Shown: positions 1 to 64,000, counted from the stretch's first letter. The stretch is 64,000 bases of DNA from Candidatus Yanofskybacteria bacterium RIFCSPHIGHO2_01_FULL_41_21 (GCA_001794025.1 MGJA01000003.1:76909-140908), one strand, 5' to 3'. Translations and numbers: made by a program. Notes: a model not told the origin generated them from the sequence alone.

Positions 1-1
1 C

Positions 2-979
2 GGAGATGGTTATGTCAATGAAACGGTTGCAGTAACATGGTCATCTGATTATACAACGTCTTCAAAGTCGGCTGATTTTAACTCAAGCACGACCAGCACT
101 TATAATGGCACTCCTTTACCGTTCGGTCACAAGGTCCAGGTTTTCCAATATGGCGGTACTTTTGAAACTACCCCGATAACTTATGGAGTTATTACGGCCG
201 GGGATAGTTATGGAACGACTTGTAGTCCATCTTCGGGTTATTGGTATTGCGCTGTTCCATTGGCTAATACGGGAACTTCAGCTAGGTGGGCAGGTGGAAC
301 TATGCAAACAACGACTACAACATATACGGATAGAAGCACAGGAGGCGACGCTCAGACCTTATCAATCATAACTCCAGTAAGCAATATATCAGGTGGAGCA
401 GACCCGGACCCAACTCCGACCCCGACCCCAGATGCTTCACCAACTCCGACACCGGAACCTGGTGCTTCCCCGACCCCGACCCCAGATGCTTCACCAACTC
501 CGACACCGACTCCAAGTACTATTGTCACCCCAGCTTCTAGAGGATTCGTCAGTTTGGTGGCTTTAGGACTCAAAGAAGGGGATACGATTAGCGCTGCTGG
601 TTCTAGTGATCCCGATATCTATATTCCTAATATTTACGGTTATAAACGTCTATTCTTAAATCCAGCTATCTTTAATTTCTATGGACATCTCGGTGGATTT
701 AGAAATGTTAAAAACGCCACAGCTGTGACAAGAGATAAAATGGTAACTTCGGGTCTCTTTAGAAACTGTGAAACGAATGATCCCAAAGTATATGGTGTAG
801 AAATAAACGGCGAAGATACCGGTCTATTGCATTGGGTAAACACGACAGGAGCTCAAGCTATTGCCGATGATGCAAACTTCTTCAAAAAGGTATTCTGTAT
901 TAATACCAATGAATTTAACTGGTATTCCAAGGGCTCTAACTACACTTCAGTTAACCAAGTGCCTACATATACCCGATAA
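2..979 (+). CDS. 5'-truncated CDS; secreted/cell-surface protein with Pro-Thr-rich linker (DPDPTPTPTPDASPTPTP...) and C-terminal globular domain
   Basis: Frame 2 is open from window start through stop at 977-979. The ORF track only reports it from the internal Met at 260. PT-rich low-complexity linker encoded by a 54-nt tandem repeat. Confidence 0.7.
   Translation, partial: GDGYVNETVAVTWSSDYTTSSKSADFNSSTTSTYNGTPLPFGHKVQVFQYGGTFETTPITYGVITAGDSYGTTCSPSSGYWYCAVPLANTGTSARWAGGTMQTTTTTYTDRSTGGDAQTLSIITPVSNISGGADPDPTPTPTPDASPTPTPEPGASPTPTPDASPTPTPTPSTIVTPASRGFVSLVALGLKEGDTISAAGSSDPDIYIPNIYGYKRLFLNPAIFNFYGHLGGFRNVKNATAVTRDKMVTSGLFRNCETNDPKVYGVEINGEDTGLLHWVNTTGAQAIADDANFFKKVFCINTNEFNWYSKGSNYTSVNQVPTYTR
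409..525 (+). repeat. 54-nt tandem repeat (2 copies) encoding PT-rich linker
   Basis: ccgaccccgaccccagatgcttcaccaactccgacacc occurs at 416-453 and 470-507. Period 54 nt = 18 aa. Confidence 0.8.
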
Positions 980-997
980 ACTGTTGGTAGCTCAAAC

Positions 998-1047
998 AAA
1001 TCAATCCTGCCATGCCTGCCATGACGGGACTGATTTGTTTACTATTG
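998..1047 (+). terminator. Possible stem-loop terminator downstream of the first CDS
   Basis: aaatcaatcc ... ggactgattt imperfect 10-bp inverted repeat followed by a T-rich stretch. Weak. Confidence 0.25.
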
Positions 1048-1080
1048 GTTTATTGAAATTAATATAGTATTATAAAACAT

Positions 1081-1599
1081 ATGATAAAAAACACCTATAT
1101 TTATTTGATTGTTGTCGCGGCGGTTGTTGGAGGGGTAATTTTTTTGATGAATCGGGACAATAAGACCGATAATATTGGAGATACCTCGGATTTAGTCAGT
1201 TCAAGTTCGGAACCAGTTCAGTCATTGGTTCCAACCCCTACACCTACCCCAACTCCAAAATTAACTAAGAGCACCCCCAAACCATCTCCGAAGATAATTA
1301 TAACGGAAGTTAATCAATACCAATTTTTGGTTGATTGGCTGGACCCGTTAAATAGGCGCTTAACTCTTGATAGGGATTGTACGTCTATTGTGCCATCTCA
1401 AGTTGCCTACCCAAACAATACTCAAATTATGCTTGATAATACTTTTTCACCCAAAGCACAGGTTATAAAAATCGGTACCAAAGAATATTCGGTCACGGCT
1501 AACGGTTGGTTACTCGTTACTCTTGTCAGTTCAGAACTTCCCGCAAAGTTGACTATGTTCTGTGGATCTATGGAATTGGGTCAACTTGATTTACAATAA
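1081..1599 (+). CDS. Small membrane-anchored protein with N-terminal TM helix and PT linker (PTPTPTPK); function unknown
   Basis: ORF track. Hydrophobic N-terminus YIYLIVVAAVVGGVIFL, then a PT-rich segment. Confidence 0.6.
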   Translation: MIKNTYIYLIVVAAVVGGVIFLMNRDNKTDNIGDTSDLVSSSSEPVQSLVPTPTPTPTPKLTKSTPKPSPKIIITEVNQYQFLVDWLDPLNRRLTLDRDCTSIVPSQVAYPNNTQIMLDNTFSPKAQVIKIGTKEYSVTANGWLLVTLVSSELPAKLTMFCGSMELGQLDLQ

Positions 1600-1623
1600 C
1601 GTTCAGGACTCCACTTTGCATAT

Positions 1624-3309
1624 TTGATTCTCATGGTATTTATTAAGAAAAATATCGGCTATCTTATAGCCCTCTTTGGATTAGGATTTTTTCTTTACGC
1701 TTTTAATCTTCACGGCCCGCTTTTTTGGGATGATGCCGATTGGATTATTAATAATCCATACATTCACACACTAACGTGGGAAAATATTAAATTCATATTT
1801 ACTCACGATACGAATGCCGGCATTGGTCTTGTCTCAAATTATTATCGGCCATTTCTGTTCCTAACATTAATGGCTAATTATATTATTTCTGGATCAGAGT
1901 CGGTCTTATACCATCTGGTAAATAATATCATCCATATCGGGAACGGTATCCTTATCTTCTATCTTTTAAACCGATGGTTTAAACATCCACGAATTGCATT
2001 TCTATCTGCGTTGTTATTTGTTATTCATCCGTTACAAACCGAAGCAATAGTAATTGTTTCAGGAAGAGGAGACCCCTTGTCTGTTTTTTTAGTTTTGTTT
2101 GGAATAATTTCTTTTCTTGTACTTAAAGACAGGAATCGTTATTGGTTCGCATATGGTGTAGCAAGTATCGCCATGATCTTGGCGGTTTTAAGTAGGGAAG
2201 TCACAGTCCTATTTCCGGCTTATTTAGGGGTGGTTTTAATGGCGTTTGAAAATCAGGGCCGGTTTTTGGCTCGTTTTAAAAAATCATTTATTGCCGTGGT
2301 GCCATTTTTAGGTATTACGGTTGTATATGGCATTCTTCGTCTCACGGTTCTAAATTTTCAAAACACTCTTAATTTCTATCAACAGCAGAATATTTATAGT
2401 GAGAATTTGTTGTATCGTGTCTACACTTTCTTTCATGCTCTGGTTGTATATATTCGGTTAATTATTTGGCCAACGGGGCTACACATGGATAGAGATATTC
2501 CAGTCAGTACTCACATCTGGGACCCTTGGTCATGGCTGGGAGCATTGATAATTATCGGCTTGATTGTTTTGTTGATTTATTTATATCGTTCAGAAGTTAG
2601 TAAATTTAGAAATTCGAAATTAGAAATTAGTAATTATTCTTTCAATGTTTGGTTCTTCGGACTAGGAATATTTTTTGTGAATCTATTACCAACATCAGGA
2701 CTCATTCCAATAAATGCTCGTATCTATGAACATTGGCTTTATTTCTCGCTCTTTGGATTTTTTACAATTGCGGCTTTTTATCTGGACAAAATTCTTAGTT
2801 TTTTTAAAAATAAAGATTCTAAGTTCTACGTTCTAATTACTATTTCCTTCGTCATCTATTGTTTATTTCTTGGTGTTCAGACCATTCGTCGTAATTTACT
2901 CTGGAGTAATACAGAGAAATTTTATTTAAATATTCTTAAATATGAACCCGAGGATGTCCGGGTTATTAACAATTTAGGAAATTGGTACTCTGATCATGGA
3001 AATAATGATTTGGCAAAACCGCTTTATGAGCGAGCTATTGCCATTGATCCGAACCAACCCGCCCTGTATCATAACCTCGGAAATATTGCTCGTGATAGTG
3101 GTCAACTAGATCGGGCTGAAGAATTATACAAAAAAGCCATTTCTACCGATCCGACATTCCATTACGCTTATGGTAACCTCGCCCAGCTTTATCTTAATCA
3201 AAATAAAATAACTCAAGCATTAGAAATGCTTGAACAACTCCAAAAAATATATCCAACAATCCAAACCCAGCAAAATATAGAGATGTTACAGGGATTGGTT
3301 AATAAATAG
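1624..3309 (+). CDS. Polytopic membrane protein with C-terminal TPR repeats; TMTC/PMT_2 (DUF1736)-like putative protein O-mannosyl/glycosyltransferase
   Basis: Multiple predicted TM helices. C-terminal NLGNWYSDHGNNDLAKPLYERAIAIDPNQPALYHNLGN... are TPR units. Architecture matches the TMTC-like family. Confidence 0.6.
   Translation: MILMVFIKKNIGYLIALFGLGFFLYAFNLHGPLFWDDADWIINNPYIHTLTWENIKFIFTHDTNAGIGLVSNYYRPFLFLTLMANYIISGSESVLYHLVNNIIHIGNGILIFYLLNRWFKHPRIAFLSALLFVIHPLQTEAIVIVSGRGDPLSVFLVLFGIISFLVLKDRNRYWFAYGVASIAMILAVLSREVTVLFPAYLGVVLMAFENQGRFLARFKKSFIAVVPFLGITVVYGILRLTVLNFQNTLNFYQQQNIYSENLLYRVYTFFHALVVYIRLIIWPTGLHMDRDIPVSTHIWDPWSWLGALIIIGLIVLLIYLYRSEVSKFRNSKLEISNYSFNVWFFGLGIFFVNLLPTSGLIPINARIYEHWLYFSLFGFFTIAAFYLDKILSFFKNKDSKFYVLITISFVIYCLFLGVQTIRRNLLWSNTEKFYLNILKYEPEDVRVINNLGNWYSDHGNNDLAKPLYERAIAIDPNQPALYHNLGNIARDSGQLDRAEELYKKAISTDPTFHYAYGNLAQLYLNQNKITQALEMLEQLQKIYPTIQTQQNIEMLQGLVNK
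2598..2634 (+). repeat. Heptanucleotide tandem repeat (TAGAAAT-like, 4-5 units) inside the TMTC-like gene
   Basis: tagaaat tcgaaat tagaaat tagtaat. Confidence 0.75.
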
Positions 3310-3600
3310 ACACTCGTGAAGGTCATTACCATTCTCGACACGCCTCCGGCTCTCTCGGTCCTCTCCGAGCGACCTCATCGCCTCAGCTAAGCTCGCATTG
3401 CAGTTCGTTGGTTGATCGGCCTGCTGGCCATTAATTATATCAACCAACTCCTGCAACGTCTCGATTGTCTCGAATTGGCAATGACCATCACTCGTTTGGC
3501 TCTCTAGTTTTTAAGGATTTCCTTGTCTGTGGAGTGAGAAAAATAGTGAGGGCTTCGCTTTTGTTTAGATTTAAAAAATAAATAGGGACTGTAGCGACCG
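3301..3600 (+). repeat. GC-rich structured element A; inverted homolog of 61540-61815; putative ncRNA or structured 3'UTR element
   Basis: About 90% identical core (gcattgcagttcgttggttgatcggcctgctggccattaattatatcaaccaactcctgcaacgtctc) to the reverse complement of 61657-61735. Nested stems with compensatory changes. Starts at the stop codon of the upstream + gene. Confidence 0.6.
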
Positions 3601-3760
3601 ACACCCTAACCCCCAGCGAGAAGTCGCGCAGACCCCGAAGCTAGGATTATGTCGATGGGTGCGGAAGACATAATCCGAGGTGCTTGGTGAGGAACCGAGC
3701 GGTCTAGATAAAAACCTGCCGCTGGAACAGGTTTATTATCGGTCGAGTCGGGGGTTAGGG
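3595..3760. repeat. Long hairpin domain: 13-bp closing stem caccctaaccccc / gggggttagggtg enclosing ~125 nt with internal hairpin ggattatgtc...gacataatcc
   Basis: Perfect inverted repeats at 3596-3608 and 3741-3753. GC-rich relative to flanks. Sits in a 500-nt gap between convergent genes. Confidence 0.5.
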
Positions 3761-3812
3761 TGGAGGGAGCGAACTCCAAGAGGAAGCCATGAGGAAACCC
3801 CACAAAGAGCTA

Positions 3813-5324
3813 TTATTTTTGGATGAGGGGTAAATTTTGTTGGGTGCGACGGACGAAGATGACGACGGAGTCGTCCTGATAGACGAGGGGCCAATTTTTG
3901 TCTTGGGAGATGAAAGATAGGAATGTTTGGGCCCAAGGGGTGATGTCATGATAATCAAAAAAGACATAATTAATCTTGTATTGATCGGAATATTTTTTCC
4001 ACAATTCAGGTGATTGTTGCATTGGGATATAAATCTTTTGGAAAAAATCCACGGAATAGGCCTCGGGTCGGCCATCAACAAAAACTTTTTGATTTGGATA
4101 GAGTTTCCAAATCAAGTAACTACCGACGTCAAAGTTATTAAATACCGGCCCGGCGAGTTTATTATCTTTAACAAAATTGGCTCCACCTTCAGCACCAGCA
4201 GAGACCTCTAACCCAAAAATATCTCCGGAACCGGCCCACCTATAAAATTTATTATCAACTACAGCGTTTAGCGAAAATAAACAAATAGCGATAATTATAA
4301 CGTAAGTCCCCGCCTTAATTTTATAATTATTAAAAGTCGGGAATAGCCACGATTGAAGATTGAGGGCAAAGATAGGGATGAAAACAATTGCATATGGTCC
4401 AAGATTTCTAATCATATCAAAGCCCAAAATTGTGAAAGCCAAACCAGTACCAACTTCAAAAATATAACTCTTAAAACCGTGTCTTTTTAGAGCAGGAATA
4501 AAGCTTAACCAAAATAAAATAGTCGCTAAGATAAAAATATTAATTCTAGTAAGGAGAATGCCGTAATTTTTTATGAAAAGTATGGATTGGTTTTCCACAA
4601 TACTGTAGCCATAACTATTGAGAATATTAAAAGGCGTCAAAGCCCCATAAATACCGTTAGGATTTATTACGGTTGCTATCAAAGAAAAGCCGGTTATCTT
4701 CACGATTAAACGCCAATCGGGATCGCGATTTATCCAACGATCAATAGCGAATAACCCTAACAACATTGGCCCAAGAATAAAGTAGATATGCATATTGGTC
4801 CAAACTAATTGAACAAGAGGAGTCACATAGAGCCAAGTGTATTTTTGAGAATATTTTGCTTGAAAGATTGCGAATAAAAAATAGGCCAAGAAAAGGTAAC
4901 TGAATATTTCCGGCCGGACATCGGTGCGGTCTAACATAACCAACAATCCAACTAAGCCGGCAATGATAAATGGTAATGGCTCAATTTTTTTAGCCACAGA
5001 TCGCCACAAGAGCCAAAAAGTTGTGATTAAAATTCCGGCTTTAAATATAATTAGACCCTTTAATCCAATAAAGAGATTTAAAATATAAAAAACGACTTCA
5101 CTTAACCAATGATGGTTTATGAATGGAACATCTGGTTCGGTATATGAAAATAGGTTTGTTTCCGGAACATGTTTGGTCTCCAAGATAATTTTGCCAGTTT
5201 TAATGTGTCGACCAATGTCTTGATTAATAGAGCCAAGCGAATGAACAAAAACCGCACCTGCAAGTGCGAAAAATATTACCAAAGAAGTAAATTTAAAAAA
5301 TGTTGAGATTCTAATAGGACTCAT
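3813..5324 (-). CDS. Polytopic membrane protein with C-terminal extracytoplasmic domain; GT-C-like putative glycosyltransferase (function uncertain)
   Basis: ORF track. More than 10 hydrophobic segments followed by a soluble C-terminal region. Confidence 0.5.
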   Translation of the reverse strand: MSPIRISTFFKFTSLVIFFALAGAVFVHSLGSINQDIGRHIKTGKIILETKHVPETNLFSYTEPDVPFINHHWLSEVVFYILNLFIGLKGLIIFKAGILITTFWLLWRSVAKKIEPLPFIIAGLVGLLVMLDRTDVRPEIFSYLFLAYFLFAIFQAKYSQKYTWLYVTPLVQLVWTNMHIYFILGPMLLGLFAIDRWINRDPDWRLIVKITGFSLIATVINPNGIYGALTPFNILNSYGYSIVENQSILFIKNYGILLTRINIFILATILFWLSFIPALKRHGFKSYIFEVGTGLAFTILGFDMIRNLGPYAIVFIPIFALNLQSWLFPTFNNYKIKAGTYVIIIAICLFSLNAVVDNKFYRWAGSGDIFGLEVSAGAEGGANFVKDNKLAGPVFNNFDVGSYLIWKLYPNQKVFVDGRPEAYSVDFFQKIYIPMQQSPELWKKYSDQYKINYVFFDYHDITPWAQTFLSFISQDKNWPLVYQDDSVVIFVRRTQQNLPLIQK

Positions 5325-5348
5325 TTGAATTGATCTAATTAGGTCAAT

Positions 5349-6512
5349 TTATAGTAGTTTTTCTATTTTAAGAATAGTGACTTCAATATTAAAGGTGAAA
5401 AGAACACGTTGGTGGGCTTGAATTCCCATTTCATTAGCTCGTGATTCATTATCCAAGAACATAGTGACATGTTCTGAAATTTGATTTGAATTGCGAGGGT
5501 CAATAATATAGCCATTAACCCCATTTTCAATGATTTCGGGTATGGCGCCGACATTGGTGGCAATGATAGGTAATTTGGCCCCCATTGCCTCCAAAATGAC
5601 CCAAGGGAAGCCCTCTTTCACTGAAGGCAGGAGGAATACGTCAAAAGCGTTTAAATACCTTGAGGCCTGTTCTTTTCGGCCAACAAGTAATACTTTTTCG
5701 GTTAAACCATTTTCTTCTATCAGTTTATTAAGAGCATGACGTTCCGTACCGTCGCCGATAACACACCATACAACATCTTCACGATTAATTTTGGTTGCGG
5801 ATTCAATTAAATATTCCAATCCCTTGGTTGGGTAAAAATTTGCGATAGTGCCGATGATTTTTTTTGAATGCGGAAGACCTAATTGAGAACGGGCTTCATC
5901 TCTTTCCAGGAGATCTAGTTTGTATGGATCAAGACCATTATGAATTAAAACAATATCCTGACGGGGTTTAATGCCAATTTCTTTGGCCTTAATTAAATCA
6001 TAATTATTGTTAACGATAATAATATCTTTCCAAGATGCACTTATCTTTTCCAATGTTCTCCAAAGAGCTTTTTTCCAGGCCGGCCAAGGATCATTGAATG
6101 TCCAGCCCCCGATACGGTAGATGACCTTAGGTCGTAACTGTGACCACTGAGCCGCTAATGACCCAATAAACCCGGCTTTAGAACTTCCCAACAAAAGCGT
6201 GTCCGGTTTTAATTTTTGGATAAGTTTTTTTATTTGATCAACGGCCAGAATATCGTAAATTGGACTAATGTTTCGTTTCAACGCGGATAATACGAAAACC
6301 GGGACTCCCAGTTCTAATAGAGCTTGGGAGAATGAACCATCACCATCAGCACCGACCGCTACAGAAATATCATAGGCATCTTTTTTCGTGTGCCTGATAA
6401 ATTGAAGAATAAATTGCTGAGCACCACCAATTTCCGACTGGGTAATGATAAAGAGAACCTTCTTTTTAGGTGTTTGGCTGGCGCCACCAAAAGCATTGAT
6501 ACTAGTGTCCAT
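5349..6512 (-). CDS. Glycosyltransferase family 4 (GT-B)
   Basis: C-terminal EGFPWVILEAMGAKLPIIATNVGAIPEII (E-x7-E GT4 motif). Confidence 0.8.
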   Translation of the reverse strand: MDTSINAFGGASQTPKKKVLFIITQSEIGGAQQFILQFIRHTKKDAYDISVAVGADGDGSFSQALLELGVPVFVLSALKRNISPIYDILAVDQIKKLIQKLKPDTLLLGSSKAGFIGSLAAQWSQLRPKVIYRIGGWTFNDPWPAWKKALWRTLEKISASWKDIIIVNNNYDLIKAKEIGIKPRQDIVLIHNGLDPYKLDLLERDEARSQLGLPHSKKIIGTIANFYPTKGLEYLIESATKINREDVVWCVIGDGTERHALNKLIEENGLTEKVLLVGRKEQASRYLNAFDVFLLPSVKEGFPWVILEAMGAKLPIIATNVGAIPEIIENGVNGYIIDPRNSNQISEHVTMFLDNESRANEMGIQAHQRVLFTFNIEVTILKIEKLL

Positions 6513-6534
6513 TTATGGTAAAATATTAGCACAT

Positions 6535-7648
<1,114 letters not shown>

Positions 7649-7668
<20 letters not shown>

Positions 7669-8821
7669 TATTCTCATTGCGACCGGTATTTTTTCTCCAG
7701 ACATTGGTGGCCCAGCTTCATATGCTCAGACACTGGCCATGCGTTTGGCTGAATCAGAAAAAGTAACCATGGTCACCTATTCTTCTGTTTGGAGTTCGTC
7801 GGCTGATTTAAAGCTACCATTTCGGGTAGTAAGAATCTGGGCAAAATGGCCGAAGGGGATTAAACACGGAATATATTTTGTGAAGATGTTGCTGGAAGCA
7901 AGAAATTGTGGAGTTATATTTGCTTTGAATGCGGTGAGCGCGGGAATACCGGCCCGATTCGTGGCCCGTGTTTTTAAGCGAAAATTCATTGTAAAAATTG
8001 TCGGTGATTCCGCCTGGGAACGGGCGATTGGAAAAGGCAGGACCTCCCTACTTCTCAATGATTTTCAGAAAGTAAAACGTTCGGGTCGGGCGCGAATAAT
8101 GCACGCGCTTCAATTCTCAGTTTGCAAAGGCGCCCATATGATTATTGTTCCCTCGGAATATCTTAGAAATATTGTTGAAGGTTGGGGTATTTCAAAAGAA
8201 AAGATTAAAGTTGTTTATAATGGTTCTGATTTTAAGCCGTCTTTGTTATCTAAAGAAGAGTCCAAGAAAAAGCTGGGCATTACAGGAAACGTTTTATTTA
8301 CTTGGGGCCGGCTCGTGCCATGGAAAGGATTTAGAATGCTGATTAAAATAATGCCGAAGCTCGCTGAAATTAACCCATTTTTTAAGTTGGTTATTGTCGG
8401 TTCCGGTCCGGATAAATCTATCCTTGAGGCCATGATTAAAAACTTACGGCTTGAGCGAAAAGTTATCCTTGCTGGTCGAAAGAATCTGGAAGAAGTGGCC
8501 GAGTATTTAGCTACGGCTGACATGGCCGTTTTAAATAGTGGGTATGAGGGATTTTCTCACCAGCTTTTGGAGGCAATGATTGCCGGCGTGCCGTTGATTA
8601 CAACCAATGCCGGCGGGAATAGGGAGATAATCCACCAAGGCCAAAATGGAATTATGGTTAAATACAATGACGAGTTTAATTTGATTGAAGTGATTCGGGC
8701 AATTTGGAATAATCAGGAACTACAGGATCATTTTATAGCTGAAGGAAAGAAAACCGCATCCCATTTTAACGTTGAAAAAATGTTTAATGAGACATCTGCA
8801 TTATTAAAAACTCAGCTATGA
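7649..8821 (+). CDS. Glycosyltransferase family 4 (GT-B)
   Basis: GYEGFSHQLLEAMIAGVPLITTNAGGNREII. Start at Met 7649 (MKPLQNN...), overlapping the upstream stop. Confidence 0.8.
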
Positions 8822-9957
8822 GTAATCTTTTAATGATTTCAGGCGACCGTTCTTTAGCCGAAGGTAAACACGGCGCTTTTTATAACACTCTTGAAGAACT
8901 CCATAAACATTTTGAAAAAATAGATGTTATTTGTCCTAAAATTAGAAATTCGAAATTAGGAATTAGAAATTTCTTCGGTAACGTCGAAGTCCATCCTTCT
9001 CCATGGCCCTTAATATTACAGCCATTCTGGATTTATCGTCGAGGTCTTAAAATTTTGAAAGCTAATGGCTACTCGCTAATGACTAATAACTATCTTATGA
9101 CGGTCCACGACTATCCTCCGTTCTATAATGGATTTGGTGCATATTTATTATCTCTCGCGACTTGTGTGCCGTATATGTTGGAAATTATGCATATTCCCGG
9201 TTTGCCCAAAAGTGGGTCATCAAAAGAATTTATCTATAAATATTTAACCAAGTTTTTTATTCGTTTTGATGCGCATCGTGCCCGAGCGGTTCGAGTTATT
9301 AATCATAAACAGACCAAAGATTTTATAATTCAAGCCGGTGTGCCTGTTTCAAAAATAAAATATATTCCTGCTTTTTACATTAATCTTGATGTTTTTAAAC
9401 CAATCAGTTTGGAAAAAAAGTATGATTTAATTTTTGTCGGTCGCTTGGAATCCAACAAGGGCGTAGAGTTATTGTTTGAAGCAATAAAAAATCTCAAGCA
9501 CCAAATTCCAAATATCAAATGTCTGATTGTGGGAGAAGGTTCTCTTCTGAATCATTGTAAATTAGAAATTGTAAATTGGAAATTGCAGGACAACGTCCTG
9601 TTTAATGGTTTTGCAAAAGATTTTCTTGAAATAGCTCGTCTTATAAACGAATCAAAAGTATTGGTTATGCCATCGTATAATGAGGGCGGTCCGCGTGTAA
9701 TTTTAGAAGCGATGGCTTGTGGTGTCCCGGTTCTTGCTACACCGGTTGGAATTGTGTTAGATATAGTTAAAGATAAAGAGTCGGGTGTTATTATTGATTG
9801 GGATGGGGCCGATATCGCAAAAAAAATAAATATTTTGTTGAACGATAGGCAAATTTATAATAAATATCAGAGTGCCGGTTTGGAAATCGTTAAATTATTT
9901 GAACGTCAATCGGCAATTAAAAATTATGCCGAGAAGTTATCTTTATTAATAAAATGA
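8818..9957 (+). CDS. Glycosyltransferase family 4 (GT-B)
   Basis: PSYNEGGPRVILEAMACGVPVLATPVGIVLDIV. ATGA overlap with the upstream gene. Confidence 0.8.
   Translation: MSNLLMISGDRSLAEGKHGAFYNTLEELHKHFEKIDVICPKIRNSKLGIRNFFGNVEVHPSPWPLILQPFWIYRRGLKILKANGYSLMTNNYLMTVHDYPPFYNGFGAYLLSLATCVPYMLEIMHIPGLPKSGSSKEFIYKYLTKFFIRFDAHRARAVRVINHKQTKDFIIQAGVPVSKIKYIPAFYINLDVFKPISLEKKYDLIFVGRLESNKGVELLFEAIKNLKHQIPNIKCLIVGEGSLLNHCKLEIVNWKLQDNVLFNGFAKDFLEIARLINESKVLVMPSYNEGGPRVILEAMACGVPVLATPVGIVLDIVKDKESGVIIDWDGADIAKKINILLNDRQIYNKYQSAGLEIVKLFERQSAIKNYAEKLSLLIK
8941..8968 (+). repeat. Heptanucleotide tandem repeat (ATTAGAA-like)x4 inside GT4 coding sequence
   Basis: attagaa attcgaa attagga attagaa. Shares the identical 16-mer agaaattcgaaattag with 2607-2634. 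Confidence 0.8.
9559..9586 (+). repeat. Heptanucleotide tandem repeat (AAATTNN)x4 inside the same GT4 gene
   Basis: aaattag aaattgt aaattgg aaattgc. Confidence 0.75.
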
Positions 9958-10457
9958 AAAAAATTAAAAAAAGTTTGGTCAAAATCAAACCTTGTAAAAA
10001 AGTAAATACCTTTGATGTGAAGACCAAGAAATCTAACGGATGGCTCCTGGAGGTTATAAGCGATAGGGATGGATTTACGAAACACTTACGCGGACAAGTT
10101 TATTTGGCCGTTGCTGACCCCGGAGAATTTAAAGGTTTTCATCTCCATGCGGATGCTGATTATTTTGTGACGTGTTTGAAGGGTACTATTAAGCATGTTG
10201 TATACAAAACAATTAAAGAGAAGGAAGAGATTAAAATGGGAGACGATAATTTTAAAACGGTCTTCTTGCCTAAAGGGTATCCCCACGCTTTTGACAATAT
10301 TGGCAAGGAACCGGCGTATATTATGGTGTATCGTTACCCTGCTTGGTCGCCCGACATTAAAGAACAGTTTGATATACCAAAAAATCAAATAGAAAATCCT
10401 GAATCCTGGAAAAAGATACGCGCATTCATCAAAGATTTCAATAAAAGAAAATTATAA
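9954..10457 (+). CDS. Cupin-fold NDP-sugar ketoisomerase/epimerase (WxcM/FdtA/QdtA-like)
   Basis: GFHLHADADYFVTCLKGTIKHVVY His-rich cupin motif; size ~165 aa. ATGA overlap. Confidence 0.6.
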   Translation: MKKIKKSLVKIKPCKKVNTFDVKTKKSNGWLLEVISDRDGFTKHLRGQVYLAVADPGEFKGFHLHADADYFVTCLKGTIKHVVYKTIKEKEEIKMGDDNFKTVFLPKGYPHAFDNIGKEPAYIMVYRYPAWSPDIKEQFDIPKNQIENPESWKKIRAFIKDFNKRKL

Positions 10458-11681
10458 GACCTTAACCTTTGGCACCGGAATGATAAATTTTCCACCCTGC
10501 TTTCTATAGACATCCTCTTTCTTTAAAATTGCGTCCGAATAGTTCCAGGCCAAAAGAACTGTGTAGTCAGGTCGATTTTCTTTAAAATGTTCAGGGGGAT
10601 GAACAGGAATATGTCCGCCGGGTGTGTAGAGTCCTTGTTTAAATATCGTCGTATCCACCAAATAATCTACGGTCTTGTGATTAATTTTGCAGAAATTAAG
10701 AAGGGTATTCCCTTTAGCTGGAGCACCGTATCCGGCAATAGTTTTGCCTTGGCGTTTCAAATTTAATAATAATGAACGAAGGTCTTCCTGATTCTTTTTG
10801 ACCCTTAAAGCAAAGTTCTTATAGGTTGAAAGTTTTTCTAAACCGAGTTTGTACTCTCTGTTTAGAAGTGTTTGGACCGATTGTTGGACTGTTCGTGATG
10901 CGGATATAAATACTCGTAGAGTTGCTCCATGCATACTTGTAATTTGGGCATCAAAAATATTTAGTCCAAATTGTTCTGCAAGATGTTGTAATGAACGAAG
11001 GGAGTAATAGCATAAATGTTCGTGATAAATTTGATCAAAACCACCCTCATAAATCAGATTTCCAACCCAGTGGACTTCCATCACAAATACACCATTCTTT
11101 CCTATAATATGCTTAGCGCCACGAAATACATCATGCATATCATCAATATGAGCAAAGACATTGCTACCCGTCAGTATCGTCGCTGTCCCACGTTCGGCGA
11201 CAATCTTTTTCGCTAGTTCTTCGGAAAAAAATTCGGTGATAGTCGGGATTCCTTTAATCTGGGAAATCTGGGCTATATTTTTAGCCGGTTCTATATTGAG
11301 CACCCGGCATTTATTCTGGATGATTGATAAAAGAGGTCCGTCATTGCCACCGACTTCAACTACTAAATCATTCTTTGACTTAATAAATCTCCGAATTAAT
11401 TCTTCTCCGTATTCTCTAAAATAATCCACCAACGGCTTAGAAGCCGAAGTCATGTAGACATAGTGCCGAAATAAATATTTTGAATCTACCCGATCGCGGA
11501 GTTGGACAAGGGTACAGGAAGGACAAAAATACAAACGTAATGGGAATACTGCTTCCTGTTTAGGTATCTCCTCTTTTCCTAAGAATGAATTTGCCGGTGG
11601 CATAATGCCCAAGTCCAAAATTTTTATCATTTTAGAACTTCCACAAATCCGACATTGATTTTTATGAGTATAGCGTTTCAT
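10452..11681 (-). CDS. NDP-hexose C-methyltransferase (TylCIII/NovU family: Zn-ribbon + SAM-MT + C-methyltransferase C-terminal domain)
   Basis: N-terminal CRICGSS...CPSC zinc ribbon, SAM-binding VVEVGGNDG, C-terminal domain. The track ORF start (11735) is an artefactual extension into the 110-nt repeat; the true ATG 11679-11681 abuts the repeat. Confidence 0.8.
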   Translation of the reverse strand: MKRYTHKNQCRICGSSKMIKILDLGIMPPANSFLGKEEIPKQEAVFPLRLYFCPSCTLVQLRDRVDSKYLFRHYVYMTSASKPLVDYFREYGEELIRRFIKSKNDLVVEVGGNDGPLLSIIQNKCRVLNIEPAKNIAQISQIKGIPTITEFFSEELAKKIVAERGTATILTGSNVFAHIDDMHDVFRGAKHIIGKNGVFVMEVHWVGNLIYEGGFDQIYHEHLCYYSLRSLQHLAEQFGLNIFDAQITSMHGATLRVFISASRTVQQSVQTLLNREYKLGLEKLSTYKNFALRVKKNQEDLRSLLLNLKRQGKTIAGYGAPAKGNTLLNFCKINHKTVDYLVDTTIFKQGLYTPGGHIPVHPPEHFKENRPDYTVLLAWNYSDAILKKEDVYRKQGGKFIIPVPKVKVL

Positions 11682-11791
11682 CCCGTTAGAGATGTAACAG
11701 ACCGTCCACCGTCTTGAGGTGGTGGCTAGTTGCAATCATTTTTATATTATTGATTCTCATATTTATACCCGTAGGGTTCATCTCTAACGGG
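11682..11791 (-). repeat. 110-nt TIR element copy 1 (inverted relative to copies 2-5); carries mini-ORF 11686-11781 (-)
   Basis: cccgttagagatg ... catctctaacggg; ends exactly at the ATG of the C-methyltransferase gene. Both stem arms carry a compensatory A>G / T>C change. Confidence 0.9.
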
Positions 11792-11796
11792 ATTCA

Positions 11797-12621
11797 TTAC
11801 CATTCAGTATCAAGGTATTCTTTCAATGCATCTTGCCAGGGTCTTAGAAGGGTAGGATGGGGTTCCAGACCTTCATGAAGGCGATCGGCCGAGAGGCCGA
11901 AAGTTGTTGCTGGAACTGGTTTTACAATAGATTTTGAACCAATGATTTTGACTATTTCGTTGACCTCTTGGAAACGGGAACATACACCGGTATTCACAAT
12001 ATGAAATATACCCGTCGTTTCATTTGATAATATTTCCCGAATACCCGCGACTAGGTCCTTGCCATATGTAGGCGACCCAAAATGATCTTCAGTCGCTTGT
12101 ATTTCTGGTGTTCCCTGGGCTACTTTTTCCATTATTTTGCCGACAAGCTTCTTATCTTTACCACGTCCGCCACCAAATATCCAGCAGGTCCTAACGATGG
12201 CATAATTTTCCAATATTCCTCTGATCGAAAGTTCGCCAAGATATTTGGAACGACCGTATACATTTTGAGGATTGGGAGTGTCGGAAATTTTATACGATTC
12301 AGATTGTAACCCATCAAAAACAGAATTCGTAGAAATATATATCAGTTTTGCTCCAATCTCACGGGCTGCTAAGGCAATGTAATAAGTCCCAATAAAGTTT
12401 ACCCGATAAGCATAGTCGGGGTTTTCTTCACATTGCTTCAAGTCAGTGGCACCGGCAAGATGGATAATGGTTCTAGGTTTATATTTAGTTATAGTTTCAA
12501 ATACAGCTTTTTCATCCGTAATATCAAGCTGGTCATGAGTAAGCCGGATTCCGAAATCAATATAAGAACCAATCATTCCACCGGCTCCGGTAATTAAAGT
12601 TTTAGAAAAATCATCTTTCAT
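11797..12621 (-). CDS. rmlD: dTDP-4-dehydrorhamnose reductase-like (RmlD family NAD(P)-dependent reductase)
   Basis: TGAGGMIGS ... LDITD ... IIHLAGATD ... STNSVFDG pattern typical of RmlD. Confidence 0.65.
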   Translation of the reverse strand: MKDDFSKTLITGAGGMIGSYIDFGIRLTHDQLDITDEKAVFETITKYKPRTIIHLAGATDLKQCEENPDYAYRVNFIGTYYIALAAREIGAKLIYISTNSVFDGLQSESYKISDTPNPQNVYGRSKYLGELSIRGILENYAIVRTCWIFGGGRGKDKKLVGKIMEKVAQGTPEIQATEDHFGSPTYGKDLVAGIREILSNETTGIFHIVNTGVCSRFQEVNEIVKIIGSKSIVKPVPATTFGLSADRLHEGLEPHPTLLRPWQDALKEYLDTEW

Positions 12622-13367
12622 TTTGCTGTTGGCTCATGAAAAATTACGTGAGGGAAACCAAGTTTTGCACCGATATAAAACAATAGTATTTTGAGTGTTC
12701 GGAGAGAGTAGAGAATACTGTTTTTTAAACTGGCGCCCCGTTTATCGCCGGTGTAACTTACCTCAACCAGTACTTGGCTGACTTTGATTTTATGAAAGGC
12801 AGCTTGAGCTAAGAGTTCAATACTGAAAGCATAGTCCTTGGAATTTGCCATGAAATTTACCCGTTCCAATAATTTTCTTGTATAGACACGAAAACCTTGA
12901 TGATAATCATCTATCGGCAATCTTAAGACCACTTTAGATATCCAACCGAGCATTACAAGAGGCAGTAGTTTCCAAGCATACATACCATTTTCTGTCGGCT
13001 TGTGTCCTTTAAAAAACCTGTTTCCCAACACAAACTCGGACCCGTTTTCTATTTCCCTAATTGCGGGCAATATAGCCGAAGGTTTATATTCACCATCAGG
13101 ATGGATATCAATAATAATATCGGCTCCTTTTTCCAGGGCGATAGAAAGGGCTCGTTTTAGATTTCCGCCATATCCAAGATTAGTAGGATTTTTGTATGAT
13201 TCAATTCCTAGTCCTTGCGCCAATTCAAAAGTATTATCTTTTGAGTCATCGTCAACCAGAATAATTTCATCAAAGAGTTCTTTCGGCAGAGAACGATAAA
13301 GATTTTCCAGTGATTTCGCACAGTTATAGGCAATTAAAACGACGATAATTTTGGGCTTTTGTTCCAT
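12618..13367 (-). CDS. GT2 glycosyltransferase, polyprenyl-phosphate sugar synthase-like (Dpm1/ArnC/GtrB type)
   Basis: IIVVLIAYNCAKSL...EIILVDDDSKDNT...GYGGNLKRAL; ~250 aa. Confidence 0.7.
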   Translation of the reverse strand: MEQKPKIIVVLIAYNCAKSLENLYRSLPKELFDEIILVDDDSKDNTFELAQGLGIESYKNPTNLGYGGNLKRALSIALEKGADIIIDIHPDGEYKPSAILPAIREIENGSEFVLGNRFFKGHKPTENGMYAWKLLPLVMLGWISKVVLRLPIDDYHQGFRVYTRKLLERVNFMANSKDYAFSIELLAQAAFHKIKVSQVLVEVSYTGDKRGASLKNSILYSLRTLKILLFYIGAKLGFPHVIFHEPTAK

Positions 13368-13426
13368 GTAGGTGTAGCTATATTATCGCAAAGTCCCCTT
13401 CTTTTCAATAGTAAATAGAATAACTT

Positions 13427-14827
13427 TTAAGGTTGTTTTTCAACCGATTTGAGCTGATAGATCCTGTAACTACCGATTTGATTGAGAGGTTGATAGTAGG
13501 TATCAAGTATATTTTGATGGGGCACAACCATAGCGTTATCAGCGCTCTTGAAAACAATAAGTTGAGTCCTGAATGGATCCTTGATGAGGAGAGGATTAAA
13601 ACCAAGTTCGGGTACACCGACATATTTGACTATCTGATACCTTTGTTCGGTTGGTATCAATGAAGATACTTCAAGCGCGTTAATTATTCCGACTGACTGT
13701 TTGAGATTAGTAATGTAAGAAGCGGTATCTTGAGGGGAAGTATCTCTAACGTCACCACGAAATAGGAAAAGTTGTCCGATGTTAAGTAGAATCAAAAATA
13801 TCGTGATATATAAGCCGAGACGTTTCTTCCCTATAGATAAAATCGGATATAGGAATATTAAGGTTAATAACTCCAGAGGGAGCAGATAACGAAACCAGCC
13901 CGGACTACGCAGAAAATATATAATTAAAAAAGTAATATATATAAATGTAAAGAAATAAAGTTTCCTAAACTTTATTTCGGTTAACTGGTAGTTTTTAAAA
14001 ATAAATGATGTGATAACAATAAGTAGGAGGCCAAAATAAATAATAGTGCTGTGATTCCAATAAGTTTGAATATTGGAGATGACATTATTAAACAGGGAGG
14101 GCGAGTCAAACGGATTACGATAAAGATTGATTATTTCAATCCAATTTTTTGATGAGAAAATATTAGGCACAATAAGAATAAAGAATAGCGCAATAGGGCC
14201 GATACAACCGATAATAAAATCTTTAAGTTTCTGGAGTTTATTTTCTTCAAAAAAATAAAGATAAATTAGGAATGATGGTAATAGCAGAATATACATTGAT
14301 GGTTTACTGATTGCCGACAAACCAAAGAGAAGGCCGGTGAGTTTAAAATTTTGTTTTTGGATGAGTTGGTAGAGACCCCAAATAAGAAACACAAAACCCG
14401 GTATCTCACCCATAATCTGCATGCCGTTGCCATAAAAAGGAGCAAAGCTGGCCACGAGGGCTGTAGCGTACAAGCCGGCCGGTTGGCCCCAAAAGACCCT
14501 AACTACATAGAAAATGCTCCAGAGAGCAATTAAAAGCCATGCCAGCATCATCAGGCGACCGGAGACCAGATTGACATGACTAAGTTTGAAGATAAGGGCT
14601 AAGGGCAAAGATACGGTATAACCGGTAGCGTTAAAGAGATGTGAGTATCCACTGAAAATATTTGGGCTGACCATAATATCAAGCTTGCCATCTGTCGCAA
14701 AATTGCGGGCGGTTTCAACGATACCTGCTTCATCAAAGAAATAACGGGGTTGAGAAGTGAGTGTACGAAGCGAAACAAAAACCACAAAACTCATAATAAT
14801 TCCAAGGATGACATATGTGTATTTCAT
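13427..14827 (-). CDS. GT-C family membrane glycosyltransferase (ArnT/PMT-like)
   Basis: Polytopic; N-terminal extracytoplasmic loop with D/E motif region; paired downstream of a Dpm1-like GT2. Confidence 0.55.
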   Translation of the reverse strand: MKYTYVILGIIMSFVVFVSLRTLTSQPRYFFDEAGIVETARNFATDGKLDIMVSPNIFSGYSHLFNATGYTVSLPLALIFKLSHVNLVSGRLMMLAWLLIALWSIFYVVRVFWGQPAGLYATALVASFAPFYGNGMQIMGEIPGFVFLIWGLYQLIQKQNFKLTGLLFGLSAISKPSMYILLLPSFLIYLYFFEENKLQKLKDFIIGCIGPIALFFILIVPNIFSSKNWIEIINLYRNPFDSPSLFNNVISNIQTYWNHSTIIYFGLLLIVITSFIFKNYQLTEIKFRKLYFFTFIYITFLIIYFLRSPGWFRYLLPLELLTLIFLYPILSIGKKRLGLYITIFLILLNIGQLFLFRGDVRDTSPQDTASYITNLKQSVGIINALEVSSLIPTEQRYQIVKYVGVPELGFNPLLIKDPFRTQLIVFKSADNAMVVPHQNILDTYYQPLNQIGSYRIYQLKSVEKQP

Positions 14828-14921
14828 GGTTCTAATATAACAAAAGCTTGCCCGGTAGTGAAGTTTCTATAGTCGCATACACACGACTTTACCGTAGCTG
14901 GAGACCCTACTAAATTAGTGG

Positions 14922-17021
14922 TTATTGGAATTTAGAGTTGCTTATGGTATGTGGATTCATAATATATCGCATGATATATGGAGCAATGAATTTACTACCG
15001 TAAGGGCTTAGGTGATGTTTGTCGGAATAAAGAAGTACACCCCTATAAAGAATCGGGCATTGTTTATCTGTACACAAGAAAAGAAATGGATCAATGACAA
15101 TAAGATCACGTATCCCGTTGAATATTTTAATGTAGTCAGTCCTATCCCGTAAGACACTTTCTTTGTCTACAGCACATTCCATTTCCGTTAAAGTCCGGCC
15201 ATCAGAAAAAATTAGACAATCGCGGGGACTCATACTACCAGTTCCAGGATTCTCTGGTACATAAAAAACTTTCTTACCATTCCCATTGAGTAGGGAAACT
15301 GTGTCTGTCAGGCCATGAGAAAAAGTTTGTATTGGATTCTCTGATACAAAATCGGTATTTAAGGTAACTGCCTCTTCGCCTGTCAGGTACGTCAAGCCCC
15401 GCGTAGCAATAATCACAATCTCAATATCATTACTTTTCGTTAAAAATTCGAATATCTTTTCCGTCTTTTCCTTACATAATTTGCGATCATTAATATCTGC
15501 CCCCGCAATTACATTGTAAAAAGTCGGACATCCGCTAGTAGCAAGGAGTAACAGATTTTTTTTATATTTTTTAAGTTCATCTGCCAGTCCTTCAAATAAT
15601 GTCCCTGCGTGGGAATCTCCGATTAAAGCTACGGTGCCATTGCCATTAAGATTATTAAACCTACAGTAGTCAAAATCAGATTTACCAACACTGGTAAAAG
15701 TTAACTTTTGGCAAGCAGAATCTGTATGCACTTCCATTCCTTGGAGTTGTTTATAGTTTTCATCAAAGTTAGCGCCAAAAGTTTCATAGCGACCAGCAAA
15801 TCCAAACTTTCCTACCACCGTTGCCCCTAACATCCAGATTAAGAACATCAGGACAAGCAGAAACTTTGCCTTTGCTGGTTTATTTGACCCGAAACGAATC
15901 GGTTGTTCAATATACTTATATGTTCCCCAGGCAAGCACAAAGCTTAAACAGACCATCAATGCTATCACGTCGCTTCTTAAGGAAAACCCCCCTATTCTTG
16001 TAAACGACAGCAATGGCCAATGCCACAAATATAACGGATAGCTGATAAGCCCGACAAAAACGAGTATCCGATTAGAAAAAACTTTTCGGTTTAGCCATGC
16101 CTGCGGCCCAGTATATATAAGAAGTAATGTCCCCAAGGTCGGAAGTAATGCCCACCATCCCGGGAATTGTCTGGCTTCATTAATTAACAAAATCCCAGCA
16201 ATAACTAGTGCCAAACCAAGCCAAGCTAATATTTCCAACACTTTTTTTGAACTTAAAATTAAAGAAGAATAAAAAATAGAAATATAAGCCAGAAAAATTC
16301 CGAGAATTAATTCCCAAAAGCGTGTAAACGGAAAATAAAAAGCCGCGTCGGGTTGTAAATTTGTAAACCTAATATTAAACCAGAAAGAAATAAGAAAAAG
16401 TCCGGTAATAGCAACTAAGGGTTTGCGGATAAATTTCCAGGACAATAATAAAATCGCGGGAATAAACAGATAAAACTGCTCTTCAATACCGAGTGACCAC
16501 ATGTGCAGGAGGGGCTTATAATCTTTGGCCACATCAAAATATCCGGTCTCTAGATAGAGGACTATATTTGACAAAAATCCAGTTCCCCACATAACATGCT
16601 TACCAAGCGACATAAACTCATTTGGTAAAAGAATAAACCAACCCGTAACTAAAACAAAAATAAATACTACAATTATAGAAGGGAAGATACGGTTAATTCT
16701 ACGCGTATAAAAATCACGAAAGCTAAAAGTATTATTTTGCAACCCCTTAAATATAATTGTTGAGATAAGAAACCCCGATATGACAAAAAAAATGTCTACA
16801 CCTATAAACCCCCCTGGAATATTTACCAATGGGAAAGAGTGGAAAGCAAGTACTAAGAGAATAGCTATCCCGCGAAGTCCATCAATATCTGCTCGGTATT
16901 TTAAACGACTATCTAAATTATCTTTTGAGTTTGACAACATATAAAAATCATACCATGCCTTATAATAGCCAACAATCTTTGATTCAGATGGAGTTTTACA
17001 GCTAACTGCCAATAACATCAA
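14922..17021 (-). CDS. Acyltransferase-3 (OafA-like) membrane O-acyltransferase fused to SGNH hydrolase domain
   Basis: YRADIDGLRGIAILLVLAFHSF...GVDIFFVISGFLIS (AT3) plus C-terminal LIGDSHAG (SGNH). The real start may be the internal Met near 16940. Confidence 0.8.
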   Translation of the reverse strand: MMLLAVSCKTPSESKIVGYYKAWYDFYMLSNSKDNLDSRLKYRADIDGLRGIAILLVLAFHSFPLVNIPGGFIGVDIFFVISGFLISTIIFKGLQNNTFSFRDFYTRRINRIFPSIIVVFIFVLVTGWFILLPNEFMSLGKHVMWGTGFLSNIVLYLETGYFDVAKDYKPLLHMWSLGIEEQFYLFIPAILLLSWKFIRKPLVAITGLFLISFWFNIRFTNLQPDAAFYFPFTRFWELILGIFLAYISIFYSSLILSSKKVLEILAWLGLALVIAGILLINEARQFPGWWALLPTLGTLLLIYTGPQAWLNRKVFSNRILVFVGLISYPLYLWHWPLLSFTRIGGFSLRSDVIALMVCLSFVLAWGTYKYIEQPIRFGSNKPAKAKFLLVLMFLIWMLGATVVGKFGFAGRYETFGANFDENYKQLQGMEVHTDSACQKLTFTSVGKSDFDYCRFNNLNGNGTVALIGDSHAGTLFEGLADELKKYKKNLLLLATSGCPTFYNVIAGADINDRKLCKEKTEKIFEFLTKSNDIEIVIIATRGLTYLTGEEAVTLNTDFVSENPIQTFSHGLTDTVSLLNGNGKKVFYVPENPGTGSMSPRDCLIFSDGRTLTEMECAVDKESVLRDRTDYIKIFNGIRDLIVIDPFLFLCTDKQCPILYRGVLLYSDKHHLSPYGSKFIAPYIMRYIMNPHTISNSKFQ

Positions 17022-17097
17022 ACTATGTCAACCTCAAAATTAGCTATCGGGCTTGTAAAAATAGATAATTAATCATATCATACAATAAATTTATACC

Positions 17098-18147
17098 ATG
17101 TCCAGAAATATCCTTATAATCACCCAGAAGGTTGATGAACAAGATGATCTTCTTGGCTTTTTTGTTGATTGGATAGGGGAATTTGCGAAACATTTTGATA
17201 GGGTATTTGTAATAACCCTTGCCGAGGGTAAGTATGATTTACCCAATAATGTCTCCGTGTATTCTTTGGGTAAAGAGAGGAATAATTCAAAAATAGCCCG
17301 TTTTTTTAATTTTTATAAATATCTATTTAAACTGGTTCCGCAATCAAGCAGTATTTTTGCTCATATGTCTCCTGTATTTGTGATTGCTTCCTGGCCGGTT
17401 ACTTTTATTTATAGAAGAAAAATAATTTTATGGTATCTTCATCGTTCAGTTACTTTTCGTCTAAAAGTAGCCGAGAAACTGTGTTATAAAATCGTAACCG
17501 CCTCTAAAGAAAGTTTGAAATTCACCAGCGATAAAATAATAGAAACAGGACACGGCATTAATATAAATAAATTTAGGACTGACAGAAATTGGGGTAATGG
17601 TCAGCTAAAAATATTAAGTGTAGGGAGAATATCAAAAATAAAAAATTACGAAACCCTAATTGAATCGGCTAGAATTCTAAAAGACAAAAACATAGATTTC
17701 GGTCTTAAAATTATTGGTCAGCCGGTAATGGCTCCTGACTTTGAATATTTTGAACATTTGAAATTATTGAAGGAAAAACTTAATTTGAATGATTCTGTTC
17801 AGTTTGTGGGATTTATGCCTCATAATAAAATTCCCGACTATTATAAAGAATCCGATGTCGTTGTCGGCCTAACTCCGAAAGGGGGAATAGATAAAGCAAT
17901 TCTTGAGGGTATGGCTTCGGGGTGTATTACTATTACCTCCAACAATGCCTGTAAAAAATATTTTGGGGAATATTCGGATAAACTAATATTTGAATATAAT
18001 AATCCTGAAAATTTAGCCGAAAAAATTAAAAACCTTACTCTCCTTTCAATAAAAGAAAAAGAGGAAGTATCTAACTTCCTCTTTTTCTCAGTCACTAATC
18101 ACCATGACCTGGCAGGACTTATCAGTAAGATATCAGGTATTTTTTAG
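17098..18147 (+). CDS. Glycosyltransferase, GT-B fold (GT4-like)
   Basis: C-terminal GGIDKAILEGMASGCITITSNN. Confidence 0.65.
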   Translation: MSRNILIITQKVDEQDDLLGFFVDWIGEFAKHFDRVFVITLAEGKYDLPNNVSVYSLGKERNNSKIARFFNFYKYLFKLVPQSSSIFAHMSPVFVIASWPVTFIYRRKIILWYLHRSVTFRLKVAEKLCYKIVTASKESLKFTSDKIIETGHGININKFRTDRNWGNGQLKILSVGRISKIKNYETLIESARILKDKNIDFGLKIIGQPVMAPDFEYFEHLKLLKEKLNLNDSVQFVGFMPHNKIPDYYKESDVVVGLTPKGGIDKAILEGMASGCITITSNNACKKYFGEYSDKLIFEYNNPENLAEKIKNLTLLSIKEKEEVSNFLFFSVTNHHDLAGLISKISGIF

Positions 18148-19157
18148 AAAGGGTTTAAGAAGTCAATCTTTCCTTTGGCGAAATTTATATATTCTTTCAA
18201 AATATCATCTAAGGAAAATCTTGGTTTCCATTTAAGATCGTGAATTACACGGCTTGGGTCGGCTACCTTATTCCAGGCCTCTTCATAAAGCGGTCCATAA
18301 ATTTTCTTGGGGTCCACGTGCTTAATTTTGCTTTTTGAACCGGATAATCGAACAATGCGTTCGGCCAGTTTTTGTATGGAACACAAATTTCCAGGATTGC
18401 CGATGTTGTATATTTTACCAGTGTAATTGGTCTCCATTAGGTCAACCATGGGCTGAACTATATCTGTAACGTGGGTAAAGGTTCTTTTTTGTTTTCCGTC
18501 TCCAAATATAGTTAAGGGCTTATTTGCTAATGCAGCTTCAACAAATCTCGGGACTACAAATCCTGCTTCTCCGTTTTGATATGGACCGATAATATTAAAA
18601 GGTCTTATCAAATTAAGTTTGAGAGGTCTAACTTTGGAAAGATTTAGCAAAACAATCTCAGACAATAATTTAGATACTCCATATTCAAGACGAATAGTAA
18701 TATTGGCCGGCACAATTTTAGGGATGTCTTCCTGCTGGGGCTTACCTCCCTCAGGGTGGCTTCCATATACTTCTGATGTAGACATGGACAAAAGTTTGGC
18801 GTTATTTTTGAGCGCCAGGTGGGCCATAATTAGAGAATCGTCGACTATCATTGCCCCCATTCTCCCGGCATACTTAAGGACACCGGCAGGACCAACCGGA
18901 CTTGCCAGATGAAAAATCAAGTCGTAAGTTCTATTTTTGGGGGACTTGAATGTTTCTACCGACGTTTCATAAAAAACAATACCATGTCGCTTAAAAAATA
19001 TTTTTCTTTCTTTACGGAAAGAAGAATTAGATAAATTATCTACAACATCAATTTGTGGATTTTTATATCGACGAACTAACTCATTTATAAGGTGGGTTCC
19101 AATAAAACCAATTCCGCCGGTGACAAGAATTTTTAATGGTTTGCTCGTTTTTTTCAT
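18144..19157 (-). CDS. NAD-dependent epimerase/dehydratase (UDP-glucuronate decarboxylase / UXS-like)
   Basis: ILVTGGIGFIGTHL Rossmann; MSTSEVYG...YGVSK catalytic Y-x3-K. Confidence 0.7.
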   Translation of the reverse strand: MKKTSKPLKILVTGGIGFIGTHLINELVRRYKNPQIDVVDNLSNSSFRKERKIFFKRHGIVFYETSVETFKSPKNRTYDLIFHLASPVGPAGVLKYAGRMGAMIVDDSLIMAHLALKNNAKLLSMSTSEVYGSHPEGGKPQQEDIPKIVPANITIRLEYGVSKLLSEIVLLNLSKVRPLKLNLIRPFNIIGPYQNGEAGFVVPRFVEAALANKPLTIFGDGKQKRTFTHVTDIVQPMVDLMETNYTGKIYNIGNPGNLCSIQKLAERIVRLSGSKSKIKHVDPKKIYGPLYEEAWNKVADPSRVIHDLKWKPRFSLDDILKEYINFAKGKIDFLNPF

Positions 19158-19225
19158 ATTGATTCTTATTGTATTTTAAGATATTATGCCATGTAAGGTA
19201 CTATAAATCAAAATGAGAGTCAATA

Positions 19226-20317
19226 ATGAGAATTTTATATTTTGGCACATACAATCCGACCTATGTCCGAAATAGCGTCTTAATGGATGGTCTAAGGGCA
19301 AATGGCATGAAAATTATAGAATGCCATGACGATTCTCCCGGGTTGAAGAAGTTTGTAAAGTTATTTTTTAAACATTGGAAATTGCGCAACCAATACGACG
19401 TGATGGTCGTAGGTTTTTTGGGTCAGGTCATTATGCCATTGGCAAAAATAATAAATTTTCCTCTAGTTTCATTCAGGCCAACTAAGCCGATTGTTTTTGA
19501 TGCTTTTATGTCCTTGTATGATTCAAATGTATTTGGAAGAGAAAAAATAAAACCCAAAAGCATCAAGGCCTATTATTATTGGCTTTTAGATTGGTTTTCT
19601 ATGAGTTTGGGAGATTTAGTTCTGTTTGATACTCAACAGCATATTAATTACGCATCAAATGAGTTTGGAATAAAAAAAAGAAAACTTGCAAAAATATTTA
19701 TAGGAGCCAAGGAAGATATATTTTACCCTCGTCCATTCGAAAAAAATAAAGATAAGTTCAAGGTATTATTTCATGGTACATTTATAAAATCTCAAGGTAT
19801 AGAGTTTATATTACAGGCGGCAAAACTACTGGAAGGATACAGTGATATAAGTTTTACGTTTGTAGGAGACGGGCAGGTGAGGATAAAAATGGAAAAATTA
19901 GCGTATGATTTAAAATTAGGTAATGTAACTTTTACGGGTCTCATGCCCATATCGGAAATTCCCAATTATATTGCGGGGGCAGATGTTTGTCTCGGTCTTT
20001 TTGGGAAAGCGGAAAAAATTCAAAGGGTTATTGCCACAAAAGTATTTGAATGCGTTGCTATGGGTAAAACGGTACTCACGGCCGATACTCCGGCTATTAG
20101 AGAATTATTTGATGATAAAGATCTGATGTTGGTTGATATAGCTGATGCTCAGGGGATAGCTGACGGTATCTTAAAATTAAGATCCGATCAGGATTTATCC
20201 GGAGAATTAGCCAAAAACGGATATAAAAAATTTGTGGAGCATGCCTCCACCAACATATTGGGGAAAGAATTTGCAGATTTAATATTGGGTCTTGAAAAAA
20301 GAACAAAAAGTGTGTAG
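19226..20317 (+). CDS. Glycosyltransferase, GT-B fold (GT4-like)
   Basis: C-terminal KVFECVAMGKTVLTADTPAIRELF. Confidence 0.6.
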   Translation: MRILYFGTYNPTYVRNSVLMDGLRANGMKIIECHDDSPGLKKFVKLFFKHWKLRNQYDVMVVGFLGQVIMPLAKIINFPLVSFRPTKPIVFDAFMSLYDSNVFGREKIKPKSIKAYYYWLLDWFSMSLGDLVLFDTQQHINYASNEFGIKKRKLAKIFIGAKEDIFYPRPFEKNKDKFKVLFHGTFIKSQGIEFILQAAKLLEGYSDISFTFVGDGQVRIKMEKLAYDLKLGNVTFTGLMPISEIPNYIAGADVCLGLFGKAEKIQRVIATKVFECVAMGKTVLTADTPAIRELFDDKDLMLVDIADAQGIADGILKLRSDQDLSGELAKNGYKKFVEHASTNILGKEFADLILGLEKRTKSV

Positions 20318-20342
20318 TGTTTCAATTTAACTGAATATAAAT

Positions 20343-21119
20343 ATGGTAAATATAACCAATTTTGTTAAGGCCCCGAAAAATATTAAAGAGTTACATTATT
20401 TGAAAAGAAAATATTATCACCTAGTTATAAGAGTAATAAATCTCTATAATCATTTGGTAAGAATCTCTAACCCTCAAAAAATAAATTCATCAGGGCTAAA
20501 AGAATTAGACGAAATAAGACGACGTTCTTTTAAAAGGACCGATATCAGTGATCACCTGGTGAGTTTATTTGAAGAATCATTAGATATAAAACCAAAATTA
20601 ATAGTGGAGCTTGGCGTGGGACCCGGAGAGAGTAGTTTTGTTTTGGAAAGCGTATCTAGGATATATGAAGCCAATTTGGTAAGCGTTGATAAAAACTCAA
20701 AAACAGTGGGGACGAATTCCTCTCATCGTTTTTTTATAAATATGGACGACATTGAATTTGCGAAAAATTTTAAAAATTGGTGCCATGATAGGAATATCGA
20801 TCCTTTAATAGACGTTCTTTTTATTGATACCAGTCATAAATATTTACACACTAAAGATGAGATAGAACACTGGTTTAATTTTTTATCCGCGCGAGCTAAG
20901 GTTTTTTTCCACGATACTAATGTGAGAGCTATTTATTGGCGCGAAGATGGGAGTGTGGGAGTAACTTATGCCCACGAACCTAGAGGCGTGATGAGGGCGA
21001 TTGAAGAATTCCTAGACGCATCATTTAATGAAAAAGAAAAATTCCTTGATATTAGAAACGGTTGGAAAATAAAGCATAATCCTTTGTGTAACGGGTTTAC
21101 CATACTTAATAAAATATAA
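20343..21119 (+). CDS. Class I SAM-dependent methyltransferase (Methyltransf_24 / CmcI-like sugar O-methyltransferase)
   Basis: LIVELGVGPGESS ... LFIDTSHKY. Confidence 0.6.
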   Translation: MVNITNFVKAPKNIKELHYLKRKYYHLVIRVINLYNHLVRISNPQKINSSGLKELDEIRRRSFKRTDISDHLVSLFEESLDIKPKLIVELGVGPGESSFVLESVSRIYEANLVSVDKNSKTVGTNSSHRFFINMDDIEFAKNFKNWCHDRNIDPLIDVLFIDTSHKYLHTKDEIEHWFNFLSARAKVFFHDTNVRAIYWREDGSVGVTYAHEPRGVMRAIEEFLDASFNEKEKFLDIRNGWKIKHNPLCNGFTILNKI

Positions 21120-21128
21120 ATTTAAATC

Positions 21129-22286
21129 ATGAGCGTTCTTGTTGCCGGATATACATACATTCATAGTTCGTATTTTAATACTTTTCGAAATTATCCCGGT
21201 GATATATTTTTTTTACTTCCAAAAATATGGAAGGCAAAAGGTGGAAGAGTTGTATATACTCCTCCTGTCGGTGATAACGTCATTACCGCCACGACCGTAT
21301 TTTCACATTCCCACTATCCTATTATCGGTGGTCTATTGAAAGGATGGATGCCCGCATTCCCTCTGGTGTTATGGCGGGAGAAAAAAAGAAAAAAAATCGG
21401 ACTTGTTTTCAGTTGTGGTGAACCGACTTTGCTCTCTACCCTCTATAACGCTTTTTGGTCAAAGATGTTTGGTCTAAAACATATTCCATTCAGTTGGGAG
21501 AATATTCCGTATACCATAAAATTTAAAGGTATTTCCGGATTGCTTCACTATCTAATACTTCGGGCATGCCTAGCTCTCTCGGATGGAATCATTTGCGGTA
21601 ATTCTAAAGGTAGAGATATTTTCATGACTATTACAAAAAAACCTATTGCCGTGATTCCTCTTATTGGTGTAGACGAAGAATTTTTTAAACCGTTCAATAC
21701 GGAGAAAAAATTTATGGGTAAGGACTTCTTAGGAAAGACGGTCTTTACATTCGTTGGCGCCCTTGGTTATCGAAAAGGCATCCATCTTGCCATAAGCGTT
21801 TTTCAGAAGGTTGTGGACAGTGTTCCTAATGCTGTGCTGGTCGTTGCCGGTACAGGTGAATATGAACAAGAACTTGAAAATTTAATAAAGGAAAAGTCGC
21901 TTCAGGATGTTGTTTTTCGTTTTCCATGGCTTGATCATGGTCAACTCAAAGAACTTCTGGCTGTTTCCGATATTTTTTTATACCCTAGTTTTTCATTTGG
22001 CGGATGGGAAGAACAATTTGGATATTCTATGGCTGAAGCATCATTGATGGAACTTCCCGTGATCTCTACTTGCTCTGGATCAATATCTGATGTTATAGTT
22101 GATGGACAGACAGGAATTCTAGTAAAACCGGAAAGTTCTGAAGAGCTTGCAAAAGCGATGATTACTCTTGGCCAGGACAGAGAACTTTGTGTACGTTTAG
22201 GTAAAGCTGGCCGCCTTTATATAGGTGAACGTTTTAACTCTAATAGAGTTGCCACAATGTTCTATAATTTTTTTAAACAAATATGA
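21129..22286 (+). CDS. Glycosyltransferase family 4 (GT-B)
   Basis: FGYSMAEASLMELPVISTCSGSISDVIVDGQTGILV. Confidence 0.75.
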   Translation: MSVLVAGYTYIHSSYFNTFRNYPGDIFFLLPKIWKAKGGRVVYTPPVGDNVITATTVFSHSHYPIIGGLLKGWMPAFPLVLWREKKRKKIGLVFSCGEPTLLSTLYNAFWSKMFGLKHIPFSWENIPYTIKFKGISGLLHYLILRACLALSDGIICGNSKGRDIFMTITKKPIAVIPLIGVDEEFFKPFNTEKKFMGKDFLGKTVFTFVGALGYRKGIHLAISVFQKVVDSVPNAVLVVAGTGEYEQELENLIKEKSLQDVVFRFPWLDHGQLKELLAVSDIFLYPSFSFGGWEEQFGYSMAEASLMELPVISTCSGSISDVIVDGQTGILVKPESSEELAKAMITLGQDRELCVRLGKAGRLYIGERFNSNRVATMFYNFFKQI

Positions 22287-22981
22287 AGATATCTATTATT
22301 ATCCCGGCCTATAACGAGAAAAATACAATTTTGGGTATATTGGAGGCGGTAGAAAATGTTCAATTGCCTGGCATAGAAAAAGAAATTATCGTTATTGATG
22401 ATGGTTCCACTGATGGAACTCGTGATTTATTGAAAGGATTTTCCGAAAAACATACAATTGTATTTCACGAAAAAAATAAGGGCAAAGGCGGAGCATTACG
22501 AACTGGATTTGCCCGGGCGACTGGCGATTACATAATCATTCAAGATGCGGATTTAGAATATGACCCAAATGATTACCGAGTCCTAGCTGAACCAATCCAA
22601 GCCGGAAAGGCGGACGTTGTTTTTGGTTCCCGCCGCCTTGATTCAGAAAAAAATCGTTACGCATATGAACGGTATAGGTTGGGAGGTATGCTGGTCGGCG
22701 CCCTTGTAAATATTTTTTCTGGTATCAGGTTGCACGATGTTTTATCAATGAGTAAGATATTTCCTCGAAGTGCTCTCTCCAAGATTAATCTAAGGAGTGG
22801 TGGTTTTGAAATGGATATAGAACTTAATATCAAATTAGTGTTGGCGGGCTACCGAATAGCTGAAGTACCAATTTCCTATCAGGCCCGGACAATCCAAGCC
22901 GGTAAAAAAGTTCGACCATCCGATGCGATAAAAATTCTTAAGGTGGCAATCCAATCAAGATGGCAAAAATTATCAGCATAA
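22283..22981 (+). CDS. GT2 polyprenyl-phosphate sugar synthase-like (Dpm1/ArnC/GtrB type)
   Basis: ISIIIPAYNEKNTI ... IIVIDDGSTDGT ... IIQDADLEYDP. Confidence 0.8.
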   Translation: MKISIIIPAYNEKNTILGILEAVENVQLPGIEKEIIVIDDGSTDGTRDLLKGFSEKHTIVFHEKNKGKGGALRTGFARATGDYIIIQDADLEYDPNDYRVLAEPIQAGKADVVFGSRRLDSEKNRYAYERYRLGGMLVGALVNIFSGIRLHDVLSMSKIFPRSALSKINLRSGGFEMDIELNIKLVLAGYRIAEVPISYQARTIQAGKKVRPSDAIKILKVAIQSRWQKLSA

Positions 22982-24291
22982 TTAAGAGACATAAATTAAT
23001 TACCGGGATTATTTTTGTTGGTCTTCTGGTGACTCTCTCATATTCATTTTATTTTCAAGTTCGGGTTGCGGTAGATGCAAAGGCCTATGACAGTATTGCC
23101 TGGAGTTTGGTACAGGGAACAGGATATACTGAAACAACCAGCTCCATCCCTAATTCATCAGTTGGGCGATCGGGGCCCGGCTATGAATTTTTTCTGGCGT
23201 TTTGGTATTTAATTTTTGGTCATAATCTTTGGATTATTTGGATTGTCCAATCCTTAATACATGCCGGTTCGGCCCTCCTGGTCTATTTAATTATTAAACA
23301 ATTACTTGATGATTCTCGAAGCGAATTGTTTGCCTCTCTCGGGGCGGGATTTTATATTTTTTTCATTGATCTTTTAGAAATGCCGTCTATGATATTGACT
23401 GAAACATTGTATATGTTTCTGATTTTATACGGTGTCCACTTATCTATTAAGTTGTGGGGAAAACCAACATTTAAGATTACTGCCGAAATAGCTGTTTTCT
23501 TTACCCTCGCGGTTCTTATCAGACCCCAAGCAGCATTACTCTTGGTGTTTACTTTAGGATTTTTACTTTGGAACCGTCTTTACCGGCATGCTTTAGTATT
23601 AATAATGGTGACAGTTATCCTGATGACTCCATGGACCATTCGCAACTACAGAGTATTTAATAAATTTATCCCTACCGGTATGCAACTGGGATATAATTTG
23701 TGGGTCGGCAACAGCCCTGATTCAAAATTTGTCGGGGAGATGGTTGCGACTAAAGAGATAGATAAGTATGCCGAGGAGTACGGTTATTTCGCCGCCAATG
23801 AGCGGGGAATACAGGAAGTGAAGAATCTTGCCCTACGTCACCCGCTCACGTTTCTGAAGCTTCAGCTGGTCAAAACGTCGGTATATTTTAGCGTTGCCCG
23901 ACCGGCAGCATTCTGGTTCCATCTTAAGGGATTATCTCAACTAGTAACCATTGGATTTTCCAGTTTATTTGCTTTCATTGTATTTATTTTCGGGCTAGCC
24001 GGATTTTGGCGTTTTGTAAAAAAGAAAGACATTGTTTCTCGGATGTTCGTATTATTTACATTAGCTGCTCCGGTCGGGGTTATTTGGACTATTGTGGAGA
24101 CGAGATATCGCTATCAATTATATCCGTTTGCGATTGTTTTGGGCGTTATGTTTTTAGCCGAATTTATTAAAAACAAAAAAGAGCTCTCTCGTATTCTTTT
24201 GGTTACCGCCATGCTTGTTACAGCCAACACTCTTTTTGATTTCATTCACAATTCGGCACGTGTGATAGAGCGTCTTCAGCGACTCTGGTAG
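22960..24291 (+). CDS. GT-C family membrane glycosyltransferase (ArnT/PMT_2-like)
   Basis: Polytopic membrane protein immediately downstream of and overlapping the Dpm1-like GT2. Confidence 0.55.
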   Translation: MAKIISIIKRHKLITGIIFVGLLVTLSYSFYFQVRVAVDAKAYDSIAWSLVQGTGYTETTSSIPNSSVGRSGPGYEFFLAFWYLIFGHNLWIIWIVQSLIHAGSALLVYLIIKQLLDDSRSELFASLGAGFYIFFIDLLEMPSMILTETLYMFLILYGVHLSIKLWGKPTFKITAEIAVFFTLAVLIRPQAALLLVFTLGFLLWNRLYRHALVLIMVTVILMTPWTIRNYRVFNKFIPTGMQLGYNLWVGNSPDSKFVGEMVATKEIDKYAEEYGYFAANERGIQEVKNLALRHPLTFLKLQLVKTSVYFSVARPAAFWFHLKGLSQLVTIGFSSLFAFIVFIFGLAGFWRFVKKKDIVSRMFVLFTLAAPVGVIWTIVETRYRYQLYPFAIVLGVMFLAEFIKNKKELSRILLVTAMLVTANTLFDFIHNSARVIERLQRLW

Positions 24292-24293
24292 GA

Positions 24294-25082
24294 TTGTTTC
24301 CAATGAACAAAGAAGAAATAAAAACAATAATGGATGTTGAGGGCTACACTTCTTTGAAAGAGGGTTTGTTTTTATATTCTCTGGCGGGCACTCTTATAAA
24401 TTCTCCGGTTATGGTTGAAATTGGAAGCTGGAAGGGGCGTTCCACAATTTGGTTAGCCAGTGGTTTGAGAGACGGCACTGGCAGTGGCCGAGTTGTGGCC
24501 GTAGATCATGGTGTTGGTGATTCGGATGCCGGTATTCAGCAGACAGCGGAAATTTTTTCTGCCAATATAAAAAAAAGTAATGTCGCTGAAATGATAACCA
24601 CAATTTTTAAGAAATCCGAAGAAGCTATTAGTAACTGGTCAGATCCTGTTGATATGCTTTTTATTGATGGGGCTCATGATTACGAAAATGTAAAAAGAGA
24701 TTTTGCGTGGGAGGAGTTCTTAAAAGATGGTGGTTGGTTGGTTATGCACGATGTTCTTAATCCTGCGGAAGGACCCGCACGTATGTTTTTGGAAAGGGTT
24801 ATCAAAACAAACGGTTTTAAAAATTTTGGCACCGTTGATTCAATTCTTTTTGCCCAAAAAGGAGAAGGACTTAAACGGTATGATTTAAGAAAAACAATTA
24901 TTGGGATACTCTTGAGATTTTGTCTTATTTTAACCAAAGTCAATAAAAAACTTCCCAAAAATGGTTTACCTAAAAAAATTGTAAGGATTTTAATGAAGGA
25001 TATTGTTAGGGGTTTAATTACTAAGGTCGCAAATTTTAAACTTGTCGGTTTTGATAAAATAAAGACCGAATTAACGCAATGA
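24294..25082 (+). CDS. Class I SAM-dependent methyltransferase (Methyltransf_24-like O-methyltransferase)
   Basis: MVEIGSWKGRST ... LFIDGAHDYENV ... GGWLVMHDV. Confidence 0.65.
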   Translation: MFPMNKEEIKTIMDVEGYTSLKEGLFLYSLAGTLINSPVMVEIGSWKGRSTIWLASGLRDGTGSGRVVAVDHGVGDSDAGIQQTAEIFSANIKKSNVAEMITTIFKKSEEAISNWSDPVDMLFIDGAHDYENVKRDFAWEEFLKDGGWLVMHDVLNPAEGPARMFLERVIKTNGFKNFGTVDSILFAQKGEGLKRYDLRKTIIGILLRFCLILTKVNKKLPKNGLPKKIVRILMKDIVRGLITKVANFKLVGFDKIKTELTQ

Positions 25083-25084
25083 GT

Positions 25085-25194
25085 CCCGTTAGAAATGAAC
25101 CCTACGGGTATAAATATGAAAATCAATAATATAAAAATGATTGTAACCAGCCACCACCTCAAGACGGTGGACGGTCTGTTACATTTCTAACGGG
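25085..25194 (+). repeat. 110-nt TIR element copy 2; mini-ORF 25095-25190
   Basis: cccgttagaaatg ... catttctaacggg; immediately followed by ATG 25195. Confidence 0.9.
25095..25190 (+). CDS. Conserved 31-codon mini-ORF inside the repeat (MNPTGINMKINNIKMIVTSHHLKTVDGLLHF); TAA 4 nt before the downstream ATG
   Basis: Intact, same length and frame in all 5 repeat copies. Could be a leader peptide or a coincidence of a structured element. Confidence 0.3.
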   Translation: MNPTGINMKINNIKMIVTSHHLKTVDGLLHF

Positions 25195-26226
25195 ATGAAG
25201 ATATTATATATTTCTCCACACGGTGATTTTACCGACCAGATGAAGAGGGTTTTTATTGAAAATGGTGTAGAGATTATTTATATTGATGATAGAAAGAATT
25301 ATTTTATGCCGTGGTTATTGAGAGGGTCTTTAATTTGGAAGATAACTAGACGGATAAATTTCATAAGAAGAAAAAGTAATGAAATTCTAAATGAAAAAGC
25401 GATAGAATTATGCCGGAAACATCACCCAGATTTTTTGTTTACAGGGAAAGGGATGAACATAAAGGTCTCAACTGTTTTAAAAATTAAAAGCATGGGCATA
25501 AAAACGGTAACTTGGTTTATGGAAAATACCTATCAGGAAAGGTATTTTAATTGGTTTTCTAATAATTATCTAAATTATGATTACGTATTTACCAATGATT
25601 CATATTTGTTTGATAAATTTTTTAATAAATCCTCTGCAAAACTGTGTAATATTTCAATGACCATTGACCCCGATTGTTATAAGGAACAAACTTTAAACAA
25701 AGAAGAGGCAGAAAAATATTCCTGTGATGTTTGTTTTGTGGGTGCATTTGATCAAAACAGAGAAAGAATTCTTAGTAAGGTAAACGAGATAAAAGGACTT
25801 AATCTAAAAATTTTTGGCTGGGTCGGCTGGAAAAACTCTTCTTTAGCGTCTTTATACCACGGTCCCCTTAATCTTGAACAAATGGCTAAACTTTACAGGT
25901 CTGCTAAAATTTGTCTCAATATAAATGGTCGAAATAAAAGTACTGATCCAGTAATGAATGGTGTTAGTTTAAAGACCTTTGAGATTCCGGCTTCAAATGG
26001 GTTTCAAATATCTGATTATCGTAAAGACGTAGAGGATCTTTTTAAAATAGGAGAAGAAATTGAAATATTCAGAAGTGATGATGAGTTGATTGATAAGATT
26101 AAATTTTATTTAAATAATGAAGAGGCCAGAAATAAAATTGCTGAAGCCGGCCACAAAAGAGTTTTAACGAGTCATACTCTTGATAAGCGGGTCAAAGATA
26201 TATTGAATTTTATTCAGACCAATTGA
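25195..26226 (+). CDS. CgeB-like / DUF3880 glycosyltransferase-family protein
   Basis: C-terminal half resembles CgeB-type glycosyltransferase-like domain (FEIPASNGFQISDY...). Confidence 0.45.
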   Translation: MKILYISPHGDFTDQMKRVFIENGVEIIYIDDRKNYFMPWLLRGSLIWKITRRINFIRRKSNEILNEKAIELCRKHHPDFLFTGKGMNIKVSTVLKIKSMGIKTVTWFMENTYQERYFNWFSNNYLNYDYVFTNDSYLFDKFFNKSSAKLCNISMTIDPDCYKEQTLNKEEAEKYSCDVCFVGAFDQNRERILSKVNEIKGLNLKIFGWVGWKNSSLASLYHGPLNLEQMAKLYRSAKICLNINGRNKSTDPVMNGVSLKTFEIPASNGFQISDYRKDVEDLFKIGEEIEIFRSDDELIDKIKFYLNNEEARNKIAEAGHKRVLTSHTLDKRVKDILNFIQTN

Positions 26227-26232
26227 ATGAAT

Positions 26233-26342
26233 CCCGTTAGAAATGAACCCTACGGGTATATGTATGAAAATCAATAATATAAAAATGATTGCAACTGGCC
26301 ACCATCTCAAGACGGTGGATGATCAGTTACATCTCTAACGGG
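26233..26342 (+). repeat. 110-nt TIR element copy 3; mini-ORF 26243-26338
   Basis: Same element; followed by ATG 26343. Confidence 0.9.
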
Positions 26343-27368
26343 ATGAACAACAAAGTAAAAATCGGAATTTTGGGATGTGCGGATATTGCCAAGAGATATG
26401 CAATTAAAGCATTCCAATCAATAGATAATTGCGAAGTCGTCAGTATCGCCAGTCGTAATCCCGTAAAGGCCAAAGAATGGGCGTTGGATTTTAATATACA
26501 AGCGGAAGAATCATACGATTCTTTGTTGAACAATAAAGACATAGATGCGGTCTATATACCCCTACCGGTGGGATTACATAAAGAATGGGCCCTCAAAGCA
26601 GTTGCGGTCGGCAAACATATTATCTGCGAGAAATCTTTGGCTGAGGATTTTGAATCCGTAAAAAGTATAGTGTCTGCTTGCCAATCTAAAGGAGTAGTTT
26701 TGTACGAGAATTTTATGACCGATTTTCATCCTCAACATCAAAAAGTATTATCTATTATTGAGAATGGGGATATTGGCGAGCCATTTATATTTAGAAGTTT
26801 TTTTGGTTTTCCTCCACTAAAAAAGGACAACATTAGATACGACAGTAAACTTGGCGGGGGTTGCCTTAATGATGTCGGTGCGCATATCGTCTTTATGGCG
26901 CGGAAGATTTTTAAAAAAGAACCCGTTTCGGTTATGTGTAATTTGATAAACGACAAAAAGCTTGGCGTTGATACGGGAGGTACAGCGGTGCTTGAATTTT
27001 CAGATGGCCAAGCAGCGTTAATGGGCTTTAGTTTTTGTTCATCCTATCAAAATAATTATTCTGTGTGGGGGAGCAAGGCCGTGCTTAATGTGAAACAGGC
27101 CTATTCTATAAGGCCAGACACGAAACCAATCGTTGAGCTTACTCAAATTCAGAACTACCAGGAGGTAGTAACCCAAATCAACGCACCTTCAGCCAACCAG
27201 TTTGAAATACTTTTTCATGATTTTTGCGATACTATCTTAAATCAGGAAAACAGGGCTGAAAAAATTAATAATATCTATTTACGTCTTCTGGCTCAAGCCA
27301 AGGTTTTAGAAGCCATGCGCCTGTCCGCTTTGGAGAATAGAATGGTTGAGGTTAAGGAAATTAAATGA
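26343..27368 (+). CDS. Gfo/Idh/MocA-family NAD(P)-dependent oxidoreductase (putative NDP-sugar keto-reductase/dehydrogenase)
   Basis: KIGILGCADIAKRYAIKAF Rossmann N-terminus. The track ORF (26289, TTG) is an artefactual extension into the repeat. Confidence 0.75.
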   Translation: MNNKVKIGILGCADIAKRYAIKAFQSIDNCEVVSIASRNPVKAKEWALDFNIQAEESYDSLLNNKDIDAVYIPLPVGLHKEWALKAVAVGKHIICEKSLAEDFESVKSIVSACQSKGVVLYENFMTDFHPQHQKVLSIIENGDIGEPFIFRSFFGFPPLKKDNIRYDSKLGGGCLNDVGAHIVFMARKIFKKEPVSVMCNLINDKKLGVDTGGTAVLEFSDGQAALMGFSFCSSYQNNYSVWGSKAVLNVKQAYSIRPDTKPIVELTQIQNYQEVVTQINAPSANQFEILFHDFCDTILNQENRAEKINNIYLRLLAQAKVLEAMRLSALENRMVEVKEIK

Positions 27369-27382
27369 TCTAGTATAAAAAA

Positions 27383-27404
27383 GGGGCCGGCATAAGCCGG
27401 CCCC
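27383..27404. terminator. Bidirectional stem-loop terminator (ggggccggc-ataa-gccggcccc), stronger on - strand
   Basis: 9-bp GC stem between convergent genes; A6 upstream gives a U-tract on the minus strand. Confidence 0.75.
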
Positions 27405-27419
27405 CATTCAACGACGGTC

Positions 27420-28058
27420 TTACTTATCTCTGTTAGTTAAATAACTAAGGATTTCCTTGGGCAGAAGCATGTCTCCCTTTTGAGAGTACACACCCAAGCG
27501 TGTCCATTCAGTGGCCAGAAGTTCTAGTCGTGTCCCGGCTACTTTTCCTTGAGAATGTCTCACGACATTTTGCCAAGGAAGAGGTGAACCTCGTTGGGCA
27601 TAGAGCTTCAGTTTAGGGTAGAATTTAATGGCACAACTTACCGCTGTGACGAAGGCTCGGACGAGGTGAAATTCAGGAGCAACTATGCCGACTGATTCCA
27701 GACCTTTGTCTTTTGCGAAGTTAATCAAAGCTTTTAACTCCGTGTAAGTATTGAATACATCTTCAGAGAGATTGGAATTAAAGATTGGACCAGAGTATCC
27801 TTTTTCCTTCAAATTGGCCCTAATGTATTCGGCCCCCGAATAACCATTTCTAGTGTGCCCGGTGCAGATAATGATAGCTCGGCTTCGGTCGCAGGAATAG
27901 CAGTCGACGGCTCCATTAATGCTGGAGTCCTGATTGTCAGTGGTCTCTCCCACGACATAACAGGCATCGATAGGTTTGAGTGGGAGGGTATCGCACAAAA
28001 TTCTCGTTGTTAATTGGCTGACTTCTTCTTGGTTTTGGGCGTAGGTGGGCACAGTCAC
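27420..28058 (-). CDS. Hypothetical protein, possibly DUF218 (YdcF/ElyC-like)
   Basis: Weak resemblance (IIICTGHTRNGYSG ... VGIVAPEFHLVRAF). Confidence 0.35.
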   Translation of the reverse strand: MTVPTYAQNQEEVSQLTTRILCDTLPLKPIDACYVVGETTDNQDSSINGAVDCYSCDRSRAIIICTGHTRNGYSGAEYIRANLKEKGYSGPIFNSNLSEDVFNTYTELKALINFAKDKGLESVGIVAPEFHLVRAFVTAVSCAIKFYPKLKLYAQRGSPLPWQNVVRHSQGKVAGTRLELLATEWTRLGVYSQKGDMLLPKEILSYLTNRDK

Positions 28059-28116
28059 TCCTTGTTAATGATTAAATTTTTTTAAAACTCTCGTCATAAA
28101 TTGTAGTATTTAATTA

Positions 28117-28128
28117 TAATTTTGTCAA
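28117..28128. promoter_or_regulatory. Second occurrence of palindrome TCAATATTGA in divergent promoter region
   Basis: ttttgtcaatattgaataat between divergent genes 27420-28058(-) and 28185(+). Confidence 0.35.
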
Positions 28129-28184
28129 TATTGAATAATTATGATAATAATGCTAGAGTTGGAAAACCAAAATAGCTATTCCTT

Positions 28185-28574
28185 ATGAAATTCACAAAGC
28201 AAATTAAGCCGGAGTTTGTTGATTCCCGTGGCGGAATCACTAAATTACTTGATGATGGTAAAACAAATATTAAAAGTATTCTGCTTATTACTTCAAAAAC
28301 AGGCAGTATTCGCTCTAATCATTATCACAAAAAAGATGCCCATTATATTTATATGATTTCCGGAGCAATGGAATATTTTGAAAAGCCGGTTAAAGGAAAT
28401 ACTAAAACAAAAAAAGTGGTTGTGAATGCGGGAGATATGGTCTATACGCCACCGATGGCGATTCATACCTCTAGGTTTACAAAGAATTCTGTTTTTATGG
28501 CGTTTTCTATTAAATCTAGAAACCAAAAGGCCTATGAAAAGGATACTATCCGTGTTCCATGTCTGATAAAATAA
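28185..28574 (+). CDS. Cupin-fold NDP-sugar ketoisomerase/epimerase (WxcM/FdtA-like), second paralog
   Basis: IRSNHYHKKDAHYIYMISG His motif; ~129 aa. Confidence 0.55.
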   Translation: MKFTKQIKPEFVDSRGGITKLLDDGKTNIKSILLITSKTGSIRSNHYHKKDAHYIYMISGAMEYFEKPVKGNTKTKKVVVNAGDMVYTPPMAIHTSRFTKNSVFMAFSIKSRNQKAYEKDTIRVPCLIK

Positions 28575-29818
28575 TGGCGATTATAAAAAAAAATCTTGCC
28601 TGCAGAGCATGTGGTTCTCGTGAACTGGAAGAGTTTTTGTCTTTGGGCAAGACACCGCCGGCAAATGCGTTTCTTAAAAAAAAGGACTTCAATAAAGAAA
28701 AGTTCCATCCATTACGGGTTGGTGTTTGTCGTTCGTGCAAATTAGTTCAACTTCTAGATGTTGTAAGCAAAGAGCATCTATTTTCTCATTATGTCTATTT
28801 TTTTTCAGCGATGCCGACGGCTTCCAATCATTTCGGTGTTTATGCTCAAGATATAATCAGGAGATTTATAAAAGATCCAGTTAATAACCTTATTGTTGAG
28901 TTAGGGAGCAATGACGGTCTTCTTCTCAAATCCTTTCAAGGAAAAGGATGCAAGAAAGTACTTGGAATTGATCCAGCCAAAAATATTGTAAAATTTGCGA
29001 ATGACCAAGGTGTTCCGACCTTGGCCGATTTTTTTAGTCAGAAATTGGCACGTAACATTGCAAAAACTAAAGGCAAGGCCCAAGTTATAATCGGGAATAA
29101 TGTAGTGGCCCATATTGACGACTGGCAGGACTTAGCCAAAGGGGTGGATGAGCTTCTTTCTCAAGACGGCGTCTTTATTTTTGAGGCGCCGTATTTGATG
29201 GATATGTTTGAAAACCTTGCCTATGATTCTATCTATCATGAACACCTCTCTTATTTATCAGTTGCTCCCCTTGTCCGTTTCTTTAAGAAATACAAGATGG
29301 ATGTATTTGATGTTCAACCGTCTCAACGCCAAGGTCATTCAATCCGTGTCTTTGTATCTCGTATGGGTGAGTATAAAATATTGGCGAGTGTTAAGAAATT
29401 TCTAGATAAAGAAAATAAAGCCGGTTTGGGTAAGATGAGTTCATATCATGCGCTTGCCAAAAGAATTCAATCCTCGCGTGACCAACTCGTCGCGACCCTT
29501 AAAAATTTGAAGGATAAGAAGAAAATAATTGCTGCCTATGGCGCTCCGGCTCGTGGCAATACACTTTTAAACTACGGCAAAATTGGCACCAAACTAATTG
29601 ATTTCGCTACCGAAGAACTTCCTTTAAAAATAGGTTTATATAGTCCTGGGATGCATATTCCCGTTAAACATATTGATGATGCCAGAAAAAATCCACCCGA
29701 TTATTATTTAATGTTGGCTTGGAATTATAAAGACCAGATTATAAAAAAAGAGCCGGAATTTGTTAAGCAGGGCGGTAAATTCATTATTCCTATCGGTGAT
29801 AAAGTGGAGCTTATTTAA
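28574..29818 (+). CDS. NDP-hexose C-methyltransferase (TylCIII family), second paralog
   Basis: CRACGS...CRSC zinc ribbon; same architecture as 10452-11681. Start at 28574 aligns the N-termini (the alternative ATG 28559 is also possible). Confidence 0.8.
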   Translation: MAIIKKNLACRACGSRELEEFLSLGKTPPANAFLKKKDFNKEKFHPLRVGVCRSCKLVQLLDVVSKEHLFSHYVYFFSAMPTASNHFGVYAQDIIRRFIKDPVNNLIVELGSNDGLLLKSFQGKGCKKVLGIDPAKNIVKFANDQGVPTLADFFSQKLARNIAKTKGKAQVIIGNNVVAHIDDWQDLAKGVDELLSQDGVFIFEAPYLMDMFENLAYDSIYHEHLSYLSVAPLVRFFKKYKMDVFDVQPSQRQGHSIRVFVSRMGEYKILASVKKFLDKENKAGLGKMSSYHALAKRIQSSRDQLVATLKNLKDKKKIIAAYGAPARGNTLLNYGKIGTKLIDFATEELPLKIGLYSPGMHIPVKHIDDARKNPPDYYLMLAWNYKDQIIKKEPEFVKQGGKFIIPIGDKVELI

Positions 29819-29819
29819 T

Positions 29820-30860
29820 ATGATAAAAAATTCTCAAAAGAAATTATTAATTACTGGCGGAGCCGGTTTTATCGGTTCAAACTTTATTCATTTTATTTAC
29901 AATAAGTATCCCAATTACATAATTTATAATCTGGATTTACTAACCTATGCAGGGAATATAAGGAATATGGATAATTTGAAAGACATTAAGGGTTCAAAAA
30001 GGTATTTTTTTATTAAAGGTGATATTTGTGATGCTAAACTTGTGGGTGGTCTTTTCAAGAAACATAAATTTGATATTGTCGTGAATTTTGCGGCTGAAAG
30101 CCATGTGGATCGTTCTATTTCAAATGACTATCATTTCTTCAGAACTAATTTTACAGGAGTTCATAATCTCATTGCTTTAGTGCGAAAGTATGCCATCCCG
30201 AGATTTATTCAAATTTCTACCGATGAAATTTATGGGGATGTTCATAAGGGCGCTTCAGGGGAATCACACCCAATGCACCCTTCAAATCCTTATGCAGCTT
30301 CAAAAGCTGCAGCTGATCTTGTCGTGCAGTCGTACATGAGAACCCACAAACTACCCTTACTAATCGTCCGGGGCTCCAATAATTATGGCCCTTATCAGTA
30401 TCCTGAAAAACTTATCCCTCTGACTATTACTAATTTATTAGAAGATAAAAAAATTCCCATCCATGGCGACGGTCAACAACTACGACGCTGGCTTCATGTG
30501 GAGGATTTTTGTCGAGCCATAGATTTAATAATGAATAAAGGGAAGGACTTTAGTATTTACAATGTAGCAGGTAGTGAAACTTCAAATCTTAATATCGTAA
30601 TAATGGTTGCCAAAGTTCTCAAGAAAGATCCAAAAAAGTTTATTTTTTTCATTAATGATCGACCGGGCGGAGATCGTCGTTATGCGCCCGATGCAACCAA
30701 AATAAAAAAAGAGTTGGGATGGAGTCCCCAATATCACATTAAAAATCATCTTGTGAATGTTGTTGGTTGGTATTTAAATAACGAACAATGGTGGCAGGAT
30801 ATAAAAAAGAAGCAGGCATTCAAGGCATATTACAAGAAACAACTCCGTTCCGAGTATTAA
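29820..30860 (+). CDS. rfbB: dTDP-glucose 4,6-dehydratase
   Basis: LLITGGAGFIGSNF ... AAESHVDRSI ... YAASKAAADLVVQSY; classic RmlB signature. Start at Met 29820. Confidence 0.85.
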   Translation: MIKNSQKKLLITGGAGFIGSNFIHFIYNKYPNYIIYNLDLLTYAGNIRNMDNLKDIKGSKRYFFIKGDICDAKLVGGLFKKHKFDIVVNFAAESHVDRSISNDYHFFRTNFTGVHNLIALVRKYAIPRFIQISTDEIYGDVHKGASGESHPMHPSNPYAASKAAADLVVQSYMRTHKLPLLIVRGSNNYGPYQYPEKLIPLTITNLLEDKKIPIHGDGQQLRRWLHVEDFCRAIDLIMNKGKDFSIYNVAGSETSNLNIVIMVAKVLKKDPKKFIFFINDRPGGDRRYAPDATKIKKELGWSPQYHIKNHLVNVVGWYLNNEQWWQDIKKKQAFKAYYKKQLRSEY

Positions 30861-30870
30861 CCACTCTCTT

Positions 30871-32013
30871 ATGGTAAGGATTCTGTATGTTGTTAATCAA
30901 AGAATGCCAACAGAAAAGGCATACGGGATTCAAATTGCTAAAATGTGTGAAGCATTTGCCTTGAATGTTGTGGACGTTACTCTTTTGATGCCCCAAAGAG
31001 GGAATCCCAGCAGAAAGACCGTCTTTGAATATTATGGCACAATAAATAATTTTAAAATTATTCAGTTACGTTGCCTAGATTTTTATTGGCCCGGAATTTT
31101 TGATAAAATCGCTTTTCTTATAAAACAGACCATCTCCGCTTTAGTTTTAGTTTGTATTGCTCTCCGAAATAAATACGACGTAATATATTCTCGAGATGAG
31201 TTACCTCTTTTTCTACTAAGTTTTTTTAGAAAAAATTTAATTTTTGAAGCCCATCGGTTTTCTAAAAAAAGAAATATATTTTACAGACGTTTCAAAAAAA
31301 ACAATATAAAAATAATTGTTATTTCTCAAGGGTTGAAGGATAAATTTGCCCAATACGGATTTGCTACAAAAAATATCTTAGTTGCCCATGATGGTGTGGA
31401 TTTAGAACAATTTAAAATTAATAAAACACAACCGGAATGTAGAAATATCTTAAAATTACCACTCAATAAAACTCTGGTATTATACACTGGACATCTCTAC
31501 GAATGGAAAGGGGCCAGCGTGCTTTTGGAAGTAGCGCGCAATTTCCAAAATAAAGAAGATATTTTATTCGTTTTCGTGGGTGGAACAGATTCTGATATCA
31601 GAGATTTCAGAGAAAGAGTTAAGATAATGGAATTAAATAATGTAATGATTGTTGGTCTAGTGCCACATAATGAGGTATCTTTGTATCTGAAGGTGGCTGA
31701 TATTCTTGTGTTGCCGAATTCTGGAAAGGAAGACATCTCACGTTTATACACTTCTCCTTTGAAGATGTTTGAATATATGGCCAGCGGTAAACCAATTATT
31801 GCTTCAGATTTACCGTCTATTAGAGAAGTTTTAACGGATTATTCGGTATTTTTTTCAAGACCTGATGATGTGGAAAGCTTGATAACTGTGATTAATGAAG
31901 TTATAAATAACATGCCAGAAGCAGAAAAACGTGCTCAACGGGCTCTACAGGAGGTAGTTAAGTACAGTTGGAATGCACGGGCTGGAAATATTTTAGATTT
32001 TATTAAATCATAA
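30871..32013 (+). CDS. Glycosyltransferase family 4 (GT-B)
   Basis: FEYMASGKPIIASDLPSIREVL. Confidence 0.75.
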   Translation: MVRILYVVNQRMPTEKAYGIQIAKMCEAFALNVVDVTLLMPQRGNPSRKTVFEYYGTINNFKIIQLRCLDFYWPGIFDKIAFLIKQTISALVLVCIALRNKYDVIYSRDELPLFLLSFFRKNLIFEAHRFSKKRNIFYRRFKKNNIKIIVISQGLKDKFAQYGFATKNILVAHDGVDLEQFKINKTQPECRNILKLPLNKTLVLYTGHLYEWKGASVLLEVARNFQNKEDILFVFVGGTDSDIRDFRERVKIMELNNVMIVGLVPHNEVSLYLKVADILVLPNSGKEDISRLYTSPLKMFEYMASGKPIIASDLPSIREVLTDYSVFFSRPDDVESLITVINEVINNMPEAEKRAQRALQEVVKYSWNARAGNILDFIKS

Positions 32014-32020
32014 CCTAATA

Positions 32021-32752
32021 ATGAATATTTGTGTTACAGGGGCATCATCTGGTATTGGACGTGAGTTGGTAAAACAACTTATAAAAGATGGACATATTGT
32101 CTGGGGAATAGCCCGCCGAGAAAATTTACTGGAGGAACTCAAAAAAGAACTTGGCTCCGATAGTCAGTTCTTTTATTCTGTTTGTGATGTCAGTGTTCAG
32201 GATGATGTATTAAGCGTTGTGCATATAATGGAACAGGATGGATTCATTTTAGATGCGGTAATTATGGGTGCCGGTGTCTTTTTGAACGATATCTCTAGTG
32301 GATTTGATTACAAACTTTTTAAAAAAGTTATTGATACAAATCTTTATGGTTCTTTAAATTTTGTAGATGTCTTTCTTCCTAAATTTCTAAAGCAGGGTTA
32401 CGGGCAGTTTATAGCCATTTCTTCTATCACAGCCCTAAAGCCGAGTTTGCGCGGTGTTGGTTATCCGGCCAGTAAATCGGCTTTAGGAATTGCTTTTCGG
32501 TGTTTAGATTTAGCATATCGCAAGAAGAATGTTATTTTCTCTACTATATACTTGGGGCCAGTGGCAACAGATATGTGGAATGCTAAAAAATCATTTGCCG
32601 TTGCGGACAAAAAGCAAATAGCATCTACCGTCAAACATGTCCTAAAAACCAAAAAATCGGTCTATTATGTTCCATTCTGGTCCACACTTATTTCCAGAAT
32701 AAGTTTTTTACCTGACAGATGGTACATAACATTAACCGAACTATTTCGTTAA
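32021..32752 (+). CDS. Short-chain dehydrogenase/reductase (SDR)
   Basis: ICVTGASSGIGRELVKQL; Y-x3-K region YPASKSAL. Confidence 0.75.
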   Translation: MNICVTGASSGIGRELVKQLIKDGHIVWGIARRENLLEELKKELGSDSQFFYSVCDVSVQDDVLSVVHIMEQDGFILDAVIMGAGVFLNDISSGFDYKLFKKVIDTNLYGSLNFVDVFLPKFLKQGYGQFIAISSITALKPSLRGVGYPASKSALGIAFRCLDLAYRKKNVIFSTIYLGPVATDMWNAKKSFAVADKKQIASTVKHVLKTKKSVYYVPFWSTLISRISFLPDRWYITLTELFR

Positions 32753-32759
32753 AATAAGT

Positions 32760-32869
32760 CCCGTTAGAAATGAACCCTACGGGTATAAATATGAAAATCA
32801 ATAATATAAAAATGATTGTAACCAGCCACCACCCCAAGACGGTGGATGGTCTGTTACATTTCTAACGGG
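32760..32869 (+). repeat. 110-nt TIR element copy 4; mini-ORF 32770-32865
   Basis: Same element; followed by ATG 32870. Confidence 0.9.
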
Positions 32870-33604
32870 ATGAACTCTAAAGAAACAAATAAAACTCCAG
32901 AGTTATCTATAGTGGTTTTGTGTTACCGAAGCGGTAAAACAATAATTCCTTTCTTGGAAAAAATGAAACAAGAATTTAAAGAAGGAGAGATGGATGATTA
33001 CGAGTTGGTTTTGGTAGGAAATTATTTTCCCGGGACCGACGATACAACCCCGAACGTGGTTAGGGAATTGGCAAGAAATAATCCCAAAATAGTGTCCGTG
33101 ACATTAGAGAAAAAAGGAATGATGGGTTGGGACACCATTAGTGGATTGAATGCCGCCAGTGGGCGTGCGATTGGTTTTATTGATGGCGATGGACAGATGC
33201 CCTCGCGGGATATCGTGCGGCTCTATAAGGTTTTAAAAAGCGGTGAGTTTGACTTGGTAAAGACATTTCGTAAAACACGTATGGACAGCGCTTATCGGAA
33301 GTTTATCTCCGGTTGTTATAATCTGATATTCCATATACTTTTCCCAAGTGCGACATTTAGAGATGTGAATGCTAAACCAAAATTAATGACCATGGAGGCC
33401 TATAAGAAGATGAAGCTTTCCTGTGACGGTTGGCTGATTGACGCGGAAATAATGTTAGAGTCAATGCGTCTGGACTTGAATGTGGCCGAAGTGCCTACCG
33501 TTTTTTATAAAAACGAATGGCGGGGAAGTTTTGTAAAGATTTGGACAATTTTTGAATTTTTAATTAATTTAGTTGTTTATAGGTTTAAGTACTGGTTTAA
33601 ATAA
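32870..33604 (+). CDS. GT2 glycosyltransferase (Dpm1-like polyprenyl-phosphate sugar synthase type)
   Basis: LSIVVLCYRSGKTI ... GFIDGDGQMP. The track ORF 32846 extends into the repeat. Confidence 0.7.
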   Translation: MNSKETNKTPELSIVVLCYRSGKTIIPFLEKMKQEFKEGEMDDYELVLVGNYFPGTDDTTPNVVRELARNNPKIVSVTLEKKGMMGWDTISGLNAASGRAIGFIDGDGQMPSRDIVRLYKVLKSGEFDLVKTFRKTRMDSAYRKFISGCYNLIFHILFPSATFRDVNAKPKLMTMEAYKKMKLSCDGWLIDAEIMLESMRLDLNVAEVPTVFYKNEWRGSFVKIWTIFEFLINLVVYRFKYWFK

Positions 33605-34398
33605 TGAAAATCACCGATCCAAAATTTCAAGCGTCTCTAAAAGAACCAATTTCAGCGCACGGAGGGCAAGGTGCGGAAGATGGCACTGTTTCAAATCGGG
33701 TCAAAACTTTAGCTAAGAGATGGCCCGGACTTTATAATTTTCTTAAGAAAACTGTCGGGCCAAGTAACTCGCTCGGGAATCATTATAATCTCAAAAATCG
33801 TATTCAAAAATTATTCGGAGACAAGATAGACGATAAACTTATTTTAAATCTTGGTTCCGGTACATATCGTATCCATCCCGAAATTATTAATGTGGACTTG
33901 TTTGCTTTCAAAGAGGTAGATATAGTGGCGGATATTTGCGACACTCCATTTAAAGACGGTTCGGTTGACGGAATAATATGTGAAGATGTTTTGGAGCACG
34001 TTGCCCAAGCTCCCAAATTATTTAAAGAGATGTCCAGAATTTTAAAACCGGGTGGTATGATTATAATAAAAACGCCATTTGTATATCCATATCATTCTTC
34101 TCCAAATGATTTCTTTAGATGGACGGACGAAGGTCTAAAATATATTCTTAAAGAAAATAATTTTAGCGTTAAAAAATCCGGTATAACCGGTGGTCCCATG
34201 TGTACTCTGCAGGCGATTTTAATGCATGTTTTTGCGATGATTTTTTCTTTCGGCTCAAGGTCTCTTTATTTTATTTTAGTTCAATTTTTTATGGTTATAT
34301 TTTCCCCTTTGAAATTACTTGATCCATTGTTTCTTTTATCTCCATTTGCCACAGATATATCCTCTCATATTTTTGTAATTGCTGAGAAAAATATGTAA
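33604..34398 (+). CDS. Class I SAM-dependent methyltransferase (Methyltransf_11-like) with hydrophobic C-terminus
   Basis: LNLGSGTYRI ... ICEDVLEHV ... LKPGGMIII. Confidence 0.65.
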   Translation: MKITDPKFQASLKEPISAHGGQGAEDGTVSNRVKTLAKRWPGLYNFLKKTVGPSNSLGNHYNLKNRIQKLFGDKIDDKLILNLGSGTYRIHPEIINVDLFAFKEVDIVADICDTPFKDGSVDGIICEDVLEHVAQAPKLFKEMSRILKPGGMIIIKTPFVYPYHSSPNDFFRWTDEGLKYILKENNFSVKKSGITGGPMCTLQAILMHVFAMIFSFGSRSLYFILVQFFMVIFSPLKLLDPLFLLSPFATDISSHIFVIAEKNM

Positions 34399-34404
34399 AA
34401 AGAC

Positions 34405-36222
34405 ATGTTGATACAGAAAATAAAACCATTATTTATACAATATTGGCTAGTGCTCGTGTGCTCTGTTTTTGTAGGCGCTGTTTGTTCTTTTGGACAATAT
34501 TATTCAATCTATAAGTTAGGAAATGAATATCACGGAGTCCCATATCTCTACCAAGACAATGATGATGTTTATATGTCTCGTATCCGAGAATTAGTAGAAG
34601 GTCGTGATGCTATCAGTTCGCCCTATTTTTTTGAATATAAAGATGCATCTGCTCCGCTTTTACCTTATGGTGAAATGTTTTATGCCCTGCCGGTTAAATT
34701 GCTAAATTTTAATCTCATAACGTTTGTCCATTTATCCAAGTTTCTTTTTCCGGCGATTCTTTTTGGTCTGGTTTTTTCGCTGATTCATTTATTGTTAAGA
34801 AAAAGGTCTATGCTCACAGCGTTGGTCGGCGCAACGTTGATTATATTAGCACCGGACATTTTGAGTTTGGGGTATGTCAAAAATATTTTTGATACCCAAA
34901 ATCCGTTTCTTCTCTCTATTTGGACGCGCTTGGTGAATCCCATCACCGGCGCGTTGTTATTGTTCTCGTTTTTTATTGTTCTGGTAAAAATTAGAGAATG
35001 TTCCATTTTGTCCATAATATTCTCCGGTCTTTTATTGGGATTTATGCCGGGATATTTTTTCTCTTTTGCTTTGGCTAGTTTGACTACGATTTTTCTTCTT
35101 TTATTTTTGGTGCTGGGAAAAAATTACCGGGTCGCTCTACGTTTATCTTTGGTTTTTCCTATTGCTTTTCTTGTAAGCGCGAAATATTTTATAACCCAAA
35201 TTCAAGGCATAATATCCGGAGGTACGCTTGCCACTTCCTTGCGTAATGGTCTTTTGATTACTCATAGCCCATTGTCTAATAACACACTAATTCTTGGACT
35301 GGTTATTTTATTAAGTGTCGGCGCTTTCCTTTTTTTGAAAAAGAAAGATGAATATTTGGAGGAGAAGTCATCCATACAATTTCTGTTTGCCGGATTACTG
35401 GCTGGCCTAGTGGCGTTTAATCAACAAATTATTACTGGTAAAACGATATGGCCATTTCATTTTGTTCAGTACACCAAGCCACTAGTTTTTATAGCCATAC
35501 TTTATTGCGGATATCTTTTATTTTCTAAATATACTAAATTTTGGCGCGCAATAATGATTTTTTCTCTGATTTTTATTTTCGGGATTGGTATTAAGGGGGC
35601 TTTGAGTTACCAGTCCAATCTTGAACAGTATCGGGAGTATCAACGCTATGGTGCGGTTGCGGGTTGGCTTAATTCCAATGCGACAAAGGATTGCGTGATT
35701 ATCGCTAAAGAGGCCGATGGTCTTCGTCGAAGTTCGGGCAGTATTATTGAAAAGTTACATCTGCTTGTCCCAGCGGTAACAAGATGTGATTCATATATAA
35801 GCTTATACACATTCTTTAATGTGCCTCAGGAGAGGATCTATCATAATTATTTAGCGTATCTTCGTATTAATGGAGTAACTATCAAAACAATTGATAAATT
35901 TCTTAAAGAAAATCGTCGTCAGATGATTAACGTATTTTTCTCCGATTGGAACGAGATGTTTTACAATGGTCCCAATAATTCTTGGCTTGTCTCTGTTTCC
36001 GACGTGCCGGCAATTGAGAGAAAAGTTGATAATATCGCACAAAAAATCGCGACTGATTATCCAATTTTTATGCGCCAAGATTTCGGTCTATTTCTGAAAC
36101 AATATCGGGTTGATTATTTTATCTATGATGAAAAATATGGCGGTTTGTGGAATAACGAATGGAATAAATTTTTAAATAAAGAAACCGAACTTGGCGATTT
36201 TGTGGTTTACAGTTTTAGGTAA
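34405..36222 (+). CDS. Large polytopic membrane protein, function unknown (possible glycan polymerase / GT-C-like)
   Basis: Many hydrophobic helices over 600 aa. Confidence 0.4.
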   Translation: MLIQKIKPLFIQYWLVLVCSVFVGAVCSFGQYYSIYKLGNEYHGVPYLYQDNDDVYMSRIRELVEGRDAISSPYFFEYKDASAPLLPYGEMFYALPVKLLNFNLITFVHLSKFLFPAILFGLVFSLIHLLLRKRSMLTALVGATLIILAPDILSLGYVKNIFDTQNPFLLSIWTRLVNPITGALLLFSFFIVLVKIRECSILSIIFSGLLLGFMPGYFFSFALASLTTIFLLLFLVLGKNYRVALRLSLVFPIAFLVSAKYFITQIQGIISGGTLATSLRNGLLITHSPLSNNTLILGLVILLSVGAFLFLKKKDEYLEEKSSIQFLFAGLLAGLVAFNQQIITGKTIWPFHFVQYTKPLVFIAILYCGYLLFSKYTKFWRAIMIFSLIFIFGIGIKGALSYQSNLEQYREYQRYGAVAGWLNSNATKDCVIIAKEADGLRRSSGSIIEKLHLLVPAVTRCDSYISLYTFFNVPQERIYHNYLAYLRINGVTIKTIDKFLKENRRQMINVFFSDWNEMFYNGPNNSWLVSVSDVPAIERKVDNIAQKIATDYPIFMRQDFGLFLKQYRVDYFIYDEKYGGLWNNEWNKFLNKETELGDFVVYSFR

Positions 36223-36259
36223 AAAAAAGATCGGGTGGCTCCGTTACGGATCCACCCGA
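36222..36259 (-). terminator. Rho-independent terminator for the DUF457 gene (tcgggtgg-loop-ccacccga with A8/T8 run)
   Basis: 8-bp stem with a nested ccg-tta-cgg loop; A8 at 36222-36229 gives U8 on the minus-strand transcript. Confidence 0.7.
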
Positions 36260-36268
36260 CCGACATGT

Positions 36269-36844
36269 CTACCACGTCCACGTAATTACACCGATTGAGA
36301 GCACGAGAGAGCACCACGCCAGAATTGAATGGGACGACACACCCAAGTAGTAACGAGTGATCCACTCTTTGAATTCCATTGGCCGTCGACGAGCTATCTC
36401 TTCTGCTGTCCAGGTGGTAACAAAATGACGTTTACCGTCTTTTGTTTGAAAAAACGCGAAACTATGTTTAGAGAACGGCCAAAACCACTTTAGTCCCCAT
36501 CCACCCTCATCAAAGCCAATGCTGTCATGCAGGAAATGAAGAAGGAGACTGGCTGCAGCTATTGTTCCGAATAACGGCGAGAATAGTGTAGCGGAGAGGG
36601 CTACCCCAATAACAACAAGAGGTAGGTGGGTCAGATCTCGATGGTGGGTATCAAGTTTTTTTGAGAAGAAAATCTGAAGCCCTGTGTCAATGTCTGGTAG
36701 AAGTGCGAAGAACACGCTTGCCAGATACATTTCAAATGTTCTGCGGTTGACTAGTTTCGTAGTCACATGGGCGACCAGAAGGCCCATCGAGATGTCGGGG
36801 AATGTAGTCTGGACAAGCTCAAAGATTATACTCCTTAATTTCAT
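36269..36844 (-). CDS. Membrane-bound metal-dependent hydrolase (DUF457/YdjM-like)
   Basis: HRDLTHLPL and HFLHD histidine motifs, TM segments. Confidence 0.55.
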   Translation of the reverse strand: MKLRSIIFELVQTTFPDISMGLLVAHVTTKLVNRRTFEMYLASVFFALLPDIDTGLQIFFSKKLDTHHRDLTHLPLVVIGVALSATLFSPLFGTIAAASLLLHFLHDSIGFDEGGWGLKWFWPFSKHSFAFFQTKDGKRHFVTTWTAEEIARRRPMEFKEWITRYYLGVSSHSILAWCSLVLSIGVITWTW

Positions 36845-36981
36845 TGCGGATTCTCTTTCTGACGCACGTGGCGTCTATTTAAAGTGGGTTGTTAAGGGTC
36901 TTTTCTTTGTAGAATAGACGTCGTCCATATTCTACGCCTATATTGGTAAAATGTCAATGTTTTACTTCAGTAGAGCAAAAA

Positions 36982-37902
36982 TTAAAGATTAGATGAATCT
37001 TTAAGATAAAAATAGTGGATTGCAAGGGGTAGACCGACGAGCATGAACAGAAAATAACTCAAGAATGAGTAAGAGAATCCTACGGCCAGCGCTTGGGCGG
37101 ATGTGGCATAAGTTGCGAATAGAGCGATGATGGCACTGTCTCGGATGCCGATACCGCCTATACTGACAGGTATGAGTCCGGCAAAAAGCGTAATCGGGAG
37201 ATAAGCAATGACAGCAATAAACGGTATTGTTGTGTTAAATGCTTGAAATAGAAAATAAGCAGAAGTAATTGAACTTAACCAGTTTGTCATTGAGACGAGA
37301 CCAGCTGTAACCAAATAAACCGGCTTATTTGGAATTTTAACGGCGGTTGTAACTTTATTAACAAAACCAATTTTCGTAAGACCAAATTTTGGTCCTATTT
37401 TTTTTACTATTATAACACCGATAATTACAGAAATCGCGACCGCGAGAGTTATTAAACTGTAAATATTTTGGTTCAAAATCTTTAATCCAATAGTAGCAAT
37501 AAGAAGGAGAACAATAACATCAATTATTTTCTCAACGATAACCGAACCCACCGATTCGGCCGGAGAAATATTATCTTTCGTGAAATAACTTCGGACAAAA
37601 TCACCCAGTCGGCCGGGGATTAGAATAAAGGCATAACTCGCGGTTATGGCATGGAATATCGTCTTAAATTTGAGATTATAACCATATGCTTTGAGGACGA
37701 AGAACCAGCGGAGAGGATTAAGAATAAAAGTCGGTAAAATAGCTAAAAGGGCATACCAGAGAAAATTAATGTTGGTTTCTTTTGTGGTTTTTAAAAATGT
37801 TTGAGTATCAACGGTTACTTTGAAAATAATAAAAAGAATGACAACCGTACCAATACCGAGAAAGATAACTTTTTTTAATGGAATTTTTTTGATTATATCC
37901 AT
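36982..37902 (-). CDS. UPF0104 / lysyl-phosphatidylglycerol-synthase-TM-like membrane protein (putative flippase-like)
   Basis: 8 TM segments; NPLRWFFVLKAYG motif region typical of the UPF0104 family. Confidence 0.5.
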   Translation of the reverse strand: MDIIKKIPLKKVIFLGIGTVVILFIIFKVTVDTQTFLKTTKETNINFLWYALLAILPTFILNPLRWFFVLKAYGYNLKFKTIFHAITASYAFILIPGRLGDFVRSYFTKDNISPAESVGSVIVEKIIDVIVLLLIATIGLKILNQNIYSLITLAVAISVIIGVIIVKKIGPKFGLTKIGFVNKVTTAVKIPNKPVYLVTAGLVSMTNWLSSITSAYFLFQAFNTTIPFIAVIAYLPITLFAGLIPVSIGGIGIRDSAIIALFATYATSAQALAVGFSYSFLSYFLFMLVGLPLAIHYFYLKDSSNL

Positions 37903-37905
37903 TGG

Positions 37906-39498
37906 TTAAAAATTTCTGGCTATAGTGAGCTTTCCGGTTTTGTTCAATGTCTCGGTTTCAGAACTATAATTCTGCCACGGCATGAGGGTACTGGTGGTAA
38001 AGGCCTGACCGGTGGCGACATAGATTGCCGTAAAATCAGTTGGGACATATATTTTAGTGAAGTTTTTTTCAGTGGTCGTTATTGTGTCTGTCAGGATAAC
38101 CTTACCATGTTGAAATGAAAAACGACGTTCCAGTTTGGTGGCGGTCGATGATTTTGAAACGATAAGTATTTTCTGGAGAATAACTCTAATAATTCTACTG
38201 AACCTTCTACCAAGTCCAAGCGTTATCATCCTGAATACTAATTGTTTGAATGGAGATGGTAGGACTTGAGAATAGTTGTAGAAATTGGCTTCTATGACAA
38301 GTTCTTCGTTTGAAATGGAAAATTCCGGTTCCGCACTCCACATTTGAGAGATGATTTTTTTACCGTTTTGTTTCTCTAATATCAATCCACAATCACTGGT
38401 TATAAGAGTTTCTTTTTGAAAGAGTTTAAAGACCCCACCTTTTTTGATTGAACAGATTAAAAAAGAATCATTTTTGTTTCTAATAAACAGTCCGGCATGT
38501 TTAAATAATTTTTGGTATTCATGGGGTCGTTCCTGATTCGGTAAATTATTATCATGATTTAAAAAGGCCTGGAGATAATTATAAATATAATGGTTGAATA
38601 TCCGATCATCATCAATTCTGGACCGAGTTTTATCAGCCAAACTTTTCAGAAACATATTTCTGATGTAAGTGGCTTCAGGAAATTGGCGAGCGAGGATTTC
38701 AAAACCATTGGGAACAAAATGGGATGTATTGCGGGAACCGTATTCACCGCCATAACTACCGTCGGGGTGGATGGTTAAGAAACAAAAATGGACTGCCTTT
38801 TCAAGGGCTGATTTAATTTCAACATTTTCAGGATTTTTTTGAAGATATTTCGCCAGAAAATCTATCGTGAATGTTAGATAGCCCGGATCACAACCCTCAT
38901 ATTCTTGAAACCATCCCTCCGAAGATTGATAAGAAAGCACTTCTTGTATTTTTTCTTCGGCGTGGAATTTTAATTCCGTGTCTTTAGTAATAAGAAAAAC
39001 ATTATAAAGAGCCAAAGCAGATAAGGCGTGATGATTAGCCAGTATGCCGGATTCTTTTTTGTTTATGATAAACTGGGCCCGTTTTTTGAAAAAGGTCTCT
39101 ATTTCGTTATCTTTAATATCTAATAATAGATACGCTTCGGTGCAGGCATAGAGAGAAAAAGCCGTTGCTCCGAGAGCTTCTTCGTTTGGATAATAATCAT
39201 CGGATGAACCGTTTGAACGAGAACTTGTTTTGGCAAAATTAATCCCGGCCATTACATATTCTTTAATTCGCGAATTGTTAAAATAAACATTTCCAGCAAA
39301 ATCAGTGGTATAGATTAATGCGAGAGTAAGAACACACTCTTCATACATGCCACTTGGAAAATCCTTAGCTTTATAGTGCCAAAATTCCCGGTCAAAACAA
39401 CCGTAGGTCTTGCTGATGGGAGACCGATCAAGTATCTCTAAGATATGAGGAATGTAGGAGAGGGCTTCTTGTAAATAGAGTTCTTTCGGGTAATCCAT
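37906..39498 (-). CDS. Hypothetical soluble protein (~530 aa), possibly an alpha/alpha-toroid polysaccharide-modifying enzyme
   Basis: No confident motif identified by eye. Confidence 0.3.
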   Translation of the reverse strand: MDYPKELYLQEALSYIPHILEILDRSPISKTYGCFDREFWHYKAKDFPSGMYEECVLTLALIYTTDFAGNVYFNNSRIKEYVMAGINFAKTSSRSNGSSDDYYPNEEALGATAFSLYACTEAYLLLDIKDNEIETFFKKRAQFIINKKESGILANHHALSALALYNVFLITKDTELKFHAEEKIQEVLSYQSSEGWFQEYEGCDPGYLTFTIDFLAKYLQKNPENVEIKSALEKAVHFCFLTIHPDGSYGGEYGSRNTSHFVPNGFEILARQFPEATYIRNMFLKSLADKTRSRIDDDRIFNHYIYNYLQAFLNHDNNLPNQERPHEYQKLFKHAGLFIRNKNDSFLICSIKKGGVFKLFQKETLITSDCGLILEKQNGKKIISQMWSAEPEFSISNEELVIEANFYNYSQVLPSPFKQLVFRMITLGLGRRFSRIIRVILQKILIVSKSSTATKLERRFSFQHGKVILTDTITTTEKNFTKIYVPTDFTAIYVATGQAFTTSTLMPWQNYSSETETLNKTGKLTIARNF

Positions 39499-39507
39499 GA
39501 AGTTTTA

Positions 39508-40383
39508 TTATGACCGTTTGGTTGCGACGATGAGTTCCGCAAGAAGACCAAGGGCAAAGAGTTGGATAGCAAGCATAAGTATTATGACATCACTTGTTTT
39601 TACATAATTCAGGAGTATCTTGTGCTGGATAGAAAGAAAGGAACCTACAATGAAAAATATAAATGACAATTGTCCAAAAACTCTCATTGGCGCGAAAAAT
39701 AACACGAGCCGAATAATCGTTGAAAAATATTTCAATGTATCTTTGATGGGGTGGAATTTTGATTTACCGATCCGATTATAGTATTCCGTGCTGACATATT
39801 TAACCCGATAGCCGTTACAGAGGAAGGCCAAGGTCATTGTCGTGACACAGGAGAAGCCGTCAGGAATTACCCACATATAACGCAACATGATATCTCGCTT
39901 AAAAATTTTAAAACCAGTATTAAGATCGGGGATTTTGGTCTTAGCAAGATATGAAGCAAATTTTCTTAAAAACCATTTTGCCGGCGTTCGTAAAATTTTC
40001 ATGGTGCCCATCTCTTTTGTTCGGGCACCGTTGACCTGGTCGTATTCCGGGAAAAAAGAAATCATTTCTGGTAATCTGCTAATATCATAGGAACCATCAA
40101 CATCAAACATAGCGATAAGCTCACCTTGGGCTACCCTGATGCCGGTTTTTCTAGAAGCGCCGGAACCGCCGTTTACAGTTCGGCGGATGACAGTTACATT
40201 TTCTTTGGTCGCAATTTCGCCGGTTTTATCGGTTGAGTTGTCATCAACTACGATAATTTCGTAACGTAAGAGAGGTAATTTTTGCATTACCTCGCGGACT
40301 TGGCGGATAGAGTGGCCGACAGCCAGTTCTTCGTTATAAGCCGGTAGGACGAAACTGATATAAGGATTTATTTTTGTCTCCAT
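39508..40383 (-). CDS. GT2 polyprenyl-phosphate sugar synthase-like with C-terminal TM helices
   Basis: ISFVLPAYNEE ... IIVVDDNSTDKT ... MFDVDGSYD. Confidence 0.75.
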   Translation of the reverse strand: METKINPYISFVLPAYNEELAVGHSIRQVREVMQKLPLLRYEIIVVDDNSTDKTGEIATKENVTVIRRTVNGGSGASRKTGIRVAQGELIAMFDVDGSYDISRLPEMISFFPEYDQVNGARTKEMGTMKILRTPAKWFLRKFASYLAKTKIPDLNTGFKIFKRDIMLRYMWVIPDGFSCVTTMTLAFLCNGYRVKYVSTEYYNRIGKSKFHPIKDTLKYFSTIIRLVLFFAPMRVFGQLSFIFFIVGSFLSIQHKILLNYVKTSDVIILMLAIQLFALGLLAELIVATKRS

Positions 40384-40469
40384 TAGTTTTTAAACTATAC
40401 CACAAAATTTTAATATTCGCAATGGGGGATGTTGCCCTATTTTTATGATATAATAATATCATATTTGAG

Positions 40470-41831
40470 ATGAATCTTATTAAAAATAACAAGCTTATTA
40501 TCTTTTTATTTATTTTCGCCGTGGCCACGGGATTATTTTGGAATCAGAAATTATTCGGCCAACCCATTGCTTCAGATCAGCTTATGTATGACGGTATCGC
40601 TCAAGATGTTTTAACCAAAGGGACTTATACGTATCTTGGAGAGGAGACGGAAATAGAACCAGGTTATCCATATTTTCTTGTCGGAATCTATAAGGTCTTT
40701 GGACATAATTACGATACTGTTAGGATTATCCAGATTCTGTTGTTTGCTCTTTTGGTGTGCATCATCTTTATTTTGACGAGAGAACTATTTGGTATCAGAG
40801 TTGCTTTAGGGGCCAGTGTCTTAACGGCTTCGTTTTATGCTTTAGCAAATCAAGCTGGCTTGATCCAAAGGGAAACTCTTTTTACTTTTCTGCTGGTGTC
40901 GTTAGTATTTTGTCTGCATAAAACTAAAAATACCAGATTTAAGTGGTGGATTTTGGCGGGAATAATTTTGGGCCTTGCTACCCTTGTTAAAGGTAGTATG
41001 CAATTATTTCTTGTTCCAGTTATTGGATATATGCTCTATATTTATTGGGGACAAATTTCTTTCAGAAAAATATGTTTCAAGGTGTTGGCTTTAGTGATTG
41101 GATTTTCAGTTATCGTTGGGCCATGGCTGATTAAAGAAAGAATGTTAGGGGGTGAATTTGGTGTAGCACCAAAAGGTGGCGGTTTAGTGTTATCTACGAC
41201 CGGAGTGGCGGAACGATTGTCCCAAAATTACACGGGTAACTTCATTGGGTTTTTCTTGGGTTACTATTTTGCCCAAAAACTCTATCCGGAAATAAATCCC
41301 ATAGCTTTTAGAGACACATCTAAGATGGATGATGGAATTGCTAAGTTAACAAAAGAAGGTAAGAACTTGCGGGAGATTGATGCCATATTTTATCAAGAAG
41401 CAAAGGAATATATCATTCAGAATCCTCAAAAATATATGTATATGGCAGTTTTAAACTTTATCAGTTTGAATAGTCCGATTCTTACTAAGGGTCCATTGTG
41501 GCTGAATGTGACGGCGATTCATCCTATGTTTGCCGATGGACGTCATCCCGAGTCATCCGATTTAGCAAAAACCGTTTTTGCGCTTGGTATCAGGGCTATA
41601 TGGTTTGCCATGTTCTTCTTTGTGGGCTACGGAATTTGGTATCAGAGAAAAAAGTTACACTTACTGGCCTGGATACTGTTGCTGGTTTTATATTTGAACG
41701 TCTTTTACAGTTTGGTCTGGGCTATCCCTCGGTTTGCTTTACCTATGTATCCGTTTTATTTCATCCTTGCTATTGTTGGGTTTTACCAATTCTGGGTCAA
41801 TAATAAGTGGCGCATCTCTGCCTCCTTGTAA
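40470..41831 (+). CDS. GT-C family membrane glycosyltransferase (ArnT/PMT-like)
   Basis: Polytopic; divergently paired with the GT2 at 39508-40383. Confidence 0.6.
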   Translation: MNLIKNNKLIIFLFIFAVATGLFWNQKLFGQPIASDQLMYDGIAQDVLTKGTYTYLGEETEIEPGYPYFLVGIYKVFGHNYDTVRIIQILLFALLVCIIFILTRELFGIRVALGASVLTASFYALANQAGLIQRETLFTFLLVSLVFCLHKTKNTRFKWWILAGIILGLATLVKGSMQLFLVPVIGYMLYIYWGQISFRKICFKVLALVIGFSVIVGPWLIKERMLGGEFGVAPKGGGLVLSTTGVAERLSQNYTGNFIGFFLGYYFAQKLYPEINPIAFRDTSKMDDGIAKLTKEGKNLREIDAIFYQEAKEYIIQNPQKYMYMAVLNFISLNSPILTKGPLWLNVTAIHPMFADGRHPESSDLAKTVFALGIRAIWFAMFFFVGYGIWYQRKKLHLLAWILLLVLYLNVFYSLVWAIPRFALPMYPFYFILAIVGFYQFWVNNKWRISASL

Positions 41832-41881
41832 AAAATAGAAAAATGGGGTATATTTTGGGACATAAAAAGCCCTGATTCCTT

Positions 41882-42862
41882 ATGGAAAATAAAGAAAAAA
41901 TTGTTGTTGTTGGATACGGCTGGGTTGGCCAAGCCAATGCTTTAGCGTTGAAGAAAATGGGCTATCCCGTCAATTATTACGACATAACCACTCCCGTAAA
42001 AAATTATTCTGATTACGAAGACATCTATTCTCAAATCAAACCTCTGGGTAGTGTTCTTGAGAAAGATGATGAAAATACTTGGTATATTGTTTGTGTCGGT
42101 GACAAAGTTCTTCCCGATGGAACCCAAGATATTTCAGCCATAGAGAAAGCTCTGGATTCAATTAAGACAGCAAAAGGGAAAGTTGTTTTGCGTTCTACGG
42201 TTTTACCCCGTTCGTTGAAGAATCTTAGATTTGATTGTTATATGCCCGAGTTTCTTCACGAGAAAAAAGGCGTTGAAGAGTGTGTTCAGCCGTATTATTT
42301 TGTTGTCGGAAATAGGAATGTAAAGAAATGGCCGAGCTTTATTAAAAGATGGATGAACAAAACCGATAAGACATTTGAAGGTTCACCGGAACAGGCGTCT
42401 TATATTAAGTATCTTTCCAATATTTGGAACGCGAGTAGAGTGGCTTTGGTAAATGAATTTGGTGATGCAATGCATGGTAATGGGTTGGAGGGACAAAATG
42501 TTGAAGAAGTCATAGATTTTATTTTTAATAAAAGGAATTATCTGAAGTACGGCAAATCGTTTGGGGGACATTGTCTACCAAAAGATATGAACGCTTTTAG
42601 CCAAGATCATAATTCAACACTATTTAAAGCCGTCCTGACATCCAATACCAACCACCAAGAGATTGAGTCCCAACGAAATCTCAAAGAGTGGTTTTCATAT
42701 TGGGATTATCAAGCTACCATCAGTTTCAAAAAGCTATTCTCTATATTATTCAGGAAGTCCCATCCAGTTGAACTGGCCAAGTCAATTAAGATGAAATCCG
42801 AACCCGTTGCTCAACTTCTTATGGCCCCATTCAGAAAGGACAAAAATGAACCAAAAATATAA
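41882..42862 (+). CDS. Nucleotide-sugar dehydrogenase family protein (UDP-glucose/GDP-mannose dehydrogenase-like, short form)
   Basis: N-terminal VVGYGWVGQANALAL and catalytic-Cys motif GGHCLPKD. Confidence 0.5.
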   Translation: MENKEKIVVVGYGWVGQANALALKKMGYPVNYYDITTPVKNYSDYEDIYSQIKPLGSVLEKDDENTWYIVCVGDKVLPDGTQDISAIEKALDSIKTAKGKVVLRSTVLPRSLKNLRFDCYMPEFLHEKKGVEECVQPYYFVVGNRNVKKWPSFIKRWMNKTDKTFEGSPEQASYIKYLSNIWNASRVALVNEFGDAMHGNGLEGQNVEEVIDFIFNKRNYLKYGKSFGGHCLPKDMNAFSQDHNSTLFKAVLTSNTNHQEIESQRNLKEWFSYWDYQATISFKKLFSILFRKSHPVELAKSIKMKSEPVAQLLMAPFRKDKNEPKI

Positions 42863-43844
42863 AAAGATATTAATTACCGGCGGGGCGGGGTTTATTGGGT
42901 ACCACTTAGCTAAGAGATTAGCTCAAGAGGGTCACGAGATAGTTATAGCAGATAATTTTTTTCGCAGTGTTCATGATGCCGATTTGGCATCGCTTCTTGA
43001 ACAAAAAAATGTAACTCTTTTTGAAGTTGACCTGACTCAAGGAGAAGCTTGGGATAAAATAGGTATCGGATATGATTTTGTCTACCATCTGGTAGGTATC
43101 AACGGCACGAAATTTTTCTATGATATACCACATGAAGTATTGCGCATCGGGGTTTCCACCACCATGAATGTTTTAGATTGGTTCCATAAGAAAAACGGGA
43201 AGCCAAATGCAAAAATCCTTTATACGTCTTCCAATGAGGCCTATGCGGGGGCGCTGGAGGCCTTCGGCAAACTACCGCTTCCGACTCCAGAAAATGTCCC
43301 GTTGATTATAGCCGATACCTATAATCCCCGCTGGTCGTATGGGGGACAGAAACTAATCGGTGAACTTTTCTTTATCCATTACAGCAAGGCCTATAATTTC
43401 AGGATGTCGATAGTCAGACCCCATAATTTTTACGGACCAAGGGCTGGTTACCAGCATGTTATCCCAGAAATCGTTGGCCGGATAAAAGATAAAGTTGAGC
43501 CCTTCCCCATGTTCGGCGCAGATGAGACACGCTCATTTTGTTATATAGATGACGCGGTTGAGGCCATTCAGACCGTGATGGAATCAGAAAAGACAGATGG
43601 AGGCACATATCACATTGGTACTCACAAGGAGACAGTCATCAAGGAACTTATTGAAAAGATGTTTGAAATAATGCGATGGACACCTAGTAAATTTGATATA
43701 AAAAATTCTCCCGAGGGTAGTGTCAAACGTCGTTTGGCTGATGTTTCCAAAATTAAGATGGATACTGGTTGGGAAGCAAAGACAGAGCTTGAAGATGGTC
43801 TCAAGAAAACAATTGACTGGTACCTGGCCAATCCGAAGAAGTAA
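42846..43844 (+). CDS. NAD-dependent epimerase/dehydratase family protein
   Basis: ILITGGAGFIGYHL; YGGQK Y-x3-K. Start at Met 42846. Confidence 0.7.
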   Translation: MNQKYKKILITGGAGFIGYHLAKRLAQEGHEIVIADNFFRSVHDADLASLLEQKNVTLFEVDLTQGEAWDKIGIGYDFVYHLVGINGTKFFYDIPHEVLRIGVSTTMNVLDWFHKKNGKPNAKILYTSSNEAYAGALEAFGKLPLPTPENVPLIIADTYNPRWSYGGQKLIGELFFIHYSKAYNFRMSIVRPHNFYGPRAGYQHVIPEIVGRIKDKVEPFPMFGADETRSFCYIDDAVEAIQTVMESEKTDGGTYHIGTHKETVIKELIEKMFEIMRWTPSKFDIKNSPEGSVKRRLADVSKIKMDTGWEAKTELEDGLKKTIDWYLANPKK

Positions 43845-43846
43845 AA

Positions 43847-44395
43847 ATGATTAAAAAATGGAAAAAATCGGGACCGGAAAAAGTTATACTTGAAAAGTTT
43901 GGTAAATTTTCCAAGAGACAATATTTTGTTGATCCTCGAGACGGGAGCAAGCAGGAATATATATTTGTAGGTGAACAAAATTCAGTCGGTGTTGTCGCTC
44001 TTACAAAAGATAATAAAATAATCCTTACGGAGCAGTTTATGCAAGCTGCCAACGAAGTACTGGTTGAAGTTCCCGCCGGGGTGATTGATAAAGGTGAGAC
44101 CCCATTAATGGCAGTGAAGAGAGAGCTTGAAGAAGAGACAGGTTATGGTTCTAAAAATTTCAAGGAAATCGGAAAATTCATGAGATCAACCAGGAGTATT
44201 CCGACATGTTCGTATTGTTTTTTGGCCACTGATTGCAAAAAGATAAAAAATCCCAAAATTGATAAAGAAGAGGATTTAGGAGTAATAATCAAACCGTTTA
44301 AAAATTGGGTAAAAGAAATTGAAAAAGGTAAAACTCTTGATTGTCTCTCGGTTATCGCCACCTTTTTGGCGGAAAAGCATTTAAAAGATGAATAA
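43847..44395 (+). CDS. NUDIX hydrolase
   Basis: Nudix box GVIDKGETPLMAVKRELEEETGY. Confidence 0.75.
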   Translation: MIKKWKKSGPEKVILEKFGKFSKRQYFVDPRDGSKQEYIFVGEQNSVGVVALTKDNKIILTEQFMQAANEVLVEVPAGVIDKGETPLMAVKRELEEETGYGSKNFKEIGKFMRSTRSIPTCSYCFLATDCKKIKNPKIDKEEDLGVIIKPFKNWVKEIEKGKTLDCLSVIATFLAEKHLKDE

Positions 44396-45521
44396 TAAAA
44401 AGTTAAAAATCGGATGCGTGACGTCATCCGTTTCCTATTATGGTGGGTGGGATACTTTATCAAAAGGGATAGTTGGAGCAGTGGCGAAACAGCACGATGT
44501 CATTGCGCTGACTTCGATGGGTTATAAAAACGACCCGGTTCCATATCCTGTTTATTCCGTTTTACCCCATCATTACATTAGTTTCGGTTTGGGTAATCAA
44601 ATCAGCGTCTTTTGGAATTGCATAAAATATTTCAGAGGATGCGATGCTATCCATACTTTCATTGAGCCATTTACGCCCGGGGCGGCATTTGCAAGTAAGG
44701 TGTTAGGTATACCTCTTTTTATCACACTTGCCGGTACGTATTGTGTGATTCCGAAACACGGTGGTCTGCGGGGTTTTGCGAAACGAACGATGATGAAATT
44801 CATGTACAATCAAGCCAGCTTCATCGCCACCGGTTCATACAAAAATATTGAACTTATTGAAGAGGTAATGTCTCTGGATAAAAAATGGGAATTTGTTCCA
44901 TTCGGTGTTGATCCAGAAAAGTTTAAAATAACCAAGACATACGAACCGTCGCCGTATCCATTTTTATTTACCGTCGGTGAAGTAAAAGCCCGTAAGGGTG
45001 CCGATTATATCATTAAGGCCCTGGCGATTCTGAAAGATGAATTTCCAGACCTTAGATATAAAATTGCCGGTAACGATAAAACGAAACCGAGTTTCGTGGC
45101 GGGTCTCAAAAAATTAATCGTTGAAAATGGTCTTGAAAGCCGGGTGGAATTATTGGGCCGAGTGAGCGAAGAAGATTTATTGCGCTACTATAGTACCTGC
45201 ACGGCGTTCGTCTTGGCTGCTCAAACCATAGATGGGGCGTTTGAGGGATTCCCGATGGTGTTCTATGAATCCCATTCTTATGGCGCGCCCCTGATTGCTA
45301 CTAAGGGCTACGGTTCCGAATATGTTATTAAAGACGGCTATAACGGATTTCTCGTTCCCCAAAACAATGTTGAAGAATTAGTTGTGGCAATTCGTAAAAT
45401 TGTCAGCAACCCCGCTCTTCGTAATGAAATGTCTCAACATGCAATTTCCGAAGCTCAAAAGCATTCTTGGGGTGCTATCAGCGTCCAGTATTTGGATGCG
45501 TATCAGAGGCTAATTAAATAG
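44388..45521 (+). CDS. Glycosyltransferase family 4 (GT-B)
   Basis: FEGFPMVFYESHSYGAPLIATKGYGSEYVIKDGYNGFLV. Confidence 0.75.
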   Translation: MNNKKLKIGCVTSSVSYYGGWDTLSKGIVGAVAKQHDVIALTSMGYKNDPVPYPVYSVLPHHYISFGLGNQISVFWNCIKYFRGCDAIHTFIEPFTPGAAFASKVLGIPLFITLAGTYCVIPKHGGLRGFAKRTMMKFMYNQASFIATGSYKNIELIEEVMSLDKKWEFVPFGVDPEKFKITKTYEPSPYPFLFTVGEVKARKGADYIIKALAILKDEFPDLRYKIAGNDKTKPSFVAGLKKLIVENGLESRVELLGRVSEEDLLRYYSTCTAFVLAAQTIDGAFEGFPMVFYESHSYGAPLIATKGYGSEYVIKDGYNGFLVPQNNVEELVVAIRKIVSNPALRNEMSQHAISEAQKHSWGAISVQYLDAYQRLIK

Positions 45522-45579
45522 GGGATTTCCAATTGGTTTACATTGACTTAGGGCCTATTTTTAGGTACTATCTGATGGC

Positions 45580-46305
45580 ATGTTAGATGAACAAGGAGCG
45601 CAAAATTATTGGGGAAAGCAGGTTGAAAAAGGGGGAATGGAACCCTGTCACTATTTGAATAAATGGCAGGATAAATACGCCTTTGAAATTAGAACATCTG
45701 TTTTTAGAAGAAGTGATTTTCGGGGCCTTAAAAAGATAGTCGATATCGGATGTGGGGTTGGGGACTATACCGCGAAGATGTTCAAGCTTATTGATAGTGA
45801 TGCTCATATAGTTGGTTTTGATTTCCCTTTTAATATTGAAATTGCCCGCAAGAAACATAGGGATTTAAAGAACATTGTTTTCAAAGAAGGTTCGGTACCC
45901 GATGAAAACATTGAGTCGGACATAAAAAGCGCGGATGCGGTTATCATGACCACCGTCTATACCCATTTGACACCAGATTCCCGAGAAATTTTACTGGGCT
46001 ATTTTGAAAAAATGAAATCCGGTGCGAAAATGTTTATTCTGGAATATTTTCCCGAAGTTGTGCCGGAGTTTCAGAAGAATCAAGCCCATAAGATCGTTGA
46101 ATCATCTAAAGAAGTCCAGGTTCGTTTTATAAACCATGGTCTCCAGGTATTAGAAGTCCGTCCCGTTAATTATATTGATAGTTTCCTGTTCTTCCATTGG
46201 GGTAAAAATTGGTTCGTGTATTTTATAACCAAATGGCTGGATAATTTTGTTAGAGTTTTTAAATATTATCGTTCAAAATACAAGTTAATTATTTTTACAA
46301 GATGA
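45580..46305 (+). CDS. Class I SAM-dependent methyltransferase
   Basis: VDIGCGVGDYTAKMF. Confidence 0.65.
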   Translation: MLDEQGAQNYWGKQVEKGGMEPCHYLNKWQDKYAFEIRTSVFRRSDFRGLKKIVDIGCGVGDYTAKMFKLIDSDAHIVGFDFPFNIEIARKKHRDLKNIVFKEGSVPDENIESDIKSADAVIMTTVYTHLTPDSREILLGYFEKMKSGAKMFILEYFPEVVPEFQKNQAHKIVESSKEVQVRFINHGLQVLEVRPVNYIDSFLFFHWGKNWFVYFITKWLDNFVRVFKYYRSKYKLIIFTR

Positions 46306-47402
46306 AAATACAATTTCTATCGCCAAACTTAAATAAAAAAGATATCCAAGAAGCTGTCAAAGTTCTTAAATCGGGCTGGATTACCTATGGGCCGGTGACC
46401 GAAAAATTTGAAGAAATTTTTGCCGGATATGTCGGATCTAAAAAAGCGGTTTTTAATTCCAGTGGCACGGCGGCTCTGCACGTGGCGTTATTGGTAGCTG
46501 GTGTTGGTCCTGGCGATGAAGTCATCACAACTCCTCTTTCATATGTGGCAACCAGCAATGTTATTTTATATGTCGGTGCTACACCCGTATTTGTGGATGT
46601 GGATGCAAAGATGGGTCTTATAGATCTTAATAAAATTAAGGGAGCAATCACATCCAAAACCAAAGCTGTTATCCCGGTCCATTTATATGGCCAGATGGTG
46701 GATATGAAAAAGTTAAAGAAGATCTGTGGTGCTAAAATTAAGATTATTGAAGATTCGGCTCATGCTATTGAATCCGAACGGGATGGCATTAAACCTGGCC
46801 AGTTAAGTTTCGCATCTTGCTTCAGTTTTCATGCCGCAAAAAATATAACTTCCGGAGAAGGCGGAGCAGTTACGGTTAATGATGATAAATTGGCTCACGA
46901 ATTAAAATTATTGTGTGAAGGTGGAGTAGAAAGAACGAGTACGGGAAGGTTCATGACTTTATTGGGATATAAATATTCAGCCACAACTTTCCAGGCGGCG
47001 ATGTTGATTTCTCAGATGAAGCGTATCAATTCCGATTGGAAGAAGAGAAAAATTTTATGGGAACGTTACAAAAAGGGTTTAACTGGAGTTGCGGGTGTTT
47101 CTTTCCCTGAACAAGTACCAAACTCACGGCATGGATATAATATGTTTGTTATTTGGGTTGAACCGACCCGTCGAGATATACTAAGGGAAAAACTTGGTCA
47201 AGCCGGTATTCAAACATCCATTCATTTTAATCCGATTCACTTGGAACCACATTACAAAAAATCATTCGGTTATAAAAAAGGCGATTTTCCGGTTACTGAA
47301 AAACTTGGATTTTCCTCTATTACACTTCCTCTCCACCAAAAACTGACGAAAGAGAATCAAGATTACATAGTAGATAAAATTAAGGAATTATTGGAGGTCT
47401 AA
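46302..47402 (+). CDS. DegT/DnrJ/EryC1/StrS-family PLP-dependent sugar aminotransferase
   Basis: SSGTAALHVAL ... SFHAAKNITSGEGGAV (PLP Lys). Confidence 0.85.
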   Translation: MKIQFLSPNLNKKDIQEAVKVLKSGWITYGPVTEKFEEIFAGYVGSKKAVFNSSGTAALHVALLVAGVGPGDEVITTPLSYVATSNVILYVGATPVFVDVDAKMGLIDLNKIKGAITSKTKAVIPVHLYGQMVDMKKLKKICGAKIKIIEDSAHAIESERDGIKPGQLSFASCFSFHAAKNITSGEGGAVTVNDDKLAHELKLLCEGGVERTSTGRFMTLLGYKYSATTFQAAMLISQMKRINSDWKKRKILWERYKKGLTGVAGVSFPEQVPNSRHGYNMFVIWVEPTRRDILREKLGQAGIQTSIHFNPIHLEPHYKKSFGYKKGDFPVTEKLGFSSITLPLHQKLTKENQDYIVDKIKELLEV

Positions 47403-47406
47403 ATAT

Positions 47407-48141
47407 ATGGCAAAAAAAATAAGACAACGTATTGTCAATTTTTTTATAGATATCTTAAGTAAACCCTCAATTAGATATCGGTTCCTGTTGCCTTTGTCCA
47501 CGCTAATTTCAAAAAATCCTGATGAAGAGATATTGGAAAAGGCAATGAAATTTGCGGCTCATGTCGGTATAGGTGGGGATTATCTGGAATTTGGTGTTTG
47601 GAAAGGGCGCTCATTTGCTCGGGCGTATCATATGAGAAAATATATTAAAGACGCCAAACTTAACGGTATGAAATTTTATGCCTTTGACTCGTTTCAGGGT
47701 TTACCCGAAATAAAAAATGAACATGACACCAGTTCTTCCGAATTTAAAAAAGGTGATTACGCCTGCGACATAGGAACATTTAGACATAATCTTATCAATA
47801 AAGGTGTTGATCTTAAGGAGGTAACAATTATTCCCGGCTGGTACGAAGAAACTTTGAATGAAGAGACCAAAAATAAGTTGTCTCTTAAAAAAGCGTCAAT
47901 TATTTTTGTTGATTGCGATATTTATGAGTCAGCCGTTTCTGTTCTTAATTTTATAACCGATTATGTGGTAAATGGTACAATTATCATTTTTGATGATTGG
48001 TTTGCTTTCAGTGGCGACCCCGAAAAAGGTGAACAACGGGCTTTTAAAGAATGGTTGGAACGCAATCCAAATATCAAGGCCGTTGAATGGCAAAGAGTAA
48101 ATTGGAAAAGCAATTCGTTTATCTTAAACAAATCCCGTTAG
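47407..48141 (+). CDS. TylF/MycF-family sugar O-methyltransferase
   Basis: GDYLEFGVWKGRS ... IFVDCDIYES ... GTIIIFDDW. Its stop codon TAG lies inside the 5' TIR of repeat copy 5. Confidence 0.75.
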   Translation: MAKKIRQRIVNFFIDILSKPSIRYRFLLPLSTLISKNPDEEILEKAMKFAAHVGIGGDYLEFGVWKGRSFARAYHMRKYIKDAKLNGMKFYAFDSFQGLPEIKNEHDTSSSEFKKGDYACDIGTFRHNLINKGVDLKEVTIIPGWYEETLNEETKNKLSLKKASIIFVDCDIYESAVSVLNFITDYVVNGTIIIFDDWFAFSGDPEKGEQRAFKEWLERNPNIKAVEWQRVNWKSNSFILNKSR

Positions 48142-48243
48142 AAATGAACCCTATGGGTATAATAATGAAAATCAATAATATAAAACTGATTGTAACTAGC
48201 CACCACTCCAATATGGTGGACGGTTTGTCACATTTCTAACGGG
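48134..48243 (+). repeat. 110-nt TIR element copy 5; mini-ORF 48144-48239
   Basis: Most diverged copy but same length, TIRs and ORF frame; followed by ATG 48244. Confidence 0.9.
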
Positions 48244-49617
48244 ATGGATAGGCCAACCATATTTTTATCAAATTTTCATCCGTTTGTAACCAAGAATACT
48301 TTAAATTCCGGTGTTTTGGATGCCTTAGCTTCTCAATCTAAGGTTATTATTTTAGTTAGTAAAGAAAAGGAAGAATATTTTAAACAAATCTATGAAAAAG
48401 AAAATATTATTGTTGAGGGGATTAATTTAGACCCGTATATTAAAAGCGGTAAGAATAAAATTTTCATTCGTTTATCGGAATTACTGTTGGATACAAACGT
48501 GACCAGATTCCATCAGATGGAAGCATGCGTAAAAGACGGCAATTGGTTTAAATATTATTTCTTTCGGGCTTTCACAAGGACCTTGAGTCATTTTTTATTA
48601 TTTAAAAAATTAGTCCACGTGCTTGACTTTAAGATTGATAACCCAAAACCTTTCCAAAACATTTTTGAACATTACAAACCGCTGGCGGTTTTTGCGACCG
48701 ATGCTTTCGGGGATCACGATGTTTTTTTACTGAAAAATTCCAAATCTGCCGGAATAAAAACTATAGCTATGGTCCGTTCATGGGATAATACGACATGCCG
48801 TGGCTATCTGCGTTTCGTACCGGATAAACTTATAGTTCATAATGAGGTTATGAAAGCAGAGATGGTTAAATATCACGATATTGATATAGACACTATCAAT
48901 CTTAGTGGTGTGCCTCAATTTGAAAAATATATAGGTCTGAAAGCAAGTCCTAGAGATGAATTTTTTAATAGGATTGGAGCTAATCCGAATAAGCGTATGA
49001 TTTTATTTACGCCGGCCGGACAGTTTTTTATAGATTCCGACTGGCAGATATGCCAAATTCTTAAAGAACTTTATCTTGAGGAAAAGATTCCTCAAGATGT
49101 TCAATTTGTCGTGCGATTGCACCCATTTTTGCCAGTAGATTTATTAAGTTTTGAACCGGATGAAAATTTTATTATTGATGTGCCCGGTCCGGCAAAATTC
49201 AATAAACTGGAGAAAGACAAAAAAGAAGGTGAATTAGACACATTTTTCTTTCAACATATTTATGATTCTATCTATCATGCCTCGCTTGTCATCAATACAA
49301 TATCGTCAATTATTATTGATACGGCTATTTTTGATAAACCATTGATTACGATTAATTTTGACGGTTGGTTAAAAGACCCGCCCTTGCTGAGGAGTATATT
49401 GAAGCGTTGGCGGTTTGAGGAAAACCAGATTAATTGGATGAGTATCGGTTCTACGCGTCTGGCCGGAAGCAAAGAGGAATTGGCGAAATGGATTAATGAG
49501 TATCTTGAGCATCCGGAAATTGATCATGATAAAAGAGAAATTTTCAAACAGAAATACTGTTGGAAATATGACGGGAAATCGGCGGAAAGAATTGCCTCAA
49601 TTGTTCTGAGTAACTAA
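48244..49617 (+). CDS. Polysaccharide/teichoic-acid-type biosynthesis protein (TagB/TagF- or capsule-synthesis-like GT-B), uncertain
   Basis: Weak resemblance (MILFTPAGQFF ... VRLHPF). Confidence 0.35.
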   Translation: MDRPTIFLSNFHPFVTKNTLNSGVLDALASQSKVIILVSKEKEEYFKQIYEKENIIVEGINLDPYIKSGKNKIFIRLSELLLDTNVTRFHQMEACVKDGNWFKYYFFRAFTRTLSHFLLFKKLVHVLDFKIDNPKPFQNIFEHYKPLAVFATDAFGDHDVFLLKNSKSAGIKTIAMVRSWDNTTCRGYLRFVPDKLIVHNEVMKAEMVKYHDIDIDTINLSGVPQFEKYIGLKASPRDEFFNRIGANPNKRMILFTPAGQFFIDSDWQICQILKELYLEEKIPQDVQFVVRLHPFLPVDLLSFEPDENFIIDVPGPAKFNKLEKDKKEGELDTFFFQHIYDSIYHASLVINTISSIIIDTAIFDKPLITINFDGWLKDPPLLRSILKRWRFEENQINWMSIGSTRLAGSKEELAKWINEYLEHPEIDHDKREIFKQKYCWKYDGKSAERIASIVLSN

Positions 49618-49636
49618 AATGTTAATATAATAAAAT

Positions 49637-50350
49637 ATGTCTAAAGTTATTACCATCATCCCCGCCCGGGGCGGAAGCAAAGGGGTACCAAGAAAGAACA
49701 TTAAGTCCCTGAACGGCAAACCCTTAATTGCTTATGCTATAGAAGCTGCCCTAAAATCAGGCGTTATTGACCGGGTTATTGTCTCAACTGAAGACAAAGA
49801 AATAGCCGAAGTGGCGAAGCAGTATGGGGCTGAAGTCATTAATCGTCCTGAAGATTTGGCGGGAGATAAGGTAACACTTGACCCGGTTATAAAGCAGGCC
49901 TTGGAGTTTTTGGAGACACAGGAAAATTATATTCCTGATTTTGTATCGTGTATTCAACCGACTTCCCCGTTATTGAAGTCGGAAATAGTGAAGGCGTGCG
50001 TTGGTAAAGTGGTAGATGAAGGTTTTGATTCATGTATTGCAGCTTTTTTACCCGATACATATGAATGGAAATGGAAGCCGGTATACGATGTATCGGGAAA
50101 AGAGATTTCTTTTGAACCGGAGTTTCCGGTTATGCAACGAGTTGTACGGCAGGATTTGCCCAAGGTCTATCATGAGAACGGAGCTTTTTATATCACAAAG
50201 TTATCATTATTTAAAAAAATCGGTCATCGTTGGGGCGGGAAAATGGCCGTGGTTGAAATGAGCGAAGAGGACTCCATTCAGATTGATAATCTGAATGAAT
50301 TTTGGATGATTGAACAGATTTTAAAGAGAAGACAAGGCGAAGTACAATAA
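49637..50350 (+). CDS. Acylneuraminate (nonulosonic acid) cytidylyltransferase, NeuA/LegF/PseF family
   Basis: IIPARGGSKGVPRKN ... GKPLIAY ... QPTSPL. Confidence 0.8.
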   Translation: MSKVITIIPARGGSKGVPRKNIKSLNGKPLIAYAIEAALKSGVIDRVIVSTEDKEIAEVAKQYGAEVINRPEDLAGDKVTLDPVIKQALEFLETQENYIPDFVSCIQPTSPLLKSEIVKACVGKVVDEGFDSCIAAFLPDTYEWKWKPVYDVSGKEISFEPEFPVMQRVVRQDLPKVYHENGAFYITKLSLFKKIGHRWGGKMAVVEMSEEDSIQIDNLNEFWMIEQILKRRQGEVQ

Positions 50351-50365
50351 TAATTATTTAAAAAA

Positions 50366-50392
50366 GTCCCGCCGGTGGTGTGCCGGCGGGAC
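50366..50392. terminator. Stem-loop terminator (gtcccgccgg-tggtgtg-ccggcgggac), U-tract on - strand
   Basis: 10-bp GC stem between convergent genes; A-run immediately upstream. Confidence 0.7.
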
Positions 50393-50409
50393 AAGGAAAG
50401 GTTCCAAAA

Positions 50410-52212
50410 CTACAGAGAAAGGATATCAAGTGTCCGACCGTTGTCGATACACTCTCTAACCTTAAGGAACTGATCGTTAGACATGTCACTGAAGTTGAGA
50501 GGTTCGCCCCCGACTTCAAGGACTTTTGTAGCGTCGTCCAGCTCCCGAAGATAATGGTGAAACTTTTCATCCATTACAGGATCCCATTCCACGATATTGG
50601 GATTGGTGGCAACTCGTTGGAACGACAGTCCGAACACGCGTGAAAGCTCGGCGCGGACTTTGTTGTTATTGATGAGGGTTACCCCCGGATACCAGGTCAT
50701 CGTGAACATTCGGGAGTTTACCGCTTCAGGTTTGGTTCCGAATTGCGAGTAGTACTCCATTTGCCATTGAATGAAGCGGACACTTTCTTGTACGTCTTTA
50801 ATCTTTTCAGTGGGTGAGCCGACAATCCAAGTACAATTGCCGTGGATACCGACCCGGGCTGCTTCTTGGATACCGACAATCATGGATGTAGGGAAGGAAT
50901 GCTTTCTCCCGCCGACCATAACCTCGGTGAAACCGTTGGTTAACGTGTGGCCACCTTTGCCGATGGCTTCCAGTACTTTTGCGCTGGCACTTTCGGGACC
51001 GAAGCCGATATATTTGCATCCGGCCTTGGCCATTATTTCGGCGGTGCCTTTCGTGGTTGCATTGAGACCGGCGACTTCATCAAGCCGAGTGTGGGTACCC
51101 CAGGCGACCAGGTTATTCAGATCCTTAATTCGACTAAGGGTAACCGCAAAATTGTCGTCGGGAAATCCATGAAACTTAATGTCGTAGCGTTCAATATGTT
51201 CCATGAGCTCTCGCATGATATGTCCCGCTGAACGGACACCCCAATTGCGTTCGCCTTGGGTCTTACGAAAGCAGTACTTACAACCGAACGGACAACCACG
51301 ACTGGATACCGACGTGGTTTTGGGAACCACATCTTTATCCTGCCAAGGTGCCGCAGATGAATTATTGGCGTTTGCACTCCAGGCCGGTACTTGCAGGTAC
51401 CAATCAAGGAGAGGATTGCCGTCAACATCCTCACGTAGAAGCTCGAGGTCGACGAAGGGGAGAGCGTCCAAATCTTTTGGTCGATCTCCCGCATATACGA
51501 AGCGATGTCGATCCCAAACTTTACCAATGTAGTAAGGTTCCAACTTGTCACTTGCAACAGCACTTCTCCATCCCTGTTGTTTGATGATTTTCGCATCGTG
51601 CACGATTTTGACAATGATATCGTCTCCTTCGGAATGAGCGGCCGCGTCAAGCTCGGGGATATAAAAAAACATACCCATTTTGAGCTCAGTCGCAAGACCG
51701 CCACCGGAGACAATGAACACATCGGGCAGAATGTTGCGGACCATCTTAACAACTTCTTCCTGCCACCTAAGCGTTGTGATTTTACCCGACAATGCGACGA
51801 GTTCAGGTTCGCCATGCCGAGCGATGTGACGTCGGATAAGTCCGAACGTTTCCTCTCCAGAAAGATGACGACCATGAACGAGACCTCGTTTTTTGGCGGT
51901 CTCATCTTTGATGCGATATGCATTCAGGTCAATAATCGTCGCATTGACACCGAATTCTTTACGAAGGCGGGTGACCAGAAGGAGTGGTCCTTCCGGTGTA
52001 GTGTTCGGGCGAGCTGATTCACGCAAGGGCATGTTGATGAACAAGACCTTAGCATCGGCAATTTCTCGGCGGGTGATGTTGGCGATGATATCTGCGGGGT
52101 GCGTGTGAGCACTGACCACAGGTACGAAAGGAGCGACAGGTAGAAGGGTTGTGCTCACAGTAACCTCACTTTCTTTGAGTTTTAAAGGGACTATTCCCGA
52201 AGCAATTATCAT
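50410..52212 (-). CDS. B12-binding (cobalamin-dependent, class B-like) radical SAM enzyme, putative sugar C-/unusual methyltransferase
   Basis: SRGCPFGCKYCF CxxxCxxC ~300 aa from the N-terminus, preceded by a B12-binding-like domain. Gene is visibly GC-richer than all neighbours. Confidence 0.7.
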   Translation of the reverse strand: MIIASGIVPLKLKESEVTVSTTLLPVAPFVPVVSAHTHPADIIANITRREIADAKVLFINMPLRESARPNTTPEGPLLLVTRLRKEFGVNATIIDLNAYRIKDETAKKRGLVHGRHLSGEETFGLIRRHIARHGEPELVALSGKITTLRWQEEVVKMVRNILPDVFIVSGGGLATELKMGMFFYIPELDAAAHSEGDDIIVKIVHDAKIIKQQGWRSAVASDKLEPYYIGKVWDRHRFVYAGDRPKDLDALPFVDLELLREDVDGNPLLDWYLQVPAWSANANNSSAAPWQDKDVVPKTTSVSSRGCPFGCKYCFRKTQGERNWGVRSAGHIMRELMEHIERYDIKFHGFPDDNFAVTLSRIKDLNNLVAWGTHTRLDEVAGLNATTKGTAEIMAKAGCKYIGFGPESASAKVLEAIGKGGHTLTNGFTEVMVGGRKHSFPTSMIVGIQEAARVGIHGNCTWIVGSPTEKIKDVQESVRFIQWQMEYYSQFGTKPEAVNSRMFTMTWYPGVTLINNNKVRAELSRVFGLSFQRVATNPNIVEWDPVMDEKFHHYLRELDDATKVLEVGGEPLNFSDMSNDQFLKVRECIDNGRTLDILSL

Positions 52213-52313
52213 ACCAGAAAATTAATTAAAATCAAGTTATTTCTTGACGTAATCAATTTTTTATATTACTTTATTACACGAATGTCCCTTGAAAACTTAT
52301 AAGGAGAATGTTG

Positions 52314-53030
52314 ATGTCTAAGCATAGAATCGTGACCATCATCCCCGCCCGGGGCGGAAGCAAAGGAGTGCCAAGAAAAAACATCAAGCTTTTGAACGGT
52401 AAACCCTTAATTGCTTATACCATTGAGGCCTCCCTAAAATCAGGCGTTATTGATAGAGTCATTGTTTCAACGGAAGACAAAGAAATAGCCGAAGTCGCAA
52501 AACAATATGGCGCTGAAGTCATTGTGAGACCTTCTGAGCTCGCTCAGGATCACTCATTGACCGACCCAGTCATGTTGCATGCGTTGGAAGAGTTAGAGAA
52601 ATCAGGGTACTATCCCGATTTAATTTCTCTGATTCAACCGACGTCACCGCTCTTGAACGCAGAATCGATTAAGATTGCGGTTGAAGCGGTTATCCAAAGG
52701 AATTTTGATTCATGTTTTACCGCTTTTTTGCCGGGAGGGTATGAGTTCAAATGGAGACATGTTGAAAAAGGAATTTTTGAACGTGCGGATTATCCATTGG
52801 AAAAAACTCCTCGCCGTCAGGATTTGCCAAAAATCTACCATGAAAATGGTGCATTCTACATAACTCGGACCGACCTTTTCAAGAGAACGGTAAATCGCCT
52901 TGGGGGAAGCAACGCTCGAATCTCTCTGGTTGAGATGAACCTAGAGGATTCTCTTCAGATTGATACTGTCTACGACTTCTGGCTTATTGACCAGATTTTA
53001 AGGAAAAGAGAGGAAGAAAACAGTGACTAA
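52314..53030 (+). CDS. Acylneuraminate cytidylyltransferase, second paralog
   Basis: N-terminal 68 aa and ~200 nt nearly identical to 49637-49840, remainder ~50% identical. SD aaggag 7 nt upstream of ATG 52314. Confidence 0.8.
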   Translation: MSKHRIVTIIPARGGSKGVPRKNIKLLNGKPLIAYTIEASLKSGVIDRVIVSTEDKEIAEVAKQYGAEVIVRPSELAQDHSLTDPVMLHALEELEKSGYYPDLISLIQPTSPLLNAESIKIAVEAVIQRNFDSCFTAFLPGGYEFKWRHVEKGIFERADYPLEKTPRRQDLPKIYHENGAFYITRTDLFKRTVNRLGGSNARISLVEMNLEDSLQIDTVYDFWLIDQILRKREEENSD

Positions 53031-54213
53031 AAAAGTAGAAGATATGCCCGGTACTCCGCCTCATCAGAAAAAAGCATTTTCTTGTAAGAGATACAGAGAA
53101 AATATCACCCCAGTTTCAATCCGAAAGCTTATTGTTTTGGTGGAATTGGAGAAACAAAATAGACGGTCTCCGTATTCAGAAAAGGTCCTGGCCGGTGTAA
53201 TTGATTTTCTTCTGAATACCGATTTTCATAATCTTGAAGGTCGGGGAATGAAGAAATCTTTTGCCAGGACCGAGCTTGAAACAGCCGTTTCTTACCTGGA
53301 TGAAAATCTTACTATCCAGTACCTGGTCTATCGGTACAAGTTTGCCGTCTATTCGGTAAATAGGATTGTGAATGATTTTCCTATTGTCTTGGCCATTGAA
53401 CCGACCAGTTTGTGTAATCTCAAATGTACGATGTGCTTTCAAGCGGATAGGTCGTTTTTCACATCCAAACCTCTGATGGGGTTTATGGATATGGATTTGT
53501 ACCGTCGTATAATTGATGAGGCCAATGAACATCAGTTGTGTTCTATTGTTTTGGCGAGTAGAGGTGAGCCCATGCTTCACAAAAACCTCGCCGAGATGAT
53601 TAGGTATGCAAACCGAAAAAGAATCATTGATGTCAAACTCAATACCAACGCGACTCGTCTTACGGAAGAAAAAAGTAGGGAGTTGCTTGAAGCAGAACCA
53701 AAGACCCTCGTTTTTTCCGTAGATGCTGGCAACAAGGAAGAGTTTGAAGCCATTCGGGTTGGAGCTGATTTTGATAAGGTTGTTCAGAACATCACCAGAT
53801 TCAATGATATTCGGGCGAAAGAATTTTCTCACTCTCAAACGAGAACCAGGATCTCAATGACCGTTTTTCGCGCCACTCAAGATGTCAAAGAAGCCGAAAA
53901 TTGCTGGTCTGGGTTGGTGGATGAATTTGCGGTTAATCCTTCCGACTATCGGTTGGATATTTACGAGCATCCGCCCCTGCCGGACGAAACTAAGGCCTGC
54001 AGTTTGTTGTGGGAACGACTCTATATCTGGTGGGACGGGAAAGTAAATCCTTGCGATATTGACTACAAGTCATGTCTGCACTTGGGTACTGTTGACGAGA
54101 ATACATCAGTGCAGTCCATTTGGCTCGGCGAGAAAATGCAATCCTTGCGGAAGAGCCATAGTGAAGGACGCAAGAATGACAATTACCCGTGTAGCCAGTG
54201 CTACGGATCCTAG
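53023..54213 (+). CDS. Radical SAM enzyme with C-terminal SPASM/twitch Cys cluster
   Basis: CNLKCTMCF plus C-terminal CDIDYKSC ... YPCSQC. Confidence 0.7.
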   Translation: MTKKVEDMPGTPPHQKKAFSCKRYRENITPVSIRKLIVLVELEKQNRRSPYSEKVLAGVIDFLLNTDFHNLEGRGMKKSFARTELETAVSYLDENLTIQYLVYRYKFAVYSVNRIVNDFPIVLAIEPTSLCNLKCTMCFQADRSFFTSKPLMGFMDMDLYRRIIDEANEHQLCSIVLASRGEPMLHKNLAEMIRYANRKRIIDVKLNTNATRLTEEKSRELLEAEPKTLVFSVDAGNKEEFEAIRVGADFDKVVQNITRFNDIRAKEFSHSQTRTRISMTVFRATQDVKEAENCWSGLVDEFAVNPSDYRLDIYEHPPLPDETKACSLLWERLYIWWDGKVNPCDIDYKSCLHLGTVDENTSVQSIWLGEKMQSLRKSHSEGRKNDNYPCSQCYGS

Positions 54214-54222
54214 GGGGTTATT

Positions 54223-55239
54223 GTGAGTAAACATTATCACGGAGTATTGTGGATAGGATTTGGGAGTTTCGCTAAACGACTCCTGCCTTATGTAGAGGAA
54301 TATCCCGGTGTCAGGATAAAAACGTATTTTCATCCCGACCGGGAAGAAGCGATAAAAAGGTTCGGCTCTAAGGCCAGCTGGGATATCGATGAGGCGATGG
54401 CCGATCCGGAGATTACTACGGTGTTTATCACGACACCAAACGATCTTCATTCCGAGTTTATCAAGTCCGCTCTTCTGGCCCGGAAACATGTGTTTGTGGA
54501 AAAACCGATAACCGCTTTCTACAGAGAAGCTGTTCAACTTTTGCCCACTATTCGTGCCAGTAAGTCGGTTTTGGCCGTGGGTCATCACATGAGACGCGAA
54601 GCCACTATCAGAAAAGCAAAGGATATTATTTCCGAGGGTGGTATCGGAAGAATTGTCAGCGTATATGCCAATCATTCTACTGGGTTCGCCTTTAATATGG
54701 ATAAGACCAACTGGCGGTTTTTCTCTTCCCGACATCGGGAAGGGCCGTTATTGACGGTTGGCGTCCATCTTGTGGAAGTATTGCATTACCTTTTGGGTCT
54801 GGTGGACTCTGTGTCGGCCGTGATAAAAAATCGTTCACTTCGGACGGATGCTCCGGATTCTAACGCGGTATTGTTGAGTTTCAAGGGTGGCGCTTCTGCT
54901 TTCCTTGAATCCAACTACAGCGTGTTATCCGAAAGCATGTTCCATATTCACGGTACGGAAGGTACGATTTATATAGATCGGGGGCAGTTACGGTTGCGTG
55001 TGGGACGCGATGTGGATAGGATTCCCACTGTTCCCTGTCTGATTCCATTGAACCCAGTCAATCCGTTTAAGGAAGAGATTGACGAATTTTTTGATGTAAT
55101 TGAAGCGAAAAAATCCACACCAGAAACCGGCTATCAAGAAGCCGTAAACGCTTTAGCGGTAATCGAGGCCTGTTACCGAAGTTCTTTGAAAGAAAAGATT
55201 GTAAGTATGAAATCTTTTCGAGGGTACTATTCCAAATGA
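54223..55239 (+). CDS. Gfo/Idh/MocA-family oxidoreductase
   Basis: GTG start preceded by AGGGGG SD; VFVEKPIT, Rossmann N-terminus. Confidence 0.7.
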   Translation: MSKHYHGVLWIGFGSFAKRLLPYVEEYPGVRIKTYFHPDREEAIKRFGSKASWDIDEAMADPEITTVFITTPNDLHSEFIKSALLARKHVFVEKPITAFYREAVQLLPTIRASKSVLAVGHHMRREATIRKAKDIISEGGIGRIVSVYANHSTGFAFNMDKTNWRFFSSRHREGPLLTVGVHLVEVLHYLLGLVDSVSAVIKNRSLRTDAPDSNAVLLSFKGGASAFLESNYSVLSESMFHIHGTEGTIYIDRGQLRLRVGRDVDRIPTVPCLIPLNPVNPFKEEIDEFFDVIEAKKSTPETGYQEAVNALAVIEACYRSSLKEKIVSMKSFRGYYSK

Positions 55240-55304
55240 CCAACCGTCGGTTACACCGATGGTTGGTCATTTATTTATTTTATAGCATGGATACCCCAAC
55301 AACC

Positions 55305-56588
55305 TTAGGTTCTATGTTTTCTAATCTCGGTCTCCAATAAATAGAAATTGTGAATTATGTTAACGATATAAACTATTAATATAGAAGCAATCACTCCCCA
55401 TATTCCATATAATCTGCCGAGAACTATATAGAGAGTTATTTTAATAATACTGGCACCTAAACTACTGTAATATAAAGGACGAACCATTTTATGGGCGCTA
55501 AAAATTCCGCTTATGTAATTGGCTGGAAGAGCAAATATCAGTGTAAGAGAAAAAACCTGTGAAAAGGTTATGGCATCCAAATATTTAGGCAGGAAAATTT
55601 TATAAAAAATCGGGGACAAGAGAATGTATGTGGCACTCATTAATGTTCCGATTAACATTCCTTGAAATACTCTCTTGTAAAAACTTTTATGGATATCCTC
55701 AAATGTTTTTTCAGCCAGTTTTGGCATTATCATAACGCCTAAATTTTTTACATATCCCCGTATCCTTTCCGGAATTGCCAGAGCCAAACCATATACCGCC
55801 AACTCAATAGCCCCCAGATAATGGAAAATTACAAGCTTATCAACGTATTGGGCTATACCGGATAAGACGTGCATGAAACTTAGGTGTCCAGTGTAGGTAA
55901 GGAGTTCTGTTTTTTGTTTTTCTTCTAGAATGATTTCGGACTTATGTAATTTAAGGGTTCTAAAATAAAAAAACAAAGTTGGACCAAGAATTGAAAGCGC
56001 ATAGGTTATAACTAAAGTAAATATATCATTCGTAAGTAGTGCCACTGTTATCAAAGATATTATTTGAATGGAGGAAGAAATGGTTCCATAGATTGAGCCT
56101 CTTTTGAAGTCCTTTTTTCCGGTCAAAAAAGCGCCGTAAGTATTAAAAGTGGTAGCCAGAGGAAAGGTAATTCCTAAAACAAATAAACATTTAGCTAATA
56201 GATTATTGCTGTTAAGAAAATAGTAGACGGATAATCCGGTTAAGACCGCTGAGAATATGAAGTTCCATTTAAGTTGAATTTTGACCGCATAGGAGAGTAT
56301 AGACGAAGAACCAGATTTTGCGGTGGCTTGGGCAACGGCATCATTCATGCCCGTAAGAGTAAGAAAAGAAAATGCGCCAGCTAAAGATAAAATGTATTTA
56401 TACGTGCCGTATGTTTCTTTCGGTAAAAAATTAGCAAAAACAATGACTTGAACCAAGCCAAGGATAGAACTTAAAAAAAATGCTGCCGTCAACCAAAAGC
56501 CACCCCGGGCAAGATAGAGAGTGTCAACATGCAGGTATTCTTGCAATTTAATAAGTGAGTTTTTGATTTTTTGTTTGACAGAAAACAT
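55305..56588 (-). CDS. Wzx-type polysaccharide flippase (MOP superfamily)
   Basis: 12+ TM helices; N-terminal polysaccharide-biosynthesis-protein pattern. Confidence 0.6.
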   Translation of the reverse strand: MFSVKQKIKNSLIKLQEYLHVDTLYLARGGFWLTAAFFLSSILGLVQVIVFANFLPKETYGTYKYILSLAGAFSFLTLTGMNDAVAQATAKSGSSSILSYAVKIQLKWNFIFSAVLTGLSVYYFLNSNNLLAKCLFVLGITFPLATTFNTYGAFLTGKKDFKRGSIYGTISSSIQIISLITVALLTNDIFTLVITYALSILGPTLFFYFRTLKLHKSEIILEEKQKTELLTYTGHLSFMHVLSGIAQYVDKLVIFHYLGAIELAVYGLALAIPERIRGYVKNLGVMIMPKLAEKTFEDIHKSFYKRVFQGMLIGTLMSATYILLSPIFYKIFLPKYLDAITFSQVFSLTLIFALPANYISGIFSAHKMVRPLYYSSLGASIIKITLYIVLGRLYGIWGVIASILIVYIVNIIHNFYLLETEIRKHRT

Positions 56589-56692
56589 GTCCCGGAAATA
56601 TTTATATCTCGTAATACATATAGTAACGATTTTTTGTTTTTAAATAAACACCCAGTTTCTTTAATTAAGGATAGTTTACAATATAATATAAA

Positions 56693-56714
56693 TATCAATA
56701 TGTCAATATTGATT
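56693..56714. promoter_or_regulatory. Palindromic candidate operator ATCAATAT-GTCA-ATATTGAT containing TCAATATTGA, in divergent promoter region
   Basis: Perfect 8-bp inverted repeat; same 12-mer tgtcaatattga recurs at 28117-28128 in another divergent promoter region. Confidence 0.4.
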
Positions 56715-56780
56715 TAATCTTTAAAAAGTTTATTATATGGACGGTTCTTTGGCAACGATGTTTCATTAAGGAGAAGATAC

Positions 56781-57647
56781 ATGGCAAAAGTGATGATTGG
56801 GAAGACGTTGGTTGGGTCTACCAAACCATGTTTCGTGGTTGCCGAAATCGGCATTAACCACAACGGCAGTTTGGAAATCGCCAAGAAACTGATTGATATG
56901 GCGGTCGAGGCGGGATGCGATGCCGTCAAGTTTCAGAAGCGGACCATTGACGTGGTCTACACGGCCGCGGAGCTTGCCAAGCCAAGGGAAAGCATTTTCG
57001 GTGAAACAAACGGTGATTTGAAACGCGGTCTTGAATTTGGTCGCAAACAGTACGAAGCGATTGATGCCTATTGTCGGGCAAAAGATATCTTGTGGTTCGC
57101 GTCCTGCTGGGATGAAGACAGCGTCAGTTTCATCCGGCAGTTTGATCCGCCATGCTACAAGATTGCGTCGGCATCGTTAACGGATGATGACTTGCTCGCG
57201 TATACTCGTGATCAAGGTAAGCCCATTATCCTTTCCACGGGGATGAGTACTCTTGAAGAGATTTACCACGCTGTCCGTATTTTGGGACGTAGTGAACTCG
57301 TGATTCTCCATGCGGTATCAACCTACCCATCGGAGGACAGAGACACAAATCTCAAAGTCATGGGCACGTTGCGTAAGAATTTCCCCGGAGTGCCTATCGG
57401 ATACAGTGGTCACGAGAAAGGAATTTCTCTGACCCTTGCAGCCGTGGTTATGGGAGCATGCATGGTTGAACGCCACATCACGTTGGAGAGAATGATGTGG
57501 GGTTCTGATCACTCCGCCAGTTTGGAACCCGAGGGGCTCAAAAAAGTTGTTCGGGACATTCGGAAGTTTGAATTGGCCCGAGGTGATGGGGTCAAGCGAG
57601 TTCTGCCGGCAGAACTTCCGATTAAGAATAAGCTCAGGAGGAAGTAA
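56781..57647 (+). CDS. Nonulosonic acid synthase (NeuB/LegI/PseI family), short form apparently lacking the C-terminal SAF domain
   Basis: KPCFVVAEIGINHNGSLEIAKKLIDMAVEAGCDAVKFQKR; canonical SD AAGGAG 8 nt upstream. Confidence 0.8.
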   Translation: MAKVMIGKTLVGSTKPCFVVAEIGINHNGSLEIAKKLIDMAVEAGCDAVKFQKRTIDVVYTAAELAKPRESIFGETNGDLKRGLEFGRKQYEAIDAYCRAKDILWFASCWDEDSVSFIRQFDPPCYKIASASLTDDDLLAYTRDQGKPIILSTGMSTLEEIYHAVRILGRSELVILHAVSTYPSEDRDTNLKVMGTLRKNFPGVPIGYSGHEKGISLTLAAVVMGACMVERHITLERMMWGSDHSASLEPEGLKKVVRDIRKFELARGDGVKRVLPAELPIKNKLRRK

Positions 57648-57659
57648 CTCTTTGATTTG

Positions 57660-57688
57660 GGCCCCGCGGTGGGGCCCTCTTTTTTTTG
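57660..57688 (+). terminator. Rho-independent terminator (gggcccc-gcggt-ggggccc + T8)
   Basis: 7-bp GC stem followed by TTTTTTTT. Confidence 0.85.
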
Positions 57689-57740
57689 ATTAATTTCCTA
57701 TATTAGATATGATGTATCTAACTATAGTTATACCAAAGTT

Positions 57741-59072
57741 ATGTCCTTACGGCTTTCATTTATAAGAGAACAGGTAATATATTTTCGTCAGCATTGGTTT
57801 GTTAAGAATTTGGCCATCTTACAGGTGGGGAATTTTAGTAATACGTTTATTCAAGGATTAACAGGTATTATTATTGCGCGGTTACTTCAGCCGGAACTAT
57901 TTGGTGTTTATGCTATTTCGTTTAGTTTAGCGGGTTTACTTGTTTTGGTAGTGAGTTTTGGCATCCAAGATACAGGTGCGACTATTGTCAGCGGGACTTA
58001 TGCTCACGAAGAACATAAAGGGACCAGAGAGGCCTTTATGTTTCTGGGCCGAATGGTGTCTCTTATTGCTGTTCTTTCAATCATTGTCACGCTTATCGCT
58101 CCGTCGTTAGCCGGAAAAATTTATCACAATCCATTGATTGGTTGGTATGCCGGTATTTTGGTGATGGCGTCATTTATATCCAATACTTTTTTGAATTTTT
58201 CAGCTTTAGCGTATCTGGTGCTAGGAAAGGTAAAGCAAATGACCCTGCTCACTTTTACCGATCAGACATTACGCAACGTTTTATCCGTTTTGTTAATTGT
58301 TGGTGGTCTAGGGATTACCGGTGCCATGAGCGGTCACTTATTTGGAGCGGTCATTATGTTGATTGTTTCAATAATTCTTTGGGAACGTCTTCGTAGAGAA
58401 CATTCAATATTTCCTTCAGTCAGAGAATTTTTTACGCGATCCGCTGGTCTCCAAGTGAGAAAACACATTAGTTTTAGTGCTTGGGTGGCTCTGGACAAGA
58501 ATATTGCCACCCTTTTTAATCTGTTGCCGGTATTAATGGTAGCACTATATGTTTCTGCAACCGATGTGGGTTATTTTAAAATTTCTTTGGCCTATGTAAA
58601 TTTAGTTATTGGTCTGATGGGTCCCATATCCACTCTTTTAAATGTAGAATTACCGCGAATGCGCGAAGAGAATCCTGAGACCCTACGGAAAAATTTTATC
58701 CGTGTCTCCTTGTATTCATTAATGTTTTCGGTATTACTAACAGTCGGAGCTTTAATTGTATCGCCTTTTGCTCTTCGGATTTTATATGGTGTTAATTTTG
58801 TCCCGGGGGTTAAATATATTCTAGGGTTAGGAGTTTATGGGGCATTTTTGGGTATTGGAGTTGGTCTTGGTTCAATGTGGCGGGCAATTAATAAAGTGAA
58901 AATTTCCATACTTATTAACACAATAACACTGGGTATAGGTATACCTGGAGGACTCTTTTTGATTAAACACTTTGGTGTGTGGGGGGCGGTGATTATGGTA
59001 AGTGTCTGGTTTACGGTTTCCCATTTTGTCTCCTTCTTTTATATTTTAAGATATACGCGCCTTGTGAAATAA
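57741..59072 (+). CDS. Polysaccharide biosynthesis protein / Wzx-type flippase (MOP superfamily), second
   Basis: Polytopic, 12-14 TM segments. Confidence 0.55.
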   Translation: MSLRLSFIREQVIYFRQHWFVKNLAILQVGNFSNTFIQGLTGIIIARLLQPELFGVYAISFSLAGLLVLVVSFGIQDTGATIVSGTYAHEEHKGTREAFMFLGRMVSLIAVLSIIVTLIAPSLAGKIYHNPLIGWYAGILVMASFISNTFLNFSALAYLVLGKVKQMTLLTFTDQTLRNVLSVLLIVGGLGITGAMSGHLFGAVIMLIVSIILWERLRREHSIFPSVREFFTRSAGLQVRKHISFSAWVALDKNIATLFNLLPVLMVALYVSATDVGYFKISLAYVNLVIGLMGPISTLLNVELPRMREENPETLRKNFIRVSLYSLMFSVLLTVGALIVSPFALRILYGVNFVPGVKYILGLGVYGAFLGIGVGLGSMWRAINKVKISILINTITLGIGIPGGLFLIKHFGVWGAVIMVSVWFTVSHFVSFFYILRYTRLVK

Positions 59073-59075
59073 TGT

Positions 59076-61361
59076 TTGCCAGTCACAGTTTTTTGCGATA
59101 ATATAATAATAATGAGCATATCTAAGATATTAAAATACTGTATTTATGCCACGGCATTCATACCGTTGATTATATTTTCGCAGTATATGTCACCGTTTCA
59201 TTTTGGGAAGGTTGTTGTCTTCAGGAGTGTTATTGAAGCGATGGCCGTGCTGTATATATTACTTGTTATACTCCACCGTGAATACAAGCCCCGCGTTGAT
59301 AAATTATTTTGGGCATTTCTGACTTTCACTATCGTATACACACTCACTACTCTTACAAGTGTAAATACCTATCAGAGTTTCTGGGGGACGCTTGAACGAA
59401 TGGGTGGGGCGTACAGTTTTTGGCACTATTTTGTATTTTATATTATTCTCACTTCTGTTTTGCGAACTAAAGAAGAATGGATGACGTTTTTAAAAATAAC
59501 CGTCGTGGTTGGTGTCCTTTCAGCTTTCTACGGATTTGGTCAACGAATTCCAGCTTGTTCTCCTGGTAACCCTGATTGTTTTGGTTCATTTTTCATTGGG
59601 GGAGGAGGTCGGGAACGTATTTTCGGGACAATCGGTAATGCTGCTCTCTTTGCGGGCTATCAGATTTTAAATGTTTTCTTGGCTCTTGTTTTGGGTTTTG
59701 GGGCAACCAAGAAAAAGGAACGTAACTTTTTATTAATTTCAGCCGGAATAATGGGTCTTGCGGTATTTATGACCGCAGTTAGAGGTTCACTCCTTGGATT
59801 AAGTGTCGGAATTATAGTTTTTGCGGGATTATATTTTTATAAAACTAATTCAGCACAATCCCGAAAGATTTTTTTGGGACTTGTAGGTCTGGCAATCTTA
59901 TTTTTTGGATTTGCTCTTTTGTTCAAAAACACTTCTTTCGTTCAGGACTCGCCGTACTTGCGTCGTATTACTAATTTTTCCGTTTCTAATTATACGGTTC
60001 AAACACGATTCTGGGCTTGGCAGGCCGGTTTGAAAGGTTGGAGCGAAAATCCGAAGACAATTCTGGTTGGTTGGGGTCCGGAGAACTTTAATATTCCTTT
60101 TTCTAAATATTTTAATCCAAAATTCTTTGCCGGTCCTGGTTCAGAAACATTGTTTGATCGGGCCCATAACATGTTTGTTGAGGTTTTGGTGACCATGGGG
60201 TTGGTTGGTTTCCTGATTTACCTAGCTCTATTTGTTGTGATATTAAAATCACTATGGCGCCTAAAAGAAAAGCCAGAGTTTCGCATTCCGGCAATCGGAT
60301 TCATATCTATGACTATTGCCTATATGATTCATAATGCCTTTATCTTTGATACCTCTGCTAATTTTCTGGTATTTTTCAGTATCTTCGGGTTTATGACTTG
60401 GATGAATCGTTCAGAACCGGTGCCGGTTAAATCATTACACGAGACCACCTCTTCTAATCTCGTAATCATCACAGGTCTAGTGTTGGTTATTGGTGTCAGT
60501 ATTTTGATTTATCAAACAAATATCAAAACCGCAATTGCTAATTATGCCACAACTCGAGGTATTGTTGCCGGTTGGAATAAGGACTTCAATGGTGCCATAG
60601 CCAAGTATAGGGAAGCTACTTCATATAATGTGGCAGGTAGATATGAATATCGGAATCGTTATGCCCAATATTTATTAGATTTTAGTTCTTCTATTGATGT
60701 ATCTGCACCTAATGCCCAGTCAATTTTTAAAGAGGTTATTGCCTTAGAAGAAAAAAATGCTACCGAAAATCCGAAAGATTATTTACCGGAACTCTATCTT
60801 TCACGACTGAATATTGTTCTTGGAAAATCAGAACCCGAATCCCCTTATAATGATGAGTCCTTGAAGCATTCATTAAAAGCGTTGAGTTATGCGGAGACAT
60901 TTGTCCGTACCTACTATGAAATTGGTCAAGGATATCTAAATAAAAAGGACTACCAGAATGCCCAGATTGCTTTTCAAAAAGCGATTGATTTAAATCCGGA
61001 TGTTGGCGTTTCGTATTGGTATCTGGGATCCGTGCAGATGCAATCAAACCAAATTGAAAAAGCTCTGGTTAATATAGACATGGCGATTAAAAAAGGATAT
61101 ATCCTTTCCGAAAATGATTATCTTAATGTTGCAAACATCTACGTCAAAAAAAATGATTTTCAACATCTTATAACCATTTATGAAGGTCTACTGAAGCTTA
61201 AACCAACTAGCGCTCAATATATGGCTTCTCTTTCAGTTGTCTATAGTAAAGTTGGTCGGATTGATGATGCTGTTCGATTAGCTCGTCTGGCCGCTCAAAC
61301 TGATCCAAATTTCGAACCGGAAGCGATACGATTCGTTCAATCACTTGGCCGGCAATGGTAA
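59076..61361 (+). CDS. O-antigen ligase/polymerase-like (Wzy_C) membrane protein with C-terminal TPR domain
   Basis: AHNMFVEVLVTMGLVGFLIY Wzy_C loop motif; C-terminal TPR units. The real start may be Met 59112. Confidence 0.65.
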   Translation: MPVTVFCDNIIIMSISKILKYCIYATAFIPLIIFSQYMSPFHFGKVVVFRSVIEAMAVLYILLVILHREYKPRVDKLFWAFLTFTIVYTLTTLTSVNTYQSFWGTLERMGGAYSFWHYFVFYIILTSVLRTKEEWMTFLKITVVVGVLSAFYGFGQRIPACSPGNPDCFGSFFIGGGGRERIFGTIGNAALFAGYQILNVFLALVLGFGATKKKERNFLLISAGIMGLAVFMTAVRGSLLGLSVGIIVFAGLYFYKTNSAQSRKIFLGLVGLAILFFGFALLFKNTSFVQDSPYLRRITNFSVSNYTVQTRFWAWQAGLKGWSENPKTILVGWGPENFNIPFSKYFNPKFFAGPGSETLFDRAHNMFVEVLVTMGLVGFLIYLALFVVILKSLWRLKEKPEFRIPAIGFISMTIAYMIHNAFIFDTSANFLVFFSIFGFMTWMNRSEPVPVKSLHETTSSNLVIITGLVLVIGVSILIYQTNIKTAIANYATTRGIVAGWNKDFNGAIAKYREATSYNVAGRYEYRNRYAQYLLDFSSSIDVSAPNAQSIFKEVIALEEKNATENPKDYLPELYLSRLNIVLGKSEPESPYNDESLKHSLKALSYAETFVRTYYEIGQGYLNKKDYQNAQIAFQKAIDLNPDVGVSYWYLGSVQMQSNQIEKALVNIDMAIKKGYILSENDYLNVANIYVKKNDFQHLITIYEGLLKLKPTSAQYMASLSVVYSKVGRIDDAVRLARLAAQTDPNFEPEAIRFVQSLGRQW

Positions 61362-61456
61362 TCGCTCCGCCCTTCCCATTTCTCTCGCTGTTCTCTCCGC
61401 CTGTCTCGTAACCTCAAGCTTTTCATTGCTTCCGAACAAATAGGCCACCTTGCCTC

Positions 61457-61485
61457 AACCCCGCTATTAGCGGGGTTTCGGTTCC
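61457..61485 (+). terminator. Putative terminator hairpin aaccccgc-tatta-gcggggtt + T-rich
   Basis: 8-bp stem ~95 nt downstream of the ligase gene. Confidence 0.4.
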
Positions 61486-61539
61486 TATTTGTTACCGGAA
61501 GAATTTCAAAGCTTTTCGGACGAGAAGACGGCGTCGTTC

Positions 61540-61815
61540 AACGCTCAGAAATGGAAAGGACTTTGCTCTTTTTTAAAACAAGCGAGGCCATAATTATTTA
61601 CTCACATCTGCACGATTGGTAAAAATGCTAAGCGAGTTGAGTTGAAAGCCATCAGAGACAATTGAGACGTTGCAGGAGTTGGTTGATATAATTAACGGTC
61701 AGCAGACCGATCAACCAACGAACTGCAATGCGAGTTTAGCTGAGGTGACGAAGGTAGCCCGAAGGGTACCGAGGATCCGGAGGCGTGTCGGTTGATGGCT
61801 TTCAACTCAACGAGC
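61540..61815 (-). repeat. GC-rich structured element B; inverted homolog of element A (3301-3600); putative ncRNA or structured 3'UTR element
   Basis: Core ~90% identical to the reverse complement of element A. 18-bp perfect closing stem gttgagttgaaagccatc / gatggctttcaactcaac. Abuts the stop codon of the - strand gene 61819-63129. Confidence 0.6.
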
Positions 61816-61818
61816 GTC

Positions 61819-63129
61819 CTATTTGCCGGCTTGGGAGAGGGCGATACGGATTGTTTTGAGGATTATACCGAGGTCAAGAAGGAAAGAACGATTTTTAATA
61901 TAATAGAGGTCATATTTTAATTTTTCGGCGGCATCTTTAACCGAAGCTCCATAGGGGTAATTAATTTGGGCCCAACCGGAAAGACCAGGTTTAATTAAAT
62001 AGCGTTCTTCATAAAATGGTACTTCGCGTTTGAGGGTCTCATGGAATTCCGGTCGTTCCGCCCGCGGACCAACCAGAGACATCTCGCCTTTGATGATATT
62101 CCAAAGTTGAGGAAGTTCATCAATTCTGGATCGGCGTAGGAATTTTCCAATCCCGGTAACCCGTTGGTCATCATCTTTAGCCCAAACTGCTCCCGTTGAA
62201 GCTTCTGCATCTAAAATCATCGTCCGGAATTTAATCATCTTAAATGACTTTCCTAGTCGGCCAATTCTGGTTTGAGTGTAAAATAACGGTCCCGGTGAAC
62301 CGAGTTGGATGGAAATAATAACAAAGGGATAGAGGACCAGAGAAATAGTTCCAAAAATAAGGCCAAAGATAATATCATAGAAACGTTTCAATGTTTCGTA
62401 AACCCGTTTATTCCCTTCGCTTAAATTTTCCAGAAACCAAATTTGATCTATTGCATCCAGTGGCACTCTACCCGTCAGTCGTTCATAGAAAGTTGCCAGA
62501 CCATAAAAGTTTATTTTTTGACCAAGTGCTTTGTAGAAAATATCTCTAATTTCCGGGGTCTGATAAGCGCTAGGACTGATGACAATTGTATCAAGGTTTG
62601 CGGTTGTCATTACTTCAGAAAGATGAGCGGTCTGTTGAATATCAATTATTTCTTTGACGGTATAGCCCAATTGGGGGTTTTCTTTAATAAATAATGTCAA
62701 TTCTTGGGCCTGTTCATTATCCCCAACAATCAGAATTAATTTTTTAAACCTTGTTTCAACGATGCTATTAAAAAGAGAACGTCCGCCGAATTCCAACATT
62801 GTAAATATGAGTATAAATAGTGCCAGGTTGGTCTTGGGAGCAATTCCGAAGAATGGGATTAGGTAAAAGAAACTGGTTGATATGACCGTAGCGACGATGA
62901 TTGCTTCAAAAAGTCGAGAATAAAAAAAGATTGTATTTCTAAGAGTGCGTTGATCATAAAGATTGGAGATATAAAAAATGACTAACCAAATAACGAAAAT
63001 AATGGTGAGAGGCAATAAATGGATCGCAAATTGTCCGCCTAGATTACTTTGATAACGTAAAGCGAGCATCGCTACAAGCGAACCGTAAAGGAGAGCAACA
63101 TCAATTAATAGAAGGGTGGTCTTACGCAT
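61819..63129 (-). CDS. Polyprenyl-phosphate hexose-1-phosphate transferase (bacterial sugar transferase, WbaP/PglC-like initiating enzyme)
   Basis: C-terminal PGPLFYTQTRIGRLGKSFKMIKFRTM ... DELPQLWNIIKGEMSLVGPRAERP signature. Confidence 0.85.
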   Translation of the reverse strand: MRKTTLLLIDVALLYGSLVAMLALRYQSNLGGQFAIHLLPLTIIFVIWLVIFYISNLYDQRTLRNTIFFYSRLFEAIIVATVISTSFFYLIPFFGIAPKTNLALFILIFTMLEFGGRSLFNSIVETRFKKLILIVGDNEQAQELTLFIKENPQLGYTVKEIIDIQQTAHLSEVMTTANLDTIVISPSAYQTPEIRDIFYKALGQKINFYGLATFYERLTGRVPLDAIDQIWFLENLSEGNKRVYETLKRFYDIIFGLIFGTISLVLYPFVIISIQLGSPGPLFYTQTRIGRLGKSFKMIKFRTMILDAEASTGAVWAKDDDQRVTGIGKFLRRSRIDELPQLWNIIKGEMSLVGPRAERPEFHETLKREVPFYEERYLIKPGLSGWAQINYPYGASVKDAAEKLKYDLYYIKNRSFLLDLGIILKTIRIALSQAGK

Positions 63130-63241
63130 AGGTTACTTTAAAATGATACCATGTTTTTAAAATAATGCAACCCAAATCTATATGATTATATTACTCCTAA
63201 TTATGATACAATAAAATCAATTCTTGAACGTATAAACCTTT

Positions 63242-64000
63242 ATGTATCACCACTCCAAGCGTCTTAAGATATATTTTTTTGTCGCGGTTGTTATTTTATT
63301 TGGTCAATTGGGGACCAACAATATCTTAGCCGACACTCTTGGTGAGCATCATACTTTTTTTGTAAATCCGACTTTTGATGCGACGGAACGAACAAGTATT
63401 CAGGCCACACTTGAATATGTCGGTACCCACGCCTATTTTTATGTTGATGACTCATATTTGAATGGTCTTAACTCTTATGAGCGGGCCATTTTTAATCAGC
63501 AAGTTATCAGTACGGCCCAAGAATTTGATAATAATATTTATCCTAAAGAAACAACCTTTTGGGGTTCAGAACCAAATCCCGGCATTGATAATGACCCAAA
63601 AATTACAATTCTTCTTGAACGTCTCACCGCCGGTACGGGTGGCTATTTTGACAGCATAAATGGATTTTCAACGTCACAGGCAAATCGTACCAATCAACGA
63701 GAGATGATTATCGCTAACGCTCTTTCGGTTGGCACGAACCGATTAAAAATATTTTTGGCTCATGAGTTTCAACATCTTATCTCGTTTAACCAAAAAGAAC
63801 TTTTACGAGATTCTTCTGAAGATGTTTGGCTCAACGAACTTCGCTCGCAATACGCCATTACCGTAGCGGGATACAATGATGATTTTAGAAACTCTGATCT
63901 TTCTCAACGTCTGCAAACTTTTTTGAGTAATCCAACCGATAGTGTTACGGAATGGCCCAATACAAATCTTGATTATGCTTCGGTAACACTATTTGGTCAG
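63242..64000 (+). CDS. 3'-truncated CDS; secreted putative Zn-metallopeptidase (HEXXH: LAHEFQHL)
   Basis: Open frame from ATG 63242 to window end; hydrophobic signal-like N-terminus. Confidence 0.5.
   Translation, partial: MYHHSKRLKIYFFVAVVILFGQLGTNNILADTLGEHHTFFVNPTFDATERTSIQATLEYVGTHAYFYVDDSYLNGLNSYERAIFNQQVISTAQEFDNNIYPKETTFWGSEPNPGIDNDPKITILLERLTAGTGGYFDSINGFSTSQANRTNQREMIIANALSVGTNRLKIFLAHEFQHLISFNQKELLRDSSEDVWLNELRSQYAITVAGYNDDFRNSDLSQRLQTFLSNPTDSVTEWPNTNLDYASVTLFGQ

What the first reader, a model, noticed from the sequence alone, without database searches (positions are those of the whole stretch)
52314..57647. Atypical nonulosonic-acid module: two radical SAM enzymes plus a short NeuB lacking an SAF domain
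The tight cluster comprises a NeuA paralog, a SPASM radical SAM gene (53023-54213), a Gfo/Idh/MocA oxidoreductase (54223-55239), a Wzx flippase, and a 288-aa NeuB-family synthase that appears to end before the usual C-terminal SAF/antifreeze-like domain. The nearest DegT aminotransferase and TylF-like O-methyltransferase are upstream at 46302-48141. Canonical sialic, legionaminic and pseudaminic acid pathways do not use radical SAM chemistry. A SPASM radical SAM next to the synthase suggests radical-mediated epimerisation, dehydration or deoxygenation (compare AprD4 or DesII-type chemistry) of the nonulosonic acid or its hexosamine precursor.
Basis: inference. Interest (0 to 1): 0.55.

Follow-up and report, generated by a model that had tools for sequence, protein, structure and literature searches.

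The report
Radical-SAM-tailored sialic-acid-like sugar gene module
A surface-sugar gene cluster in an uncultured groundwater bacterium pairs a short sialic-acid-type synthase with two radical SAM enzymes; the same pairing recurs in hundreds of uncultured microbes, including major ocean lineages, which points to an uncharacterised way of modifying sialic-acid-like sugars.

Summary
The window comes from a Candidatus Yanofskybacteria (CPR) contig. It encodes two NeuA paralogs, a 396-aa radical SAM enzyme translationally coupled to a Gfo/Idh/MocA oxidoreductase, a Wzx flippase, and an intact 288-aa NeuB with no SAF domain. A second, class-B/AprD4-like radical SAM lies just outside the stated interval (50410-52212, minus strand).

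Refinements:
- The "SPASM" enzyme conserves only four auxiliary cysteines, which align with BtrN's. It is a Twitch enzyme, and BtrN is its best match by sequence and by fold.
- This family is large: 378 hits in species-representative genomes.
- In 28 of 35 loci with full flanks, NeuB or NeuA lies within 10 kb.
- Its direct neighbour is a Gfo oxidoreductase in about 47 of 77 loci and an aminotransferase in 7.
- Both partner types process carbonyls, so the radical SAM most likely makes a keto-sugar.
- The class-B-like radical SAM sat in a SAF-less NeuB locus in all five CPR contexts examined.
- SAF-less NeuBs are already known (about 30% of the family; PDB 6NCS), so that feature alone is not novel. 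They do also lose the Glu134-equivalent residue.
- No searched paper links radical SAM enzymes to nonulosonic-acid biosynthesis.

The chemistry is inferred, not shown.

The parts
49637..50350 (+). NeuA-like cytidylyltransferase, paralog 1 (237 aa)
   Evidence: Pfam CTP_transf_3 1e-29. NCBIfam PseF 161.8 bits, below the 205.7 cutoff. 61% aa identity to paralog 2. The first 189 nt are 86% identical to paralog 2.
50410..52212 (-). Class-B/AprD4-like radical SAM enzyme (600 aa): N-terminal Rossmann (B12-binding-like) domain plus a radical SAM core with CX3CX2C at C307/C311/C314
   Evidence: Pfam Radical_SAM 51.9 bits; B12-binding 22.5 bits, below the cutoff. Homologs at 54-86% identity throughout Patescibacteria. 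AF2 model pLDDT 85.8. Foldseek top hits are TsrM, OxsB, TokK, AprD4 (TMt 0.63), CysS and MgmA. All five other contexts examined are SAF-less NeuB loci.
50366..50392 (-). Terminator-like GC-rich hairpin plus T-run after the class-B-like radical SAM gene
   Evidence: 10-bp stem with 9 GC pairs, followed by TTTTTT. Consensus match only.
52308..53030 (+). NeuA-like cytidylyltransferase, paralog 2 (240 aa), first gene of the NeuA2/radical SAM/Gfo unit
   Evidence: Pfam CTP_transf_3 1.7e-30. PseF 170 bits, below the cutoff. Its stop overlaps the radical SAM start by 8 nt. A natural CTP_transf_3 + radical SAM fusion protein exists (P0305).
53023..54213 (+). BtrN-like Twitch radical SAM enzyme (396 aa). 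It has an N-terminal helical domain of about 115 aa, a radical SAM core (C131/C135/C138), and a C-terminal single auxiliary-cluster domain (C326, C344, C390, C393).
   Evidence: Pfam Radical_SAM + SPASM. Invariant residues in the 22-sequence alignment. PDB profile search: best hit BtrN, 1.5e-16, with the auxiliary cysteines aligned. AF2 model pLDDT 90.1. Foldseek top hit BtrN 4m7t, E 1.6e-12, TMt 0.74.
54223..55239 (+). Gfo/Idh/MocA NAD(P)-dependent sugar oxidoreductase (338 aa), partner of the Twitch radical SAM
   Evidence: Pfam GFO_IDH_MocA N- and C-terminal domains. Best PDB relatives are a putative NADPH oxidoreductase (3db2) and 1,5-anhydro-D-fructose reductase (2glx), both 2.9e-27. A Gfo-family gene lies directly next to the radical SAM in about 47 of 77 related loci.
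55234..55272 (.). 18-bp palindromic hairpin between the convergent Gfo and Wzx genes (likely bidirectional terminator)
   Evidence: Consensus match only.
55305..56588 (-). Wzx-type (MOP/Polysacc_synt) flippase
   Evidence: Pfam Polysacc_synt 4.7e-18.
56781..57647 (+). SAF-less NeuB-family PEP-condensing ulosonic-acid synthase (288 aa)
   Evidence: Pfam NeuB 1-241/241, 259 bits, no SAF. NCBIfam NeuB_NnaB 262 bits (cutoff 399.65) and PseI 198 bits (cutoff 340.25). Best PDB hit is 6NCS, a 290-aa SAF-less NeuB. Metal and PEP residues are conserved, but the Glu134 equivalent is Ser. A terminator-like hairpin follows at 57659-57677.
46302..49617 (+). Upstream conserved block: DegT aminotransferase (46302-47402), TylF-like methyltransferase (47407-48141), and a TagF/Glyphos_transf-like GT-B protein (48244-49617; candidate transferase for the CMP-activated sugar)
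   Evidence: Pfam. The block is syntenic with CPR locus L088: DegT 67%, TylF 77%, Glyphos 35% identity. A Glyphos_transf-like gene lies within 5 kb of the Twitch radical SAM in 16 of 80 loci.

Best explanation
The region is the sugar-acid part of a large Wzx/Wzy-type surface-glycan locus (about 17-63 kb of the window) in a Candidatus Yanofskybacteria genome. It makes a CMP-activated, tailored 3-deoxy-2-ulosonic (sialic-acid-like) sugar.

Shown:
- An intact SAF-less NeuB-family synthase keeps all PEP- and metal-binding residues.
- There are two NeuA-type cytidylyltransferases.
- A Twitch-type radical SAM has a fully Cys-ligated BtrN-like auxiliary cluster. It overlaps NeuA2 upstream and lies 9 nt from a Gfo/Idh/MocA oxidoreductase downstream.
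- A second radical SAM has the class-B/AprD4-like architecture.
- Both radical SAM families recur next to NeuB/NeuA genes in many unrelated lineages.

Inferred mechanism:
1. NeuB condenses PEP with an aldose. Because both the SAF domain and the Glu134-equivalent residue are lost, this aldose is probably not a canonical N-acyl-hexosamine.
2. NeuA activates the acid with CTP.
3. The Twitch radical SAM abstracts a hydrogen atom from a sugar carbinol carbon, probably at the CMP-sugar level. It uses its auxiliary [4Fe-4S] cluster as an electron sink to give a keto-sugar (BtrN-type dehydrogenation).
4. The adjacent NAD(P)H-dependent Gfo enzyme reduces the ketone. The net result is inversion of a stereocentre. 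If the radical step is a diol dehydration instead, the net result is deoxygenation.
5. In other lineages an aminotransferase takes the place of Gfo, which gives an amino group at that position.
6. The class-B-like radical SAM adds a second tailoring step: either cobalamin-dependent C-methylation or AprD4-like dehydration.
7. The product is transferred to the glycan, perhaps by the TagF-like GT-B enzyme, and exported by Wzx.
For: Gene content and coupling.

Twitch / BtrN similarity:
- The only invariant cysteines are C131/C135/C138 plus C326, C344, C390 and C393.
- The profile search aligns C344, C390 and C393 with BtrN C187, C232 and C235, and the CX17C spacing puts C326 on BtrN C169.
- Foldseek's top hit is BtrN, TMt 0.74-0.78.

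Association with NeuB/NeuA:
- 378 relatives in species-representative genomes.
- 56 of 80 loci, and 28 of 35 loci with full flanks, carry NeuB or NeuA within 10 kb.
- Compact operons of NeuB-Gfo-radical SAM-NeuA exist in L038, L041 and L053.

Carbonyl-processing partner:
- Gfo lies directly downstream in 39 loci and directly upstream in 10. An aminotransferase (DegT or Aminotran_1_2) is directly adjacent in 7.
- The two partner types are interspersed among closely related radical SAMs.
- A natural fusion with an NAD-dependent 2-hydroxyacid dehydrogenase exists (P0314), and one with CTP_transf_3 (P0305).
- The Bacillus pseudomycoides and Streptomyces loci have Aminotran_1_2 overlapping the radical SAM, next to NeuB and CTP_transf_3.

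Gfo: its closest solved relatives include an NADPH keto-sugar reductase.

Precedents:
- BtrN oxidises a secondary alcohol ahead of transamination in butirosin biosynthesis (own knowledge; Goldman et al. 2013, PNAS 110:15949).
- AprD4 works with its NADPH reductase partner AprD3 (PMC5461906).

Class-B-like radical SAM: 5 of 5 other contexts are SAF-less NeuB loci; fold.

NeuB residues.
Against: - No biochemical data exist for any member of either radical SAM family. The substrate, the position attacked and the reaction type are all inferred.
- A plain alcohol oxidation followed by reduction could be done by NAD enzymes alone. The rSAM-plus-reductase pairing therefore fits the AprD4/AprD3 deoxygenation precedent at least as well.
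- 7 of the 35 full-flank loci have no NeuB or NeuA within 10 kb. A distant (29% identical) homolog on an Azospirillum plasmid is not in a glycan context.
- The window lacks recognisable enzymes for the free-aldose precursor. No NeuC/PseG/LegG-type gene and no N-acetyltransferase was found in 17-63 kb. It also lacks the SIS, HAD and SDR genes seen in sister CPR loci. The NeuB substrate is therefore unknown.
- NeuB is transcribed separately from the NeuA2-rSAM-Gfo unit.
- Cobalamin binding by the second radical SAM is unproven. The Pfam B12-binding score is below threshold, and AprD4 has the same fold without binding cobalamin (own knowledge).
Confidence: 0.5

Rival explanations
1. AprD4/AprD3-style deoxygenation. 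The Twitch radical SAM is a 1,2-diol dehydratase that makes a deoxy-keto sugar. The Gfo enzyme is its NAD(P)H reductase partner. The product is an extra-deoxy ulosonic acid, or its deoxy precursor.
For: A radical SAM next to an NAD(P)H oxidoreductase is exactly the AprD4/AprD3 arrangement (PMC5461906). Deoxygenation is chemistry that NAD enzymes cannot do alone, which would explain the cost of a radical SAM. Gfo adjacency is seen in about 47 of 77 loci. Gfo's closest solved relatives include a keto-sugar reductase. DesII and BlsE are also among the fold neighbours.
Against: The enzyme is not built like AprD4. It has no Rossmann N-terminal domain. It does have a fully Cys-ligated auxiliary cluster like the dehydrogenase BtrN. 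In this window the other radical SAM is the one that shares AprD4's fold.
Confidence: 0.2
2. Stand-alone radical epimerase. The Twitch radical SAM inverts one sugar stereocentre by itself, as the Twitch enzymes HygY and NeoN do in aminoglycoside pathways. Gfo performs an unrelated step.
For: Twitch radical SAM carbohydrate epimerases exist (own knowledge: HygY, NeoN; NeoN is mentioned in PMC10991966). Stereoisomer diversity is the main axis of natural nonulosonic-acid variation (own knowledge).
Against: Those epimerases need a cysteine hydrogen-atom donor. Here the only invariant cysteines are the seven cluster ligands. Tight coupling to a carbonyl-processing partner, either Gfo or an aminotransferase, in most loci argues for a keto product being released.
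Confidence: 0.08
3. The product is not a nine-carbon nonulosonic acid. The SAF-less NeuB condenses PEP with a different aldose, for example a sugar phosphate or a pentose or heptose. This gives a Kdo/Kdn-like or other-length ulosonic acid, which the radical SAMs then tailor. This rival concerns the product only and is compatible with the radical SAM mechanism above.
For: SAF-less NeuBs lose both sugar-contacting elements of Neisseria NeuB. These are the SAF domain carrying Arg314 and the Glu134 equivalent, which is non-acidic in essentially all SAF-less copies and D/E in nearly all SAF-containing copies. Sister CPR loci and compact operons carry SIS_2 sugar-phosphate isomerases and KdsC-like HAD phosphatases next to the short NeuB. 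NCBIfam equivalog thresholds for NeuB and PseI are not reached. The window has no NeuC/PseG/LegG or N-acetyltransferase genes.
Against: This window has no SIS or HAD gene. A DegT aminotransferase, a dehydratase-type SDR enzyme and a NUDIX hydrolase upstream could still supply a modified hexose. The depositors of the nearest crystallised relative (6NCS) call it a NeuAc synthetase.
Confidence: 0.3
4. Coincidental neighbours. The radical SAM genes are peptide/protein maturases or housekeeping enzymes that happen to sit in a glycan locus, and/or the short NeuB is a decayed pseudogene.
For: Pfam and NCBIfam give weak similarities to SPASM maturases, for example the tungsten-cofactor maturase at 98.8 bits against a 380 cutoff. 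SuiB and SkfB are among the fold hits. The class-B-like radical SAM is unusually conserved in CPR, and some copies carry inteins.
Against: Both radical SAM families show conserved synteny with NeuB/NeuA across phyla. Genes overlap, so there is no room for a precursor-peptide gene. There is no RRE hit, and the N-terminal domain of the model is mainly helical. The NeuB is full length compared with 6NCS and keeps its catalytic residues.
Confidence: 0.03

Closest known systems
BtrN (butirosin 2-deoxy-scyllo-inosamine dehydrogenase; Twitch radical SAM; PDB 4M7T/4M7S)
   Same: Best match by sequence profile (E 1.5e-16) and by structure (E 1.6e-12, TMt 0.74-0.78). Both have the CX3CX2C core. Both have a single auxiliary cluster with four Cys ligands at equivalent, aligned positions (CX17C...CX2C). 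Both act in a carbohydrate-type context and have aminotransferase partners in some loci.
   Different: Sequence identity is only about 20%. The window enzyme has an extra conserved N-terminal domain of about 115 aa that BtrN lacks. Its genomic context is NeuB/NeuA ulosonic-acid loci, not aminoglycoside clusters. Its usual partner is a Gfo/Idh/MocA oxidoreductase. Its substrate is unknown.
AprD4/AprD3 (radical SAM 1,2-diol dehydratase plus NADPH reductase; apramycin C3' deoxygenation; PDB 6FD2)
   Same: A radical SAM paired with an NAD(P)H oxidoreductase acting on a sugar (PMC5461906). The window's second radical SAM (50410-52212) shares the Rossmann-plus-radical-SAM architecture of AprD4 (TMt 0.63).
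   Different: The Gfo-coupled enzyme (53023-54213) is not AprD4-like in architecture. The AprD4-like enzyme in the window has no adjacent reductase; sister CPR loci have an SDR nearby. Identity to AprD4 is about 14%, and the cobalamin-dependent methylases TsrM, OxsB and TokK score equally well.
Canonical CMP-nonulosonic-acid pathways (Neu5Ac: NeuC/NeuB/NeuA; pseudaminic: PseB,C,H,G,I,F; legionaminic: LegB,C,H,G,I,F)
   Same: A NeuB-family PEP-condensing synthase plus NeuA/PseF-type cytidylyltransferase(s), inside a Wzx/Wzy glycan locus with a DegT aminotransferase nearby.
   Different: There is no hydrolysing 2-epimerase or nucleotidase (NeuC/LegG/PseG) and no N-acetyltransferase in 17-63 kb. 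All equivalog scores are below cutoff. The synthase lacks SAF and the Glu134 equivalent. Two radical SAM enzymes are present, which none of these pathways uses (own knowledge; no paper in the searched library links them).
SAF-less NeuB subfamily (for example PDB 6NCS, a 290-aa 'N-acetylneuraminic acid synthetase')
   Same: Same length and same C-terminal end, with E 7e-44. SAF-less NeuBs make up about 30% of the family and come mostly from environmental organisms (PMC8208679).
   Different: 6NCS keeps an acidic residue (Asp) at the Glu134-equivalent position. The window protein has Ser, and its CPR, Planctomycete, SAR11 and Thaumarchaeal relatives have Cys, Ser, His, Asn, Thr or Met. I found no defined substrate for any SAF-less member.

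Membership tests
NeuB family (PF03102) PEP-condensing ulosonic-acid synthases | Full-length NeuB TIM-barrel domain | tested here: met
   Pfam NeuB 1-241/241, 259.3 bits.
NeuB family (PF03102) PEP-condensing ulosonic-acid synthases | Metal ligands and PEP-binding residues (N. meningitidis numbering: E25, K53, Q55, K129, S132, S154, S213, H215, E234, H236, D247) | tested here: met
   All are conserved in the alignment to 1XUU and across 60 related NeuBs.
Canonical Neu5Ac/Pse/Leg synthases (NeuB_NnaB TIGR03569, PseI TIGR03586) | C-terminal SAF (antifreeze-like) domain that supplies Arg314 to the sugar site | tested here: not met
   No SAF hit. The protein ends 16 residues after the NeuB domain.
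Canonical Neu5Ac/Pse/Leg synthases (NeuB_NnaB TIGR03569, PseI TIGR03586) | Acidic residue at the Glu134 position | tested here: not met
   Ser132 in the window protein. The position is non-acidic in essentially all SAF-less relatives and D/E in nearly all SAF-containing ones.
Canonical Neu5Ac/Pse/Leg synthases (NeuB_NnaB TIGR03569, PseI TIGR03586) | Score above the curated equivalog cutoff | tested here: not met
   262 bits against 399.65; 197.9 bits against 340.25.
Pseudaminic/legionaminic/Neu5Ac pathway as a whole | Presence of NeuC/LegG/PseG-type sugar-nucleotide hydrolase/2-epimerase, PseH/LegH N-acetyltransferase, and PseF/PseC equivalogs | tested here: not met
   No Epimerase_2 or acetyltransferase domain in ORFs of 17-63 kb. 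PseF scores 162 and 170 bits, below 205.7. PseC scores 307.7 bits, below 423.5. The 1-17 kb part of the window was not scanned.
Radical SAM superfamily | CX3CX2C cluster motif and GGE-type SAM motif | tested here: met
   Twitch enzyme: C131-X3-C135-X2-C138 and the invariant R180-G181-E182-P183. Second enzyme: C307-X3-C311-X2-C314. Pfam Radical_SAM is above cutoff for both.
SPASM subfamily (two auxiliary clusters; 7-Cys motif CX9-15GX4C...CX2CX5CX3C...C) | Seven conserved auxiliary cysteines | tested here: not met
   Only four auxiliary cysteines are invariant (C326, C344, C390, C393). The CX2CX5CX3C block is absent.
Twitch subfamily (BtrN-type single auxiliary cluster) | CX~17C...CX2C ligands that superpose on the BtrN auxiliary-cluster ligands | tested here: met
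   The profile alignment to 4M7S places C344, C390 and C393 on BtrN C187, C232 and C235, and the identical CX17C spacing puts C326 on C169. Fold match TMt 0.74-0.78.
BtrN orthologs (2-DOIA dehydrogenase) | Aminoglycoside (2-deoxystreptamine) cluster context and a protein of about 250 aa without an N-terminal extension | tested here: not met
   The context is NeuB/NeuA glycan loci. An extra conserved N-terminal domain of about 115 aa is present.
RiPP/protein maturase SPASM enzymes (anSME, SuiB, CteB, etc.) | N-terminal RRE domain and/or an adjacent precursor-peptide or target-protein gene | tested here: not met
   No RRE Pfam hit. The modelled N-terminal domain is mainly helical with one short strand. 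Flanking genes overlap or lie 9 nt away and encode sugar enzymes.
NCBIfam NF033640 (N_Twi_rSAM) | Score above the curated cutoff | tested here: not met
   77.5 bits against a cutoff of 170.
Class B (cobalamin-dependent) radical SAM enzymes | N-terminal Rossmann cobalamin-binding domain followed by the radical SAM core | tested here: inconclusive
   The fold matches TsrM, OxsB, TokK and CysS (E 1e-11 to 1e-13). It matches the cobalamin-free AprD4 equally well. Pfam B12-binding scores 22.5 bits against a 32.1 cutoff. Cobalamin binding cannot be tested with these tools.
Gfo/Idh/MocA oxidoreductases | N-terminal Rossmann domain plus C-terminal alpha/beta domain, with the EKP motif | tested here: met
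   Pfam PF01408, PF02894 and PF22725 are all above cutoff. The sequence contains VFVEKPIT. No NCBIfam equivalog cutoff is reached, so specificity is unknown.

The most novel reading that the evidence does not exclude
A very widespread and so far undescribed radical-SAM-dependent branch of ulosonic-acid biosynthesis exists. A BtrN-like Twitch enzyme, paired with a Gfo reductase or an aminotransferase, and often a class-B/AprD4-like radical SAM, convert NeuB-derived sugars into structurally new sialic-acid-like monosaccharides (new epimers, deoxy, amino or C-methyl forms). These sugars would decorate the surfaces of CPR bacteria, DPANN archaea, SAR11, marine Thaumarchaeota and picocyanobacteria. 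The SAF-less, Glu134-less NeuBs would use a non-canonical aldose.
Probability: 0.4. Interest if true: 0.8.

Novelty: new variant of a known kind. Interest (0 to 1): 0.6.

Why it matters
Nonulosonic acids are key determinants of microbial cell-surface identity. They affect phage and predator recognition, host mimicry, and flagellin and S-layer glycosylation. All characterised pathways rely on NAD-, PLP- and acetyl-CoA-dependent chemistry.

If radical SAM tailoring is a regular part of NeuB/NeuA loci, the chemical space of sialic-acid-like sugars is larger than current pathway models predict. The evidence for regularity is 378 species-level genomes and about 3,000 protein clusters at 50% identity. 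The organisms concerned include some of the most abundant on Earth (SAR11, ammonia-oxidising archaea, picocyanobacteria) and the poorly understood CPR and DPANN groups.

The finding also yields a directly testable four-gene operon (NeuB-Gfo-radical SAM-NeuA) and culturable carriers (Bacillus pseudomycoides, Streptomyces) for enzymology. It adds a new substrate class for Twitch radical SAM enzymes. It also offers a rationale for the SAF-less NeuB clade, whose function is unknown.

Tried and rejected
1. Housekeeping or peptide-maturase origin of the SPASM-annotated enzyme. Rejected by synteny, the absence of an RRE, and the lack of space for a peptide gene.
2. I first suspected the GC-rich, highly conserved, sometimes intein-bearing class-B-like radical SAM was a CPR housekeeping gene inserted between duplicated NeuA genes. 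Rejected because all five other contexts examined are SAF-less NeuB loci.
3. Truncated or pseudogene NeuB. Rejected.
4. A specific link between SAF-less NeuB and the Twitch radical SAM. Not supported: only 17 of the 49 NeuB-containing loci have a short NeuB, against 32 with a SAF-containing one, which is similar to the ~30% of NeuB sequences that lack SAF. The link does hold for the CPR class-B-like radical SAM (6 of 6 including the window).
5. Literature searches for radical SAM together with nonulosonic, legionaminic, pseudaminic, NeuB, or neuraminate synthase plus cytidylyltransferase, and for Patescibacteria with sialic acid. They found nothing relevant. The library is mainly open-access papers, so this is not proof of absence.
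6. A plasmid-database search with the Twitch enzyme. It found only 29-30% identical, N-terminally shorter homologs outside glycan contexts, which is uninformative for this clade.
7. A search of the window for the SIS, HAD, SDR and ~200-aa unknown genes of sister CPR loci. None found.
8. Two papers could not be retrieved: AprD4/AprD3 (PMC4943880) and the BtrN structure (PMC3791736). Statements about the AprD3 protein family and the BtrN ligand numbering therefore rest on my own knowledge plus the alignment.

Full report
**1. What is in the sequence**

On the plus strand:
- A NeuA-type cytidylyltransferase at 52308-53030.
- A 396-aa Radical_SAM + SPASM protein at 53023-54213. Its GTG start overlaps the NeuA stop by 8 nt.
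- A Gfo/Idh/MocA oxidoreductase at 54223-55239, after a 9-nt gap.
- A 288-aa NeuB-family protein at 56781-57647.

A Wzx flippase lies on the minus strand at 55305-56588.

The "second radical SAM" of the title lies outside the stated interval, at 50410-52212 on the minus strand (600 aa). It sits between two NeuA paralogs: 49637-50350 and 52308-53030. The paralogs are 61% identical as proteins, and their first ~60 residues are almost identical.

The radical SAM protein is 100% identical to a GenBank protein of Candidatus Yanofskybacteria, so the window is from a CPR/Patescibacteria genome.

The surroundings from about 17 kb to 63 kb form one very large glycan locus. It contains:
- many GT1, GT2 and PMT_2 glycosyltransferases;
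- O- and C-methyltransferases;
- 4,6-dehydratase-type SDR enzymes;
- a second Gfo enzyme, a NUDIX hydrolase, and a DegT aminotransferase;
- a TagF-like GT-B protein;
- two Wzx genes, a Wzy_C-TPR protein, and an initiating Bac_transf enzyme.

Terminator-like hairpins suggest three transcription units:
- NeuA2-radical SAM-Gfo;
- the class-B-like radical SAM alone;
- NeuB alone.

**2. The short NeuB**

The protein matches the Pfam NeuB model end to end and has no SAF domain. Its best PDB relative is 6NCS, a 290-aa SAF-less NeuB that ends at the same residues. It is therefore a natural short form and not a truncation.

SAF-less NeuBs are already documented: about 30% of 13,941 NeuB sequences, mostly from environmental organisms (PMC8208679). 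That feature alone is not novel.

I aligned the window protein with 60 NeuBs from related loci and with N. meningitidis NeuB. All metal- and PEP-binding residues are kept. The Glu134 equivalent differs:
- It is Ser in the window protein.
- It is non-acidic in essentially all SAF-less copies.
- It is Asp or Glu in nearly all SAF-containing copies.

Arg314 (in the SAF domain) and Glu134 both line the sugar site of the Neisseria enzyme (own knowledge: Gunawan et al. 2005; Joseph et al. 2013). The aldose substrate of this clade is therefore probably non-canonical.

NCBIfam equivalog cutoffs for NeuB, PseI, PseF and PseC are all missed. No NeuC/PseG/LegG or N-acetyltransferase gene was found in 17-63 kb.

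**3. The SPASM-annotated radical SAM is a BtrN-like Twitch enzyme**

In a 22-sequence alignment spanning 38-62% identity, the only invariant cysteines are:
- the CX3CX2C triad (C131, C135, C138);
- four others (C326, C344, C390, C393) in the pattern CX17C...CX2C.

This is not the seven-Cys SPASM motif.

A profile search of the PDB ranks BtrN first (E 1.5e-16). It aligns C344, C390 and C393 with BtrN C187, C232 and C235, and the identical spacing puts C326 on C169.

An AlphaFold model (pLDDT 90.1) also hits BtrN first in Foldseek (E 1.6e-12, TMt 0.74-0.78). SuiB, DesII, SkfB, BlsE and MoaA follow.

The family has an additional conserved, mainly helical N-terminal domain of about 115 aa that BtrN lacks. 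No further cysteine is conserved. This argues against a HygY/NeoN-type epimerase that uses a cysteine hydrogen donor.

**4. The Twitch radical SAM belongs to NeuB/NeuA loci and always sits next to a carbonyl-processing enzyme**

The family is large:
- about 800 hits in the word-indexed search;
- 3,029 representatives of 50%-identity clusters at E <= 1e-30;
- 378 confirmed loci among species-representative genomes.

The carriers include CPR, DPANN/Woesearchaeota, SAR11, Nitrosopumilus and Nitrosopelagicus, cyanobacteria, Chloroflexota, Omnitrophota, Planctomycetota and Nitrospirota.

Association with NeuB/NeuA in the 80 retrieved loci:
- 56 of 80 carry NeuB or NeuA within 10 kb.
- Among the 35 loci with full flanks, 28 carry NeuB or NeuA, 25 carry NeuB, and 18 carry both.
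- A 20-kb window covers at most about 1% of a genome that has 0-2 NeuB genes, so chance would give about 1-2% (order-of-magnitude argument, not computed).

Immediate co-directional neighbours in 77 loci:
- a Gfo-family gene directly downstream in 39 and directly upstream in 10, usually overlapping or fewer than 20 nt away;
- an aminotransferase (DegT or Aminotran_1_2) directly adjacent in 7.

A neighbour-joining ordering shows the aminotransferase-partnered enzymes interspersed among the Gfo-partnered ones.

Compact operons exist in a Pirellulales, a Scalinduaceae and a Nitrospirota MAG: short NeuB, Gfo, radical SAM, NeuA. HAD phosphatases, methyltransferases and class-B radical SAMs follow in some of them.

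Natural fusions join the Twitch enzyme to CTP_transf_3, to an NAD-dependent 2-hydroxyacid dehydrogenase, and to an FkbM methyltransferase.

In Bacillus pseudomycoides and a Streptomyces, the enzyme overlaps an Aminotran_1_2 gene. It sits with NeuB, CTP_transf_3, SDR and SIS genes beside NRPS/ATP-grasp genes.

A ketoreductase and an aminotransferase both need a carbonyl. The most economical inference is that the radical SAM produces a keto (or aldehyde) sugar.

**5. The second radical SAM**

The 600-aa protein has very conserved homologs (54-86% identity) across Patescibacteria, and some copies carry inteins. I first suspected a housekeeping gene.

All five other contexts inspected are SAF-less NeuB loci. 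They contain CTP_transf_3 and, variably, SDR, SIS_2 and KdsC-like HAD genes.

One of these loci (L088) shares the window's upstream block: GT1 84%, methyltransferase 80%, TylF 77%, DegT 67% identity. Where the window has NeuA2 + Twitch radical SAM + Gfo, L088 has an SDR, two unknown ~200-aa proteins and another class-B radical SAM. This looks like an exchange of tailoring cassettes. The near-identical 5' ends of the two NeuA genes may mark the junction.

The AlphaFold model (pLDDT 85.8) matches two groups about equally well:
- the cobalamin-dependent radical SAMs TsrM, OxsB, TokK, CysS and MgmA;
- the cobalamin-free diol dehydratase AprD4 (TMt 0.63).

C-methylation and AprD4-type dehydration are therefore both open.

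**6. Mechanism proposed**

Steps marked "inferred" are not shown.
1. NeuB condenses PEP with a non-canonical aldose (inferred).
2. NeuA makes the CMP ester (family-level inference).
3. The Twitch enzyme abstracts a carbinol hydrogen and oxidises the radical through its auxiliary cluster to a ketone, as BtrN does (inferred from homology, cluster ligation and partner identity).
4. Gfo reduces the ketone with NAD(P)H, giving an inverted stereocentre (inferred).

The main rival is AprD4/AprD3-like dehydration plus reduction, which gives net deoxygenation. The precedent is in PMC5461906.

Gene overlap with NeuA2 and the CTP_transf_3 fusion hint that the CMP-sugar is the substrate.

**7. Novelty**

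NeuB/NeuA modules, SAF-less NeuBs, Twitch radical SAMs and class-B radical SAMs are all known kinds. What appears undescribed is their systematic combination.

Full-text searches combining radical SAM with nonulosonic, legionaminic, pseudaminic, NeuB or neuraminate-synthase terms found nothing relevant. The library is mainly open-access papers, so prior work cannot be excluded.

I rate this a new variant of a known kind, with interest 0.6. It is a solid and widely conserved genomic association in ecologically important lineages. It comes with a testable enzymology hypothesis, but there is no experimental evidence on the chemistry.

Noticed in passing
window 49637-50350 and 52308-53030 (especially 49652-49840 vs 52335-52523): The two NeuA paralogs are 61% identical overall. 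Their first 189 nt are 86% identical, while later segments are 71-76% identical. This could be a gene-conversion or recombination footprint. Compared with the syntenic CPR locus L088, the window seems to have swapped an SDR + 2 unknowns + class-B radical SAM cassette for NeuA2 + Twitch radical SAM + Gfo.
   Followed up: partly
window 50001-52000 (and 52-58 kb): GC content is 0.478 over the class-B-like radical SAM gene and 0.41-0.43 up to 58 kb, against about 0.36-0.40 elsewhere. This may reflect strong conservation or composition of that gene, or a horizontally acquired cassette. A 268-aa ORF nested on the same strand in another frame (51117-51923) is probably spurious.
   Followed up: no
homologs of window 50410-52212 (P0202, P0215): Some CPR homologs of the class-B-like radical SAM are 913-919 aa long and carry a LAGLIDADG_3 (PF14528) domain, which is an intein-like insertion. 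That is unusual for a glycan-tailoring enzyme.
   Followed up: no
window 48244-49617; related genes in 16 of 80 loci (e.g. L076 2510-4399, L010, L061): A TagF/Glyphos_transf-like GT-B protein recurs next to the Twitch radical SAM/NeuA genes. It has weak similarity to LpxB, Capsule_synth and Epimerase_2 models. It is a candidate CMP-ulosonate transferase.
   Followed up: partly
window 41882-44395: Three genes lie in a row: a short (326-aa) UDP-glucose/GDP-mannose dehydrogenase-like ORF with no hit to the C-terminal UDP-binding domain, an NAD-dependent epimerase/dehydratase, and a NUDIX hydrolase. The NUDIX could replace PseG/NeuC-type release of the free sugar for NeuB. This is speculative.
   Followed up: no
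L081/L082 (Bacillus pseudomycoides) 5659-16776 and L083 (Streptomyces sp.) 6122-21194: In cultured Firmicutes and Actinobacteria, the Twitch radical SAM sits with NeuB, CTP_transf_3 (fused to a xylose-isomerase-like TIM barrel in Bacillus), Aminotran_1_2, SDR, SIS, PhyH, ATP-grasp, a TPP enzyme, and NRPS/PCP/thioesterase genes. Integrase or relaxase genes are nearby. This looks like a natural-product-type cluster built around a CMP-ulosonic acid.
   Followed up: partly
L084-L091 (CPR loci): CPR genomes share a recurring set of genes. The set comprises a SAF-less NeuB (282-337 aa), a class-B-like radical SAM, CTP_transf_3, an SDR, a SIS_2 isomerase, one to three KdsC-like HAD phosphatases, and two unknown ~200-aa proteins. 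It resembles a Kdo-style (isomerase/synthase/phosphatase/cytidylyltransferase) pathway built on NeuB rather than KdsA.
   Followed up: partly
L074, L075, L077, L078 (Omnitrophota / delta-proteobacterial / PVC MAGs), about 8.9-12 kb: Two tandem, overlapping paralogs of the Twitch radical SAM directly follow a SAF-containing NeuB. This suggests two successive radical steps in those lineages.
   Followed up: no
window 28559-29818 and 26289-27368: An NDP-hexose C-methyltransferase-type protein (Methyltransf_13/14) and a second Gfo/Idh/MocA oxidoreductase lie elsewhere in the same giant glycan region. This points to further unusual (branched-chain) sugars.
   Followed up: no
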